DNA of 60,664 bases. Source: a virus (Duplodnaviria > Caudoviricetes). Shown here in pieces: positions 1 to 60,664 of the stretch. How positions within the stretch are numbered: position 1 is the first letter of the stretch; the number at the start of each line of letters is the position of its first letter. The stretch covers positions 1-60,664 of IMG/VR virus record IMGVR_UViG_3300021091_000080, one strand, 5' to 3'. Under the pieces are notes generated by a model. It saw only the letters and a list, made by a program, of their open reading frames with translations, did not search any database and was not told where the DNA came from. The position numbers and the translations under genes are program-made.

Positions 1-391
1 ACCAATTACGCACAATCTCATGTGCTCTATTATCAAAATTTAAAAGTTTCTTGATGTGATCAAATTCATTTCTGATTTTTATTTTTACACCAGAACCTAC
101 TTCTAAATTATCTAAATTTATTTCTACAGGACTATCGTTTGCGTCACTAACAATAAATTCATTTACGACTTCATCAACAGCACTATCCACTTCTGGATGA
201 AGTGCCATATCACGATAACGACGGATCAACTCAAACTCGTTACGAGCTTGAGATGCATTATCAGTTTCTACATACGTTCCGTAGTAACCGCCTGCTGCAA
301 CCGCAATTGGGTCATCAGCAGAAGGAGGGACAGGGGATTGTCCCTTCTGTCCCTCCTTACGATTAATTTGGAAGCCAAAGAGTTGACTCAT
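1..391 (-). CDS. gp20: Portal vertex protein, 5' part (runs off the window edge)
   Basis: Not in the ORF track. Translated by hand from the ATG at 389-391: MSQLFGFQINRKEG...NEFELIRRYRDMALHPEVDSAVDEVVNEFIVSD, the T4-like portal N-terminus. Follows gp19 as in T4. Confidence 0.95.
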   Translation of the reverse strand, partial: MSQLFGFQINRKEGQKGQSPVPPSADDPIAVAAGGYYGTYVETDNASQARNEFELIRRYRDMALHPEVDSAVDEVVNEFIVSDANDSPVEINLDNLEVGSGVKIKIRNEFDHIKKLLNFDNRAHEIVRNW

Positions 392-419
392 GATTACTTA
401 TTCAAATACTGCTTCCAAC

Positions 420-427
420 TATTTATT
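420..427 (-). promoter_or_regulatory. T4-type late promoter (AATAAATA) for gp20
   Basis: Matches the gp55 late consensus NATAAATA about 30 nt upstream of the start codon. Confidence 0.6.
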
Positions 428-1013
428 AGACTACTGGAAGTGAAGAAACTCCAGCTCTGCTTCCTGCTGCTGCAGTGAAGTATGAATATTGCCATTCAAC
501 TGTAAATTCTTCAATTTGATCATTGCTATCATAAGCAACATCAATTTGAGAAACGTTAGTTGGGAAGCAGTACTTCAGTGTATATGTTCTCAAAATAGCA
601 CCTTCTGTGCTTGCATCTTTTTCAAGTTGCTTAACACCAAGGTCTGCCATATAACCAGCAGAGTTATTTGGAACAAACAGAGGAGCTGTATTTGCCTCAT
701 GAGTGTTGATGCTATTTGCCCATTGCTCAAAGAATGAGCGTAGTTTGAAGTCTTTGTCGTTGAAGAACGTTGTTGTCCAAGTATCGAAGGTTCTATCACC
801 AGCGATTTTGACTGTTCTTCCACGGAAAGGAACTTCAATTACTCCTAGGTTTGATCCAGGGAGAGCAGCAGACTTACAAAGAAGATTTGAAAGATTTTGA
901 TCTGCTGATGCTTTTGCTAAAGCTGCGGGGAACTGAACATCGATCAGGAACATGTTGGGCTTCACGCCCTGACCGATAGTTTGTAGGAATGAACTTACGT
1001 TTGACGATGCCAT
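426..1013 (-). CDS. gp19: Tail tube protein
   Basis: Motifs LPGSNLGVIEVPFRGRTVKIAGDRTFDTW and DQIEEFTVEWQY; synteny. Confidence 0.97.
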   Translation of the reverse strand: MASSNVSSFLQTIGQGVKPNMFLIDVQFPAALAKASADQNLSNLLCKSAALPGSNLGVIEVPFRGRTVKIAGDRTFDTWTTTFFNDKDFKLRSFFEQWANSINTHEANTAPLFVPNNSAGYMADLGVKQLEKDASTEGAILRTYTLKYCFPTNVSQIDVAYDSNDQIEEFTVEWQYSYFTAAAGSRAGVSSLPVV

Positions 1014-1051
1014 TAGTGGTTACCTCTGTGATGTTTTTCTTATATTACTAA

Positions 1052-2977
1052 TTATCTACCGATTACTTCAGCAAATGAGACGCCCGTTCTAGTTGCCGTT
1101 ACGGTAACAGTTACAAAGTTAATCGAGCGAGTTGGCTTGAGGTAAAGTTCGGCAACGAATTCATTTCTATCAATAACTTCTGGTGGGTTATTTGATTCAT
1201 CACAAACAACGAGGAAGTCAGTTACACCTCTACGTGCTTGAACTTCTGATAGGTAGGACGAAATCGAAGCAGAGAAGTTGCTACGAGTTGTGCTATCGTT
1301 CTGCTCAAAGAGTACTCCTTCTGCGAGTGCTCTTGCTCTCTTTTCTACATTCAAGAATAAACGACGAACGTTAATTCTGTCAAATGCTGAAGGTGAAGCA
1401 AGGGCAGTTTTATCACCGAAGAGGACAGGACCAGAACCTGGAAGTGAAACGATTGGGTTTATTCTATTGCTGTAAAGATCATCTCTCTGTGCCTTGTTAG
1501 GATTGAAAGCAAGTTTTACAACGTTTTGAACACCACCACGATTTAGACCAGCTGGTGAATACCAATCATCAAGGATTGCTGAAGTGGAAACACATAGACC
1601 AGCAACATCACCATTACATCCTACATAACGATACTTATCGTTGAAACGATCATATGAATACTTGATACCACTATCAAGAACAACGTATGAACTTGAAGCA
1701 ATACCGCTAAAGAAAGCAACTGTATTTGCTAATTGAGTTGCTGGAGAAATTGCTACACCACCAGCAGTAGCAACTTGGTTGCCAACATATGGTGATAAGA
1801 AAGCAACACAATCCTTTCTGCTGTTAGCAACTGCTGCAACTGACTGTGCCTTAGCAAGAGTATCGGTTTCATTACTCATTGATCCACCCATTAGAACGAA
1901 ATCAATTGAGGTTGCTTCTGTATCTAGAAATTCATCATATCCTGCACCAATTTCTCCAGATGTATAGGCATAATCGTCTACACCACCAGAGAGAGTGCCA
2001 CCAGCACTATGGAGAATTCTTGCTAATTCTTTAGGAGATGCTGCAGTAGCACCATATGCACTAGCAGCACTGCCAGGATCTTCACCCTGTGTTGTGATAT
2101 CTGTAGATGCACCTGAAGTAGCTAGTTCATTTCCAGCATAAACATACCCAGAGAATTCGTTGAGTGCGTCTTTCCAATAGGTTGAATTTCCTTCTGGTGA
2201 TTTAGCATCAGAAACTTTTGAAAGATATGCGAAACGCTCAACAATTGAATTATCTCTTTCGTCAATAACAGCAACATGAACTTCATCAAGTGATAGATTA
2301 CGTTCTGCTGCCCAAGGTGAAGTTCCAGGACGAGGACCAATTGCCTTGAATGTTAGACCAGTTGATCCGATTGCCTCAGCATTCCAATCTGAATTGGTAT
2401 ATGCAGTAACTGTTTCACCAGCACCAGCAGTTGGAGTTCCAGATCCCTTGACAATTAGGAAACTGTTTGCATTCAAAACTTTATAAACTTCATGAGTTGA
2501 TGCGTTACCAGCGGTATATGTTCCACCTACTGTTAGACCGTGTGCTGTTTTTGTTACTTTAAAGTCAGCACCACGATCAACAATTACTACTCTATAGTAG
2601 TTACCTTCTGTTCCAGCGTAACGAGCAACAAATCTTTCTGTTGTTACACCAGCTTCAAATGATTCTTTATCAGCAACTAAAACTCCAGTTCCAGATTTTG
2701 TTGCATTTTTTACACCTGTTTGAGCACGGAGAACTGCTAGTTGACCACCATAGCGGAGAAACTCAGCAGCAACTAACCAATCAGAAGCATTTGCCTCAGC
2801 TGGTGTTCCGAAAGTATCAATCAGTTCTCTTTCTGAAGTTACGTTTACGATTTTGCCTACGGGTCCAGTGCGGAATGTGGAAGAAAAACCAGCACGAATT
2901 GCTAGTGCTCCTGTAACTACGGCATTGGATAAATCACGCTCCTTAATAACGACACCAGGCGAGACTTGACTTGCCAT
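1052..2977 (-). CDS. gp18: Tail sheath protein
   Basis: N-terminal SPGVVIKERDL; WYSPAGLNRG, FGDKT and FDRINVRRLF motifs. Confidence 0.97.
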   Translation of the reverse strand: MASQVSPGVVIKERDLSNAVVTGALAIRAGFSSTFRTGPVGKIVNVTSERELIDTFGTPAEANASDWLVAAEFLRYGGQLAVLRAQTGVKNATKSGTGVLVADKESFEAGVTTERFVARYAGTEGNYYRVVIVDRGADFKVTKTAHGLTVGGTYTAGNASTHEVYKVLNANSFLIVKGSGTPTAGAGETVTAYTNSDWNAEAIGSTGLTFKAIGPRPGTSPWAAERNLSLDEVHVAVIDERDNSIVERFAYLSKVSDAKSPEGNSTYWKDALNEFSGYVYAGNELATSGASTDITTQGEDPGSAASAYGATAASPKELARILHSAGGTLSGGVDDYAYTSGEIGAGYDEFLDTEATSIDFVLMGGSMSNETDTLAKAQSVAAVANSRKDCVAFLSPYVGNQVATAGGVAISPATQLANTVAFFSGIASSSYVVLDSGIKYSYDRFNDKYRYVGCNGDVAGLCVSTSAILDDWYSPAGLNRGGVQNVVKLAFNPNKAQRDDLYSNRINPIVSLPGSGPVLFGDKTALASPSAFDRINVRRLFLNVEKRARALAEGVLFEQNDSTTRSNFSASISSYLSEVQARRGVTDFLVVCDESNNPPEVIDRNEFVAELYLKPTRSINFVTVTVTATRTGVSFAEVIGR

Positions 2978-3012
2978 TTTTTTACCTCTTAGATATCAAA
3001 TTTATCTAAATC

Positions 3013-3020
3013 TATTTAGA
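3013..3020 (-). promoter_or_regulatory. Late promoter (TCTAAATA) for gp18-gp19
   Basis: CTAAATA variant of the late consensus, 36 nt upstream of gp18. Confidence 0.55.
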
Positions 3021-3060
3021 AATTAGTAATGTTCAGACGGGGAAACCATGCATGAACACC

Positions 3061-3285
3061 TTACCAATCTGGATAAGACCAGGCATCAGTATCTTTTTTT
3101 CTGCTTCCTAGAATTCTCTTGACAGTACAAGACTTACATTCGTAAGAATATGCTGATGGAAATGGTCTTTTATTTTTTCTTGTCAAATAAAAATCGGTCA
3201 GTAAATCTTTTACCTTTCCACATGTTCTACATTTTCTCTCTGTAAAAATAAGATGCTCTAAAGAAAACTGATCTTCTAAATCCAT
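3061..3285 (-). CDS. Small C4 zinc-finger protein
   Basis: CRTC...CKSC. The likely start is the ATG at 3283-3285, overlapping the gp17 stop (TGATG coupling), rather than 3297. Confidence 0.75.
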   Translation of the reverse strand: MDLEDQFSLEHLIFTERKCRTCGKVKDLLTDFYLTRKNKRPFPSAYSYECKSCTVKRILGSRKKDTDAWSYPDW

Positions 3286-4937
3286 CAGTAGTTCCACATA
3301 TATGATACTTCTTCTTGAGTATTACCATACTCCCAGAGTGATCCATCAGCATCTACAAAACTATCATCTCCCATTCCATCATCAATAAAACCAAATGGTG
3401 CCATGTCTTGTTCAATTTGATTTCTTTGTTCTTCATAGATACGACGCCTGACATCCTGATCCGTCATCTCTTTGAAATACTCTTGCATCACTAACCAAGA
3501 GAATAATACAAGACACATTACCAAGTCATCGTGATATCCTTCGTCAGCTTCCCACGCCATCTTTTTCTGAATGAAGGTAGTGAGTTCTTGGAGGATCTCA
3601 AAATCTCCAAACATCAACTTGTCTTCTTCAATAATTGCTTTGAGATTAGCGCAACCAAGTTTCTTGACAGTCACGCTCATCTTGACGCCCAGTTGAGTTT
3701 TGGTTCCAGAGAAACCTGTACCAACAATTTGTCCTGCTCTACCACGCATCGCACACATCAACACGTTAGGATACTCAAGATCATAGTTGAGAGTGGCAGC
3801 AATACTGTCACCAATATCATTTACTTCTACCAGAATATATGGTAGGTTATATTCTTTTGCTACCTGGAGGATGATCGAGGGAAACAATACAGGTTTAACT
3901 TCATTATTTCTGTACTTTGCCACGACCTTATACGGCAGTGTGGTGATATCAAACACGACAAAAGCACTGTAGTCGCCACCAATTCCTCTGGCAACATCAA
4001 CAGTAATAATATATTCGTGATCTTTTTGTACTCTTTCGTGAATATCAAGTCCTGCATTGGATGTAATTGGGTCTGAAAATGGTATGTTTTGAAGCTTCGC
4101 TGGACTGATAAGTGTATCAGCAGATCCAAGAAAGTCGCATTCAAATTCTTGTGCGAATTGTCGTTTGGAAGTATTCTTGAGCGTCTCTTCTTTCCACTTA
4201 GCATCTCTACCAGGAACTTGCGACCAGTGTACCTCATTCATTACATAACCATTCTTGCCGTTCTTAGCATCGATCCACATCTTGTAGAAGTGGTTCATGC
4301 CATTCGGCGTTGAAATGATCATGACTTTCGTGCTTTTACCAGAAGTAATAGTAGGATAAACAGAGGCAAAGAATTGCTCTGCAACATGGTTTGGAACGAA
4401 AGCGAATTCGTCGAGGAACAAGATATTGAACGACATGCCTCTGACAGCAGACGCAGATGTAGAAGATGCCAGAATTTTTGATCCGTTTTCAAGTTCGACA
4501 TTACCTTTGTTCCAAACAACGACACCATGCTGCATCCACTTTGGTAAATTTTCATAAGCAAGTTGAAGTCTACTTAGAAGCTCCCTCGATGTGGAAGCCT
4601 TATTAGCCAGAATACCAATATTAACGCTATCAAAGAATATTGCATAATAAAGCAAGTAAGCAACAACCGTAGTGGACTTTCCTGTTTGCCTTGGGAGTTT
4701 TGCGATGTTAAATCTGTTTTCATGGAAGTCTTGCAAAATCTTCTTCTGAAAATCATACATCTGGAATGGCACTAAACCTTCATCTAGTGAGATAATCTTA
4801 ATATAATTTTCAGCAAAATAAACTGGATCACTCTTACACTTGATCCATTCATTGATTTGTTTTTTAGTGAACGATATTTGGGTTCCTGCCTTCTTTAGAT
4901 TAGGATTGCCCAAATAGACATCAGTACCAGCTGCCAC
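3285..4937 (-). CDS. gp17: Terminase large subunit
   Basis: YLGNPNLK, Walker A PRQTGKST, Walker B ILFLDEFAF, nuclease motifs VDVARG and HDDLVM; GTG start. Confidence 0.98.
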   Translation of the reverse strand: MAAGTDVYLGNPNLKKAGTQISFTKKQINEWIKCKSDPVYFAENYIKIISLDEGLVPFQMYDFQKKILQDFHENRFNIAKLPRQTGKSTTVVAYLLYYAIFFDSVNIGILANKASTSRELLSRLQLAYENLPKWMQHGVVVWNKGNVELENGSKILASSTSASAVRGMSFNILFLDEFAFVPNHVAEQFFASVYPTITSGKSTKVMIISTPNGMNHFYKMWIDAKNGKNGYVMNEVHWSQVPGRDAKWKEETLKNTSKRQFAQEFECDFLGSADTLISPAKLQNIPFSDPITSNAGLDIHERVQKDHEYIITVDVARGIGGDYSAFVVFDITTLPYKVVAKYRNNEVKPVLFPSIILQVAKEYNLPYILVEVNDIGDSIAATLNYDLEYPNVLMCAMRGRAGQIVGTGFSGTKTQLGVKMSVTVKKLGCANLKAIIEEDKLMFGDFEILQELTTFIQKKMAWEADEGYHDDLVMCLVLFSWLVMQEYFKEMTDQDVRRRIYEEQRNQIEQDMAPFGFIDDGMGDDSFVDADGSLWEYGNTQEEVSYMWNY

Positions 4938-4960
4938 AACAAAATTTAGTCACTACCTAG

Positions 4961-4968
4961 TATTTATA
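4961..4968 (-). promoter_or_regulatory. Late promoter TATAAATA for gp17
   Basis: Perfect T4 late consensus 24 nt upstream of the start. Confidence 0.7.
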
Positions 4969-5194
4969 CCAGGCGTTCTTTTTCCAAGTCTTTGTATCTC
5001 TTCCTCCAAGTATCACCACCTTCCTCACCACGTTTGGGATTGATACATGTATCATCTCCAAGATTATTACAGACCAACCCAGCAAGATCTAATTCGTTGC
5101 CAAGTTTATTTGTGCCAGTCCAGTAGTGCTGTTCACCAATCCACATAGCACCACATTTAGGACAAGTTTTTGTGTTCATTATTGTATTTTTCAA
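4964..5194 (-). CDS. Hypothetical Cys-containing protein
   Basis: CPKC...LAGLVCN...CINP; the true start may be the second Met (MNTKTC). Confidence 0.75.
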   Translation of the reverse strand: MKNTIMNTKTCPKCGAMWIGEQHYWTGTNKLGNELDLAGLVCNNLGDDTCINPKRGEEGGDTWRKRYKDLEKERLV

Positions 5195-5387
5195 GGAACT
5201 TTTGGAAGTCGGTGGTATCCTTAATCAGTTGCCTCTTAAGTTTCCACCCCATCCATTTCATCTGAACTCTAACGAACGCATAGCGTACCTGAAGGTCAGC
5301 GTAAGCAAAGAGTTTCAAAGTTTCATCAACCCCAGCGTATGCCACTAGGATTGCGAAGAACACGATAATAAAATAAGAACCGTACAT
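5157..5387 (-). CDS. Small membrane-anchored hypothetical protein
   Basis: Hydrophobic N-terminal helix YFIIVFFAILVAYAG; TATAAT upstream. Confidence 0.75.
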   Translation of the reverse strand: MYGSYFIIVFFAILVAYAGVDETLKLFAYADLQVRYAFVRVQMKWMGWKLKRQLIKDTTDFQKFLEKYNNEHKNLS

Positions 5388-5409
5388 ATTGTAACTCTCT
5401 GCTACAAAT

Positions 5410-5464
5410 ATTATAAGCTATGTAGCAAAAAATAATGTTACGTTTGGTTACAAATTGTTTAAAA
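5410..5464 (-). promoter_or_regulatory. sigma70-type promoter (-10 TATAAT at 5410-5415) with HLR1-like direct repeats at 5437-5464
   Basis: Plus strand GTTACGTT-tg-GTTACAAA-tt-GTTTAAAA resembles the RpaB-binding HLR1 motif (G/T)TTACA(T/A)(T/A)-N2 repeat. Confidence 0.45.
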
Positions 5465-5531
5465 TATCTTATATTAAATATAAGATAAGTATTACAAAGA
5501 GATTTTAGGTTCAGAGTAATATTAAGAAATA

Positions 5532-5681
5532 CTACTCTTTCATAGAGTATTGTTCTCTATAAACTTTCAATCTCTGTACAATATCGTCATACTGTTCCCA
5601 CATCCACTCGGAACCAGTATTTTCTTTATAATATTCGCACGCAATAATAAGACGTGCGATATCTTCTTCTTTTAGTCTCAT
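5532..5681 (-). CDS. Hypothetical protein (49 aa)
   Basis: Hand-called: MRLKEEDIARLIIACEYYKENTGSEWMWEQYDDIVQRLKVYREQYSMKE; fills the gap on the coding strand. Confidence 0.75.
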   Translation of the reverse strand: MRLKEEDIARLIIACEYYKENTGSEWMWEQYDDIVQRLKVYREQYSMKE

Positions 5682-5719
5682 AATTTTTTGACACTCTAGA
5701 AGTAATTATACTGTATTTT

Positions 5720-6208
5720 CTAGCAATTCCACGCACGAAGCGATTTGTTGATCCTACTATCTGGATCGCTGGCAGTTTTCTTGGAGGTTAGCTTTGATTT
5801 CATGCCTTTCATTCTGGCACAAAATGACGCCCTGCGGGGATTTCCAACCTTCTTTGAAGGTGCTTTAAGGTCGCTTCCAGGATTTTCTTTTTCATAAGAT
5901 TTACGCCCCTTCTCATTCAGACCTCCTTTTTTATTCTGTCCTGCTTTACGAGTCCAAGCAGCACCTTCCTCCAGTTCAAAATGATCTGATAGGTCTACGG
6001 ATAGGTCTAATTCTTCTCTCTTAACTGATTGAATGGGAACAGCAAAACGATCCCATGCTTTCTCACCATAGCAGCATTCTTTTCTTGTCTCTGGTTTTTG
6101 GCAGAGCTTACAGAAACGAACTTCTTCTTCCTTTTTCTCTTTTGCTTTTTCGGCAATAAGATTTCTTGCAAGTTCAGCAAGATCTTTGATTTCTTTAAAG
6201 TCTTTCAT
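5720..6208 (-). CDS. Basic phage protein, probably DUF6321-like, possible internal head protein
   Basis: C-terminal GGLNEKGRKSY...RRASFCARMKGMK...LRAWNC; acidic N-terminal part ending LEE-GAAW. Confidence 0.7.
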   Translation of the reverse strand: MKDFKEIKDLAELARNLIAEKAKEKKEEEVRFCKLCQKPETRKECCYGEKAWDRFAVPIQSVKREELDLSVDLSDHFELEEGAAWTRKAGQNKKGGLNEKGRKSYEKENPGSDLKAPSKKVGNPRRASFCARMKGMKSKLTSKKTASDPDSRINKSLRAWNC

Positions 6209-6216
6209 TATAGAAT

Positions 6217-6474
6217 CTAACTTAAGATAGGATTATTATCTTTATCGTGACGTTGATACGCAGCAGGAGTTCTGACTGTATTATCAGATTTTCTTGCTTG
6301 ATATGTTCCAGGGGTTCTTACTGTATTATCTAAATTTCTAGCAACGTAATTCCCATTCCATGCTTTGTATGTAATTGCAGACCAACCTTCAGTTCCACCG
6401 TAAAGTGTTATAGTATTGGATGTTGGTTGTGGGACAACTAGATTGTTATCTTTATCGTGTCTAATATAAGACAT
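6217..6474 (-). CDS. Hypothetical late protein with internal repeats
   Basis: RHDKDNN twice and DNTVRTP twice; late promoter GATAAATA at 6493-6500. Confidence 0.75.
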   Translation of the reverse strand: MSYIRHDKDNNLVVPQPTSNTITLYGGTEGWSAITYKAWNGNYVARNLDNTVRTPGTYQARKSDNTVRTPAAYQRHDKDNNPILS

Positions 6475-6500
6475 TTTTTACCATTTATTTTATATTTATC

Positions 6501-6905
6501 TCAACCGTCATTTTTACCCATCTCCTTGATCATCTTTTGAAGGTCAGCTGTAGAACCAACGAACAAAGAATTATTCGTGACGTTGGTGACCTTCTTATTC
6601 TCGGCATCTAGATCCTTCATCTTCTTCTGAAGATCTACAAGCTTGTCAGTCATATCTGCTACCTGCTTCATGGCGTTCACAGCGACTTCATACGCTCTAG
6701 GGTGTCCGCTCTCCTGTGCGACCTCCAAGGCGCCTTGTACCGCCTCCTGACCCTTGCTGATGAGGTTGTATAACTCCCCTCTGGTATATTCATAATCTTC
6801 TGTGCGGTCATCCTTATCACCATGCTTTATTAGAGCAGGTTTTTCTTGCTCGACAAGTTCAATATCAATATTTAATATTTCTTTCATGTTTTCTTCTAAG
6901 CTCAT
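6501..6905 (-). CDS. gp16: Terminase small subunit
   Basis: DYEYTRGELYNLI, HPRAYEVA and NNSLFVGSTADLQKM motifs. Confidence 0.95.
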   Translation of the reverse strand: MSLEENMKEILNIDIELVEQEKPALIKHGDKDDRTEDYEYTRGELYNLISKGQEAVQGALEVAQESGHPRAYEVAVNAMKQVADMTDKLVDLQKKMKDLDAENKKVTNVTNNSLFVGSTADLQKMIKEMGKNDG

Positions 6906-6907
6906 AA

Positions 6908-7717
6908 TTAATAGAATTCTATACCTTCATTAAATCCAAAATCATCTTCACCAGTCAATAGATTTGTATCTGCTGCATCTACATCACCATCACCATCTTG
7001 ATCCGTAAGTGCTTTTGGTGTATACTGATATGTAGCATTTCTTCTCGAAACATTTAGATCGCCAACAGTTTCATGAATAATTGCTTTCTTGATAACATCT
7101 GCTTGATTAAATGGTCCATAAACGTATGATTTTGCTGTGAAGCTAAGAGACCAAATAATACTTCTTCTATTAAGAAAACTTTCATCCCAATCATCTTCAT
7201 AATTGATGTTATTTAAAACAATAGCAATATCTTTCTTTTCATCCATATCAGGTATCATGTTAAGAGTTATATTAAATGATGGTTGAAAATATGGTAAAAT
7301 CTGTTCAAGAATTTGCAATCCATCATCTTGATTTTTAGCAATAATGCCTAATTCAAAATCAATATTGTATGGAACAGGTACATATTGCACTCTCAATTCT
7401 GTTCCATTATTTTCAATAATTTTTTTATATTTTTGAATAGGACTTGTTTTTCTTGCGCCGTCATATGAAACACCTGTCATTTCAAAATATAATCGTGGTA
7501 ATTGAATAGCAATGTTTTTACCAGCCCCAGCATTTGGATTTTGTTCCAATCTAGTTAAAAACTTTTGTCTGGGTCCATAAGCTAGAGGAACTTTTTCAGT
7601 TTCAATAATATCCCCAGTCTGCGGATTTCTTTTTTGCAGTTCTATATTATTGAATAGAGTTCCAAATGCAATAATATTTTTTCTTAATATCTCGTGATAA
7701 AAATGTGATCTTAACAT
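6908..7717 (-). CDS. gp15: Tail sheath stabiliser / tail terminator
   Basis: FYHEILRK..IAFGTLFN, VPLAYGP and QILEQILPYFQP motifs. Confidence 0.95.
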   Translation of the reverse strand: MLRSHFYHEILRKNIIAFGTLFNNIELQKRNPQTGDIIETEKVPLAYGPRQKFLTRLEQNPNAGAGKNIAIQLPRLYFEMTGVSYDGARKTSPIQKYKKIIENNGTELRVQYVPVPYNIDFELGIIAKNQDDGLQILEQILPYFQPSFNITLNMIPDMDEKKDIAIVLNNINYEDDWDESFLNRRSIIWSLSFTAKSYVYGPFNQADVIKKAIIHETVGDLNVSRRNATYQYTPKALTDQDGDGDVDAADTNLLTGEDDFGFNEGIEFY

Positions 7718-8847
7718 TAGATGCTACCTGTGTAATTTCCATATTCACCAAATGGATTTCTTTCAGTCCAATCTAGAATATCATCAGCATTATCTTCAAT
7801 ATCTCTGTTTTGATCGTAGTTGCTGTTAGTATTATTTAGAGTGTCAAAAGTAAATGGGCTCCACTTCGCACTAGATGTAATACCAGTAATCGTCTCGGCA
7901 GTAGTGAATATTCCAGTTCTATTAATAACCTCTAAAGTACGAGTTGCAGGATTCCAAGACTTGACCTCTGCTCTGTTATCTTTTGGTGAGTAGTCAATCG
8001 TAACTGTAGGAGCAGAGACGTAACCAGTTCCAGGATTGGTTAGCGTGATACCAGTTACAATACCATTCGCAGATACTACAGCAGTTCCTGTAGCTTGTGT
8101 ACCACCCGCAGGAGGTGCCGAGAACGTGACGACTGGAGGAATTGCTGGATTGTAGAATGCTCCACCATCGCTGATTGTAGTGCCACTCACAGCACCACCA
8201 GTAATTGCTGATGTTGCCCTTGCGAGGAACTCATCACCAACAATCTCTTCACCAACTGTGAAGTTACCAATACCACCAGGATCCATAACCAGCTTGATGG
8301 CAGCAGAGTATTGGGTTTCAATCTCATCAATTGTAGGAACTCCAGTATCTATTTCATCATCACCGAGTTCATAAATTTCTGCAGTCATTGTGTAGAATTG
8401 AATTCTACCAAATTGATAAAAAGGACTTTCTCGTTCTACAAATTTTATTTCATATAAATCTTGAGTGAGAGGAAAATATAATAGATCTCCCTCGTTAGGT
8501 CTTCCAGGAACGTTTAAAGCGGGAGAATATTGAGTGACAGATTGATCCCATCTACGAGTTGATACTCTAAATTTAACTTCATCAGTCAAACGTAATCCAA
8601 ATTTACTAATAAATTCTGATGTATCTCCAAACCCAGTCACATTTTCTAAAAGCATTTCTATTTGAAATTGTGATTGATACTTTGAATAAATGATATCATC
8701 TAAAGTATTTTCTTTCAAAATAGTTCTAGGAAGATAGTAAATATCAGATCCGAACAACTTAATTTGTTCGTCCGCTAGATCTTGATAGAGATTTTGTTCT
8801 CCAGAATATCCGCTATAATAAGTGGGAAAATGAGGACTAGTAGGCAT
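7717..8847 (-). CDS. gp14: Neck / head completion protein
   Basis: EQNLYQDL..EQIKLFG, SKFGL, RPNEGDLLYFP and NPFGE motifs; internal beta-rich insertion. Confidence 0.95.
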   Translation of the reverse strand: MPTSPHFPTYYSGYSGEQNLYQDLADEQIKLFGSDIYYLPRTILKENTLDDIIYSKYQSQFQIEMLLENVTGFGDTSEFISKFGLRLTDEVKFRVSTRRWDQSVTQYSPALNVPGRPNEGDLLYFPLTQDLYEIKFVERESPFYQFGRIQFYTMTAEIYELGDDEIDTGVPTIDEIETQYSAAIKLVMDPGGIGNFTVGEEIVGDEFLARATSAITGGAVSGTTISDGGAFYNPAIPPVVTFSAPPAGGTQATGTAVVSANGIVTGITLTNPGTGYVSAPTVTIDYSPKDNRAEVKSWNPATRTLEVINRTGIFTTAETITGITSSAKWSPFTFDTLNNTNSNYDQNRDIEDNADDILDWTERNPFGEYGNYTGSI

Positions 8848-8848
8848 C

Positions 8849-9679
8849 TTATCCGATCATGTCGATTGGTGGAAGAGTATATTTTGTAGGCATATCATTT
8901 TCTAACTGCTCCAATTCTGCTAGAGCATCTTCATAAATCTGTCTACCATTTAAAGTAATACCGCCAGGCAATTGAACATTATTAAACTTCGTTAAATTCA
9001 TACCCCACTGTTTTTTCATTAGTGATGTTGCATAACGCTTTAAGAAACCATCGTTGTATACTTGAGACCAAGATCCAGGATCAAGAGCACGATGGCATTC
9101 AATAAGTAAATAATGTCCTTCTACCATTCTTGATTTATCTACGTCAATATATAAACGATCTTGACGCTTGTTAAATCTAAATTGTACTAAAGCACCAGTA
9201 TTAACAACCATATCTAAGGTTTCAAAATATTGGCGGATCATATAATAATTACTCATATCAAAATTACCAAAAGTAAATCCAGAAGAAAAACCAAAAATAT
9301 CCATTAAGAAATATTGGTTGCTTAATCCAAATAAATCGTTTCTTACCCAGTTAGAAGAAACACCAAATACTTTTGTAATACCAATGACATGATCAGGAAC
9401 TTCAATAAAGTTATTTCTATTTGTCCAAACAGCAGCATCTGGTGCTGCTGTATTTGTAGTTTCATCAGATGAATTAAATCTTGTTACATCATCTGCTGTA
9501 ATCTCATGTTTTAGATACATGGTTTCTACACCATCGTAATGCCATTCCTGATAAAATTGAATAGCAGTATCAATGATGTCATCTATCTGACTATCATCTA
9601 TATTAATCTGTAATACTGGAGCACCTAATTGACGTTTACAAAAGTCAATTAACCCCTGTCTAGTTGATGGCTGCGCCAT
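8849..9679 (-). CDS. gp13: Neck protein
   Basis: RQLGAPVLQINID and KQWGMNLTKF...LPGGITLNG motifs. Confidence 0.95.
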   Translation of the reverse strand: MAQPSTRQGLIDFCKRQLGAPVLQINIDDSQIDDIIDTAIQFYQEWHYDGVETMYLKHEITADDVTRFNSSDETTNTAAPDAAVWTNRNNFIEVPDHVIGITKVFGVSSNWVRNDLFGLSNQYFLMDIFGFSSGFTFGNFDMSNYYMIRQYFETLDMVVNTGALVQFRFNKRQDRLYIDVDKSRMVEGHYLLIECHRALDPGSWSQVYNDGFLKRYATSLMKKQWGMNLTKFNNVQLPGGITLNGRQIYEDALAELEQLENDMPTKYTLPPIDMIG

Positions 9680-9691
9680 TTAATTAGATAC

Positions 9692-9727
9692 AAAAAATCC
9701 CTACTTCTATTTATGAAGTAGGGATTT
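9692..9727 (-). terminator. Rho-independent terminator with a late promoter in its loop
   Basis: Perfect 13-bp stem aaatccctacttc/gaagtagggattt with a 7-nt loop (ATAAATA on the minus strand), followed by a T-run. Confidence 0.8.
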
Positions 9728-9730
9728 AAG

Positions 9731-9916
9731 TCATTCAGTAGGCAGTTCTTCTGCTTCTTCTGATTGACCTTCTAGTAGTTCTAGAGTTTCTAATCCACCA
9801 AGCAATTTAGTTTTATACTCTTCTGCTTTTTTAAGATTTTCTCTTAGATCATTGATCTGCTTTTCAGCAGTTGCAAGTTGATCATTAAAATTTTTTCTAA
9901 GAGTTTCAATGTCCAT
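9731..9916 (-). CDS. Small coiled-coil protein
   Basis: Heptad-rich 61 aa; late promoter ACTAAATA at 9944-9951. Confidence 0.8.
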   Translation of the reverse strand: MDIETLRKNFNDQLATAEKQINDLRENLKKAEEYKTKLLGGLETLELLEGQSEEAEELPTE

Positions 9917-9946
9917 GATTATCGATATTAATGAAGTATACTTTAT

Positions 9947-10483
9947 TTAGTCTATATCTCCACATGAGTTAAATGATATTATAGTTTTTCTAGTGTCGCA
10001 CGTAATCTCTGGAGATCGGTGCATAACAAAACTAGGAAAAGAAATAATATCACCTTCCTTGACTTTTACTTGAGATATTTTATTTTTTAGAGGATCTTTT
10101 ACTTCTAAGAATGGAGCATCCTCTGGCATTTCAAGATAATAAACATTTGTCCATTGACAATCCATATGGATGTGCCACATATGTCCACTGCCTTTAGTAT
10201 ACTGCTGAAACCAGCAGTTGTGAATGTTTATTCTTTTATATCCATAATAAGAATAAACTTCTTCCATGTGGTATCCCAATGAAGGAAAAAGAATATTCAT
10301 ATATTCACTGCGGGAATGCTTTGCTTCATTCCAGTCAGATCTAGTAATATATGAATTAGAATAGTTTACAGATGAAAAATTTTGAGAATTAATTGATGAT
10401 AATAATTTATCCTTAATTAATTCATGCTCTTTAAATTTAGATACTAGTATGGGACATGATATATAATCTAATTGAACAATCAT
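9947..10483 (-). CDS. 2OG-Fe(II) oxygenase superfamily protein
   Basis: W-F-Q-Q-Y, H-x-H (WHIH), VYYL, EGDIISFPSFVMH and RKTIISFN. Confidence 0.85.
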   Translation of the reverse strand: MIVQLDYISCPILVSKFKEHELIKDKLLSSINSQNFSSVNYSNSYITRSDWNEAKHSRSEYMNILFPSLGYHMEEVYSYYGYKRINIHNCWFQQYTKGSGHMWHIHMDCQWTNVYYLEMPEDAPFLEVKDPLKNKISQVKVKEGDIISFPSFVMHRSPEITCDTRKTIISFNSCGDID

Positions 10484-11148
10484 ACTTTATAATAATTTTC
10501 AGCATCAGGATCTGGATTTACCAGTAAGACATCTGCAGGAACATCTTCAATAGCACCGATTAGATTGTGAGCATCATTTCCTCTAGAGATAGAAAGATAT
10601 AATCCTGGTTCTGGAATATTGTCTTTATGCTCAACAATAAAATTTTTAATTTCTTCAAGTGTGCTACCATTCTTTTTCATTTGAGCATGTACACTCATTA
10701 CAAAAGTACTATCAATTGGTTTTGTACAAATGGGTCTCAAAGCATTAAAAATTTCAATACATTCAGTTTCTTTTTGAGATAAAACATAATCTGGAGCTTT
10801 ATCTAAGACAGTTTCTGCTGATGGTTCTGTAGAAAGTTGAAATGAGAATGCTGCTTGCTCTGGTTGTGATGCAATCTTATCAAATTCTTCGTCTAAGAAT
10901 TTTTTAAGAGAAATATCGAAAACATGACCCTCAATGATTTTATGAATATCTTCTTCCGAAAGATTTTCAAATTCTATAAATCCACGGATTTCAGGAGAAA
11001 TATCCATTACAATTTCTCTAGTTGCAGATACTTCAGCATCATTTTTTTGCGCTGTATAAGTATAAACAATTTTTGAAACTACATTTGTATGATACTCTGT
11101 ATTAGTTACGAATGGAATAATATTCGTAATTTTGTAATTAGTAGACAT
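10480..11148 (-). CDS. Hypothetical protein, tail-fibre-associated type
   Basis: N-terminal domain NVVSKIVYTY...FIEFENLSEEDI resembles small proteins found next to fibre genes; overlaps its neighbours. Confidence 0.7.
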   Translation of the reverse strand: MSTNYKITNIIPFVTNTEYHTNVVSKIVYTYTAQKNDAEVSATREIVMDISPEIRGFIEFENLSEEDIHKIIEGHVFDISLKKFLDEEFDKIASQPEQAAFSFQLSTEPSAETVLDKAPDYVLSQKETECIEIFNALRPICTKPIDSTFVMSVHAQMKKNGSTLEEIKNFIVEHKDNIPEPGLYLSISRGNDAHNLIGAIEDVPADVLLVNPDPDAENYYKV

Positions 11149-12499
11149 ATTTCTTCCTAAAGGTTGGCGAATTTTCTAGTGGTCCTTTAATTAAAGGATT
11201 GTCTAATGTATTGAACATTTGTACTCCTAAATTATTTAGGATCATGTCAGTTGCTTCTACGTATATATATTCATTTTCTTCGATGTAATCCCAGAACATT
11301 TTTTCTAAGGTTTCTTCTAATTCTAATCCACGAACACATAGAAGAAAATTATGAGTAGCATAATTACCATACTCATTATCAATAGGAAAAAATGTATCTC
11401 CTTTATGCATATTAATTACATACTTAATGAACTGTAAATCATTTTTTAAGAAATTATATGCTTTTTCTTTAGCATGTTGCCAGAATGGAGTATCATATAC
11501 CGATCCATTTAAGTAATGCAAAGCAATAACCTTTCTTGTATGATTAATTCTTGTAGTAACTTCTTTTGAATACATTTCAATTTTATAATCCAATGGAGAA
11601 GGATTATTTGGATTTAAAATTTCAATATACATTTGTTGAGCAAAATTAACCAATTGAAGAGTATTTGCTTCCATTGGTTCAATAAAAAATAATGCATTAC
11701 CATTGACGCATACATTTCCTTCTATAGGTTTTTGTTTCATTCCAGATACAAAAGAAAATTCTGTCATATCATATTCCAGCATATTCAGATCATACTTTTC
11801 TTTTATATACTCAATCATATTAGATTTTGCTTCTTCTACGGAAGTAATATCATGGTTAAATAACCATCCAATAGAAGTTTCATTTTTCAAAGGAATTTCA
11901 AAACACCATCCATCTGGAGTTGCAACATGCTTTGTAGTTCCAGCATGAGGATTTTTAAATGGGATATGAACTACAGCAACATGATTTACTGGAACTTCCT
12001 CAAATACAATATAATCATCTTTGTTGCCAGAAAATCCAGTGCAGTCATAAACAAATTCGTACTGATTTTTAATATCATCAATATTTACTGTTTCTTTAAT
12101 TACATTGATTTGTTTATTTTCATCTAGCATTTCCATAGCAAGTTTTTGAAACTTACTATTTTTAAAATGACAAGCAATTCTCTCACCGCTAAATGGAGAA
12201 AATGTTGTTTTGCCAGATTTGCCCCATCCAATAAATTCAACAGCGTGCTTTACAGTAGCATCACATTCTTTGAAACTATTGAATACTGGATTAAATCCTA
12301 AAGTTTTCCACAATAAAGACATAACATCATGAGTTGTTGATTCTCCTACTGCGGTAATACTATCAGGATCTCCAGTATAAAAATCAATTTGTATATCTTG
12401 TATTTCTTCTTCTTTCACAGAAGACTTTAAATTTACAAGAGATAAAGCAGATAAAATGCCAGCAGTTCCGCCGCCAACGACACATAATTTTTTTGTCAT
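11138..12499 (-). CDS. Flavin-dependent tryptophan halogenase-like protein (PrnA family, divergent)
   Basis: GGGTAG FAD motif, VGEST, ATVK (catalytic Lys position), DCTGF, GWCFEIPL and FIEPMEA. Confidence 0.85.
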   Translation of the reverse strand: MTKKLCVVGGGTAGILSALSLVNLKSSVKEEEIQDIQIDFYTGDPDSITAVGESTTHDVMSLLWKTLGFNPVFNSFKECDATVKHAVEFIGWGKSGKTTFSPFSGERIACHFKNSKFQKLAMEMLDENKQINVIKETVNIDDIKNQYEFVYDCTGFSGNKDDYIVFEEVPVNHVAVVHIPFKNPHAGTTKHVATPDGWCFEIPLKNETSIGWLFNHDITSVEEAKSNMIEYIKEKYDLNMLEYDMTEFSFVSGMKQKPIEGNVCVNGNALFFIEPMEANTLQLVNFAQQMYIEILNPNNPSPLDYKIEMYSKEVTTRINHTRKVIALHYLNGSVYDTPFWQHAKEKAYNFLKNDLQFIKYVINMHKGDTFFPIDNEYGNYATHNFLLCVRGLELEETLEKMFWDYIEENEYIYVEATDMILNNLGVQMFNTLDNPLIKGPLENSPTFRKKYVY

Positions 12500-13224
12500 G
12501 ATTTTTTATATAAAAAACTAAAAGGACACTTGGAAAGTTTTTCTTCCTGCTCCCTTCTATTTAACATAGTTTTCCAGGATAGATTTTTTCCATAATTTTT
12601 TAACAGTAGATGCTGATTTATTTTTGTAATAACTTCATCAGGAGGAATTTTTTTAGTCATAACTACTGTATCTTTGAAGGAAGGAGTATGAAATCTGGCG
12701 TAATAAATTGGATCTCCTCGTCTCAATTGAACTGATTTAGAAGTATCTAAAATTCTAAATCCCAAAGAAGTGGTTCTCTCCCACACAGAAATAGGAAAGT
12801 TACCAGATATAACTTCCATGTTATTTTTTATACAAGTTCTTGGATATGGAATGCATTCAAAAATAATATTTTTTGATTTGGTCCACATACAAAAAGAATT
12901 TGCTACTTGAATTACAGGTTCTGCACCTGTATACCATCCTTCAGTAGACAATACCATATTTGGATTTTTATCTGTAAACCAAGTTTGATCGTTTTTATCA
13001 ATAGTTATTTCTATATCATATTGCATATGAAATAGAAATGTTTTTTGTGACCAGTTTTTCCATGCAGGACAGTTATAATATTCATAAGATTTATGGTCTT
13101 CAAGTTCAGATACTTTTTGTATAGGTATAAAAACATCATCCATTGCTAATGGATGATGCAACATCTCTTTATCCATCCAATTAAAATTGTATATTGGATA
13201 ATAAAAGATTTCAATCTTACTCAT
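12496..13224 (-). CDS. Hypothetical cyanophage protein (possible dUTPase-like beta fold)
   Basis: YYNCPAW near the N-terminus, LRRGDPIYYARF, C-terminal KCPF; the fold is a guess. Confidence 0.7.
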   Translation of the reverse strand: MSKIEIFYYPIYNFNWMDKEMLHHPLAMDDVFIPIQKVSELEDHKSYEYYNCPAWKNWSQKTFLFHMQYDIEITIDKNDQTWFTDKNPNMVLSTEGWYTGAEPVIQVANSFCMWTKSKNIIFECIPYPRTCIKNNMEVISGNFPISVWERTTSLGFRILDTSKSVQLRRGDPIYYARFHTPSFKDTVVMTKKIPPDEVITKINQHLLLKNYGKNLSWKTMLNRREQEEKLSKCPFSFLYKKS

Positions 13225-13256
13225 GCATTTTATAATTAAATAATTTTATTATAGCA

Positions 13257-14285
13257 TTATAATCCAATTTGTGCAATCTGAACAGATCCATTGCCACCAC
13301 TATCACCAAATGGACCATTGCCCCATCCACCAGAACCACCAGCAGCAGTAATAGTTCCATTATTTGTATAACTGCCAGCGTATAGAATTAAAATTTGTCC
13401 TCCACCAGATCCGCCCCCACCAGCATTTTCACCACCTGCCCATCCATTACCAGCATCACAACCTCTAGATCCTTGAACAGTTATAGTTCCATTATTGAAA
13501 AAATTTCCTCCTACAACAATTACAATTAATCCTCCTACTCCACTATCAGAACAATTTTGTCCATAAGGACCTCCACCGCCTCCGTTACCATTTCCAGCTC
13601 CTCCACCAGTTCCACATCCTCCACAGTTTCCAGAACTTCCTCCTCCGCCACATCCCCAGGGAGCTCCGTTACCACCAGTACTAGAACGAGCACCACCGCC
13701 GCCAGCGCCACCAGACCATGGTCCACCATAACTTCCAAACCCGCCAGATCCACCACCATTCCAAGCAGTTGCTCCTCTACCACCGCCACCAGTTTGTCCT
13801 GTTCCACCACTAGATTGGTTTCCAGCTCCAATTCTGTTTAAATTAAAAGTTCTCCACCCAGCTCCTTGTCCAGTAAGTCTTTGACTATTTTGATTAATAA
13901 TTGTTTGAAAACTACCACTCGCTTCATTAAAATTTGAACCTTGAGTAGAACTAAATCCTTGCCCAGCTGCAGCTCTGCAAGTCCATAATAAATCACCATT
14001 TGCACTAGCACAAGGACCTCTACTTTTCATAGTAATAGTTCCAGAGTTTGAAAAATTACCCTGGCACAATATAAAAAGACCCCTGCAAAAATTATTAGTA
14101 GTCAGTGATCCTCCAGGTTTAGAAAAACTGGTAAATTGTCTATGCACCAGTTCACCATTATATCCAGAGGCACCAGAAACTCCAAAACTATCATTACCTC
14201 CAGAGTTGTAACTTCCACTAGATCCATCTCCAAAAAAATTTCCTCCTCCAGCTGGAGGAGTAGCAATAATTTCTGCGTTTAACAT
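13257..14285 (-). CDS. Glycine-rich virion / fibre-tip protein
   Basis: GGG repeats with Trp/Cys, flanked by NNGTIT beta motifs and GGSGGGQILILY. Confidence 0.8.
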   Translation of the reverse strand: MLNAEIIATPPAGGGNFFGDGSSGSYNSGGNDSFGVSGASGYNGELVHRQFTSFSKPGGSLTTNNFCRGLFILCQGNFSNSGTITMKSRGPCASANGDLLWTCRAAAGQGFSSTQGSNFNEASGSFQTIINQNSQRLTGQGAGWRTFNLNRIGAGNQSSGGTGQTGGGGRGATAWNGGGSGGFGSYGGPWSGGAGGGGARSSTGGNGAPWGCGGGGSSGNCGGCGTGGGAGNGNGGGGGPYGQNCSDSGVGGLIVIVVGGNFFNNGTITVQGSRGCDAGNGWAGGENAGGGGSGGGQILILYAGSYTNNGTITAAGGSGGWGNGPFGDSGGNGSVQIAQIGL

Positions 14286-14291
14286 ATTTTA

Positions 14292-14831
14292 TTAACCCAT
14301 ATTTAGTGTAGGAATAATTACAATTCTGCGATTTCCATTTCTAGGATCTGTTTGAACATAATATGCTAATATATTCAAAGTACTTCCCGAAAATGACGGA
14401 GCAGTTCCGTCTTTAAAAACAAATGTAGATCCAGCAAAATTCATATTAGAACTTCCATTTAATGCTACCATAATAATTCCCGATTTCCCATCAACCATAT
14501 TTGATGGAGTTCCCAGCGTCCAAGTTGTGCTTCCAGGAACATTAACAAAGAAATTATTACTAGCATCTAAATTCCAAGTAATAGTATTGCCACTCATAGA
14601 GTTATTCATATTGATAGGTTCTGAATATGCAGCTACAACTCTTGTTCTCGCCTCTAAAGTACAAAGATTAGTGGAATTATTGAAATCAATCATATTAGTG
14701 CCACCAGTAGTTTGAATTCCAGTGACTCTAAAATCATTAGCAGCAGATCTCAATATAGCAAGAGATGCTACATCCATAATATAAGAATTACTTGCTGGAC
14801 CAGAAATGCTTGCAACAGTTAAAGTACTCAT
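14292..14831 (-). CDS. Tail fibre adaptor-like structural protein
   Basis: MSTLTVASI N-terminus, TITWNL...GTAPSFS C-terminal domain; late promoter AATAAATA at 14853-14860. Confidence 0.75.
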   Translation of the reverse strand: MSTLTVASISGPASNSYIMDVASLAILRSAANDFRVTGIQTTGGTNMIDFNNSTNLCTLEARTRVVAAYSEPINMNNSMSGNTITWNLDASNNFFVNVPGSTTWTLGTPSNMVDGKSGIIMVALNGSSNMNFAGSTFVFKDGTAPSFSGSTLNILAYYVQTDPRNGNRRIVIIPTLNMG

Positions 14832-14862
14832 TTTTAACCCTTTTTTATTTACTATTTATTAA

Positions 14863-17800
14863 TTAAACAATTGTCCACGCACCACCAGTTTCAACGGTGA
14901 CTGAAAATCCAGATTGAATTATTAATGGTCCAGTACTTTGAGCATTTGTACCAGAAGGAATAATTACATTTTGAGAAATTAGATTTCTAGTTACTCTAAT
15001 TACTCCGTATGCATCTAACCAAAGAGGATCTCCATTTACTCTTTGAACGCCAGTGAGATTGATTTCTCCACCAACATCAAGAGTATATTGTGGATTTACT
15101 TTGTTTACACCAACTTTAGACATTCTGTAAATATCTAAAGTATTAGTTGCTTTTGTCCAATTTGAACTAGTTAATGTAGCACCATTTGCTGTAATTGTGC
15201 CACTAAAGTTTACATTACCATTTACATCCAAACTGTACTGTGGATTAGCAACACCAATACCAACTCTAACTTCAGTAACTGCTCCAGCAGGTGCTTTGAC
15301 TGTTAATCCTGGAACGGTAAATGTCGATCCTCCATTTGTTGTAGAAGGATTAATTTCAAAGACATTAGCGTTAGTTAATTCATGACCAATTCTAAAGTTT
15401 TTAGACGTACTAGCACCTAAAAATGTAACAAATGTTCCACTATTATCATTAGCGGTATCTAATTCTAAACCTCCTTCAAATCTACCTTTACCTGCCGCAT
15501 CAAATATAAATCCAGAAGCAGCAGATTTTCCAATTCCAACCAATCCAGTTTGATCAACTACAATTCTTGAAATAGAATTTGTACCAAGAGCAAGACCAAA
15601 TGTTGATCCAGGTGGGTTGAATTCAATATAAGCTTGATCAGTTACATCAATTCTTTGTTGAATTCTTGTGGATGAAGTAGTCCAATCCGCACCATTAGTA
15701 TGTCTTCTTTGCCATACTAATAATCTACTATAATTAGATGAAGTGTTTTCAAAAGAAGCAATATAGGTAGCATTACCAGCAGTAGTTCCAAGTGCTCCAG
15801 AGAAAACTTGAAGTTTGCTGTTAGTAGTTGCTGCCGTAGATGGATTTAAACCAACGCCAACTAAATCACTTGTGGAATTGACTATTAAGGTATTTGTGTC
15901 AACAGTTAAACTGCCAGTTAATGTAGCATTTCCAGTAACACCTAAAGTTCCTCCAACAATTAAATTAGAAGATGCTCCAGTTAAAGTAAGTGAACCAGTC
16001 ATGGTATCACCTGCTTTTAGAACGTTTGCTGAAGCAGCACCAGTTAGATTTGCTGTAATTGTGCCAGCAGTAAAATTGCCGTTTGTATCTCTTCTAACTC
16101 CAGTGTTTGGAGTATTCCCATTATCAAAAGTAATATTGCCAGAGTTCCAAATAGTTAAGTTATTTACAAGTAGAGAGTTTGGATCTGCAACTTTAAATTC
16201 TAAAATACCACTTCCATCAGCAGCATTTCCTCCACGAGCAATGATTGCACTGTTATAATTTGAAGCAGCTAATGCACTTGTTCTAAAGTAAATCGCTGGT
16301 TCAGTGGAAACACCATTGTTTCTACCCATTGTTAATCTGGCAGTTCCTCCAGATACACTTGCAAGTTTTGCAACTTCAAATGTTCCAACAACATCTAACC
16401 AATAATCATCAAAAGGAACACTAGTAGCAGTAGTACCAACTCTAGTAGCACCACTAAATCCTCCATTAGTTAAGACCACATTTAAAATAGTGTAGTCTTC
16501 TGTTGGATCAGTAACATTATTAACAGTAACACTATTAATTGTTAAATTACCAACATTTTGATCTAGATCATTATAAAGATTAACAGCAGATGTTGCAGTA
16601 AATGGATCAGTAACAAGTGCTTGACCAGAAATATAAATGTTAAAAACTGGTTGACTAGTAATCTCTCTAATTGTAATAGAATCTTCAAACTGTTTTGCTT
16701 CTTGGAAAGTGGGTAGGTGTCTATCAATAATTGTACCATAATTTAAATTTAATCCATTTCTATACCAAGTTCCTTGTCTTCCATCAAGACGATCTGCGTC
16801 CAAACCACTACCAGGACCATGATTTCCAGAAGACCATATTTTTGCCCAACTTCCAAAATTAGATACTCCAGATCCTGTACCTCTAAGATACATTGAATTA
16901 TCATCAGCAAATGCTAATTGTCTAACACCACCATAAGTAGCATCAGTTCCAACACCACCATTTCTAATAGAAAGAACCAAATGCTTGCTTCCAGCGACAT
17001 TCAAACCATCTGCTGTATTATCTCTAGTTGCTGCAGTAACGCCCTCTTTAATATCACTAGGAACAGGACTTGTAGTACTATTGGTTGTTAATGTTGTAAG
17101 TCTATCAGCACCACCTTCTGCATTACCAGTAATAGAAATTCTATAAGTTCCAGACAATCTATCTACTGGTAAAATTCCAGCATTTTGGTTTGCGGAATTT
17201 AAGTAATAAGATCCTTCCTCATTATCTAATTTATCCGCATTTAAATTTGATCCAGGACCAGTCTTTAATCTTACCGATCCATCGCCATCAAGACCAAGAA
17301 AGAATTGTGACTTATCAAATCTTCCAACACCTGCTCTTCCATAAGGATCAGCATTGATTGTTTGTGCATCAACTCTTCTAATGTCCATAGCGACATTAGC
17401 ATAATTCTTACTTACTGTATTAATTTTGAATAAAATATTAATACCAGAACCACCAGAAGGAAGTCCAGCAGGTATTGCATTGACACCAAAATCTGAAGTA
17501 TATCCAGAACCGCTACTAGTAATTACAACATTTGAAATAGATCCACTTGTAATTGTAAAATTAGCTTTTAGACCAGTTCCAGTTCCTCCATTTACTTGTA
17601 CATTATAATAAATTCCGTTTGATGAGAAACCTGATCCTCCATTTTGAACGATTGCGCTTTCTACAAAACTTCCCTGAGTGAATGAAGTATCAAATAGAAG
17701 TGGTGATGTTGGTCGTGTAAATTCAATTACTGTACCAGATGGTATAGATGCAGTTAATGGATTATTTAAAGTTATAGTGGTATTACCACCAGTAGTCTCA

Positions 17801-20800
17801 ATACTTTGAATAGTAGTATTTGCAGGAATACCACCAACATTAGCAACAACAGTATGCCCAACTAAAGGTTGACCAGTCGATGCAAATCTTAATGTATTGC
17901 TACTAGAAGATGCAGCAGTATTAGTTATCTCAAAATATCTTGTTTCTGTTCCCTTAACTGATTGTACTACAGGAGCAAATGATTGATCTCCTCTTAAAAA
18001 AGTAAATGAGTTAGCCGCAGTGCTGTCAGAAGAAAGTCTTGCAGGAGAAATAATACCTTCTGTAATATTATCTGCAGAAATAGTCTGAGAAGATAATGAT
18101 ACCCAGTTATTAACATTAGATGCTGAAGTATTAACTACTCTTGTAATATCAACCGCAACACTTGGAGAATCATTTGATTGAATTGTATCTGTATCTTCTA
18201 TCTTGAGGTTGTTGACAACTTTTCCGTATACTCTATTTTCAACTAAAGCACCTGCGGTAGCCTGTGTACCACCAGCCCCTGGAGCTGCAATTGTTACTGT
18301 AGGAACAGCAGTATATCCTTTTCCTCCAACATACCCATTAAATAATGTAAGTTTAACTGTTACAACTTGACCATTTGCAATCGTTGTTGTAGCAAAAGCA
18401 GCGACTGATCCAGCGCCAGGACTTCCTCCACTAATTACAACTGCTGGCGCAGAAGTGTATCCACTACCTGGATTTGTAATATTGATAGTATATACAACAC
18501 CTCTTCTGTGTTCAAGAACTTGCAACTGACCAGTAGTTCCACTGCCAGTTAAAATAGAGTTAGTATTGAAATCTAAAGGATTACCATTAATATCAGTTAG
18601 AGTAATTGGATATGCAAAATATAAACTATCAAGATCATTGTTCAAAATATATGACGTTGATGTATCTTGTTGGATAGCAATATCTCCAGCAAGAGCACCT
18701 TCAATTGCTAATCTTTCTGTTACATTTGCAACGGTATAAACACTAAATGGTCTTAGAGCAGGGATTTGGTCAATAGAAATTTTACCACTATCTGTAAGTT
18801 CTACGAGTGCTCTAGGAACAGCATTTGTTGAGAATGGTTTGTTAATATACTGTCCTAAATTATTTGTAATATAATCTCTAACTGCTTTTTGAGTAGGAAG
18901 TTTTTCATCCGATGAAAAAGCACCACCTAGCGTTGGAGATGAATCAAATCCAGTAACAACAACAGTACCACCTTTCAGTTTTAAGAATTCAACTTCAGAA
19001 ATGCTAACTGTTCCAGTAAATGTGATGGCACCAGTTCTGTTTTCAATCTTTGCAAATGTACCAACTTTAAAGTCCCCAAGTTCATCAGTACCTGAGGTAT
19101 ATACACGACCATATTGTTGTGATACCTGTTCGTATGCTTCAATCTTGACACCACCGTTTTCTGGTAGAGCATTATAGTTTGTACCAGAACCAGCATATTC
19201 CCAAGTATGTCCTGAAGAGTTAACAATCGAAGGTCTGTGCAATTGAATTGCTTTACCGCCTAGTTCTGCGGTCGAAGGAGCAACTACAACATTATCGCTT
19301 TTCCTCTTCAAACTCATTGCTTCATTTACTGTAAATGTAGCAGTATATGGAGCACTAACAGAAATACTGTTTTTATCAATGGATTCAATAAAATATTCAA
19401 TTGCAGGATTATTATTTGTATAATCAGTAAACTTAACAATATAATGCTCTAGAGGTGGTCTTCCAAGACCAGATACCGTAAGAATAGTTCTTCCAGTTCC
19501 TACAGTGGCAGAAACATTAGAAACAGTTCCAATATCAAATTGATATGGATCTCTGCTAAATCCTATTGCTCTTAGAGCATAGATGCCAAAGTTTGTTGCA
19601 GAGTTAGTAATTGAAGCATATCCTCCACTCTCTGATAGTACACCATCAGTACAGAAAATAACGAATACAGAAACTAATTGACAATATCCATCGTTGATTA
19701 CTCTATATCCAGTACCACCAAATGATACAATCGTGAATGCAGAAGCAACCATTGATTTACCCTGATTTGGGAAAGCTGCTCTAGGAGTTCCTCCTGGATT
19801 ATTTGGATCATCTTCTAATCCTGGTCTTGGAGAGTTTGGTTGTTGTACCTTATCACCATCAATTTCACAACCACTTCCTCCAGCAAAAGAAATTATTGAA
19901 GAATTTTGAATATATGGAGATGCTTCAATTACAGGCAAATCATCATAGAATCCCAGAGGTGTAATAAATTTGCCGCTACCATCGCCAACAACATTGTCAG
20001 GATACGTTGGTTGTAAAGTATATGATGTACCATATGTCTTTGTTGTAGCTCCAGGTGCTATAGTTCCATCTAAGATATCTTCTAATAAAGCAAATGAATT
20101 TGTAATTGTGGAAGCAACGTTAGCACAAAGAGTTCCTCCTGATAGTAAAATATTCCAATTTTCATATTTTGTAACTGGAGATGTAAATGTAGTAACAGGA
20201 TCGTAGACAATGATAGTTCCATTTGCTAATGCACTTACAAACGTATGAGTTACTCCTGTAGCAGTACCAGCATCCCCAACATTAACAGTAACAGTAGTAT
20301 TCCCACCAGCAATGCTTACATTTGTAATAGTTAAACTATTTCCATAATTGCGATCTGTTACTGTTGGACTTGCTAAGTTTCCTCCACCATTAGATGGGCA
20401 ACTAAATGTAATAGCGCCCTCTTTAAATGCAATCCTGTGTGATGTTGTTACTGGAGTAGTTGGATTTGCAAAAGTTACGTTAAGAACACCAGTAGTAGAA
20501 TTATAAGTAGCACCTATTGGAGTTGTTGTTGCTACTGTTCCATTACTCCAATTTCGGGTTGATTGAATTGCAAGATCCCTAGCTTTATTAAATGCTGTTA
20601 TTGTAGGAACTAATTCTGCCGAAGGAATTCCAGTTAGTAAACTACCAGTAAAATATAGTTCTGCTGCTGTTACAATACCAGCATTTCCACCCAATACTAA
20701 ATCTCTTCTGAGAGAACGTAAAATATATTTAATATCTCTCTTACACTTGCTTTCATCAAGATAACTTAAACTTAAAGTTGGGAATGAAGTTTTAGCAAAT

Positions 20801-23800
20801 CTTAGCGCCTCATCTGCAATCAAATCAATATTTTTCGCAATTAAATACCCAGCATCTAAGTAAGTACCAGTAGAATTATTTGAAATAATATCAACAAATG
20901 CATAGGAAAGAGTAGTAATAGCAGATGCAACATTAGCACATGCAGGTGAACCTGCAGTTGCTGTAATTACAGTATCATCAAAATACCTGGCAATAGAAGA
21001 ATATTTTGGAATATAAGTTGGATTTCCTACAGTTCCATTTCCAGTCCTCCAGTTTCTCATTGCTAAAATTGCAAGTTCTGTTGCAATTTGAAAAGCTCTT
21101 ACTGTTTCTGTAATTTCATTTGAAATATAACCAATTTGAGTTCCAATTTTATATCTCTCTGCTGCTTCTACGACATTATAATTTCCTCCAAATTCTAAAT
21201 CCATTACTATAGAATTTAAAAAGTGCTTAACATCTCTATAGCACTTTGCATCACCATTTGGAATGTTAAATCCTGGATATAATTTTTCCCCCTGAGAACA
21301 AGATATTAAAAGATTTTCAACTTTTACAACATTACCATTAACAGCTCCAATAGCACTTGCAGTGGTTATTGTTCCTACACCAGTAACATTATTGTACGTA
21401 AAAGCAGTAACAGTATAAGTATTATTATTAAAAGTTACTGTACCACCATTTACATAAGTATGAGCAAAAGCATTTGGTTGAGTATTGATGTCAAAACTAT
21501 TTCCACTTACATTACTTATAGTAAACCATTTTTGTGCAAATTCGTCATTAATTTGCTTTACAGTTTCATCAGAAATAAAATCTAAATTATTTCTAATGTA
21601 AGTACATGCATCTTGAAATCTTCTAGAAACTGGATTAGGAAGTACTAATTTGTTTGGAGAATTTAGAAGAGTTAGAGTTACATAATTTGTATATGCAGTT
21701 ACTGTTGCACCAACAGGTTCTGATGTTCCTGTAAATCCACTTATAATTTTAGGAATTACAAATCTTCTTGATCTACCATCCGCATCTCTTATAACTTTAT
21801 AAATTCTTTGAAGACCGTTCAAAGGAGAAAGTAATCCAGTTAATCCAGCAATCCTTACAATTTCTCCTTCTTTAAATTCATGAAATCCAATTCTTCCTGG
21901 AATTAACTGAGCAGTTTGAACTACAATACCACCCAAGTTTTCACTATTACCAAAGTAAGTACTTTGGAAACCATCATTAAAATCTCCTTGTTGTGATCCA
22001 TCTACCATTGTTATTGGATAACTAGTAGTTCTATTTTTTAATTCTGAAGTTACTTCTCCTTCTGCTCTGATAGAAACGGGAACAATACTTGTAAATTCAT
22101 ATGTTGCAGCTGCATAAGCAATCGCATTTGAAGTGGCAGATACAAAAGTACGAGCAGAAGTATCTGTAGATACACCTAGATTTACTTGGAAAGTATTTGT
22201 ACTTACGTTACTGACACCTAACCAAACTCCACTAATTGTATCTGTTGGTCTTGGGAAAGTTCTAGTAGTAGTATTTCCATCAGAAGCATGTGTAAATGAT
22301 AAAGAATCATTAATAACTTTAATTAAGCTACCATTAGAAAATCCATGATTTGCAATAGTAATAATTGCAATACCAGTTGAAGGATTGTAAGTAACGTTAG
22401 TTGGAGTAAAAAATGTCGGAACATAATAATTGATTGGTTCACTTTGATCAAAACCATCAATAGTAGTTACTGTAGCTTCAACAACACCACTTTGGTATGC
22501 AGTTGGACCACTAACAGCATTAAAAGTTACAGATGTTACTATACCTCTAGCAAAACTGTTTGTTCCAAATAAATCTCTATTTGCTGTTAAATTAGATCCA
22601 CCAGTATTTGAATTGAAAGGAATTCTTACTTTGTTTGCACCAAAGAATTGATGACCAATAGGCCATGATCTTCCAAAATCACCACCAGATGCTGGATCAT
22701 AATAAACTCTTTGTTTATCATCAAATACTACTGCATAGTTCCAAGTATGTACTGGATCATTATTACTATCTACAAGATCTCTAAATGTAATTCCATTGAT
22801 ATAATTTTTGTCTGATAATTTAAAGAAGTGCTTATTAGCGTTTGCAGGACGTACAATAACGAGACGTAAGTTATCACCAATAATTGAACAATCTGGAGGA
22901 ATTGATATAGGGTTATCTTCTACATATTCTCCACCAGCAATAATAACAGTTTCTTTTATTCCAACAGTTGCTTGAGCAATCTGACATGCTCTTTTAATTG
23001 TTCTTACAGGAGCAACTGCAGATCTACCATCGTTATCGTCATCTCCAATTTGTTCAGAAACATACACACGACCGCCAACATCATTTGTTGCTAGATTTAG
23101 TACGTATTCTGTCGTAGCAATTTTATCTGATCTGTCTCCTTGCAAAGGAGTGATAGATCTTGGAAATAAACCAGAATTACCAGAAGTATTGTAGTATGGT
23201 TCTGTTGGTCTGCTTACCCTAAAACCAATGTGCTTTAATTGAACCGCACCATTTAATACAATACCATCTACATGAGTAGGAGGAGTTGTTCCAGTTGCTC
23301 CAGTATTTAAAGCTTGATAGATATTATCTCCATAATATCTATATGGATTATCCCCACTATGAACAATAATTGTATTCGGAACCCAAAGTACTCCTGTATT
23401 ATTTGCATATGTTTTTAAATTTGGACCCCTGAATGCAGTATCAGGGGTAACAAAATTATCAACGTCTAAGTTTAAAACTCTTGCTGTATCAGAAATAATT
23501 GAAGTCGATGTTCTAATTGCACCACTAACATCAAGTTCAAAATCTACAGTATCTAGAAATGCTACAGCAGATGCACCAGCTCCAGGATCTCCTGGTTGTG
23601 CAGTTATAGTTACACTTGGAGCAGTGTCATATCCATTGCCAGGATTATCAACAGTAATAAAGGTGACAGAACCATTTGCTACAATTGCTGAAGCAGTTGC
23701 CTGTACTCCTCCAGTACGATTTGGAGGACCTAAAGTAACAGAAGGAGCAGTGTTGTATAATGCTCCTCCAGAATTTACCTGAATTCTTTCAATTCTTTCT

Positions 23801-23970
23801 CCAGTTCTGTTGATACCAATTCTGGGAAGATTTGTATTTGATAACTGAGCTCGGAAAATTTCTTTTTGATTCGCCCCCTCGCCTGCTCTAATTGTGTAAT
23901 TGTTAGTTCCAATTACAGAAGGATTTGAACCAAGAATAATTTGCTTATCCGAATTAATCTGTAAACTCAT
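14863..23970 (-). CDS. Giant tail fibre / virion structural protein (3035 aa)
   Basis: GxGYxxAPxVTI repeats, CBM-like W...Y motif, beta-helix entry DNDGRSAVAPVRTIKRA, two helical KCxRD repeats, ADxLD fibre motifs, RVGIG repeats; late promoter at 24013-24020. Confidence 0.9.
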   Translation of the reverse strand: MSLQINSDKQIILGSNPSVIGTNNYTIRAGEGANQKEIFRAQLSNTNLPRIGINRTGERIERIQVNSGGALYNTAPSVTLGPPNRTGGVQATASAIVANGSVTFITVDNPGNGYDTAPSVTITAQPGDPGAGASAVAFLDTVDFELDVSGAIRTSTSIISDTARVLNLDVDNFVTPDTAFRGPNLKTYANNTGVLWVPNTIIVHSGDNPYRYYGDNIYQALNTGATGTTPPTHVDGIVLNGAVQLKHIGFRVSRPTEPYYNTSGNSGLFPRSITPLQGDRSDKIATTEYVLNLATNDVGGRVYVSEQIGDDDNDGRSAVAPVRTIKRACQIAQATVGIKETVIIAGGEYVEDNPISIPPDCSIIGDNLRLVIVRPANANKHFFKLSDKNYINGITFRDLVDSNNDPVHTWNYAVVFDDKQRVYYDPASGGDFGRSWPIGHQFFGANKVRIPFNSNTGGSNLTANRDLFGTNSFARGIVTSVTFNAVSGPTAYQSGVVEATVTTIDGFDQSEPINYYVPTFFTPTNVTYNPSTGIAIITIANHGFSNGSLIKVINDSLSFTHASDGNTTTRTFPRPTDTISGVWLGVSNVSTNTFQVNLGVSTDTSARTFVSATSNAIAYAAATYEFTSIVPVSIRAEGEVTSELKNRTTSYPITMVDGSQQGDFNDGFQSTYFGNSENLGGIVVQTAQLIPGRIGFHEFKEGEIVRIAGLTGLLSPLNGLQRIYKVIRDADGRSRRFVIPKIISGFTGTSEPVGATVTAYTNYVTLTLLNSPNKLVLPNPVSRRFQDACTYIRNNLDFISDETVKQINDEFAQKWFTISNVSGNSFDINTQPNAFAHTYVNGGTVTFNNNTYTVTAFTYNNVTGVGTITTASAIGAVNGNVVKVENLLISCSQGEKLYPGFNIPNGDAKCYRDVKHFLNSIVMDLEFGGNYNVVEAAERYKIGTQIGYISNEITETVRAFQIATELAILAMRNWRTGNGTVGNPTYIPKYSSIARYFDDTVITATAGSPACANVASAITTLSYAFVDIISNNSTGTYLDAGYLIAKNIDLIADEALRFAKTSFPTLSLSYLDESKCKRDIKYILRSLRRDLVLGGNAGIVTAAELYFTGSLLTGIPSAELVPTITAFNKARDLAIQSTRNWSNGTVATTTPIGATYNSTTGVLNVTFANPTTPVTTSHRIAFKEGAITFSCPSNGGGNLASPTVTDRNYGNSLTITNVSIAGGNTTVTVNVGDAGTATGVTHTFVSALANGTIIVYDPVTTFTSPVTKYENWNILLSGGTLCANVASTITNSFALLEDILDGTIAPGATTKTYGTSYTLQPTYPDNVVGDGSGKFITPLGFYDDLPVIEASPYIQNSSIISFAGGSGCEIDGDKVQQPNSPRPGLEDDPNNPGGTPRAAFPNQGKSMVASAFTIVSFGGTGYRVINDGYCQLVSVFVIFCTDGVLSESGGYASITNSATNFGIYALRAIGFSRDPYQFDIGTVSNVSATVGTGRTILTVSGLGRPPLEHYIVKFTDYTNNNPAIEYFIESIDKNSISVSAPYTATFTVNEAMSLKRKSDNVVVAPSTAELGGKAIQLHRPSIVNSSGHTWEYAGSGTNYNALPENGGVKIEAYEQVSQQYGRVYTSGTDELGDFKVGTFAKIENRTGAITFTGTVSISEVEFLKLKGGTVVVTGFDSSPTLGGAFSSDEKLPTQKAVRDYITNNLGQYINKPFSTNAVPRALVELTDSGKISIDQIPALRPFSVYTVANVTERLAIEGALAGDIAIQQDTSTSYILNNDLDSLYFAYPITLTDINGNPLDFNTNSILTGSGTTGQLQVLEHRRGVVYTINITNPGSGYTSAPAVVISGGSPGAGSVAAFATTTIANGQVVTVKLTLFNGYVGGKGYTAVPTVTIAAPGAGGTQATAGALVENRVYGKVVNNLKIEDTDTIQSNDSPSVAVDITRVVNTSASNVNNWVSLSSQTISADNITEGIISPARLSSDSTAANSFTFLRGDQSFAPVVQSVKGTETRYFEITNTAASSSSNTLRFASTGQPLVGHTVVANVGGIPANTTIQSIETTGGNTTITLNNPLTASIPSGTVIEFTRPTSPLLFDTSFTQGSFVESAIVQNGGSGFSSNGIYYNVQVNGGTGTGLKANFTITSGSISNVVITSSGSGYTSDFGVNAIPAGLPSGGSGINILFKINTVSKNYANVAMDIRRVDAQTINADPYGRAGVGRFDKSQFFLGLDGDGSVRLKTGPGSNLNADKLDNEEGSYYLNSANQNAGILPVDRLSGTYRISITGNAEGGADRLTTLTTNSTTSPVPSDIKEGVTAATRDNTADGLNVAGSKHLVLSIRNGGVGTDATYGGVRQLAFADDNSMYLRGTGSGVSNFGSWAKIWSSGNHGPGSGLDADRLDGRQGTWYRNGLNLNYGTIIDRHLPTFQEAKQFEDSITIREITSQPVFNIYISGQALVTDPFTATSAVNLYNDLDQNVGNLTINSVTVNNVTDPTEDYTILNVVLTNGGFSGATRVGTTATSVPFDDYWLDVVGTFEVAKLASVSGGTARLTMGRNNGVSTEPAIYFRTSALAASNYNSAIIARGGNAADGSGILEFKVADPNSLLVNNLTIWNSGNITFDNGNTPNTGVRRDTNGNFTAGTITANLTGAASANVLKAGDTMTGSLTLTGASSNLIVGGTLGVTGNATLTGSLTVDTNTLIVNSTSDLVGVGLNPSTAATTNSKLQVFSGALGTTAGNATYIASFENTSSNYSRLLVWQRRHTNGADWTTSSTRIQQRIDVTDQAYIEFNPPGSTFGLALGTNSISRIVVDQTGLVGIGKSAASGFIFDAAGKGRFEGGLELDTANDNSGTFVTFLGASTSKNFRIGHELTNANVFEINPSTTNGGSTFTVPGLTVKAPAGAVTEVRVGIGVANPQYSLDVNGNVNFSGTITANGATLTSSNWTKATNTLDIYRMSKVGVNKVNPQYTLDVGGEINLTGVQRVNGDPLWLDAYGVIRVTRNLISQNVIIPSGTNAQSTGPLIIQSGFSVTVETGGAWTIV

Positions 23971-24021
23971 TTTCCGAAGAGCCCCTCTAGATTACTTTAA
24001 TTCTACTATTCTTATTTATTA

Positions 24022-24531
24022 CTATGCAAAGGCTACAGTAGTGATTACAACATGTGCAATCCAAACTACAGTCTGAACTCCTCCAGATTTTGAAGTTGAA
24101 TAACTATATCTATTCACAGAACCCGAATCAAATGGTTGCACTGACCAAGTTTGAGCAGCTGGTACTGTATCTTTTATAATGGTAAATAACGTAGATAAAG
24201 AAGTTACATTTCCAACGCCATCAACTTTCACTGCAGATTCTAATTTAATCGAATAATTTCCAGAACCAGAATTATCATCTACCCCTACAATATTTGCAGT
24301 AGCAAAATTCATAGTATTATTTGGAAGAATAATTGTTTCTATGCCATCAATAGTTAATACTTGAGTATTTGTTCCCCTCAAGATATAAGTTTTTGTGAAA
24401 GCATCAGAAAAATTTCTATTTTGTATTTCCAGAGTGTTAATATTTTCAAAGTCTCTATTAGAATTAATTACAGTAACATCGTCTACTGAAAATCCTCCAA
24501 CAGAACTGAATTCTTTTTTATTTACTGCCAT
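24022..24531 (-). CDS. Virion structural protein
   Basis: Beta-rich 169 aa between two giant structural genes. Confidence 0.8.
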   Translation of the reverse strand: MAVNKKEFSSVGGFSVDDVTVINSNRDFENINTLEIQNRNFSDAFTKTYILRGTNTQVLTIDGIETIILPNNTMNFATANIVGVDDNSGSGNYSIKLESAVKVDGVGNVTSLSTLFTIIKDTVPAAQTWSVQPFDSGSVNRYSYSTSKSGGVQTVVWIAHVVITTVAFA

Positions 24532-24532
24532 T

Positions 24533-27500
24533 TTACTTTCTTAGAAGAGTGATTACTACTGTAATATTTACAACATCACTTGCTGCAACACTAGAAGTTA
24601 ATGTTGGCGTAATAACTACATCACCATTATTTGAATCAATAGAAAAATCAGAACTAAAGATATTTAATCCAGTTGTTACGTTTCCAAACTCTGTATGGAA
24701 TATATCAGTACCCTTATGAGTTACTGTAAATTCAATCAGTTCTCTATGATTAGATGTAACATTATCTGCAGAAATTACTACTTTTGCTCCATATGAACTA
24801 CTTGGCGCATATAGAGAGATTGGTAGAAAATCTGTAGTTCCTTTTACTAGTTGAATGTCTTTTGTTATAATATTTAGATCTCGTAATTTAAATTCAGACA
24901 AATCATTTTTGAATAATTCAACAAAAGTTGGTGTGCCTGTTCCCCATGTTCTATTCCATAATAAAGCACCAGTATCTGTAAATTTAGATATAGTATCTGC
25001 ATAAATTCCAGAGGAAATTGCAAATTCTATCGCATCTGCAGTAGTTGTCAATTTAGTTGTAGTTGCCGATGATTGCAATATTACATTAGCAGAATTAATA
25101 TTAATGGTAGTAGCATTAATATCTAAACTGCCACCAACACTTCTAATTGTATCGACATTATCAAATACTAATTCAAATGGAGTAAGTCTTAAACTATTAT
25201 TTCCATCATTATAAAAATATAGAATATTTTCATTACTACCAGCAGATAATTCTGGAATAATATAAGTATTGCCGTCTACATCACGAACTCCACCAAGAGA
25301 AGACCAGTTAGCACCATCATATCCTTCAAATTGTAAAATTGTGCTGTTATATCTAATCGATCCTCTTGCTGGTATTCCTCTTTGTAAACTAGTACCAGAT
25401 GGAATAACTAGAGATGTTGTGGTGTTGATTATTGCTTTCTTTCCAGTAAATGGTGTAATAGAAAGATCACTCGATAGAGTTTTAATTTCAGAACCAAGTA
25501 ATTGAAGTTCATTTGAAACTTGCAATGGTACGTCGGCATTTGGACCAACTTTTAATACATTAATACCATCAAATACTAATTCGTCTACTGCTAGAGCATT
25601 CCATGTTAATTGAGCAGTTCCATTAGTTGCAGCACCTGTGGTATGTCTTGGAGGATTGACAGGACCATCAGTAATGCCAGCAACGCTAACGACATAAATA
25701 TTATTTCTGTATCTTAAATACTCCCCTAAACTTACTGGCGTATTTTCTGTCCAGACAGTAGAAGTTGGAGCAGTTATATTTGATGAAGATATAGTCTTCA
25801 TCTCCCAGAAATCTAAAGCAGATCTTCTTAATCTCAAACTGTTGACAGAATCATTATAGAAGTATAATGTATTATCATTTGCTCCAGCAAATGCTTCAGG
25901 TAAGATATAAGTGTTGCCATCAAGATCTCTTACTCCTCCAAGTGAACTCCAAGCAGCAGTAGCAACATTATATCCCTCATATTGGTTTGTGTCAGTATTA
26001 AATCTAATAGTTCCATTTTCACGTTGAATAGCATTTGGTCTTTCTAAATTAGTTCCAGCTGGAATAGTTATACCTTTAGATCCAGTAATCTTAACAAGAG
26101 AATTACTTGCTGGAGATAATACTAAATTCACAGTAGATGCTGTACTAATAGTATTATCAGTTATAAAAAGACGTTGATTAACTCTCAATGAAGATCCAGA
26201 TCCTGCCAAAATTAAATTAGCATCTGTTACCGTAATAGGTTTAGTTGTCTCAACTTCACCAGTTGAAAGTACATCAAAATCTCCTACTGATAATTTTCTT
26301 GTGTCTAAGATAATATCATTAAGAGCACTAGTTGCAATATTTAAATCATAATTACCAATTATAGTTAGAGTAGAATTTTCAAAATTAAATCTATCTGCTG
26401 TCAGTTCTGTTGTAAATGTGCCAGTAGAAGCACTAACATTAGAAGTTGTAACAGAGTTATCTGCAATAATATTACCTTGATTTACTTCAATATTTACAGT
26501 TTCATTTCTATTGACAGTGTTTACAGCAATAGATACACCAGATCCAGAAAAAGATTCTTGACCAGAAATTGAAAAAATTCCTTTATCTTCTGGAAATCCT
26601 CCAATGTAATCAGGAGATGGAATTGATCCACTAATTTCTGCACTGTAATATAATGTAGAAGGTGTATTATCATTTGGTTGAATAATTACACGATTATTTG
26701 TATAATCATATGTAATGTAATCTGCAGTTAGTTTAGAAGTTGCTGCTGCGCTTGATTTAAAAACAAAATTATATCCAACATTAGATGGTGCAGAAAGATC
26801 AAAATGATATCTTCTATTTTTGAGCAAAGTTACATTGTCAATATAGTAAGAATTCTCAGTTTCACCAACAATAATTTGACCATTCATTGCTGCTGGATGA
26901 TTAGCACAAAGATAGTAATACGTTCCAGGACTTACATCTTTTGTATCGAATGTAATTGTTCCTGAAGTAGCACCATTATTTTGAACAGTTGCTACTACAT
27001 CTGCTGATGAGAAAGATACTCCATTAAATGCACTTACAATATAAAATGGATGCCCAGATACATTTACGTTTAAAACTAACTTATCTCCTTTAGATACATT
27101 TATAGTTGGATTGTTTGCATCATAATGGGCAGTAGTGTTATCAGATCCATTAAAAACATAGTTTGAAGCTCCACTATTAGTTACCGATAGCGTATATGTT
27201 GGATATATACCATCGTTTAAATAATATTGTTTAGATGAATTAACAGCACTGACTATAGGAGCAACTGTTGCTATATACGTGCCCGTAACTGCAGAAGTTA
27301 CAATTTCAGCAGGAGTAAATAATAAATTTGATGCATTTGTAACAACTAAAGAATGAACAGGAGTTACATTTTGAGTGGTCGCAACATTTAATACTAAATC
27401 TGTAAAAGCAGTCACTTGTAAAGTAACTGCAGAACCAGTACCTCCAATTGAAGATGCTGGAATAGTAATTACATCTCCTGTGGTGTATCCTGTACCAGGA

Positions 27501-29173
27501 TTTGCAATTGATACATTTGTAATACCACCAGTAGAAATTAGAACATTAAATCTTGCTCCAGTTCCAGTACCACCAGTTCCAGCAACATTATTATTAATAG
27601 AATTTGTTCTAGCTGGGTCAGAAGCACTAGTATCAACAACATTTTTAATAGGACCGTTATTGCTGCCAACATTAAATCCAATAAAAGTTAATGTATCATT
27701 AATAGCATAACCAACACCAGGATTTAAAATAGTAATATTAGAAAGTGAAACAGTTCCAGAAGTTACAGTAAGTCTTAAGACAAATTGAGATCCGCTACCA
27801 CTTGTGCTATTTGCAGTAACTGTATAAGTTCCATTTGTATATGAAGTTCCTTGCGACGCAATACTAACTGTTGCAACACCAGTATTTACCGCAGGAGAAT
27901 AGATTAATTTTGCTATAGTTGGAGTATTTAAATTATATGAAACAGTATCTCCAACTCTCCAGTAGTAATCTGTTTGTCCAGATGGAAGAACTAACTGATA
28001 ATGATCAACTAAAGATAATTGCCAGTAAGATCTTAAAGGAAGTTCTTCATTTGAAATTGTTAAAGTATCATTTGGTTCATAACCATTCCCACCACTTGTA
28101 ATTGATACTGTTTTAATTCCGCCTAAGGCAGTAATTGTTCCTGAAAATGGATTGGTAATTGGCGTTGCTGCCGATACTATTGCACTATTTGCAATTCCTA
28201 GTACATCTCCTACTTTAAAATCATCGCCGTAATCTGAAAAAGATAAATCTTGTACTACTCCTCCAGTAATTAAAGCAGTTACAGAAGATCCTGATCCATA
28301 TGAACCTAAAGTTCCAGATTGCGTAGTTAAATTTATGCTAGTGGCAACCGCTGCTGAAGTATTTCTTACAATCGATAGAACAGAAGAATTTGGGAATGCT
28401 GGTTTTATAATTACTTGAGCAAATGATCCTGCCTCTCCAAAATTTCCAAAAATATTTACCTGAGCGTATGTAGGATTTATGTAAAGACCGCCATCTAGTT
28501 CAAAATGAAATGGTTGCAGTGCTAAACTAGCATCAGAAATATCAAATTTATAAGTATTTCCTCTAGTTAAAGCAAATCCAGTATTTGTACCTCCAATTCT
28601 ATATTCATATTCTGGAGGTGTTAATGCGGTAAAATCTGCAGGTTTGGTTTCAAATAAAGTAACTACATAAGTATTCGTAAATGCATTTGTAAGAACAACT
28701 GATACTGATCCATCTTGAGGATATCCAGAACCAGGATTAGTAATATTAACAAAATAGTCAACTACAACTATAGTTGCAACTGCACTATCGCCAGCACCGC
28801 CAAGTAAATTTACTCCTTCATATGTACCAGTGTAATATCCACTTCCTCTGGTAGTAACTGCACTCGTAGAGATTGAAGAAGTATAAAAATTTAAATCTCT
28901 TAAAGAATTGATATTATCATCATCAATATCAAAAACTTTTTTTGCTAAATTTACAAAAGTTAATTTGTTATCTGCTTTGTAAAGACCAGTTCTTGTTTCA
29001 CTTGCAAAAGAAAGTGCTGGCGCTTCTTTTGTGCCATCTGCTAACTTTAAACTAGTAAATGTAAGGTTTCCAGAACCCCCAGTAATTTCAAAAACATCAC
29101 TAGCCAGAGCATTAACTTTTTGCCTCTGTGTTTCTAATGTGTCTGTTTTAGAGACGTTTCTAAGAACTGCCAT
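24533..29173 (-). CDS. Baseplate / tail-fibre connector-like structural protein with cupredoxin-like domains
   Basis: N-terminal TDTLETQRQKVN, GSGY repeats, H...C-x2-H-x3-M cupredoxin motif, duplicated IPxGT..R..G.IR.N..WSSLGGVRD.DGNTYI domain. Confidence 0.88.
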   Translation of the reverse strand: MAVLRNVSKTDTLETQRQKVNALASDVFEITGGSGNLTFTSLKLADGTKEAPALSFASETRTGLYKADNKLTFVNLAKKVFDIDDDNINSLRDLNFYTSSISTSAVTTRGSGYYTGTYEGVNLLGGAGDSAVATIVVVDYFVNITNPGSGYPQDGSVSVVLTNAFTNTYVVTLFETKPADFTALTPPEYEYRIGGTNTGFALTRGNTYKFDISDASLALQPFHFELDGGLYINPTYAQVNIFGNFGEAGSFAQVIIKPAFPNSSVLSIVRNTSAAVATSINLTTQSGTLGSYGSGSSVTALITGGVVQDLSFSDYGDDFKVGDVLGIANSAIVSAATPITNPFSGTITALGGIKTVSITSGGNGYEPNDTLTISNEELPLRSYWQLSLVDHYQLVLPSGQTDYYWRVGDTVSYNLNTPTIAKLIYSPAVNTGVATVSIASQGTSYTNGTYTVTANSTSGSGSQFVLRLTVTSGTVSLSNITILNPGVGYAINDTLTFIGFNVGSNNGPIKNVVDTSASDPARTNSINNNVAGTGGTGTGARFNVLISTGGITNVSIANPGTGYTTGDVITIPASSIGGTGSAVTLQVTAFTDLVLNVATTQNVTPVHSLVVTNASNLLFTPAEIVTSAVTGTYIATVAPIVSAVNSSKQYYLNDGIYPTYTLSVTNSGASNYVFNGSDNTTAHYDANNPTINVSKGDKLVLNVNVSGHPFYIVSAFNGVSFSSADVVATVQNNGATSGTITFDTKDVSPGTYYYLCANHPAAMNGQIIVGETENSYYIDNVTLLKNRRYHFDLSAPSNVGYNFVFKSSAAATSKLTADYITYDYTNNRVIIQPNDNTPSTLYYSAEISGSIPSPDYIGGFPEDKGIFSISGQESFSGSGVSIAVNTVNRNETVNIEVNQGNIIADNSVTTSNVSASTGTFTTELTADRFNFENSTLTIIGNYDLNIATSALNDIILDTRKLSVGDFDVLSTGEVETTKPITVTDANLILAGSGSSLRVNQRLFITDNTISTASTVNLVLSPASNSLVKITGSKGITIPAGTNLERPNAIQRENGTIRFNTDTNQYEGYNVATAAWSSLGGVRDLDGNTYILPEAFAGANDNTLYFYNDSVNSLRLRRSALDFWEMKTISSSNITAPTSTVWTENTPVSLGEYLRYRNNIYVVSVAGITDGPVNPPRHTTGAATNGTAQLTWNALAVDELVFDGINVLKVGPNADVPLQVSNELQLLGSEIKTLSSDLSITPFTGKKAIINTTTSLVIPSGTSLQRGIPARGSIRYNSTILQFEGYDGANWSSLGGVRDVDGNTYIIPELSAGSNENILYFYNDGNNSLRLTPFELVFDNVDTIRSVGGSLDINATTININSANVILQSSATTTKLTTTADAIEFAISSGIYADTISKFTDTGALLWNRTWGTGTPTFVELFKNDLSEFKLRDLNIITKDIQLVKGTTDFLPISLYAPSSSYGAKVVISADNVTSNHRELIEFTVTHKGTDIFHTEFGNVTTGLNIFSSDFSIDSNNGDVVITPTLTSSVAASDVVNITVVITLLRK

Positions 29174-29369
29174 TTGCTACAATCTCTTTGAGGAGTGTTT
29201 TAATTTCAGATATTTCTGCTTTCAATGTATTTATGTCGTCAATTACTGAAGCGAATTGCGTAGTAAGAGTTTTTTTGGGAGGAGATGCTATATTAATAAT
29301 AGCACCAGTATTTGGGTCACGATACAAATTATCATGACCTTCTACTTTTAAATAATCTTTCATAATCAA
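29160..29369 (-). CDS. Small conserved phage protein with coiled-coil C-terminus
   Basis: KVEGHDNLYRDPNTGAIIN...INTLKAEISEIKTLL. Confidence 0.85.
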   Translation of the reverse strand: MIMKDYLKVEGHDNLYRDPNTGAIINIASPPKKTLTTQFASVIDDINTLKAEISEIKTLLKEIVANGSS

Positions 29370-32300
29370 TAAGAAGCTACTGCTCTAATGTCCTGAACTT
29401 TAGGAACAAAAATTGGATCATCTGACTTCATAACCACCTTGATAGCAAAAGAATTAAACTCTGGCAATTCCGAAATATTATAAGTTAACTCTTGATAATC
29501 TTCTTGTCTATCTGTAGTTGGCGATACATTATTAGCAGGTGTTGCAACTACATCATTATTTGGAGATCCATCGTTATTAAAATATGTCCAATCAATATCT
29601 TCAAGATTTTTTTGTGATCCTGTTTCTTTAATTTTGTAAAGAATTTTTATATTATCAATATCTTTCACATTAACTGTGGTTCTAACATCAATAGCAGTTC
29701 CAGGATTATTAATTACAACTTCTTTAGTAACATATTTTGCAAGAGCAGAACTATTTCTAGATGCGGTCTCTGGAACATAAGTTACACCAGTTGTGAAGTT
29801 CATAGCAGAAACTTTAACATATTGTTCTTCACCACTTGAAATGCCGTCATAATATAATATATCTCCAACTCTAAAAATGTCTGGTGATTGATTTGCTGTA
29901 ACTGGTGCTCTTGAGAAAGCACTACCTAAAGTAATTTCGCTGGTATAATCAGAATTAATAGGTAACTTATCATTTTCAACAGTTAGTTGCTTAGCAACAG
30001 GATCCCAATCAATAATTTTTCCAGTAATTACATTATCATATTTTTGAGTAACAGCACTTGGATTGAAAGCAACAACTGTAGTTCCTTCAGTAAATGAAAA
30101 TGTTTTTTGCAAAGTAGATACAACTGTAACTGTTGAACTTTGTAAATTTCCACCAGTTGCTGACTGTGTTCCAAATATTAGTCTTTCACTGGTTAAGAAA
30201 GTTCCTTCTGTAGTAAGTTGAACCCAAATATAGTTACCAGTAGATACATAACCAAGAACTTTTCCTCTTGTACCAGAAGTTGCTCCTTGTACAGTTTGAT
30301 TTGCATCAACAGCAGTAGTTGAATTACCACTGATATTTACTCTATACACAGGCAAGAATTTTAATACCTGATATCTCTTTCCAAATCTATCTTCTTTACC
30401 TGCAGCATTTTCAATTCTATTGGTTGCTGTTTTAATAGAAGAAACACTCAAATCAATTACTGGGGATAAGTTATCGGCAGTAGATGAAAGGTTAAATTTA
30501 TAAAGCAATGAGTTCTGTAGAGTATTTAAAGTTTGATTTATTCTAGATGCAATTACTTTTTGATTTAAGAAGTAATGAGTTTCATTTAAGAATGTAGTTT
30601 CATAATCAGATTGAGAATATGTCAAGTAATTAGTAGTATTTGAATCTACAGGAATAATATTAGTAGTCTTAACTTCAGATCTGATAGAAGTACCTGATGG
30701 TTGAATATAACTTACATGAGCAAATAATCTTTCAAACTTTCTATTATATGATGCCAATACTGCTTTTCCTCCACCAATAGCATTTGCGCTTGCTCTGGTT
30801 GGACCAACGATTGTATAATTATCTAATCCAGAATTTGAAATTCTAAACAAAGTATTATTCAAAACAGTAGATGTAAATCCACCAACATCTTGTGTAGATT
30901 TATAGAAAACATATGATTTTCCAGAAGTTTCAAAACCATGATCTCTATGAGAAATTCTTACGATAGAATTATTGTTCTTAAATAGAGGAGAAGTCGCATT
31001 TGTATTAGCAAGAGCATAAGTTTCAAATGGATCGCTATCTATTTGTTCATATCCAAGATTTTGATTTGTAACAATCAAAGTTCCAGAACGAGTTGTATCA
31101 AACCTAGCTCTGTATAAAGTAAATTTAATATCTTCTAGAAGATCTTCAGTCCAGTTATTAGTATTCTGCGATCTATAAACAGATCCTAGAAGTGGTTGAA
31201 CAGTTACAGCAGTTCCAGTTGCAAGATCAGTTTCTGTAAGTCTAGATGCATAAACTTCGTAATCGACAGAATCTGTTTCAATTACAAGAGCATAATCTGT
31301 ATTATTTTGTAAATATACGGGGTGTTCAAATTCAAATTTTGTAGGAACAGTAGATGCTGTTACACCAACTACATCTGTTGCAATTCCCATTCTCACAGCA
31401 TAATCCGTAATTTCAATGACAGATTCAATTACTGCTCCACCTGCTCCAGCACCATTTCCTCTTACAACAACTGAAGGTGGTTCTGTATAACCATTTCCAG
31501 AAATTTGAATTTCTGCATTATAAATTTTTCCTCCAGAAACATTAATCGATCCTGTAGCAGTACTGCATCCTGGTTGTTGAGGACTTTCAATTGTAATTAC
31601 TCCACTGTCGTAATTTATTCCAACATTAGTAATTTTAAGATCTACTACCTTACCAGAATTTTTAGTAATAGTTAATGTCAAAGAAGTTCCATTTGCAGCA
31701 TTGAAAGCAATTAGAGAAGCAATATCCAATATCTCATTTTGAATAAATGTAGTTCCATTATGATTGTTTAAAGCAAGTGTGTAAACTTGATCTGATGACA
31801 ACGCTACAACACCTGTGGAAGAAGGAACTACAACATTTAAATTTTTATCTAATACTTGTAATAGTGGACCAGCAGCACCAGAGTTTCTTCCTGTAATTCT
31901 TTCTCCAATTGTAATATTTAAGTTTGAACTTGCAACTACTCTTAAATAAGTGTTTGGATTTTTTGCACAAACAGATCCAGGAACAATATTTTTTCCTGGT
32001 TTTCCAACACTTGTATCTGTGATATAAACACGTAGAGGAACAGTTGCACTCTTCCTCTTAAAGAAAAGATCTACAGCAGTTGCAAAACATCCACCAGTTT
32101 GTCCCTCAACAGTAAATGTTTGAGATAATGGATTTGGTTTTTGTCTATTGCTAGTTGATACATCGACAATTTGTGTTCCTTCATTTGCTTTAAATTCAGC
32201 AGGAACAGTAGATACAATAGATGCTGGATTTTCTGGAAGAGCACCAGTTGCATAATACTTAATCTCAGTATAACTTTCGACAGTATCTTTACTTTCATCT

Positions 32301-35300
32301 GTAGAACTAGATGTAAATCTGAGTGTTCTAATACCAGTTGTATATCTTAATTGAGTAGCAGCAGTATCATATGTTACTGTTTTTACATCTCCAGTCCAAG
32401 TTGCACCTGCGGTTGGAGGATATCCAGCAGGGATTAACAAAATACCACTTGCATTGCCATTAGCATCTGTGGTAATGTTATTACCGAAACTAGATAATGA
32501 ATTTGAAGGAACACCAGTATACCTAATATCAGGATTAATCCATCTTCCAATATCTCTTCCATCCATGAAAACGTAGAAACGAGTGTTTGGCTTCAATCTT
32601 GTTAAGTTATACTTAACAGGAATACTTCTCATAAAGAATTGTACGGAGGAAATAATAGAATTACCATTTCTAGTCTCATTTGAGACACCACGAGCAGTTT
32701 CGTTATTATATGGACTAATATTTGAAGAACTCGCAACAGAAGCAACAATAACTGTTGTCGCAGCAGATGCACTAGTATTGTTAAGTGGTGTGATATTGAA
32801 GAATGATCTGTTTGATCCTATCCAATTAACAACAAATGAATTAAAGTAACTTGCGATAGCTTCTTTAGAATTATCTTTTCTAGCTGTATAGAAAGAATAT
32901 AAATTTGTATTATCTTCAGATACTAAAGGTGTTACAGAAGTATCAAACCATTGATCTACAGAAGGTGATAGTTTTCCATCTCCAACAAATTGAACAATAA
33001 CAAAAGGATTTGGATTCAAAATTTTTGTTGCAGAATTGTTTCCAAGAAGTCTTGTAGAAGTATATGGTAAAGTAACAATACTACCAGATTTTTTATAATG
33101 ATTTGTTACTCTCTCATCTTCTCTAGTATTTAATTCTACTAGATTAAAACAATCTTCTTTTGATTGTGCTCTTAAAGTAGATTGCTGTGTATCTATTGAG
33201 CATCTATAATCATTTGATTTAATATTTCCTACTGAATGAGTTTCAAAATTATCCACAATGAAACCACTCTTAAATCTGTCTAATCCAATATCATCTTTAA
33301 CTTGCATGTTTAATGCTTGTTGTTCTAGAATACTCAAAGTTGTATAGTACTCTAAACGCTCTATACGCTTCTCTAGTTTTCCAATATCGCGCATCGTATA
33401 ACGCTTATTATCAACTGGAATTAGGCGAACATCTTCACTTAATTTTGTAAATGCTGGGACATACAAATAATATAAAGGAATAGAATTCTCAATTGTTTCT
33501 GGTTTTGATGGATTTAATGAAGAATTTCCAGATCTAATTTCAAATTGACCGTTGGTTTTTAAGAATACCCCATCAATTCTATCAAGATATTTTGTTTCGC
33601 TAAAAGAAAATGTGTATGAAATATTTAAATCTGAAGCGGGACAACTAGAAGAAACGCCACCATCTCCATTGAAATTAGCATAATCAGAAGTAGACAGTAT
33701 GGTGCTATTTTGGAAACCAGAAATTAAAGTATCATTGTCTACTTTTGGTCTAAAATCAATAACATCTTTTAATGAAACAATTCCGTGTACTGATGAATTG
33801 AAAGATGGAACTTCTTCAGCTAAAACTCCTGCTTCATGTAGATAACTATCTACTGTGCAAAAATCTCCTTGAGAATGCTCAAAATAATCAAATGCTACTA
33901 CTAATTGCCCAGTTGGAGCAGGACTTCCTGGTTTTAATATTATTCTTGAGACATCATAAAAAGTATCTCTTTGACCATCATCAAAAATAAAATTATTGGT
34001 AACATCAGTTCCAGAAATTAGTCTTCCATTTGTATCTACTTGAGGAGGATTAGTTGAAGATCCTTCATAAACATATCTAAGATTATAAACATCAGAGAAA
34101 GAATAAATGTTTACATCGGAAGTATCATAATCTTGACCTCTTAATGGAATATTTTTGTCTCCGCCAGAGACAATAACCAATCTCTTATTTTTAACAGAAG
34201 TTTTTAATCTTGGTTTTGCTTTAGTAACTTCAATAGTAGCACTTAGTTTTAGTACAGGGAAATTGCTACTAATAGATCCAAAATAGTCGCTTGGAAGATT
34301 AATTGTGACGCTACCAGCACTTACTGTGCTAGTTGTAGATGAAGAAGTTCGAACATTTACGAACGAAGGATCAATATAAACAATATCGCCATTCTCTACT
34401 ACTGTTGAACTTCCTTTGCTTAAAACAGTTATAATATAATTATTTTCAGTAAATTCTGTAAATCTTTGTGTTCCAAAAGTCAATTGTGCTACAAAGGTTA
34501 ATTGACCTCCAGATGATGATCCATTAATAACAAAATCTCTGCGAATATAAGTTTTGATATTAGAATCATCTTGTGTTTTAACCAGAGAACTAACTTCTTT
34601 ACTTCCAGTTGGGAAAATTAAACTATTAGTATCAGAATTTGAAACTAATGGTCTAAGCCTTACAACACTAACATTGGTAGCAATTGCAGGGAGTGATGAA
34701 TCTAGATATATTCTTGATTTTTTTGGTCCAATAGGAGGAGTTGCATATTGTACAATTACTTTGTTACTACGACCTGTCGAATCGTTAAATTGAACAATAT
34801 CACCCTGAATTAAAAATCTAGATGCATCCGCATCAAAACCATTGCATTCTAGATATTTTCTTCCTTCTTCTCCCGAAAAAGTAGAATTAGTTACAGCGAC
34901 AATCTCTGCATATGAATTATTCTGAATTTCAGAATCTGCAGAGAATTTATAAGCATTACCAGAACCATATTGAGAGAAGAATGATTTTACATTTTGAGGA
35001 GTATATGTACTAACTACATTTCTAAACATTACTGGAGTTATCTCTGCTAAAACTCCAGGAGTTGTTGTAGAAGAAGCAGTGCAAACTGGCGGTTGAGAGT
35101 AAACTGTTTGTACTGCATCTCTATTGTTAATTATAACTTTGTAAATACCTCCTCCAACTGCAGTAACTTGAATGTTGGAATTATCAAATTCAACTCCATC
35201 TATTCTTAATGTTGGTGATGTATATCCAGATCCTCTTTTAGTAACTACAAAATGTGAAATAGTATTTTCGTTAGCAATTCTTAAACTATTACCTCTCTCA

Positions 35301-37468
35301 TCAACAATAGTTTCTCCAGGCACAAATGTTCCAGAAAGAGTATTGACAAACAAATAATTGCCTGCAGAGTAAAAATTAGTAAGACCCCCTTCAATTACTC
35401 CGTAAGCTCCACTTCTAGAACCAAAAATGTAACTACCAGAAGTAAATGATGTTGAAGTAAAATTATTGGATGGTACTACACTATCAAGAAGTAGTCTTGT
35501 AAAGAAAACAGGATTGAAATGATTAAGTGAGAATATTGTATTATATGTAGATGTTCCAGAAGAAGTTCTTCCTTTAGAAATAACCTTATCAGTATTTTGA
35601 TTAAATCCAGATCCCCTTGATACTAAAGCAAAGTTTTTAGGTTTAGTAACTCCAATAATTGGTGTTATGGTTTCGTTATAATCTACAATATGACCAAACT
35701 TATTAGCAGCTGCTAAAGCATCGGATTCGGTAAGATATATATCTCTTTGATAAGTACTTGCTTGATCATCATATTCTTTTAAGAACTGCTCTATTATATT
35801 CTTTTTACCTATAACAGTAATTTCTAAATATTGAGCGGTAGAATCTACTTCTAGTCGTTTTACCTTTGAAAAAGAAAGAGTATTGACACTATCTACTGTA
35901 GATGGAGTAGTTCCAGATCTTGTTTTAATAAACCAAAGTGTACTAAATGTAGTATTAAGAGTAGTTTCAGTAACAGATGCTAAAGTATTTGTAGTGCTAG
36001 TTACTTGAATGTATATTGTTCTAATACCATCATCAATACTAAATCCAGATCCTCTTCTATTCTTAGTTTGCTTATGATCAGTAGATAATTCAGTATTGTT
36101 TAATCCAATAGATCCATCATTAAATAAAGAGTTTAAATAAATTGTTGGTGTTCCTGTTAAATCAGAACCTTCTGCATTTAAAGGAATAGATCCATACACA
36201 TTTGTAATCTTAAATTGTGATACTCCTTTTGATTTAAGAGTTACATTGTCTCTAGTTAAAGTATCTCTGGATTTATCAAAAGATACGTATTTAGTTTCCG
36301 TATTAACAATTTCATAACCCTTTACGTATGCTTTTCCAGGACCAAGAGCAGCAACTAATTTTTTGGATGCTACAGATGGAGTTAGACCATTTACTAAATT
36401 TTCATCATCTATACGATAAATTCCTAGATTATCTCCTTGCTGATAGTATTCTCGAACTTCTAGTGGAAAATTATTAACAACATAGTCGCCAGATTCGTCG
36501 TAAGTTCTTCTTGCTAATGTTGTTTCTAGTAAAGAATAATCAGCAGGTCTAATTTGCCTTTCAATTTCTCCTTGTTTAATTTTTAAAATTTGAATGAAAT
36601 TTTTATCGGTGGGCGCATTATATTCATACTTTACTAATGAAAGAGAAATTTTTAATCTATGAGCTCCAGGAGCAGAAGAATTTGAAAATCCTTTTGAATT
36701 ATCATATAAAGTTTTGTCTGCTTCTGGAGTTACAATTTCCTCTACAATATTAAAACCAATTTTTGCCGATGGTTGATCGTAGTATTTGTCTACAACTAAT
36801 AGTTCTTCATTACAACGAACAAAATATCCATTTACAAAATATACTCCTTCTTCTACCTTTACAGCAGAAGCATAACCCATAGCAAGACTTTCTATAGATG
36901 AAACTTCATCAGTTTCTGGATCAATCAAATTGATACTGGTAGGAAGAACACTTCCATCTGTTCCTACTACTAATAGAGGAGTATTTACTCCATCAATTAC
37001 TTCTAGAGTTTCACCTTGCCTAAATGTTCTTTCGTCTGAAGAGTTGCCACTACCAATATACTTAACATAGATAACTTCAGATTGTGTTTCTGTACCATAC
37101 TCTACTGCTAGTACAGATGCCTCAACTCCAGAATTTACTCCTTGAAGTCTTGTCCCTACTAATTTTTTAATATCATATTTTTGATATACTATTTCACCGT
37201 CAACATTAAGAGGAACTTCTGACACAGAAGAAAGTTTTACATAATTTAAACGCTTGTTTAAACCAACTTCTCCAGGAACAACTAAATCTCCTTGCTTAAA
37301 CTGAAATCTGCCATAACTTTCAATTTGATTTTGAAGTATAGACTGAATCGAAGTTAACTCTCTGGTCTGGATAGAATACCCAGACCTAAAGAGAACTTTA
37401 TAAAAGTTTTTTGCACGGTCAAAGTCGTCGTAATATGGAGCTACATTGAGATTAGTCTTCTGTGGCAT
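29366..37468 (-). CDS. VrlC-like (DUF4815) virion structural protein
   Basis: NLNVAPYYDDF, QTRELT..QSILQNQIE, APGAHRL, ARRTYDESGDY and RYTMRDIGKLEKRIERLEYYT motifs. Confidence 0.92.
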   Translation of the reverse strand: MPQKTNLNVAPYYDDFDRAKNFYKVLFRSGYSIQTRELTSIQSILQNQIESYGRFQFKQGDLVVPGEVGLNKRLNYVKLSSVSEVPLNVDGEIVYQKYDIKKLVGTRLQGVNSGVEASVLAVEYGTETQSEVIYVKYIGSGNSSDERTFRQGETLEVIDGVNTPLLVVGTDGSVLPTSINLIDPETDEVSSIESLAMGYASAVKVEEGVYFVNGYFVRCNEELLVVDKYYDQPSAKIGFNIVEEIVTPEADKTLYDNSKGFSNSSAPGAHRLKISLSLVKYEYNAPTDKNFIQILKIKQGEIERQIRPADYSLLETTLARRTYDESGDYVVNNFPLEVREYYQQGDNLGIYRIDDENLVNGLTPSVASKKLVAALGPGKAYVKGYEIVNTETKYVSFDKSRDTLTRDNVTLKSKGVSQFKITNVYGSIPLNAEGSDLTGTPTIYLNSLFNDGSIGLNNTELSTDHKQTKNRRGSGFSIDDGIRTIYIQVTSTTNTLASVTETTLNTTFSTLWFIKTRSGTTPSTVDSVNTLSFSKVKRLEVDSTAQYLEITVIGKKNIIEQFLKEYDDQASTYQRDIYLTESDALAAANKFGHIVDYNETITPIIGVTKPKNFALVSRGSGFNQNTDKVISKGRTSSGTSTYNTIFSLNHFNPVFFTRLLLDSVVPSNNFTSTSFTSGSYIFGSRSGAYGVIEGGLTNFYSAGNYLFVNTLSGTFVPGETIVDERGNSLRIANENTISHFVVTKRGSGYTSPTLRIDGVEFDNSNIQVTAVGGGIYKVIINNRDAVQTVYSQPPVCTASSTTTPGVLAEITPVMFRNVVSTYTPQNVKSFFSQYGSGNAYKFSADSEIQNNSYAEIVAVTNSTFSGEEGRKYLECNGFDADASRFLIQGDIVQFNDSTGRSNKVIVQYATPPIGPKKSRIYLDSSLPAIATNVSVVRLRPLVSNSDTNSLIFPTGSKEVSSLVKTQDDSNIKTYIRRDFVINGSSSGGQLTFVAQLTFGTQRFTEFTENNYIITVLSKGSSTVVENGDIVYIDPSFVNVRTSSSTTSTVSAGSVTINLPSDYFGSISSNFPVLKLSATIEVTKAKPRLKTSVKNKRLVIVSGGDKNIPLRGQDYDTSDVNIYSFSDVYNLRYVYEGSSTNPPQVDTNGRLISGTDVTNNFIFDDGQRDTFYDVSRIILKPGSPAPTGQLVVAFDYFEHSQGDFCTVDSYLHEAGVLAEEVPSFNSSVHGIVSLKDVIDFRPKVDNDTLISGFQNSTILSTSDYANFNGDGGVSSSCPASDLNISYTFSFSETKYLDRIDGVFLKTNGQFEIRSGNSSLNPSKPETIENSIPLYYLYVPAFTKLSEDVRLIPVDNKRYTMRDIGKLEKRIERLEYYTTLSILEQQALNMQVKDDIGLDRFKSGFIVDNFETHSVGNIKSNDYRCSIDTQQSTLRAQSKEDCFNLVELNTREDERVTNHYKKSGSIVTLPYTSTRLLGNNSATKILNPNPFVIVQFVGDGKLSPSVDQWFDTSVTPLVSEDNTNLYSFYTARKDNSKEAIASYFNSFVVNWIGSNRSFFNITPLNNTSASAATTVIVASVASSSNISPYNNETARGVSNETRNGNSIISSVQFFMRSIPVKYNLTRLKPNTRFYVFMDGRDIGRWINPDIRYTGVPSNSLSSFGNNITTDANGNASGILLIPAGYPPTAGATWTGDVKTVTYDTAATQLRYTTGIRTLRFTSSSTDESKDTVESYTEIKYYATGALPENPASIVSTVPAEFKANEGTQIVDVSTSNRQKPNPLSQTFTVEGQTGGCFATAVDLFFKRKSATVPLRVYITDTSVGKPGKNIVPGSVCAKNPNTYLRVVASSNLNITIGERITGRNSGAAGPLLQVLDKNLNVVVPSSTGVVALSSDQVYTLALNNHNGTTFIQNEILDIASLIAFNAANGTSLTLTITKNSGKVVDLKITNVGINYDSGVITIESPQQPGCSTATGSINVSGGKIYNAEIQISGNGYTEPPSVVVRGNGAGAGGAVIESVIEITDYAVRMGIATDVVGVTASTVPTKFEFEHPVYLQNNTDYALVIETDSVDYEVYASRLTETDLATGTAVTVQPLLGSVYRSQNTNNWTEDLLEDIKFTLYRARFDTTRSGTLIVTNQNLGYEQIDSDPFETYALANTNATSPLFKNNNSIVRISHRDHGFETSGKSYVFYKSTQDVGGFTSTVLNNTLFRISNSGLDNYTIVGPTRASANAIGGGKAVLASYNRKFERLFAHVSYIQPSGTSIRSEVKTTNIIPVDSNTTNYLTYSQSDYETTFLNETHYFLNQKVIASRINQTLNTLQNSLLYKFNLSSTADNLSPVIDLSVSSIKTATNRIENAAGKEDRFGKRYQVLKFLPVYRVNISGNSTTAVDANQTVQGATSGTRGKVLGYVSTGNYIWVQLTTEGTFLTSERLIFGTQSATGGNLQSSTVTVVSTLQKTFSFTEGTTVVAFNPSAVTQKYDNVITGKIIDWDPVAKQLTVENDKLPINSDYTSEITLGSAFSRAPVTANQSPDIFRVGDILYYDGISSGEEQYVKVSAMNFTTGVTYVPETASRNSSALAKYVTKEVVINNPGTAIDVRTTVNVKDIDNIKILYKIKETGSQKNLEDIDWTYFNNDGSPNNDVVATPANNVSPTTDRQEDYQELTYNISELPEFNSFAIKVVMKSDDPIFVPKVQDIRAVASY

Positions 37469-37499
37469 TGTACATTAACCTGGAGAATATTGTAACTAA

Positions 37500-39323
37500 T
37501 CAGAACTCAATAACTAGTTTGATGTCTTCAATCTGGTCAGGAGCACGTGTGATTAGTCTTCTATTCTCTATGTATATAAGTTCTCCAGAGTTATTTGCAA
37601 TTTCTGGTGTCGCTAGACCGCTTACAAATGTAACATTCTGAGCATTGCCATTTAGTGCTGTGGTTACGGTTCCAGAGGCAAGAGAAGTTGCTCCAGCAAT
37701 AGCATTAGAGGCATTGCTTTCAAATGCTCTTACAACTCCATTATCAGCGTGCTCAGAAGGTGTTTGAATATACTTTAAAACACCCGCAGTTGTAGAACCG
37801 CTATCTAACTGCCAAGATACTACAGTACCATATGCAGTACCTCCAGTTACAGTCTGAGAAATTCTTTCATCGGGGAAATAATTAGCAGTTGCTGCATTAA
37901 TCTTAACTGAATAAAGACCGTTCAAAGTATCTAGCGTTGCAAAAGTAGTAGTTCCATAGTTATATGGATCCTTAATCAAACCAATACGACGGAAATCGTT
38001 ATCTACAGGGAAATCACCGCTACCTTCTGCAAAGGTTAATCGAATGTTAAGCATTACTCGCTTACCATTTAGTTCTTCTTCAAAGTTGGAACCATGTCCA
38101 CCCTGAGGAGGAAGAACTACTTCCAGTGCTCCAGTTGCAGTAGCTCCAACGGTAACACTTGTAGTTAATCCAGTATTTGAGAATAATCCGAGAGCAGTGG
38201 CACCAGATCCAGTACCAGTTACAAGAGGTACACTAGCATAAGTATAACCAGAACCAGCAGCAGTTACTGTTACGCTTGTAATTGCTCCAGAAGCAACTAC
38301 AATGCTAACTTTACCACCAGTACCATCCCCAATAATTGGTGCATAATGAGTACCATTTGGAAGATTTGCACCTGCACTTTCCGCCAATACAACATCAATA
38401 GCACCTGCTACTGCCGCCGCCTCTACAGCAACACGGGTAGTATTCGTTTTTGATACGATAGGCATAAAATCTGTAGAGAGGAAGCGAAGCACATCATCAG
38501 TTGGCATGGTATACATATACTTCCAAACATATCCATTTGCTCCTGGCTCGTTGAATATACCAGCAGAGTAAGTTCCTTGACCTGCAGCTGGAGTAGTTTT
38601 TGGTTCATATTGAGCATTTGCATAAGCAGTCGAATTAAACTGTCCATTATACAAACACTTGAATACTTCGTAGTTGCTATTAATTACATAATATTTTGCA
38701 TCAGCAATTGAACTAGCATTTGTTGCTGTTGGCTTACCAATTTGACCGCCCCCACCAGGAGTTGCAGAGTAGTCAGGTTTCCACATATCAAAGTATGGGT
38801 TAGCAACAAGATCCCAATTGTAGCGACGAATTACCGATCTTGCAAATGAATCTGTAATTCTCTTAGCAGCAATGATATCATCATAAATATCAAACTTTTC
38901 TGTTTGATTATCTAGAGGAACAGGTGGAGTATTTTCATCGGCATATCTGTATACACCGCTAAGTGCTTGAGCACCAGTGTCTGCAGTTCCATTCCATCCT
39001 TTAATTGTTGATCCAACAGCAGGAGATGAAGTAATAGCAGGACCAACGTTGAAAACTAGAAGACTATTTGGAAGTACTTTTCTAATTGTTGCTTTCCAAG
39101 TAGCAGCAGCGTATGAAGAACCAACATAAACTTCATTACCAACAGCAAATGCAGTGCTATTTCTGTTGTAAATTTCAACAAATGCATCCCATCCTTGGGG
39201 ACGACCAACAAAAAAGTACATTCTAGTTCTTTCAACGCTAGTATCGGTAGCGCCTTCTGAAAGTGATTCTAGGAACTGTGTCGCATTAAAAATTCTAAAC
39301 TTTTCCGAGATAATAGCAGCCAT
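37500..39323 (-). CDS. gp8: Baseplate wedge protein
   Basis: MAAIISEKFRIFNA, YEVFKCLYN, GYVWKYMY and IYIENR...EDIKLVIEF motifs. Confidence 0.93.
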   Translation of the reverse strand: MAAIISEKFRIFNATQFLESLSEGATDTSVERTRMYFFVGRPQGWDAFVEIYNRNSTAFAVGNEVYVGSSYAAATWKATIRKVLPNSLLVFNVGPAITSSPAVGSTIKGWNGTADTGAQALSGVYRYADENTPPVPLDNQTEKFDIYDDIIAAKRITDSFARSVIRRYNWDLVANPYFDMWKPDYSATPGGGGQIGKPTATNASSIADAKYYVINSNYEVFKCLYNGQFNSTAYANAQYEPKTTPAAGQGTYSAGIFNEPGANGYVWKYMYTMPTDDVLRFLSTDFMPIVSKTNTTRVAVEAAAVAGAIDVVLAESAGANLPNGTHYAPIIGDGTGGKVSIVVASGAITSVTVTAAGSGYTYASVPLVTGTGSGATALGLFSNTGLTTSVTVGATATGALEVVLPPQGGHGSNFEEELNGKRVMLNIRLTFAEGSGDFPVDNDFRRIGLIKDPYNYGTTTFATLDTLNGLYSVKINAATANYFPDERISQTVTGGTAYGTVVSWQLDSGSTTAGVLKYIQTPSEHADNGVVRAFESNASNAIAGATSLASGTVTTALNGNAQNVTFVSGLATPEIANNSGELIYIENRRLITRAPDQIEDIKLVIEF

Positions 39324-39356
39324 TTAATGTTCTCTCTTATGAAAATTTTCTTAAGT

Positions 39357-39370
39357 TATTTATATTTATA
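39357..39370 (-). promoter_or_regulatory. Two overlapping late promoters TATAAATA upstream of gp8
   Basis: tatttata at 39357-39364 and 39363-39370. Confidence 0.7.
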
Positions 39371-39375
39371 AGCGT

Positions 39376-42300
39376 TTAGATAATCGCATGGGGAACAATT
39401 TCGGTTCCAATATTTAATGAGTTAGAACCTCTTACTACACTACAACCAGTAAACGATGTTTGTGTTTTTCCAGTATACTGAACTACACCACCATTTCCAG
39501 TAAATAAGTAACCACTAGATAAGAAGTTTGTGGTACTTTGAACGTTAATAGTTGTTGTAATATTTCCAGAACTTGCAGAAATAGCAACGGGCTCTTGAAT
39601 AGAAGGAATAGCTAAATTCCATCTCTCACCAGATAAAGTAATTGCAGAATTATCTCTTTCCGTAAAATCATTAAGAGTAATTGCTGGGTAAATTAATTCA
39701 ATATCTTGTAAACTCATTGAAGAAGAAGATGTAGATCCTGTCGAAATGAATGCGGAACTATCGAACATACCAATAGTATTACCAACATTACCTAATGAAT
39801 ATGAATAGAAAAAGTCATTAGAATAAGTAGATAGATTGATAGTAAATATTGATGTACCATTTCTTCTTACAACTTCAGTTCTATTGACTAATACAACTTG
39901 ATTTAAATTTCTCTGTAAAACAGATTCTGGCAATACTGTAGTTTCTTGATAATAATCAAGAACACCAGTCTTATAAAACTTAGTTACAACAAGTTGACTT
40001 TCTTGTACAGTTGTTACTACAGCATCTGACCAAATATTTGTTCTTGCAGAAACATAACTTGTAGAAATTACTTGTCCAGCAGTTGCAAATTCTTCAATTC
40101 TTCTGGTTATTTCTTCTTCGACTTTTACTATCTTTGCATCAGTTTGAATTGTAAATGAACCAACTACAGATGCATTAATACTTGATACTGAACTTAATTG
40201 CGTCTCTAAATGTATGTATTTTTCTAGTACTAGACCTAAGTAAAGGACATTTGCAAATCCAGAGAAAGAAGATGTAAATCTTAACTTCTCTCCCACAGTA
40301 GTAACTTCTCTAGTAATCTTAGTATCTACAAAAGTATCAACTTCTAACGTACTATTAATTGCTACGCTTAGATTTTCAATAGTAACTGATTTGACAGTAC
40401 TTACTGTAGAAGCGATTGTACTTGTAGATGCAGATATTACGGATACAGTTCTTACAGTTACTGTTGTCTGTACTTCAACTTCTGGTCCAACACTTGCAAA
40501 ACTTACAAATTCTGGTAAGGTTCTTAAGTATGTTCCAGCTGGATGATTTTGTATTGGAGAATTCGCATAACCTCTAACAAGATTTTCAAACTTGTTAAAT
40601 CCTTTATTGTAGTATGTAACTACTTCAGTACCTATCATTAATTTGCCATATGCGGCAAATCTAATGGTATTTGGAACGTATGCAATAGTATCAGAAATTC
40701 CAAGAGGAGAATCTAAGAAAGTTCCAATTTCATTTACAGATTCTCTTGGAACATATATGTGAGGTTCGTTAATTACTTTTTCTACACGTGCAGTAATTTC
40801 TCTATTAGTCTCATACTTAGTAAATTGAGAAATAGTTTCAACTCTTGGATCAATAATATTAGTAATAGAAGAAATAACATCTACAACAGAAACTGCCGCA
40901 ACGCCTGCAAATGCATTTGATGTTGTAATAATCTTTGTGGTAAATCCACGTTCTCCAGCATCAGCGGCCGCTGGTTCTATAATACTGGTAATAGTCTTTG
41001 AAGTATTCGCATTAACATTAATACCAAAAGTAATTAAACTGAATATACTCTGCGGAGCTTGTCCTGCACCAATGAATATTATTTGAGTTGGAGCAGAAAT
41101 TAAAGTAAAACCAACATTTGCATTTGGTTGTACACTTACATTAATAATACTAGTTGTTTTTCTAGAATATTCTTTTATTCTATTATATCCTCTAGTCACA
41201 ACAACTAACGGTGGTTGTGTATAACCACTTCCAGGATTTGTAATGACAATATCAATTACATCTCCCCCATATACTATTACTTGACCTTGTGCTCCTCCAC
41301 CATTTCCATCTTTTGGAATAAACTGAAGAGATGGAGTAGTAAAATATTGATATGCCGTAGGTTGCAATAAAATGTTTTCTTCAAAGTATAATTGAAGATC
41401 TCTTCTATTCCAATCAAGACCAACAACTTTTCCAGACGAATCTATTCTAGAAGTAACCGATAACCCCTCTCCTCTGGAAATATCATTATAACCAGTTGCA
41501 TTTACTTTTGCGTAAAAACTTGTAGATGGAGTTTGATAATCTATAAAGTTTTTAGATTTTGCATCATATGGAACAGATTTAATTTCTCTAAATGATTTTT
41601 CTCCATCTATTTGAACTTTATCACCTGGAAGAAGTTTGGCAAAAGATTTAGACGTTTGTATCCAATTAGATAATGACTGAGAAGATCCATAGTGAGATCT
41701 TGTAGAAACTCTACTTACAATTCTGTTACCTTCATTATCTAATTTAAAAGTTAAATTAGTTGTAGATCCAGAAATTTCAAATTCATGTGATTGTAAAGTT
41801 TCATTTGTAGTAAATTTAATCGACTGTGAAGGATTATATACAGCATTATTTCCTATTAAATTAATAGTCCAACTATTAGATGAAATTTTATTAATTCCAA
41901 CTAAAGTTCCTAATAATCCACTGTTTTGAAAAACATAAATGTGTGAATACAAATTATTTCTATACCAATTATTAAAATTGCTATACGAATTTGCAAGATT
42001 AATAGTTAATAACATTTCATTATAATACGTATCTGGTTCAAAATTGTGGAAAGTTAAAACACTAGGAATAGATCTTCCATATAAAAGTATAATATTAACT
42101 TTTTGATACGTTGCTTCTCCGCTTTCATTAATATTATAAGTCAGTGGTTTTCTAAACCTTATGACAGCACCATTAATAGTATAAGATTCATTTTCTACCT
42201 GCAAAACGCCATCTACAAATACAAGAGCATATTTTGGATTATCAATATTGTAAACTTTACCTGTATTTGCATCTTTTATTAAATATGGTCCACCTTCTAA

Positions 42301-45300
42301 ATATTGACTTAATCCAACATCTATAGTTAATCTTATATAAGATCCAACAGAGAATAGAAAAGATTTTTCTACTCCTGATAAATCGTCTGGAATTTGACCA
42401 CGATAATAATCATCATGATTAATTGGAGGAGTTGAAAAATCTATTTTATCTGGAGTGCTTGGATTAGAAGATCTAATAATTCTATAAGAATAATTTGCTT
42501 CTAATCCATCAGGTAAACCTTGAATATTACCTTCGTCATTAAATTTAAAAATTTCATTCTTTGATTTTTGAACAACACCATTTAAACATACTATTAAATT
42601 CTCGTCCAAATCCGTTTTTACAAGATCTCCATTTTCATAGTAAAGATTAAATTCTTTTGTGATACCATCAAAATTAGGTGAAAGGGATTTTAACTTTCTA
42701 AAATATCTAGAGTTAAGCGCAGTATTTTTAAAATTTATAGTTCTACAATAAAACTTTTGTCCCGAGAGAGGAGGTTCGTAAAAAGTAATTTGAGAACCAG
42801 AAAGAACAAAAGATTCTCCAGGTTCTTGCAAAATGCCATCTAAAGTAATAATTAATTGATTTTGATTTGCTGGGGTGTATACAGTTCCTGAAGAAGATTC
42901 GATTAAATTAAATGATCTTGTTCCAATTCTTTGTCCTGTAGTTGAACTATATGATCCATTAAAAACAGAATTTAATTTCAATTCATATACTAATGTCTCG
43001 GAAGAATTAAATGTATCTACTACTACAGATCCATATCCTCTTTCGACATTTAAATTATTTTGATTTAATATTGTTTGAGTAATCTGTCTCTTTGTATCAA
43101 CAACTGTTATTTGTTGAGGAGACAGATTTAATATAGTAATGCTTTTTGTTGGAGTTTGATTTTGTGGCATTCTAGTAACGCCACTAGATTCAACAATTAC
43201 TTCACCAAATACATTAAATCCAGCTGGGTGAACCGTTTCTTTGATTAAATCTTTCCAAATAGCAATTGGAGTTTTAGATTTAATCACATAAGAAAAATCT
43301 TGATAGAAAGAAGAATCTGTTAGTCTTTGAGAATTAATACCAATTTTTCCTTTATCTGACGTATAATATCCGTAGTTGTCAAAATACGTTTTAATATCAG
43401 AATTAAATTGACTGTAAATAACACTAATAATATCTCCAGAATTTCTATTAGTCTCTGTTCTAATTCTTAAATTTTTATCTACAATGCCAGTAGTCTTTTC
43501 AATTCTAAGAATATTTGATCCTGGCCTCCATCCGTCTTTTGATACATATCCACTAAAAACTTGAATGCCATTTAGAACTTGTATTATTTTTTCACCAGGG
43601 AAAAAATAATCATTCGTAGTATTTTTTAATAATAAAACATAATGTGATCTATAAGATGATAGGTTTGTCTTATCGGCATTAAAGTTGTACCCATTTTCAA
43701 TTAATGAAATTACTTTTGGAGTGCCAATATCTTTAGAAGATGCAAATACTTTTACATTAGTTTCAATTACCTTTAGAGTTGGAGCAGATGTAAATCCAGA
43801 TCCTTTATTAGTAACAAGAACTCTATTAATAATTCCCGATGTTAAAAAGACCTCGCACTCTAAATTAATTCCATCTCCAGTTTCTACAACAACTTTTGGT
43901 TTAGAATAACCAGAACCACCATTAACAACTGTTACTGAAAATACATTTCTATTAACAGAGTCATAATTTGCAATAAGTTTAGCAGCAAAAGAAGAGTGAA
44001 CTTCAACACCTTCTATAATTGGCAACTTCTTGTAACTTTCTCCTGTATTTTCTACTGATACAGAATTAATTTCACCAACTGCAAATTTAGACGTGGTTGT
44101 ATAAGTTATTGATCCACTTCCATCATACTGAGGTCTTGTAGTGTATGGATATACAAATCTTGTTGGAGTTACATATGTAATTCTTTTTAGACCTTGTAGT
44201 GGATCTTCTATTAAATTTAAATACGATCCATTTGTTTGAACTGCATCATTCTTATCATAATAATAATATCTAATATACTTAGTATCAACTTTATATCCGT
44301 CTTTAACACCAAATTTTACAGTAGTAAATGATCCAGAGGATCCTGGAGCAATAGAATTTCTAATTGCTTCCACAGTTATAATATTTTTTCTTATACTTGG
44401 AGAAAACTCAAGAAATGTACCAATCATTGATGAATGACTAGTATCAAATTTATACTGATAGTATTTTTGAACATCAATAACTGGATTTATATTAAATGTA
44501 GTTCCATTCTTTGAAAACTCAAATTTATTTTCTGGAGAAGTAACTGAAGAAATTTTTACAAGTTTTCTTGGAACACTGGTATCAAAGAATGTGTTACTAA
44601 CATCTAATTCATTAGGAGAATTTATTCCATATCCATAATTTAAAATTAATTCTTGAGTATCTTCATTATACGAATGAACATATGGATCATTAGATGTGCT
44701 ACCTACTGGTTGTGTTCCGATAATAAAGTTATATTTTGTTTTTTCTAAAGTTACAAGATTTTTATTATAGTAATTATCTGGTCTTGTAGAATTATAACCT
44801 CTAACAACTGTAACACTTTTTTCAGTTTCATTTACAGAGGAAACAAGTAGTAATTCATTTGAAACTCGTAAAATATCTCCTTGTGATATTCCAACAACAT
44901 TATCTAATTTAAATAATGTATTTGCTGAGGAAATACCAACATGAACCACTTCTAATAAAAGTCTTTGAGTAGAAGTGCTTGCCACTAAACGATTAAGAGA
45001 TGCATCAGATACTGTAAGTATATCTCCTCTCTTGTATCCTGATCCTTTATTTGTAATTACTACACTAGTGACTGCTCCATACCCCGTTGCCCCTATGTTA
45101 CTTACCGTAATAGTTGCTCTAGCATTACCAGAGTCTCCAGCAGCACCAATTCCATTTCTTCTTAGTGATTGATTTTGAAAGATCAGTTCTATATTAGAAT
45201 AAACATTAGTTTGATAGTCAATCCCAGAATTTAATGTCGATACTCTACCAGCACCAGTATCATTTATTACTACTTCTATTTGCTGTTTTTGAAGAATTAC

Positions 45301-48300
45301 AGATTGATAATTTCTTTTTCTTACCTGATATGTTGTTTCTGTGGTAGCAGAATTTGGCAAGATATCAATATTAACATCATCGCCAATAGTTATGTTGTGT
45401 GGTGTTGATGTTGTAACTAAAGCAATATTTTCATTGATGCTGCTAATACTTAAATTATTACTTAAAGAAGTAGTGCTTAAAAACTTTATTCCAGTGCTAT
45501 CATTTAAATTATCGCTTCTTAAAGTATAATTTGGAGGGATAGCAGGAGATGGAGGTGGAGATGGGTATACAAAATTTCCACTTGTTACACGAACCTTTAA
45601 CGAATTTTGATTTACAATTGATTCTAGTATAACACCAGATGCTACTGGAGAATTGACACCATCTGTTAAAATAATATTTGCCCCCTTTGTAAATGTAGCA
45701 TTATTATCCAACAACATTACAATTACAGAAGTATTTGAGTTTATTAAATTTGTAGTATTAAATGTTCCAGAAACATTTCTCAAAACAATTTTTTTATCAC
45801 TGAAAACATCACCAATTATTCTTCCTGTAGCACCAGTAGATGCTTGCGTGATAGTATCTCCAGCAAATAGATATGCAGTGTTTGTTGTCGATAGTTCCAA
45901 ACACTTTGTTTGCAATGCTTCAATTGATGTAACTTGCTTTCCTTTTACTGATCTTACTTTTGCTGCAAGACCAAATCCAGATGTTTGATTATTATTAATG
46001 TATAGATCTGCATCTACAAAAGCAGTATTTCTTGAAGATTCTACAGTAATTTCAGAAACAGAACCAGAATTTACTTGTTCAATCTGTGCTATAACTCCAT
46101 CTCCGTTTCTTTCTGTAATTGCAGAATTTAGAACCTTAGAATTTGAAGGAAGATCATCTTGAGAAATAATAGAATTATAATTAGAATCTACTGGCAATGA
46201 ATAAAAACGCTCTCCTAAAATATAAGGGAATTGTGGCGTTTGTGCAGCATTAAAAGTTAAGAAGTATGCATATGTTCCATTTGGATATTCTGGAGTAACG
46301 CAATATCTACCATTATTCCTATCTAAGATTGTACCACCAGAATTTACATTTGCAATCCATTCATAATCATCCACAAAAGTACCTAAGGGATACGTTGTTG
46401 TGCTGGGACCATTTGTACGAGTTGATTTTAATGAATATCCACTGGATAATCTAACTATAGAAGAAGAACTGTTAAGTGGATTTGAATATGCGTATGGTCC
46501 ATAAATTGGGTTGCCATCATAAGCAAATCCTATAATAGGTGAGTGCGTTAAAGAAACACTTTCGTTAAAAGTTGATGTAATATTATCAGAAATTCTATAT
46601 CTCAATCTTTTAGGATTTGCAATTACACCATATCCATAATCTTTATCAACTCTACCAATAGACGCAAAAGATTCAAACAAATATCCATTATTTGAATCTA
46701 TTTGAGCAGAGTACTTAGAATATCTGTTTCTATACCATTTTCTTAATTCTGCTGTAGATACGGCAGGACTAGATTTTGCATTTTCTATAATTTCAACTCT
46801 AACGTTTTCTTGAGTATAAAACTTACCTTCATTAATCTTATCAAATCCTGTTATTTTACCGTTGGAAACAATTGCATTAAATTCTGCAAATCTTCCTTTT
46901 CCTGCAAGATCAGATATTATAATAGCAGGAGGTGCAGAATAATACTCTCCAGGATTATCAATTCTCAAACTAGTAATTCTTCCAGAAGTAACAATAGCTG
47001 TTATTTGAGCATTTCTTCCAGCAGTAATAGTGATAGTAGGTACATCAGTAAAAATTTCTTCAGTTTCTATATTAATCTTTTCAACAACTTCTCCAGACAA
47101 AACCGCACTTGCTTTTCCTGGTTGATTATTAATTAATACATAGGGAGGAAATTTATAACCATCTCCCTTTGATGCAATTTTAATATTTGTAATTTTTCCA
47201 TAATTTACGTACTCTGGATCTTTTGAAGAAAATGCAAGAGTTCCATCTACAAAAATACCTACATCTCTTGTTCCAGTTTCGTATACTTCAGTAGTTGTAG
47301 TTGGTTGTTTTCTAATAATCTTGAGAACTTTTAAATCTTCTGGAGTTAAAGTAACACCTGCATTTAAAATATTTGTAGATGGATAACTAGAAGAACAAAT
47401 ATAGTAGTACTGATCGTCTTCATATACACCAGAGACATCAGCATTTATTTCTGATAAAGCAGAAGTAATTGTCGGATTTAGTGAAGAAGTAGGTCTTGCA
47501 TTATTTTCATTTATAAACCATCTTGTTTTGTTGTTTAATCTATCATAAATGATTGGATCTAGAGTAGAAAATCCAGGAGATGTAATTTGAACAAGATCTC
47601 CTTCTTGTGAATATGGAGCAGGATTTTCAATATTAAAATTATACAGAACTCCTAAAACAAGAAGATTTACATTTTCAAAATTAACCGTGGAAAAACTATA
47701 AACGTCAGATCCAGTATTATGAGAAGTATTGCTTCCTCTTCTTTCAATAATAAATTGATTTACAGTTTTATTGCCAAAATAAATTTGCTCATTATTAACT
47801 AAAAGTCTTCCTTGTTTTCTCCAACCAAGAGTTGATACTACATCAATTCTGTTTCCTAAAGTATCACTACCTGAAATTGGAGTTGTTAGTTTTGTTTTAG
47901 ATGCAATTTCAAATGATCCATTAATCGAAGAAGGATCTAGAATAATTTCGTAAATATCACCACCAACCCCGCCTCTAGGAATAATATTATCGACAATAGC
48001 AGAAGCAAAAAGAACATCTGGTTTTGTTGGATCTAAATCTTGAACAATTCTTTCTCCAATCAAATTTGCAGGATTGCCAGATAAAATTTTAACTTTTAAT
48101 GAATATGTTGTTTGCCAATCAGATACAGAAGATTTTAAAGTAAAATCTTTTGGATTATAAACTTCTGGAACGTCTCCAGGTTCTTTTGCAATTATAGAAT
48201 TGAAGATAAATTTAATAGAATTGGATGTTCCCTTTGCTTTATAAAAATCTCCAATATTTTTAATTAAAGTTCTTTTATTAATTTCTCCTTTTAAGTACTT

Positions 48301-48825
48301 TTCAGGAATGCCAGATAAGTATTGAGTTTCAAAGTTTTTAATTAACGCATACAAAAATAAATTGCTAACATTATATATTTTAGCATTAGCAAGATGTGCG
48401 TTTGCTTGAGTAGTTACAAAAACACTATCAGTGTAAAGATCACCCAAAATAGTGTTGCCACTAACCCCTCTAGATACTTCTAAAAATTGAGTATCAGTTC
48501 TCTCTTTATAGAAACAGATTTCATCATCAATTTTAAAATAACCATTTTTCTTTGGAAAAGAAGACGCATCAGATACTGCAATTGTAGTTGCAGTATTTGT
48601 AATATTTGAACTTAAAATAGTAAACTGATTAAGTAAGTTCTTCTCATAAAAATCAATATCACGATACTTTGTAATATTATTGATAATATCAAGTGGACCA
48701 CCCTGAGATTCTAAGTGTTCGTAGTATTTTTCTACGAACAAAGAAAAATTTTCGTACTCGCTACTTATAAACCCTGGTAATTGACTTTCGATCAGGGCAG
48801 AAATTTTTCTGTTCTTCGTAGGCAT
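39376..48825 (-). CDS. gp7: Baseplate wedge initiator (giant cyanophage form)
   Basis: IESQLPGFI, FYKAKGT and YQDFSYVIKS...VHPAGF motifs; lies between gp6 and gp8. Confidence 0.9.
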   Translation of the reverse strand: MPTKNRKISALIESQLPGFISSEYENFSLFVEKYYEHLESQGGPLDIINNITKYRDIDFYEKNLLNQFTILSSNITNTATTIAVSDASSFPKKNGYFKIDDEICFYKERTDTQFLEVSRGVSGNTILGDLYTDSVFVTTQANAHLANAKIYNVSNLFLYALIKNFETQYLSGIPEKYLKGEINKRTLIKNIGDFYKAKGTSNSIKFIFNSIIAKEPGDVPEVYNPKDFTLKSSVSDWQTTYSLKVKILSGNPANLIGERIVQDLDPTKPDVLFASAIVDNIIPRGGVGGDIYEIILDPSSINGSFEIASKTKLTTPISGSDTLGNRIDVVSTLGWRKQGRLLVNNEQIYFGNKTVNQFIIERRGSNTSHNTGSDVYSFSTVNFENVNLLVLGVLYNFNIENPAPYSQEGDLVQITSPGFSTLDPIIYDRLNNKTRWFINENNARPTSSLNPTITSALSEINADVSGVYEDDQYYYICSSSYPSTNILNAGVTLTPEDLKVLKIIRKQPTTTTEVYETGTRDVGIFVDGTLAFSSKDPEYVNYGKITNIKIASKGDGYKFPPYVLINNQPGKASAVLSGEVVEKINIETEEIFTDVPTITITAGRNAQITAIVTSGRITSLRIDNPGEYYSAPPAIIISDLAGKGRFAEFNAIVSNGKITGFDKINEGKFYTQENVRVEIIENAKSSPAVSTAELRKWYRNRYSKYSAQIDSNNGYLFESFASIGRVDKDYGYGVIANPKRLRYRISDNITSTFNESVSLTHSPIIGFAYDGNPIYGPYAYSNPLNSSSSIVRLSSGYSLKSTRTNGPSTTTYPLGTFVDDYEWIANVNSGGTILDRNNGRYCVTPEYPNGTYAYFLTFNAAQTPQFPYILGERFYSLPVDSNYNSIISQDDLPSNSKVLNSAITERNGDGVIAQIEQVNSGSVSEITVESSRNTAFVDADLYINNNQTSGFGLAAKVRSVKGKQVTSIEALQTKCLELSTTNTAYLFAGDTITQASTGATGRIIGDVFSDKKIVLRNVSGTFNTTNLINSNTSVIVMLLDNNATFTKGANIILTDGVNSPVASGVILESIVNQNSLKVRVTSGNFVYPSPPPSPAIPPNYTLRSDNLNDSTGIKFLSTTSLSNNLSISSINENIALVTTSTPHNITIGDDVNIDILPNSATTETTYQVRKRNYQSVILQKQQIEVVINDTGAGRVSTLNSGIDYQTNVYSNIELIFQNQSLRRNGIGAAGDSGNARATITVSNIGATGYGAVTSVVITNKGSGYKRGDILTVSDASLNRLVASTSTQRLLLEVVHVGISSANTLFKLDNVVGISQGDILRVSNELLLVSSVNETEKSVTVVRGYNSTRPDNYYNKNLVTLEKTKYNFIIGTQPVGSTSNDPYVHSYNEDTQELILNYGYGINSPNELDVSNTFFDTSVPRKLVKISSVTSPENKFEFSKNGTTFNINPVIDVQKYYQYKFDTSHSSMIGTFLEFSPSIRKNIITVEAIRNSIAPGSSGSFTTVKFGVKDGYKVDTKYIRYYYYDKNDAVQTNGSYLNLIEDPLQGLKRITYVTPTRFVYPYTTRPQYDGSGSITYTTTSKFAVGEINSVSVENTGESYKKLPIIEGVEVHSSFAAKLIANYDSVNRNVFSVTVVNGGSGYSKPKVVVETGDGINLECEVFLTSGIINRVLVTNKGSGFTSAPTLKVIETNVKVFASSKDIGTPKVISLIENGYNFNADKTNLSSYRSHYVLLLKNTTNDYFFPGEKIIQVLNGIQVFSGYVSKDGWRPGSNILRIEKTTGIVDKNLRIRTETNRNSGDIISVIYSQFNSDIKTYFDNYGYYTSDKGKIGINSQRLTDSSFYQDFSYVIKSKTPIAIWKDLIKETVHPAGFNVFGEVIVESSGVTRMPQNQTPTKSITILNLSPQQITVVDTKRQITQTILNQNNLNVERGYGSVVVDTFNSSETLVYELKLNSVFNGSYSSTTGQRIGTRSFNLIESSSGTVYTPANQNQLIITLDGILQEPGESFVLSGSQITFYEPPLSGQKFYCRTINFKNTALNSRYFRKLKSLSPNFDGITKEFNLYYENGDLVKTDLDENLIVCLNGVVQKSKNEIFKFNDEGNIQGLPDGLEANYSYRIIRSSNPSTPDKIDFSTPPINHDDYYRGQIPDDLSGVEKSFLFSVGSYIRLTIDVGLSQYLEGGPYLIKDANTGKVYNIDNPKYALVFVDGVLQVENESYTINGAVIRFRKPLTYNINESGEATYQKVNIILLYGRSIPSVLTFHNFEPDTYYNEMLLTINLANSYSNFNNWYRNNLYSHIYVFQNSGLLGTLVGINKISSNSWTINLIGNNAVYNPSQSIKFTTNETLQSHEFEISGSTTNLTFKLDNEGNRIVSRVSTRSHYGSSQSLSNWIQTSKSFAKLLPGDKVQIDGEKSFREIKSVPYDAKSKNFIDYQTPSTSFYAKVNATGYNDISRGEGLSVTSRIDSSGKVVGLDWNRRDLQLYFEENILLQPTAYQYFTTPSLQFIPKDGNGGGAQGQVIVYGGDVIDIVITNPGSGYTQPPLVVVTRGYNRIKEYSRKTTSIINVSVQPNANVGFTLISAPTQIIFIGAGQAPQSIFSLITFGINVNANTSKTITSIIEPAAADAGERGFTTKIITTSNAFAGVAAVSVVDVISSITNIIDPRVETISQFTKYETNREITARVEKVINEPHIYVPRESVNEIGTFLDSPLGISDTIAYVPNTIRFAAYGKLMIGTEVVTYYNKGFNKFENLVRGYANSPIQNHPAGTYLRTLPEFVSFASVGPEVEVQTTVTVRTVSVISASTSTIASTVSTVKSVTIENLSVAINSTLEVDTFVDTKITREVTTVGEKLRFTSSFSGFANVLYLGLVLEKYIHLETQLSSVSSINASVVGSFTIQTDAKIVKVEEEITRRIEEFATAGQVISTSYVSARTNIWSDAVVTTVQESQLVVTKFYKTGVLDYYQETTVLPESVLQRNLNQVVLVNRTEVVRRNGTSIFTINLSTYSNDFFYSYSLGNVGNTIGMFDSSAFISTGSTSSSSMSLQDIELIYPAITLNDFTERDNSAITLSGERWNLAIPSIQEPVAISASSGNITTTINVQSTTNFLSSGYLFTGNGGVVQYTGKTQTSFTGCSVVRGSNSLNIGTEIVPHAII

Positions 48826-48830
48826 CTAGA

Positions 48831-50630
48831 TTACTCTTGGTATGCGGAAAACTTACTATTTTGAATATCTACATCTAGATAAACTTCTCTAGATGCAGCA
48901 ATATCATTCTTTAATGGTTTTACTCTCACTTCAATTCTATTATCATAAAAACTACCTTTGATGATAGTTAGATCATATAACTTAGTCTCGCCTGTCTCAT
49001 AATTAATATCACCAACAAAATCATCAAGAACTATTTTTTCTCCTGATGATGGATCTAATGTATATAGAACAATTTTATTGTTCCTATCTTCAAGATATAC
49101 AATAGAATCTGGGAATTCTAAAACTGTAAAACCACTAGAACTTAAAGTTGAACCATCGCACTCTTTATCAAAAGCGTTTTGATAACAAAGTTCATAATAG
49201 TATGTTGAATTAATAGCAGGATAAAAATCTTTCCTCATCATTACAGTAGTCTCATTAGAATTAATTGATCTATCTACTTCATCAATTACTCCAACAAATT
49301 TACTATATCTAAATTTTCCATTAAATTTTTCGGTATCAGAAGAAGCAATGTATTTTTCAACTCCAGTAATTACCTTATTTCTTATGGCAACAGGAGATTC
49401 TGTAGTTAAAGATGAATTGTAGAAAATTTTTGATGTAAGTTCAACATAAAGAATTGAAGGATTAACGATCTCAAGAGTAACTGATCCAACCATATATGGT
49501 TTAAGTTCATCACGTATTTTTGCTTTTGTTATTGACGATAAACTAGATGCATTAGTAGGTTTGATGGCAATCTTAACTTTGCCATATTCTGGCGGAACTG
49601 CCTCTTCTCCACCAAACACAATAATGTCTGCTACTGCTGGATATACATTTCTAACAATTGCTTCAAAATCAGCAGCATTTACTGCTCTATTCTGTGCTCC
49701 AAATACTCTAGGCGCATTCTTTTTAATTCTATTAATATTTTCTATATTTTCTCCACCTGCAGCAATAGAATTCACTCTAATATTTGATGCAACAATAGTA
49801 TAAGAACTATTTCCAAGTTCATCTTCTAATACACCAGCAAAAGTAAATGTTCTTGCTCCATTACTATCTGGACCATTTGTTACAAGATATGATACTTCTA
49901 CATATTCATTATTTTGTAATTTTCTACCAATAATACTATCACCAAAGAATATTTCATATCTCTCATCTTCAATTTCTTCTACAAAGAAAACTTTTGAGTT
50001 TGGACCAGCACTTAAGATATTTGTAGATAGTTGATATGTTTCATAGTTTGTAGATGCAACAGAAGGATAAACCTTAACTCTAATTGTATTAACATCAACT
50101 CCACTATTTTCCAGTACAAATCTCTGTGATTGAAGTCCTGTATTTACAGTAAAGAAATTTGTGATTACAGTTCCTTCGTAGACATTTACATTTAAAGTAG
50201 TTGTACTAGAATTTACGATCGCTTTCTGATCATTTATTACAACATATTGATATAAGTTATTATCAAATTGACTTACAAATCCAGTTCCTCTTTTCAAGTA
50301 AATTGTACTAGGTGCTGTTCCGCCAGTAAATGTGATATCTACACTAATATTTGCAATCGGCGCAGTTTTTGATTTTGGTCTGTATCCTAATTGTTTTGCG
50401 ATTGCTACTACGTTATCTCTCAATGAAGCAGAATCTAAAAACAGTTCATTTACCACCATATTGGTGTTAAATGCTGTGTAATAAGTATTGTATGCTAATA
50501 CATCTAGTAAAGAACTCCATGCCGATCCCTCAAAGTCAAAATCGGTAAATTCGTTCTGTGCCCTTAGATATTCTCTAAGAGCAATCTTAATGTCTTCAAA
50601 GTCTAGATTTTGTAACTGAGCGTATGGCAT
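48831..50630 (-). CDS. gp6: Baseplate wedge subunit
   Basis: LDFEDIK, DFDFEGS..LLDVLAYNTYY, AQNRAV...D and GGEE..PPEYGKV motifs. Confidence 0.95.
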   Translation of the reverse strand: MPYAQLQNLDFEDIKIALREYLRAQNEFTDFDFEGSAWSSLLDVLAYNTYYTAFNTNMVVNELFLDSASLRDNVVAIAKQLGYRPKSKTAPIANISVDITFTGGTAPSTIYLKRGTGFVSQFDNNLYQYVVINDQKAIVNSSTTTLNVNVYEGTVITNFFTVNTGLQSQRFVLENSGVDVNTIRVKVYPSVASTNYETYQLSTNILSAGPNSKVFFVEEIEDERYEIFFGDSIIGRKLQNNEYVEVSYLVTNGPDSNGARTFTFAGVLEDELGNSSYTIVASNIRVNSIAAGGENIENINRIKKNAPRVFGAQNRAVNAADFEAIVRNVYPAVADIIVFGGEEAVPPEYGKVKIAIKPTNASSLSSITKAKIRDELKPYMVGSVTLEIVNPSILYVELTSKIFYNSSLTTESPVAIRNKVITGVEKYIASSDTEKFNGKFRYSKFVGVIDEVDRSINSNETTVMMRKDFYPAINSTYYYELCYQNAFDKECDGSTLSSSGFTVLEFPDSIVYLEDRNNKIVLYTLDPSSGEKIVLDDFVGDINYETGETKLYDLTIIKGSFYDNRIEVRVKPLKNDIAASREVYLDVDIQNSKFSAYQE

Positions 50631-51022
50631 TATCGGGATCCCTCTAGAAAGAAGTTGATATTTACTGGTCTGTCTTCTCTGCCAATGATTTCAAAAACGA
50701 TTTCAACTTCAAATCCATTATTTACTTCATCAGGAAGTGCATCTACATCAGTAACTCTAATACGAGGTTCGTATCTTCCGAGAACTGTTCTTATCTCATT
50801 TTGAAGTAAAGATGCAGTACCGTAATCTAAAGGTTCAAAAAGTAATCTGGGAATATCACTACCAATACCAGAATTAAAAAATCTTTCTCCTTTGTTTGTC
50901 AATAGCAAATTAACCACAGCCTGTTTGATGGCAGCTTCATCCTTGATTGTGATCAAGTCGCCAGTAACAGGATGTGGTTTAAATGTAACGCTTAAATCTT
51001 TAAACGTCCTGAACGTAGGCAT
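50630..51022 (-). CDS. gp25: Baseplate wedge subunit (GPW/gp25 family)
   Basis: FKDLS..F..HPVT.D, NLLLTNKGERFF and YEPRI; late promoter at 51046-51053. Confidence 0.95.
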   Translation of the reverse strand: MPTFRTFKDLSVTFKPHPVTGDLITIKDEAAIKQAVVNLLLTNKGERFFNSGIGSDIPRLLFEPLDYGTASLLQNEIRTVLGRYEPRIRVTDVDALPDEVNNGFEVEIVFEIIGREDRPVNINFFLEGSR

Positions 51023-51057
51023 TAGTGAAAGACAATATTATTACTTATTTATTGTCG

Positions 51058-51243
51058 TTACTCATGCCATCTTTCAACAAAATCATCAAAACCTCCTTTG
51101 CCACCACAAGGTCTAGAATACCTATTATCTGGAGGAGTATTTGGTTTTTGTTTTTCTATAGGTACATAATCGGTAATTAATCGTTTAGTGCCCCAATTTT
51201 CGTACATATATTTCGCATTTCGATCTACTTGGTACTTTGCCAT
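51058..51243 (-). CDS. Hypothetical protein
   Basis: WGTKRLITDY motif; GGA RBS inside an upstream hairpin. Confidence 0.75.
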   Translation of the reverse strand: MAKYQVDRNAKYMYENWGTKRLITDYVPIEKQKPNTPPDNRYSRPCGGKGGFDDFVERWHE

Positions 51244-51296
51244 CTGTTTTTTCCAATTAAGGTTAAACAGAACTTTTTACGGGGTTGCTATCCCGC
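51243..51296 (-). ncRNA. Candidate structured 5' leader / cis-regulatory RNA
   Basis: Two hairpins after the late promoter ATTAAATA (51304-51311): cggg/cccg, and tctgttt/aaacaga, which encloses the RBS and the A of ATG. Confidence 0.4.
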
Positions 51297-51310
51297 CTAA
51301 AACTATTTAA

Positions 51311-51457
51311 TCAGTTTCCTTGTCCGCGATAACGCTTCTTACGACCATTACGAGCTGTTGCACCCAAATGAGTATTCTTAGAACGACCCTGACGAGTTTT
51401 CTTTGGGGCTCCCTCAATGTAATTAGATTTAACAAGACCAATCTTTGATTTTGCCAT
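51311..51457 (-). CDS. Small highly basic protein (48 aa)
   Basis: Hand-called: MAKSKIGLVKSNYIEGAPKKTRQGRSKNTHLGATARNGRKKRYRGQGN; late-promoter-like ATTAAATA at 51464-51471. Confidence 0.8.
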   Translation of the reverse strand: MAKSKIGLVKSNYIEGAPKKTRQGRSKNTHLGATARNGRKKRYRGQGN

Positions 51458-51493
51458 AAATTTTATTTAATGAACTATAATATTATACAAGAA

Positions 51494-51838
51494 TTATTTT
51501 TGACTGTCAATCAGTACAGTCGTTGCTCCAAATGCTGCTACTTGTCCTGCAGGACCCACAGGACTTGTTAACTCACTACCAATATATGCCATTGGTTTTT
51601 TGTCCACAAATACTGTCGGAGAACCAGTTGAAATTGTGTCTGAGTGAAGGTCAGGAGGCGTTGGAAGCATCGAAAAATGTGGTAAGGTACTATCCCCTAC
51701 CCTATGTACATTCTTGCCCTCTATAAAGACCCCTTCTGATGCTCCTGTTGGAGGTGCCTGATACCCGACAGGAGGCCAAGGACCATGCCCTGTTGTCATA
51801 TCAGCGGGAGAATACAATGCTGGAACTGTATTTGACAT
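51494..51838 (-). CDS. PAAR-like spike tip protein (gp5.4-like)
   Basis: TTGHG.WPP, VFIEGKNVHRVGD...H and H...ISTGSPTVFVDKKPMAYIG; His metal ligands. Confidence 0.85.
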   Translation of the reverse strand: MSNTVPALYSPADMTTGHGPWPPVGYQAPPTGASEGVFIEGKNVHRVGDSTLPHFSMLPTPPDLHSDTISTGSPTVFVDKKPMAYIGSELTSPVGPAGQVAAFGATTVLIDSQK

Positions 51839-52702
51839 TTAGATACCTGGCAATAAACCACCAAACGTTCTTCTATTTAATGCGTAACGTAATCGTTCCT
51901 GTGCTGCTTTTTTATTATTTTGCACTGTCATGTGCGCGGTAAATGGAAATGTTCCGCGATTACTAATAATATTTCCCGTAAAATAAAATCGAAGTTTTTT
52001 GATCTCCGATGGTTTGTAGGATATTACTCTTTCAGACAAGAGTATATATGACTGCATTACTTCAGGACCGTATGTATATGCGGCAGCAATCGACATAGGA
52101 TAAAAATTATTCACATTAATCCCCGCTGGAATTATACCAGTCAGAGTCTCTAAGAAATTCACAGACTTCACAAAACCTTTCTTATCTCTAGTAAACCGAA
52201 TACCAGTAGCACTAAACTTCGCAATCGCATTCTCGTACTGTAAAATCCACTCCTGATCATAAAAGTTTCTCTCAGTAAAATAACCACTTACAGATACTGT
52301 AGGACCAGACGGTGTAATAATTACAAATGGCTCTACAAACAATGGAGGCGCCCAATATGGTGTCACAGGTATCTCAAACTCAGTGTCCTGCGATCGAGTA
52401 ATATCTGCCCCTGGCAATGGTTCCTCAAGTACGCATGAATTCATTGTAAGAGTGATTGCTGTGATAACCTCTAATGGATCAGTAGGAATTGCCGAAATTG
52501 TTAGACTAAAGTCCTGATACGGTGAAATATAGTCATTGCTATTCGCTATCTCTCCATCCTGCAGTAATCTTGCAATTGCTGCAGGTCCGAGTGTTGGTTT
52601 GAACTCATACTGACTGGAAACCACCCCACTCAGTAAAGTTCTAATTGGTGGAGTGATCGGTGGTATTCCAACGGTTATATTATCTGTCAGTAATGTTGCC
52701 AT
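51839..52702 (-). CDS. Hypothetical protein (287 aa)
   Basis: Long ORF abutting its neighbours; no recognised motif. Confidence 0.75.
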   Translation of the reverse strand: MATLLTDNITVGIPPITPPIRTLLSGVVSSQYEFKPTLGPAAIARLLQDGEIANSNDYISPYQDFSLTISAIPTDPLEVITAITLTMNSCVLEEPLPGADITRSQDTEFEIPVTPYWAPPLFVEPFVIITPSGPTVSVSGYFTERNFYDQEWILQYENAIAKFSATGIRFTRDKKGFVKSVNFLETLTGIIPAGINVNNFYPMSIAAAYTYGPEVMQSYILLSERVISYKPSEIKKLRFYFTGNIISNRGTFPFTAHMTVQNNKKAAQERLRYALNRRTFGGLLPGI

Positions 52703-52917
52703 TATCGTGTCGCTAAACGATATACATCTTCCTTCACTCCTTCAATATTATTATGAAGATAATCTAAAGTATTTGATAAACTTTCGTAATCCTCTTTTGT
52801 TGGACGCTTATACATTAATTGAAAAGGAATTGGAATTTGTTCCACTCGCTTCTCTAATGCTTCGATCCTACTCTCCAATGAATTCAGCTTTTCCAAAATC
52901 TTCTGTGTCAAATCCAT
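52702..52917 (-). CDS. Hypothetical coiled-coil protein
   Basis: Coiled-coil followed by LMYKRP...LDYLH. Confidence 0.75.
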   Translation of the reverse strand: MDLTQKILEKLNSLESRIEALEKRVEQIPIPFQLMYKRPTKEDYESLSNTLDYLHNNIEGVKEDVYRLATR

Positions 52918-53104
52918 TTGTAACCTTCTCTGTTCTAGTCATATTATCATAAAGCGTTTCAACATCATACTGTGGCGTATTCACACCATTTGCATAATAG
53001 TCAAGTGCCATATCTTCGATGGTCTCGGCAAATTCGTTGAAATCATCAAACAGTTGCTCTTTGAGTGTACCGTCTGGTGTTTTAATCTTAATCCTGTGCT
53101 GCAT
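52868..53104 (-). CDS. Hypothetical acidic protein
   Basis: ORF track; overlaps the next gene by 50 nt. Confidence 0.65.
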   Translation of the reverse strand: MQHRIKIKTPDGTLKEQLFDDFNEFAETIEDMALDYYANGVNTPQYDVETLYDNMTRTEKVTNGFDTEDFGKAEFIGE

Positions 53105-53246
53105 AACTTTTTTTACCTTTTTTTACCTGGGGAAATTTTTTGAATAGATGGGAACCCATTATCTTAAATGTCTCTCCCACACATATTGAAATATACCAAA
53201 ATTCATCGAACGGCGTTATCGTCGTCCCATAAATCGACTTTTTCAT
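53088..53246 (-). CDS. Hypothetical protein (52 aa)
   Basis: Hand-called: MKKSIYGTTITPFDEFWYISICVGETFKIMGSHLFKKFPQVKKGKKSYAAQD; late promoter GATAAATA at 53291-53298. Confidence 0.6.
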   Translation of the reverse strand: MKKSIYGTTITPFDEFWYISICVGETFKIMGSHLFKKFPQVKKGKKSYAAQD

Positions 53247-53339
53247 ACTCTAATACCCACGGAAATTTTTTATTTCGGGTTCCTTTGAAATATTTATCGG
53301 TCGTCTGGATACTTTTGTAGGTTAGAGAGGGTCAAATAT

Positions 53340-53402
53340 GGGACCCGCTCGGCCCCGCCGATCGGACGGGTAGGGGGGCATTATACTGTCCCCCCAGGGG
53401 GG
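53340..53402. other. GC-rich structured element at the early/late junction
   Basis: Nested stems acccg/cgggt and tcggc/gccga; G6/C6/G6 tracts around a minus-strand TATAAT at 53380-53385. Confidence 0.55.
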
Positions 53403-53564
53403 TCACCAACGCTGGCGATCGTAGCAGGCATCTGCCCAACCGTCACGCTCCCAGCGGCGGGCATCGAAGTCGTCTGCATCCATCAGGTCGTCGTGCTCAC
53501 AGTCCAGAAAGCGGTCATCGTACTGGGGGGCGAACTGGGAGCGGTAACCTTGGGAAGTGGTCAT
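53403..53564 (-). CDS. Early-type acidic hypothetical protein (53 aa)
   Basis: Hand-called: MTTSQGYRSQFAPQYDDRFLDCEHDDLMDADDFDARRWERDGWADACYDRQRW; directly after a promoter module. Confidence 0.75.
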   Translation of the reverse strand: MTTSQGYRSQFAPQYDDRFLDCEHDDLMDADDFDARRWERDGWADACYDRQRW

Positions 53565-53591
53565 GGGTTGTTTCGTTTGGTTGATGTGATC

Positions 53592-53650
53592 AGTCTACAG
53601 GGTCAGGGCATCTGGCAGGCGCCAGGGAGGACACTGTTGTAGGTGTCACA
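53592..53650 (-). promoter_or_regulatory. Early promoter module copy 1
   Basis: -10 TAGACT at 53592-53597; inverted repeat at 53627-53650, inside the upstream CDS. Confidence 0.75.
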
Positions 53651-53779
53651 GCGGCGCTCGGTGGCAGCGTTCACGCTCTGCACGGTGTCAGCAGCGAACT
53701 CGATGACAGCAGCGCCAGCAGCAGTGATGGGGGCATAGAAGGCGGCGCCGAGGGCAAGGGTGAGGATGGTCTTGGGCAT
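53603..53779 (-). CDS. Small secreted or membrane protein (58 aa)
   Basis: Likely start MPKTILTLALGAAFYAPITA, downstream of the promoter; signal-peptide-like. Confidence 0.7.
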   Translation of the reverse strand: MPKTILTLALGAAFYAPITAAGAAVIEFAADTVQSVNAATERRCDTYNSVLPGACQMP

Positions 53780-53801
53780 GGGTCGTTTGCTTGTTGTGGT
53801 T

Positions 53802-53861
53802 AGTCTACAGGGTCGGTCGGTCGATTTGGGGTCAGGTGGGGACAGTGCCCCAACCGTCACA
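53802..53861 (-). promoter_or_regulatory. Early promoter module copy 2
   Basis: -10 TAGACT at 53802-53807; IR at 53838-53861. Confidence 0.75.
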
Positions 53862-54030
53862 GGATCTGCAGGTCGTCAAGGATCACCCCATCCTTGCGGA
53901 TCTCAGCGTAGACGAACTCGTCTGCCTTGATGGCGAGCAGGCGCTGCGCCTCTGCCCAGGTCTGGCAGTCGATGGATTCCCAGGGGTCAGACGGGACGAA
54001 GACGGTGAAGCGGGTTTGGTTGTTTTTCAT
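53857..54030 (-). CDS. Hypothetical protein (57 aa), probably leaderless
   Basis: Hand-called: MKNNQTRFTVFVPSDPWESIDCQTWAEAQRLLAIKADEFVYAEIRKDGVILDDLQIL. Confidence 0.75.
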   Translation of the reverse strand: MKNNQTRFTVFVPSDPWESIDCQTWAEAQRLLAIKADEFVYAEIRKDGVILDDLQIL

Positions 54031-54036
54031 GCTGTC

Positions 54037-54094
54037 AGTCTACAGGGTCGGGGGGCAGCGTTGCCCCCTGGTGGACACCTCACAGGGTGACCAT
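54037..54094 (-). promoter_or_regulatory. Early promoter module copy 3, with GC hairpin
   Basis: -10 TAGACT at 54037-54042; stem gggggca/tgccccc at 54051-54068; degenerate IR at 54071-54094. Confidence 0.7.
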
Positions 54095-54337
54095 CATGTC
54101 CACCATCTCCTGGGCGTCGATCTTATCGTCATCCCACGCTACGCCGTCGGGGGTCTGCCCGAGCATCCGCCCGATCTGTCCCTGCATCATGCAACGCTGG
54201 AACTTCTGCCAGGGGGTCTCGTTGTCACCGCAGAAGGTCACACACGCCTTAGCGGTATTGTAGAGGAACTCATCGTTCTGCATCCAGAGGGAAGCGTTCC
54301 AGGTCTCGTAGTTTGCCCAACCGTTGTAGGTCGTCAT
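54080..54337 (-). CDS. Conserved phage hypothetical protein (YNGWxNYETW family)
   Basis: YNGWANYETWNASLWMQNDEFLY...TPDGVAW. Confidence 0.85.
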   Translation of the reverse strand: MTTYNGWANYETWNASLWMQNDEFLYNTAKACVTFCGDNETPWQKFQRCMMQGQIGRMLGQTPDGVAWDDDKIDAQEMVDMMVTL

Positions 54338-54364
54338 GGGTTGTCTCGTTTGGTTGATGGGTTT

Positions 54365-54423
54365 AGTCTACAGGGTCACGGTCTGGTGGCGCTGCAGGAG
54401 TGTGCGGTTCACCCACTGTCCCA
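54365..54423 (-). promoter_or_regulatory. Early promoter module copy 4
   Basis: -10 TAGACT at 54365-54370; degenerate IR at 54400-54423 inside the CDS. Confidence 0.65.
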
Positions 54424-54613
54424 GCGAAGCGCCAGGGTTGACCATCAGGCGTAGCATGTCACGACGGCGGCAGTCATGGGCGGTCACGCTGCCCGAGTGC
54501 CACTGCACAATGGCACGACCAGTCAGTGGCGACAGGATGACACGCTCACAGGCAGACGATGGGCGCTGCACGTTGATGAAGACGGGCAGGTGATCGATGG
54601 CGAAGTCCAGCAT
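54368..54613 (-). CDS. KTSC-like small protein
   Basis: SSA...AIVQWHSG...ASLGQWVN pattern; the fold call is tentative. Confidence 0.65.
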   Translation of the reverse strand: MLDFAIDHLPVFINVQRPSSACERVILSPLTGRAIVQWHSGSVTAHDCRRRDMLRLMVNPGASLGQWVNRTLLQRHQTVTL

Positions 54614-54634
54614 AGTGTGGTGGTTGTTGTGGTT

Positions 54635-54694
54635 AGTCTAGAGGGTCAGGGGGGAGAATGGGGGCATCTGGTGGACACCCCCTACACTGTCACA
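54635..54694 (-). promoter_or_regulatory. Early promoter module copy 5
   Basis: -10 TAGACT at 54635-54640; IR at 54671-54694. Confidence 0.75.
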
Positions 54695-54887
54695 TCCCGT
54701 TCAGGAAGTCGTGCAGATCCTCCCTATACTCTGCTTCGGTCTGATAGGTGCGACCGTGGATCGTGCGAGGGTAGGTCGCCACAGGGGCAGGCGCCCTGCT
54801 GGGTTCCTTGCCCTGGGAGAGGATCTGAGCAACGTAGGGGTTCACGTCGTAGATCTCGCCAGGCATGTCTTGGATCTCATCCCACAT
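54690..54887 (-). CDS. Hypothetical protein
   Basis: MWDEIQDMPGEIYD...; lies between two promoter modules. Confidence 0.75.
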   Translation of the reverse strand: MWDEIQDMPGEIYDVNPYVAQILSQGKEPSRAPAPVATYPRTIHGRTYQTEAEYREDLHDFLNGM

Positions 54888-54915
54888 AGGTTTGGTTCGT
54901 TTGGTTGATGCTGTT

Positions 54916-54974
54916 AGTATGGCACCCCTTGGTGGGGTTTGGGGCAGTTGGTGGACAGTGCCTCAGGTGTCACA
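54916..54974 (-). promoter_or_regulatory. Early promoter module copy 6
   Basis: Extended -10 TGcCATACT (hexamer 54916-54921); IR at 54951-54974. Confidence 0.75.
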
Positions 54975-55530
54975 GTCCTTTCTCTTCAAGAATAGGGGCG
55001 ACAACCTCACGAAGGAATGTAAAGTATTCGTCAGATGTGAAGGGGGCATCGATGACAGCGAGCAGGTCATTCACGCCCCAGACGTTCATACCTTTGTTGG
55101 CATACTTTGTCTGCTCACTGTTGCTCACTGTAGCGACGACAGGTACAAAGTAAGCAGCATAGATGTTGCCGAGGTGAGAGGCAATGGCATTTACTTTGTC
55201 ATTGCTAGCACGAATCTTCTCGCTGTCAAAGTTAAGATTGCACTTGCTCTCCAGGTAATAGTTCTGGGCATCAATCTTAAACAAGTGATCAATCTGGCGT
55301 TGGCGACCGTTAATGTCGAGCAGGTTCGATTCTTCGATCAGGTTGTCTGCTTTACTGTCGCTAATCACTTGATTCCAGAAACGCTCAATCCGCTCACCAA
55401 ATGCAATCAGAATAGATTGGGGAGAGATACGGTCATCGAGACCAAGTGCCTGCAGGATGTGAGATTCAGTTTGCTTTGGTTCAATAGAGAGAACCAGGGG
55501 CAGCAGGTTGGATTCGAGGTAGGCGGTCAT
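54970..55530 (-). CDS. PD-(D/E)XK restriction-endonuclease-like nuclease
   Basis: FGERIE helix followed by QIDHLF...YLESK (D...E-x-K). Confidence 0.7.
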   Translation of the reverse strand: MTAYLESNLLPLVLSIEPKQTESHILQALGLDDRISPQSILIAFGERIERFWNQVISDSKADNLIEESNLLDINGRQRQIDHLFKIDAQNYYLESKCNLNFDSEKIRASNDKVNAIASHLGNIYAAYFVPVVATVSNSEQTKYANKGMNVWGVNDLLAVIDAPFTSDEYFTFLREVVAPILEEKGL

Positions 55531-55551
55531 GGGTTGTTTGCTGATGTGGTT

Positions 55552-55611
55552 AGTCTACAGGGTCAGCGAGCGATCAGGTCGCCTGTAGTGTACAGTGCGT
55601 GAGCTGTCACA
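55552..55611 (-). promoter_or_regulatory. Early promoter module copy 7
   Basis: -10 TAGACT at 55552-55557; IR at 55588-55611 inside the CDS. Confidence 0.75.
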
Positions 55612-55688
55612 CTGCGGACAGGGGCAAGCGGTCCCCACAGTAGGATGACCGCTGCACAGATGGCGATGGTACGCATGTTCTTTTTCAT
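55563..55688 (-). CDS. Small membrane peptide (41 aa)
   Basis: MKKNMRTIAICAAVILLWGPLAPVRSVTAHALYTTGDLIAR; TGATG-coupled to the upstream ORF. Confidence 0.7.
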   Translation of the reverse strand: MKKNMRTIAICAAVILLWGPLAPVRSVTAHALYTTGDLIAR

Positions 55689-55849
55689 CAGTGGCGATCG
55701 CTGATGTTCCAGTTGGTGATGGGGGCAGGCACAGGGCGGATGCCTTGGCGGATCTCCTGGCGGATCTGCTCCTCGCGGATCACCTTGGCGGTGTACTCTG
55801 CCATCACGGTGGCGAGGAGTTCGTCGTGGGTCATCTTGGTTTTGTTCAT
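55688..55849 (-). CDS. Hypothetical protein (53 aa), probably leaderless
   Basis: Hand-called: MNKTKMTHDELLATVMAEYTAKVIREEQIRQEIRQGIRPVPAPITNWNISDRH; short IRxx tandem repeat. Confidence 0.7.
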   Translation of the reverse strand: MNKTKMTHDELLATVMAEYTAKVIREEQIRQEIRQGIRPVPAPITNWNISDRH

Positions 55850-55855
55850 GCTGTA

Positions 55856-55915
55856 ATTCTACAGGGTCACTGTCCGCCGATGGGGGCACCAATGGACACT
55901 TTGGGAGGTGGCACA
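55856..55915 (-). promoter_or_regulatory. Early promoter module copy 8
   Basis: -10 TAGAAT at 55856-55861; IR at 55892-55915. Confidence 0.75.
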
Positions 55916-56022
55916 CGATAGTCGCTGACGGGCAGGAGATGGACTAACCAGGACACCGCCACCACACCAACGGAGCAGCACAGCATGATCTCTATAGTTT
56001 TCTGGAAATCTTTATCAATCAT
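55867..56022 (-). CDS. Small membrane peptide (51 aa)
   Basis: MIDKDFQKTIEIMLCCSVGVVAVSWLVHLL...; start overlaps the upstream stop, and the C-terminus is encoded by the promoter module. Confidence 0.55.
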   Translation of the reverse strand: MIDKDFQKTIEIMLCCSVGVVAVSWLVHLLPVSDYRVPPPKVSIGAPIGGQ

Positions 56023-56203
56023 TGTCATCCAGCAGTTCGGGGTAGTACTCTTCAACCTCTGCAATCAGGTCTTCATCACTATAACCTTGCAGATTATCTT
56101 GTAGAGCATCATATACAAAACGTTCCATCGTTTTGAAGTCCATACTATCAATCACCTGTTGAATGTATGATTCTTGGAGTGCAGTGCGGTTCATGATGTT
56201 CAC
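56015..56203 (-). CDS. Hypothetical acidic protein
   Basis: YIQQVIDSMD...EVEEYYPELL. Confidence 0.8.
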   Translation of the reverse strand: MNIMNRTALQESYIQQVIDSMDFKTMERFVYDALQDNLQGYSDEDLIAEVEEYYPELLDDND

Positions 56204-56412
56204 TTCAGAATGATACGATAATCAATGGACTTAATGCACCAACCTGATGCACAACTTATCTCTTCAATTAAATCCTCTTCATTGTTTGCTTCCCAAATAC
56301 TGCCGATGTAACGAGTGGGCAGGAACTCTTCATTTTCAAGTTGATCTTTCTCAGTCCAATCATCATCATCTAAACTACAATCAAACTCGATAGAAGTAAT
56401 CTGGAATTGCAT
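56200..56412 (-). CDS. Hypothetical protein
   Basis: MQFQITSIEFD...WEA..EEDLIEEISCASGWCIKSIDY. Confidence 0.8.
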   Translation of the reverse strand: MQFQITSIEFDCSLDDDDWTEKDQLENEEFLPTRYIGSIWEANNEEDLIEEISCASGWCIKSIDYRIILK

Positions 56413-56555
56413 CAGGCAACCTCATCACGAAGTACGGTCAGGATGTCATGGAGTTCGGTAACATTAGCACCGACGATCTCACTAACCTCATCCCAATCAT
56501 CGTGGAACTCAATCAGTTGGAGGAGAGCATCTACCTGCTCAAATGTTAGTGTCAT
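56412..56555 (-). CDS. Hypothetical acidic protein (47 aa)
   Basis: Hand-called: MTLTFEQVDALLQLIEFHDDWDEVSEIVGANVTELHDILTVLRDEVA; translationally coupled at both ends. Confidence 0.75.
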   Translation of the reverse strand: MTLTFEQVDALLQLIEFHDDWDEVSEIVGANVTELHDILTVLRDEVA

Positions 56556-56677
56556 TTCCGAAATGGAGAATTGAAGTAACGAGTGAAGCATAGCACCAGA
56601 ATGATGCCCGTGGAGATGACACCGACCAGTCCTAGAACTGTCACACCATCGCCAGTAAATCCGTAAGTGTCAGGCAT
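56552..56677 (-). CDS. Single-pass membrane peptide (41 aa)
   Basis: Hand-called: MPDTYGFTGDGVTVLGLVGVISTGIILVLCFTRYFNSPFRK. Confidence 0.75.
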   Translation of the reverse strand: MPDTYGFTGDGVTVLGLVGVISTGIILVLCFTRYFNSPFRK

Positions 56678-56697
56678 AAAATCTCAGGAACAAATGT

Positions 56698-56757
56698 AAT
56701 GTAACAGGGAACGGGGCAACAATCAAGTGACCTTGTGCCACTTCTCAAACTGGCATA
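56698..56757 (-). promoter_or_regulatory. Early promoter module copy 9
   Basis: TTGATT-17-TACATT with extended TG; IR at 56734-56757. Confidence 0.75.
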
Positions 56758-56931
56758 TCAGAATACCACTTGGCGACCATCCCAGGTAATGATATATCCA
56801 GGATCAGGAAGTTGAGCAGTACTGCTATCAACTGACTGAGAAACATCTCCAATCAAATTATCAAGAATAGAAAGAATTTGCTTTCCATTCTTACCACGAC
56901 GAAGAGCAGAAATCATCAATTTAGTAGACAT
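56758..56931 (-). CDS. Hypothetical protein (57 aa)
   Basis: Hand-called: MSTKLMISALRRGKNGKQILSILDNLIGD...WDGRQVVF. Confidence 0.7.
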   Translation of the reverse strand: MSTKLMISALRRGKNGKQILSILDNLIGDVSQSVDSSTAQLPDPGYIITWDGRQVVF

Positions 56932-56933
56932 AA

Positions 56934-57056
56934 TCAATCCTGAGTAGTGTAATCAAGTTCAACAATAATTTCTATAGAATTATCTTCCAATTCAACTTCT
57001 TCTTTCTCATTATTATAGTATAGTAATTCTTCTAGAATATATTCTTGAAATGTCAT
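56934..57056 (-). CDS. Very acidic peptide (40 aa)
   Basis: Hand-called: MTFQEYILEELLYYNNEKEEVELEDNSIEIIVELDYTTQD. Confidence 0.6.
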   Translation of the reverse strand: MTFQEYILEELLYYNNEKEEVELEDNSIEIIVELDYTTQD

Positions 57057-57078
57057 AGTAGTTAACTCTTACAATACT

Positions 57079-57107
57079 ATTTTATCAATTAAATATTAAA
57101 TTGTAAA
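57079..57107 (-). promoter_or_regulatory. sigma70 promoter TTTACA-17-TAAAAT
   Basis: -35 at 57102-57107 and -10 at 57079-57084; no IR module. Confidence 0.6.
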
Positions 57108-57130
57108 GTTTTGAAATATTAAATTTTTAG

Positions 57131-57180
57131 ATTTTTGAGAATTCTCAATTTTTTGATTTTTTGAGAATTCTCAATTTTTG
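57131..57180. repeat. Tandem pair of perfect 14-bp palindromes TTGAGAATTCTCAA in a T-tract region
   Basis: Copies at 57135-57148 and 57161-57174. Confidence 0.85.
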
Positions 57181-57184
57181 GGAA

Positions 57185-57511
57185 TTACCCCAGGCGCATA
57201 GAACTAAAGAAAGGAACAGTAGACAGACCTTGAACAGTATTCATTTGAAGGAACCACTGCCAACCCTTTTGAAACACTCGATCTCCAGGTTCGCCATGTG
57301 CCTGCAGAATAGCATTCAGACGAGACTTGGTGGTGACAGTAGGATGATCACCATCAAACAAACGAATGAAGGTGTCACCAACCTCAGCAATCTTGTTACC
57401 ATGAAGAAACACAATTGCGAGACCATCCTCGTGCTCTACACGAGTGTTGGCAAGTTTGAACTCGGTGCCGTTGGTGATGGCAGCGTTCATCAGTCGTTCG
57501 ATCTTACGCAT
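57185..57511 (-). CDS. Conserved cyanophage hypothetical protein
   Basis: MRKIE..MN.AI, VFLHGNKIA and TVTTKSRLNAIL motifs. Confidence 0.85.
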   Translation of the reverse strand: MRKIERLMNAAITNGTEFKLANTRVEHEDGLAIVFLHGNKIAEVGDTFIRLFDGDHPTVTTKSRLNAILQAHGEPGDRVFQKGWQWFLQMNTVQGLSTVPFFSSMRLG

Positions 57512-57536
57512 GAGAGGCGTTTCGGTTGATGTATAC

Positions 57537-57596
57537 AGTATGGCAGGGATTCGGGGGGAAGTCTAGGGGGTATGTGCCACTTCCTAGACTGGCACA
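57537..57596 (-). promoter_or_regulatory. Early promoter module copy 10
   Basis: TAGACT-17-CATACT; IR at 57573-57596. Confidence 0.8.
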
Positions 57597-57598
57597 AA

Positions 57599-57757
57599 CT
57601 AGATCACAGAAACTTCGACACGCTTAAGATTCAAACCAGCGAGTTGATTCAATACACGATCGTGAATAGTATCGCAGGCATTCTTTAACTTAGAACGCTC
57701 ATACCAGATAGTAATACAACCGTCGTAGGTTTGCACTTCGATTCGGATGTCTTTCAT
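57599..57757 (-). CDS. Hypothetical protein (52 aa)
   Basis: Hand-called: MKDIRIEVQTYDGCITIWYERSKLKNACDTIHDRVLNQLAGLNLKRVEVSVI. Confidence 0.75.
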   Translation of the reverse strand: MKDIRIEVQTYDGCITIWYERSKLKNACDTIHDRVLNQLAGLNLKRVEVSVI

Positions 57758-57779
57758 TTGAAATTTTGACGACTTGAGT

Positions 57780-57838
57780 AGTATGGCATCGATCAGACCC
57801 CAAAAACCAAAAAAGTGGACAGTTCAGAAACCGTCCAC
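57780..57838 (-). promoter_or_regulatory. Early promoter module copy 11
   Basis: TGcCATACT at 57780-57788; IR at 57815-57838. Confidence 0.75.
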
Positions 57839-57865
57839 CATTCTACCAAATATTAAGCTTGTAAG

Positions 57866-58027
57866 TTAATGTGAATAATCATCAAAGTATTCGTCACTAT
57901 CTTTAAACTTTGCTTGCCTCTTTGATCGAGACGAGTAACGTTTTTGATTTTGAACTTCGTATCCGAAATCCTCAAAGTCTTCGACGATTTCGGTATAACG
58001 TTCAGGCGATTTACGTGATTTTGTCAT
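57866..58027 (-). CDS. Charged hypothetical protein (53 aa)
   Basis: Hand-called: MTKSRKSPERYTEIVEDFEDFGYEVQNQKRYSSRSKRQAKFKDSDEYFDDYSH; GAGGAG upstream. Confidence 0.7.
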   Translation of the reverse strand: MTKSRKSPERYTEIVEDFEDFGYEVQNQKRYSSRSKRQAKFKDSDEYFDDYSH

Positions 58028-58072
58028 TGTAATTACTAATTTCTCCTCTATTATATTAGTTTAGGGGTAAAA

Positions 58073-58303
58073 TTATTTATTTTCAGTGACAACTTGAACA
58101 ATTGCACTATTCTTAATACTAATATTGATGAATTTACCAATACTTTCTTCATTTGTAATTACATTTTGAAGCATATCGATGAAATTTTCATCTTTTACTT
58201 CATAATTATACTGTTTATCTGAAGTATTAAAGATAATACTAACAATATTATCATTAACTTCAATCTCTTTTACTGCAGAACTGTTGAAAGAATTAAAAAA
58301 CAT
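58073..58303 (-). CDS. KTSC-like small protein
   Basis: NSSAVKEI...IIF...YNY...ESIGKFIN pattern. Confidence 0.7.
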   Translation of the reverse strand: MFFNSFNSSAVKEIEVNDNIVSIIFNTSDKQYNYEVKDENFIDMLQNVITNEESIGKFINISIKNSAIVQVVTENK

Positions 58304-58485
58304 TGAAAAGTGTTAAAGGTTAATTTTAAAGTTTTAGAAAAATCTCAAAATCTTAAAAAATTGACTTTTCTTAATTTTGAAATTTTTCAGTTTTTCAGAA
58401 ATCTTAAAAATCGCAAAATCTGAGATTTTAGAAATTTCCGAGAATGTAGAGGCGTTGGAAGTGCTCCTGTTTCTCCACTTCATGT

Positions 58486-58580
58486 AATATAGGACATCTT
58501 GGAAGGTTTCCGAGGGTCTGTGTGACACTTTGAGGACTGGCACAATGATTGTTGACATTCGTTAGGATAACCGCTAAGAC
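58486..58580. promoter_or_regulatory. Early promoter module copy 12, apparently bidirectional
   Basis: IR at 58521-58544; minus-strand -10 TATATT at 58486-58491; plus-strand TTGACA (58552-58557)-17-TAAGAC (58575-58580). Confidence 0.65.
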
Positions 58581-58653
58581 AACATCTCCACCGCACCTTA
58601 AAGAACTCTAATGCAGACTACCTATATTTTTTTAACCATTTCTTTATTTTAAG

Positions 58654-58697
58654 TTTTCCACAAGTTTTTCCACAATTTCCTCAAAGACTGTGGAAAA
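58654..58697. repeat. Three TTTTCCACA (cyanobacterial DnaA-box) motifs
   Basis: 58654-58662 (+), 58666-58674 (+), 58689-58697 (-); next to an AT-rich tract at 58623-58652. Confidence 0.7.
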
Positions 58698-58733
58698 CTT
58701 TAAATCAAGAAGGGTTGGTATTACTGGAGAGTG

Positions 58734-58892
58734 TTATTCCGCATATGGAGGATAAGCAAGTGAATAAACTTCATCTAGGATATCATCACATGTTTTATAG
58801 AGTTCTTTATCATTATTAGGTAATGAGACATAAGTTTGATAATAACGAACTGCTGTAAAGAGTGTTTGGTATTGTTGTTGAGAGAGGTTCAT
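58734..58892 (-). CDS. Hypothetical protein (52 aa)
   Basis: Hand-called: MNLSQQQYQTLFTAVRYYQ...CDDILDEVYSLAYPPYAE; ATGA overlap with the upstream gene. Confidence 0.75.
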   Translation of the reverse strand: MNLSQQQYQTLFTAVRYYQTYVSLPNNDKELYKTCDDILDEVYSLAYPPYAE

Positions 58893-59053
58893 TGATGTTT
58901 ACGAATTTTCTTTAATTCTTTTAGTTCACTTTTAATCATTTTATATGCAGTATCACTGTCTATTTTATCACCCATTTCAAGGGCAATAATAATATCAACT
59001 CTTGTGCCAAAATGTTGTAGGGCACGTTCAAATGTATCTAGATCTTCATACAT
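58889..59053 (-). CDS. Small helical protein resembling a conserved cyanobacterial hypothetical
   Basis: Hand-called: MYEDLDTFERALQHFGTRVDIIIALEMGDKIDSDTAYKMIKSELKELKKIRKHQ. Confidence 0.75.
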   Translation of the reverse strand: MYEDLDTFERALQHFGTRVDIIIALEMGDKIDSDTAYKMIKSELKELKKIRKHQ

Positions 59054-59056
59054 GAT

Positions 59057-59248
59057 TTAAGGTGTCCATTCTTCATACCTTGTATTTATTTTACCATCAT
59101 TCAGAAAGATATTCAAGTGTCCTACGTTACTATTGTTGAGATAAAATGCCATCCATACATGACGACCTTCCTCCATCACTTCATAGTGATACATTTTGAT
59201 GTCATCGAGGACAAATTCATCTGGATTATAAAGTTCTTTATCAGTCAT
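59057..59248 (-). CDS. Hypothetical protein
   Basis: NPDEFVL...HYEVMEEGRHVWMAFY...GHLNIF. Confidence 0.8.
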   Translation of the reverse strand: MTDKELYNPDEFVLDDIKMYHYEVMEEGRHVWMAFYLNNSNVGHLNIFLNDGKINTRYEEWTP

Positions 59249-59487
59249 ACAATCACATTATATGCTTCAAGAATAGCATGGGCGAGAGCAATTGCCAAAT
59301 CCTTTTGTTCGATAGTCATATCCTCACGAGCACCACCAGAACAAGAAGTAATGAAGATGCCAGCATTATCTACTGTGAGTTCTACTCGTTCAGTTTCATT
59401 TTCATTTTCAGGATTAGTCCAGGTGAAAACATCAATCTTGGAACGGAGAACATCAGTTCCAGGAAGCAAAGTGTAGAAGTTAGACAT
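59245..59487 (-). CDS. Hypothetical protein
   Basis: First ORF after promoter copy 13; ATGA overlap with the next gene. Confidence 0.8.
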   Translation of the reverse strand: MSNFYTLLPGTDVLRSKIDVFTWTNPENENETERVELTVDNAGIFITSCSGGAREDMTIEQKDLAIALAHAILEAYNVIV

Positions 59488-59510
59488 TAGAGTTCTGTGT
59501 ATATGAGTGT

Positions 59511-59569
59511 ATTATAGGGCATCCAGGTCGGTTTTGGTGAATTCCTGTGACGGTTGTTCAAGTGTCACC
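59511..59569 (-). promoter_or_regulatory. Early promoter module copy 13
   Basis: -10 TATAAT at 59511-59516; IR at 59546-59569 inside the upstream CDS. Confidence 0.75.
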
Positions 59570-59865
59570 AAATCAATGTCCTGATGCTTGGTCAGTGTAT
59601 GATTTTCTTTCTTATACCATTCAAGATCGCGTGGATCACTAACAATTACATCGACATCAAAATAGAATTTCTTGTATCTGATTGAAACACCAAATAAAGA
59701 ACGATTGCCGATACTAAAGAAAATTATCGGAAAGAGTTCGTTGCCTCCATATTCATCCCATTGAAGTGTGAAATCAAATAGGGCAAAGTGCGGATAAAAT
59801 TGAAGAACTTGTAAGAACCATTCCTTACCATAATCTTCGTAGGTTTCATAATCAAAGAGTTTCAT
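59512..59865 (-). CDS. Hypothetical aromatic-rich protein
   Basis: Likely start MKLFDYETYEDYGKEW (ATGA overlap); its stop lies inside the -10 box. Confidence 0.75.
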   Translation of the reverse strand: MKLFDYETYEDYGKEWFLQVLQFYPHFALFDFTLQWDEYGGNELFPIIFFSIGNRSLFGVSIRYKKFYFDVDVIVSDPRDLEWYKKENHTLTKHQDIDLVTLEQPSQEFTKTDLDAL

Positions 59866-60326
59866 TGTTCCCACCCAGCAAAACTAAAGATGTATTCAAG
59901 TCCCCATTCTAACGTATGAGGTGGTAATTCGTCAATATGATTGAATGCAAGTCGTCTTGCTTCCAGGATACGTTCTTTACCTACCGCAAGTAGATTTGCT
60001 TTAGAACCTTTGAGAAACTCATTAAAATCTGCCTGATTATTCTGTTTCGCGCCAGAGATATACAACCTCCGCATTTCAGTAAAGAGTTCCGCAGTATCAG
60101 GAGCAAACGTAACCACTTTATCTCCTACAGGTATTTCCATGCGCTTCATACATCCCATAGAGAACTTCATTGCATCTCTGACTTCATCGACCGTCAGTGT
60201 ATCATCTTCACCATTACGATAGGAATATTGAATGACACCATTTGTACACTCAATCACGCGCAACAGTGCGAGTTTATCTTTCTCTACATCAGGCAGTGCT
60301 TCAAATTCTGTTGCCCAATCAATCAT
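59862..60326 (-). CDS. Hypothetical helical protein
   Basis: Likely start MIDWATEF at 60324-60326, overlapping the upstream stop, rather than 60383. Confidence 0.75.
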   Translation of the reverse strand: MIDWATEFEALPDVEKDKLALLRVIECTNGVIQYSYRNGEDDTLTVDEVRDAMKFSMGCMKRMEIPVGDKVVTFAPDTAELFTEMRRLYISGAKQNNQADFNEFLKGSKANLLAVGKERILEARRLAFNHIDELPPHTLEWGLEYIFSFAGWEQ

Positions 60327-60663
60327 AACATCTCCAGTGATTATTTGGTTGTTCCCACCAAAAGTGTAGGTCATGTGTCTCATCGTAGTAATACATGCTC
60401 ACAAAATCAGATTGGAACTTACTATGATAATTTTCACACAGCGCCACAGTATGATAGTTATTGTCCATCATTTGTGTGATCCACGTATAATTATTACCAT
60501 GAATGATACCAGCCTCAATCAACACAAAATGCTTCCATTGTTTAGACCATCGTGCGTAATTATCACGAAAATCTCTCACATAAGCTTCAATTGGTTCATT
60601 TGGGAATGGTACATTCACTGCCTCAATATGAAAGATTTCTCGATCAACAGAGAGCGCATGTGA
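60319..60663 (-). CDS. Phosphoribosyltransferase-like protein, 3' part (5' end outside the window)
   Basis: Frame is open to the window edge (SHALSVDREIFHIEAVNVP...); FVLIEAGIIHGNNY occupies the PRPP-loop position; C-terminal FWWE. Confidence 0.55.
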   Translation of the reverse strand, partial: SHALSVDREIFHIEAVNVPFPNEPIEAYVRDFRDNYARWSKQWKHFVLIEAGIIHGNNYTWITQMMDNNYHTVALCENYHSKFQSDFVSMYYYDETHDLHFWWEQPNNHWRCYD

Positions 60664-60664
60664 C

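Follow-up and report, generated by a model that had tools for sequence, protein, structure and literature searches.

Phycobiliprotein-like domains in giant tail-fibre-type proteins of T4-like cyanophages

We found that giant baseplate and tail-fibre-type proteins of T4-like cyanophages are built in part from a module of approximately 165 residues, very probably homologous to phycobiliproteins (PBPs) and sharing their fold. The module consists of the PBP core (the helices from near PBP residue 32 onwards) without the X-Y hairpin and with beta domains spliced into two of its loops, and we are highly confident that it descends from the PBP branch of the globin fold. A PBP fold with its attachment residues intact is a widespread block of giant fibre- and baseplate-type proteins in viruses that attack PBP-bearing cells; to our knowledge, phycobiliproteins have been known solely from cells and organelles, as components of light-harvesting antennae.

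Two domains in a 3035-residue tail-fibre-type protein

The window (the whole 60,664-nt stretch of viral DNA that was analysed) holds just two copies of the module, both in a 3035-aa protein encoded on the minus strand by the ORF at 14863..23970. The source virus is a T4-like cyanomyovirus and belongs to the S-PM2 clade. Searched against PHROG, the protein matches phrog_5342 (‘tail fiber protein’) over its full length (E 0, 3859 bits), and by its N-terminal sequence it is the orthologue of S-PM2p088 / T4-GC 830. Its gene sits between baseplate-wedge and neck genes, with sheath and tube genes also among its neighbours, such that both the match and the gene block place it in the giant tail-fibre-type proteins of T4-like cyanophages (phrog_5342; T4-GC 830). 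We counted 569 homologues; of those with a name, the S-CAM4 ‘tail fiber-like protein’ comes closest (54% identity). In the PMC3037559 supplement, T4-GC 830, 734 and 507 have no proteomics flag, so we infer from family names and gene position that the 3035-aa protein is part of the virion.

An initial annotation of this DNA had described helical repeats in an otherwise beta-rich protein, and every peptide and all four Cys codons that it quoted are present in the ORF exactly where it had placed them. The stretch it covered corresponds to residues 782-1300, and its description agrees with the AlphaFold2 model for residues 775-1320 (pLDDT 87, pTM 0.87), whose helices follow the order 2+1+1+1+1 in each repeat. 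A phmmer comparison shows homology between the two repeats (domain E 7e-14 and 7e-15).

Domain 1 (residues 780-1029, beta insert included; 20884..21633, minus strand) was delimited by the AlphaFold2 helices, which in model numbering span 6-19, 22-36, 133-153, 157-164, 176-197 and 236-255, and by an HMM match. Its all-beta insert (residues 815-898; 21277..21528, minus strand; model strands 41-124) occupies the loop that links helix 2 to the Cys helix, and is absent from relatives L021, L023, L029 and L030. Aligned to C82-R84-D85 of real PBPs, C910-Y-R912-D913 (21232..21243, minus strand; C910 codon 21241-21243) is the counterpart of the PBP bilin site Cys84-x-Arg86-Asp87, and a second conserved Cys, C1011 (codon 20938..20940, minus strand), stands immediately ahead of the last helix. 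Domain 2 (residues 1035-1300, beta insert included; 20071..20868, minus strand), into which the phmmer match to phycoerythrin alpha described below falls, has AlphaFold2 helices at 261-272, 274-288, 296-319, 323-330, 343-364 and 506-526 in the same numbering. Codons and the phmmer alignment locate its bilin-site counterpart at C1076-K-R1078-D1079 (20734..20745, minus strand; C1076 codon 20743-20745). The all-beta insert of this domain (residues 1146-1255; 20206..20535, minus strand; model strands 372-481) lies in the loop preceding the last helix and is absent from relatives L009, L010, L021 and others, and its second conserved Cys, C1282 (20125..20127, minus strand), is again immediately ahead of the last helix, both by codon position and in the model.

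Relationship to phycobiliproteins in sequence and predicted fold

When the 519-aa stretch was compared by phmmer with 177,635 PDB sequences, phycoerythrin alpha was the top match (E 0.0016), aligned on K-C-x-R-D. When a profile of 11 copies was used against the PDB sequences, rows 1-31 of 52 were all PBPs (best E 2.6e-4), and 45 of the 52 rows were named PBPs. Comparison of 38 phage copies with 10 PBPs of one Synechococcus genome by hhalign gave 95.3% and E 2.4e-8 over 97 columns, pairing the phage C-R-D with C82-R84-D85 and the phage Tyr with the Tyr of the PBP E-x-Y. The Pfam PF00502 cut-off of 22.2 bits was never reached: the window stretch scored 15.4 bits (E 0.018), four of the 11 copies matched at E <= 1 (best E 0.0015, with one printed score of 15.8 bits, below the cut-off), and a related phage contig scored 17.8 bits, also under the cut-off. 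Judged by these comparisons, the phage domains are distant homologues of phycobiliproteins and not members of the PF00502 family. The initial annotation had additionally proposed that three PBP motifs match in order; the helix that terminates in F/Y-P and the K-C-x-R-D...G-G segment do carry the statistics, but its pairing of C-A-N-V-A-S with the beta-155 site is not significant by itself (local profile match to G-D-C-S/A of beta subunits, hhalign P 0.12) and agrees in position alone, directly ahead of the last helix.

To compare folds, we used an AlphaFold2 model of an insert-free copy, built without templates from an alignment of phage sequences alone (pLDDT 89.7). Against 48,161 chains, VIA-align placed PBP-family chains at ranks 1-8 (Z 16.4 to 12.0), led by the phycoerythrin beta chain 5aqd_M (Z 16.4, rmsd 2.0 Å, 143 residues), with the next family at 11.4. 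PBPs also made up 41/42 among the matches listed by Foldseek for this model (TM 0.59-0.69, E-values ~2e-3), and Foldseek with the window's own 546-aa model (pLDDT 87) returned phycoerythrin beta in the top row and PBPs in 21 of 46 rows. The predicted fold is globin-like, with PBP-family chains outranking the sensor globins (11.4), and the proposal at the core of the initial annotation—that a globin-like phycobiliprotein fold has been co-opted into a virion-type protein—is supported by sequence, profile and fold together.

Set beside the PBP alpha and beta subunits (CpeA/B, CpcA/B, ApcA/B; PF00502), the module shares the globin-like core (Z 16.4 to 12.0), and K-C-x-R-D with the G-G after it, the helix ahead of it with its terminal F/Y-P, E-x-Y and G-x-P all align; the phage Cys directly ahead of the last helix resembles that of beta subunits in position alone. 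It differs in lacking the N-terminal X-Y helix hairpin, through which the PBP alpha-beta monomer is built, the match starting only at about PBP residue 32-37 (32-34 in the model, column 37 in hhalign); in tandem copies, the end of the preceding domain is the start of the next. The phage module also scores below the PF00502 cut-off, has a longer loop preceding the last helix, does not keep the PBP-invariant L90, R91 and Y95, and has invariant Asp57 and Asn63 of its own without PBP counterpart. Furthermore, it occurs in tandem, with beta inserts, in viral proteins of 1,000-7,900 aa.

In the core-membrane linker ApcE (4xxi, 7eyd, 7sc7, 9wg7; Z 14.3 to 13.0), a bilin-binding domain of PBP fold likewise sits within a large protein of several domains. 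ApcE belongs to the cellular phycobilisome and has a single domain of this kind, whereas the phage proteins carry arrays. Its bilin becomes attached autocatalytically, at a differently placed Cys. Non-haem and sensor globins, such as the RsbR N-domain (3zta/2bnl), globin-coupled sensors (4uiq/4zva) and photocobilins (8j2w), use the same globin-like architecture as a sensor module, but score clearly under the PBP family (Z 11.4 to 9.1, rmsd 3.0-3.5 Å vs. 2.0 Å for PBPs) and gave no match to the phage module in the phmmer and profile searches of PDB sequences.

Distribution and conservation of the attachment motif

The module is present in 1376 protein clusters, with 2 to ~34 copies per protein. 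Among 50,697 phage records, matches were found in 363 by BLAST and in 251 in a second set, and all records in both sets were cyanophages, while a control baseplate protein was found in 2244 T4-like records from many hosts.

For conservation, we drew 1608 copies from 149 representative proteins, 1474 of these copies being aligned at the site Cys. That Cys is retained in 98% of the 1474, and, over about 1480 aligned copies, the Arg in 95% and the Asp in 99%; the Tyr stands at 99%. Individual copies depart from the motif: in one, K-C-K-R is deleted, and in another Phe replaces the Cys. The site Cys is often the sole Cys of a repeat: in protein P0124, for instance, 34 of 48 Cys are site Cys, one per repeat. 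At the second-Cys column only 280 of the 1608 copies align, 77% of which have Cys.

A bilin lyase gene and the case for a pigment

Presence of the module was concordant with that of cpeT, the cyanophage gene of the T-type bilin lyase family (PF06206), in 23/23 phage genomes: 16 have both and 7 have neither. CpeT is the presumed partner of the module. On a sheath tree, this pattern involves at least 3 changes, and all three independent pairs point in the same direction; the corresponding sign test (p 0.25) is not significant because three pairs cannot reach significance. S-CAM7 and S-SCSM1 each carry domain and cpeT, 30 kb and ~90 kb apart respectively, while both are absent from their closest relatives. 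More generally, cpeT sits among tail/baseplate genes or directly ahead of the fibre gene: within the S-PM2 clade it is the upstream neighbour of a fibre gene packed with the domains, lying 0.3-1.5 kb upstream and on the same strand in S-PM2, Syn1 and S-CAM4, and its positions in 6 further phage species point the same way. For P-SSM7 and S-ShM2, where the Pfam search for cpeT did not pass E 1e-3, presence was taken from record annotation and the PMC3037559 supplement. No cpeT was found in the window, whose virus record is estimated to be 31% complete. P-SSM2 and S-SSM7 carry pebS and ho1 and lack the domain, so pebS and ho1 need another explanation. A passage of PMC3037559 calls the role of phage cpeT, and likewise its substrate in infection, ‘unresolved’; the module is a concrete candidate for that substrate.

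From the sequence, we put the chances as about even that the module is still a bilin-attachment site and carries pigment at this putative position. The Cys of K-C-x-R-D would take a bilin, host- or phage-made, through a thioether bond, and the Arg and Asp would hold its propionate and pyrrole nitrogens, as these residues do in PBPs. T-type lyases act at the Cys ahead of the last helix in PBP beta subunits, and the phage CpeT-family lyase might perform or assist attachment, possibly at the second Cys preceding the last helix. A bound pigment would make virions coloured and light-responsive, possibly also fluorescent, which bears on the diel rhythms of infection in the ocean, and the module would provide new small bilin-binding scaffolds; if there is none, a protein of host photosynthesis would still clearly have been recruited as virion architecture.

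The pigment-free case is the less favoured but serious reading, in which a PBP gene was captured long ago and its helical core became a rigid bead for long fibres, with C-x-R-D, Asp57 and Tyr73 forming a buried polar network for chromophore-free folding, cpeT serving host phycoerythrin, and the link between cpeT and the domain reflecting shared ancestry or chance. Arrays of up to ~34 tandem copies do resemble a spacer or ruler, and the domains accommodate large beta inserts; the missing hairpin, the missed PF00502 threshold and the loss of several PBP-invariant residues fit this reading as well, as do the non-significant cpeT association and a literature search that found no report of coloured cyanophage particles. 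However, near-universal retention of a lone Cys beside Arg and Asp would be unusual for mere packing, and the reading sits poorly with the complete concordance with cpeT, including sister pairs that differ in both genes at distances of 30-90 kb, and with the placement of cpeT among tail/baseplate genes or immediately before the fibre gene.

Other Cys chemistry is improbable as the explanation of the motif: an intradomain disulfide might stiffen an extracellular particle in the window's subfamily, with single-Cys copies forming inter-chain disulfides or binding metal along the fibre axis. Sea water around the particles is oxidising, 4 of the 12 Cys in the 3035-aa protein belong to these two domains, and among the 38 insert-free copies of the window's subfamily the second Cys is present in 38 and the first in 37. 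A disulfide may exist in the window's own two copies. But the Cys-Cys disulfide that the initial annotation had offered as an alternative fails as a general explanation, since the site Cys is often the only Cys of its repeat (as in arrays such as P0124) and most copies outside the window have the first Cys alone; where both positions could be aligned (261 copies), the first Cys occurs without the second in 71 copies and the second without the first in 2. If the second Cys occupies the beta-155 position, it would, going by the fold, lie far from the first. This reading also leaves both the Arg-Asp conservation and the cpeT link unexplained. Convergence of an unrelated helical bundle on K-C-x-R-D...G-G, with AlphaFold2 drawn to the PBP fold by the motif, might be argued from the marginal phmmer (E 0.0016), Pfam (15.4 bits, below the cut-off) and Foldseek (just ~2e-3) scores, but is very unlikely in view of a profile-profile match (E 2.4e-8 over 97 columns) that extends beyond the motif to the first helix pair, E-x-Y and G-x-P, the Z of 16.4 (rmsd 2.0 Å, 143 residues) for a template-free model from a phage-only alignment, and the confinement of the domain to viruses of PBP-bearing hosts.

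Returning to a bilin-carrying module, the pigment might render the fibre light-responsive and so form the basis of light-dependent adsorption in S-PM2, P-HM1 and P-HM2, for which the module is a candidate molecular basis; such light-gated adsorption via pigment is a tentative and rather unlikely extension. We regard as similarly doubtful the broader idea that the particles of most T4-like cyanophages are photoreceptors, with bilins covalently attached by phage CpeT to domain arrays in fibres and baseplate, and with fibres that change state in light, which if true would explain both the carriage of cpeT and the light requirement of S-PM2, P-HM1 and P-HM2 adsorption independent of host photosynthesis. 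Published adsorption results (PMC6628666) have P-HM1, P-HM2 and S-PM2 adsorbing in light only and P-SSM2 and P-SSP7 adsorbing in the dark. Among these five phages (n=5, two of them near-identical and one a podovirus), the domain is present in P-HM1, P-HM2 and S-PM2 and absent in P-SSM2 and P-SSP7, in agreement with the phenotype reported there in 5/5 cases.

Fold and descent of the fibre domains

The window (60,664 bases, estimated to be 31% complete) comes from a T4-like cyanomyovirus, and the domains lie in a tail-fibre-type giant protein of 3035 aa encoded on the minus strand (14863-23970), an ORF call whose whole length matches PHROG phrog_5342 'tail fiber protein' and which is surrounded by baseplate wedge, neck, terminase, sheath, and tube genes. 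All peptides quoted in the initial annotation were recovered in this ORF, the four cysteine codons sit exactly where it had placed them (21241-21243, 20938-20940, 20743-20745, and 20125-20127), and the two repeats it had described are mutually homologous (E 7e-14 and 7e-15), with these two copies being the only ones in the window. The ORF has 569 large homologues, the closest named one being the 'tail fiber-like protein' of Synechococcus phage S-CAM4 (54% identity over the domain-bearing stretch), and in a sheath tree the window phage clusters with S-PM2 and Syn1 (support 100/100). A megablast of 4 kb of the fibre gene against phage records gave no match, and the ESM Atlas gave no usable one.

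We then compared the domains with known proteins. Using phmmer against PDB sequences, the 519-aa stretch ranked phycoerythrin alpha first (E 0.0016), with an alignment running from a helix ending in F-P through K-C-x-R-D and G-G to a G-x-P motif; the Pfam phycobiliprotein (PBP) family PF00502 scored 15.4 bits on the same stretch, below its 22.2-bit cut-off, and a six-frame genome search with PF00502 gave no match to the window at E <= 1. IMG/VR relatives carry the same two domains as contiguous ~165-aa units without beta inserts, and a profile of 11 such copies matched 52 PDB sequences at E <= 10 (best E 2.6e-4), 45 of them named PBPs, including every one of ranks 1-31. When 38 phage copies were aligned by hhalign with 10 real PBPs from one Synechococcus genome, the match reached 95.3% probability (E 2.4e-8, 97 columns), placing the phage C-R-D on C82-R84-D85 and the invariant phage Tyr on that of the PBP E-x-Y motif.

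Structure prediction gave a similar picture. An insert-free copy modeled by AlphaFold2 with no templates and an alignment of phage sequences only yielded six helices (pLDDT 89.7, pTM 0.88), and in a structural comparison of this model against 48,161 PDB chains ranks 1-8 were all PBP-family chains, led by phycoerythrin beta (Z 16.4, rmsd 2.0 A over 143 residues), with ApcE domains at Z 14.3-13.0, allophycocyanins at 14.2-13.4, and phycoerythrin alpha at 12.0; RsbR-type sensor globins were the next family (Z 11.4), and haemoglobins scored Z 6-9. By Foldseek, PBPs made up 41 of 42 among the matches listed (TM 0.59-0.69), with a best E of only 1.8e-3. The window's own 546 residues were modeled at pLDDT 87 with the same helix order occurring twice, the beta-rich inserts (21277-21528 and 20206-20535; missing in many relatives) occupying different loops of the two domains, namely that before the Cys helix in repeat 1 and that before the last helix in repeat 2. 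Foldseek with this model again placed a phycoerythrin beta chain first, PBPs accounting for 21 of 46 rows. F1-ATPase chains also matched the 546-aa model (69-86 columns, probability 1.00), perhaps through a barrel of the N-terminal beta-barrel type.

PBPs keep an X-Y hairpin for pairing, whereas the phage domains, whose alignments begin at PBP residue 32-37, therefore lack it, and several PBP-invariant residues are also lost. A third motif proposed in the initial annotation, C-A-N-V-A-S as a counterpart of G-D-C-S-A-L, does occupy the expected position before the last helix, but in a local profile comparison of the region spanning the second Cys and this helix the likeness to PBP C-termini did not reach significance (P 0.38 against all subunits and 0.12 against beta subunits alone), and we dropped the motif as evidence. 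The globin-like, PBP-type fold suggested earlier is supported by PBPs leading the profile, hhalign, structural, and Foldseek comparisons alike. We read the domains as distant PBP homologues outside the curated family, and are highly confident of their PBP-type fold and descent.

The regions flanking the domains (22765-23085 and ~19850-19990, i.e., residues 296-402 and ~1328-1450) look, from their sequence, like a pectate-lyase-type right-handed beta-helix, as if the entire helical and beta region had been inserted into it. PHROG matches at residues 282-402 of the protein point the same way.

Site conservation and host range

To characterize the family at large, we searched 1.84 billion representative proteins with a profile and obtained 1376 clusters at E <= 0.001 (938 at E <= 1e-10), with up to 35 matched stretches per protein. 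Among the matches listed, 1608 copies were counted in 149 representative proteins, and the 1474 copies aligned at the C-x-R-D site retain Cys in 98%, Arg in 95%, and Asp in 99% of cases, with a downstream Asp kept in 98% of copies and Tyr in 99%. At the second Cys position just 280 copies could be aligned, 77% of them with Cys; where both positions are aligned (261 copies), 187 have both, 71 the first alone, 2 the second alone, and 1 neither. Three metagenomic proteins of 4,800-6,400 aa (P0124, P0126, and P0127) hold 30-34 copies with one Cys per repeat, such that in P0124 (6382 aa) the site Cys accounts for 34 of all 48 Cys.

These patterns bear on the alternative that the two Cys of each domain simply form a disulfide. 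Since the first Cys often occurs without the second, as in the one-Cys arrays, a Cys-Cys disulfide cannot explain first-Cys conservation in the family at large; within the window's own subfamily, where the second Cys is invariant (38/38) and the first nearly so (37/38, K-C-K-R having been deleted from one copy), such a bond is possible. Individual departures from the motif were also observed, with C-x-E-D or C-x-Q-D in place of C-x-R-D in some copies of P0124, P0126, and P0127, a 5-residue deletion removing K-C-K-R from one copy in the relative L038, and Phe for the site Cys in one copy in the relative L035.

In the phage records searched, the domain appears confined to phages of cyanobacteria and marine viruses. 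When 50,697 such records were searched by tblastn with the domain-bearing stretch, 363 matched, named Synechococcus (289), Cyanophage (59), Prochlorococcus (14), or Marine (1), and a multi-copy protein found 251, all cyanophage or marine virus. As a control, a baseplate protein of the window found 2244 T4-like records, including 591 Escherichia, 308 Klebsiella, 374 Synechococcus, and 61 'Cyanophage'. Among predicted viral structures there were 23 matches at E <= 0.001, all named ones being from Synechococcus phages. A pattern search based on the 11-copy alignment across 185,579 species genomes returned only 4 loci, all on MAG contigs that appear to be mis-binned phage DNA (one of them phage-like, 194 kb long, and binned with Synechococcus), and thus gave, within its reach, no sign of a cellular version. 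Module-bearing contigs are filed in Verrucomicrobiales, Proteobacteria TMED61, Rhodobacteraceae, and Nanopelagicaceae MAGs (L117, L118, L119, and P0198), most likely as mis-binned phage DNA.

Co-occurrence with cpeT, proposed bilin attachment and a possible link to light

The presence of the domain (profile A2, E <= 0.001) and of CpeT (T-type bilin lyase family, PF06206) was then determined in 23 complete phage genomes, namely the 16 cyanomyoviruses of PMC3037559, podovirus P-SSP7, and six phages chosen before the outcome was known. The domain is present in 13 of the 16 cyanomyoviruses and missing in P-SSM2, S-SM2, and S-SSM7; CpeT was found by Pfam in 11 of the 16, and in P-SSM7 and S-ShM2 cpeT was taken from record annotation (T4-GC 338) and not via the Pfam search. 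P-SSP7, S-CRM01, P-TIM68, and S-TIM5 have neither domain nor CpeT, and S-SCSM1, S-CAM7, and S-WAM1 have both, giving concordance in 23/23 genomes (21/23 by Pfam search alone). The supplement of PMC3037559 likewise has T4-GC 338 entries for 13 genomes and leaves P-SSM2, S-SM2, and S-SSM7 blank. This row of supplement file 2 is at variance with the paper itself, where both Table 3 and the text give cpeT in 12/16 cyanophages, with none in Syn1; we find a clear cpeT in Syn1 at 19938-20477.

Shared ancestry limits how many of these genomes count separately. The three domain-lacking cyanomyoviruses form one clade in a first sheath tree, and were hence counted as one event. A second sheath tree of 20 phages plus the window (leaving out S-ShM2, whose sheath frame is cut) requires at least 3 changes, with S-CAM7 sister to P-SSM2 (support 100) and S-SCSM1 grouping with S-SM2 and P-TIM68; all independent pairs go the same way (3/3; two-sided sign test p 0.25). 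Domain and cpeT are 30 kb apart in S-CAM7 and ~90 kb apart in S-SCSM1, so physical linkage is not the reason for their joint presence there. The 80 contigs retrieved from IMG/VR for their P-SSM2-type sheath are all fragments (<= 66 kb), unusable for presence/absence contrasts, and cpeT was not found in the window, itself a partial record.

Our preferred mechanism is that the domains would attach a bilin, a proposal that we hold to be about evenly balanced. Against it, the curated PF00502 threshold was missed and several PBP-invariant residues are gone, and P-SSM2 and S-SSM7 lack the domain even though they carry pebS and ho1 (according to a table in PMC3037559), so it does not account for these genes. 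A decoy that would act on the antenna of the host, or a mimic of phycobilisome subunits as also proposed earlier, was set aside given that the domains reside in extracellular fibre-type proteins and have no pairing X-Y hairpin.

If bilins were bound, a role in light-dependent adsorption could be imagined. Light dependence is described for several marine cyanomyoviruses in passages of PMC2984593, and according to passages of PMC6628666, dark adsorption is seen with P-SSM2 and podovirus P-SSP7 but not with P-HM1 or P-HM2; S-PM2 likewise adsorbs only in light. With the domain in P-HM1, P-HM2, and S-PM2 and missing in P-SSM2 and P-SSP7, presence agrees with phenotype in 5/5 phages, a sample that includes two near-identical phages and one podovirus; we treat this as a lead rather than a test, and consider a light-sensing role speculative and unlikely. 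Family names and gene position suggest that the fibre proteins are located in the particle; the PMC3037559 supplement has no proteomics flag on T4-GC 830, 734, or 507, which speaks against pigment, as does the lack of any report of pigmented cyanophage particles in the literature searched. Titles and opening abstract lines of cyanophage papers revealed none describing the domains, which likewise go unmentioned in passages of PMC3037559, PMC2984593, PMC6628666, and PMC10452541.

Gene neighbourhood in cyanophages and in the window

Within the clade of the window phage, cpeT is a same-strand neighbour of a domain-packed fibre gene (3779-4057 aa, annotated as 'tail protein' or 'short tail fiber', T4-GC 734) in S-PM2, Syn1, and S-CAM4, being located 0.3-1.5 kb upstream of it. 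Between the two lie tRNA genes, a 2OG-Fe(II) oxygenase gene (in S-PM2 and Syn1), or both. Match positions indicate the same gene order in ACG-2014e, S-CAM1, S-CAM3, Sf-FR1, S-RIM44, and S-H9-2, and in P-SSM7 and S-ShM2 cpeT is found between a tail-protein gene and gp5. The S-PM2 RefSeq record (NC_006820.1) draws sixteen tRNA features within the giant fibre CDS (165928-177267), sharing its locus tag, in what looks like a coordinate shift of the annotation.

In the window itself, the interval separating the fibre gene from the neck genes contains a 2OG-Fe(II) oxygenase gene (PF13759; 9947-10483) and a gene for a tryptophan-halogenase-like protein (PF04820; 11138-12499), and the oxygenase might modify fibre proteins. 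Farther along, G+C rises to 0.46-0.55 at 52000-56000, compared with 0.29-0.40 elsewhere in the window, over a region with just short overlapping ORFs on both strands; ORFs tested from it had no PHROG or Pfam match, an Rfam search of 50500-60664 matched no family, and candidate explanations of the region are an insert of foreign origin, a non-coding element, and an assembly join.
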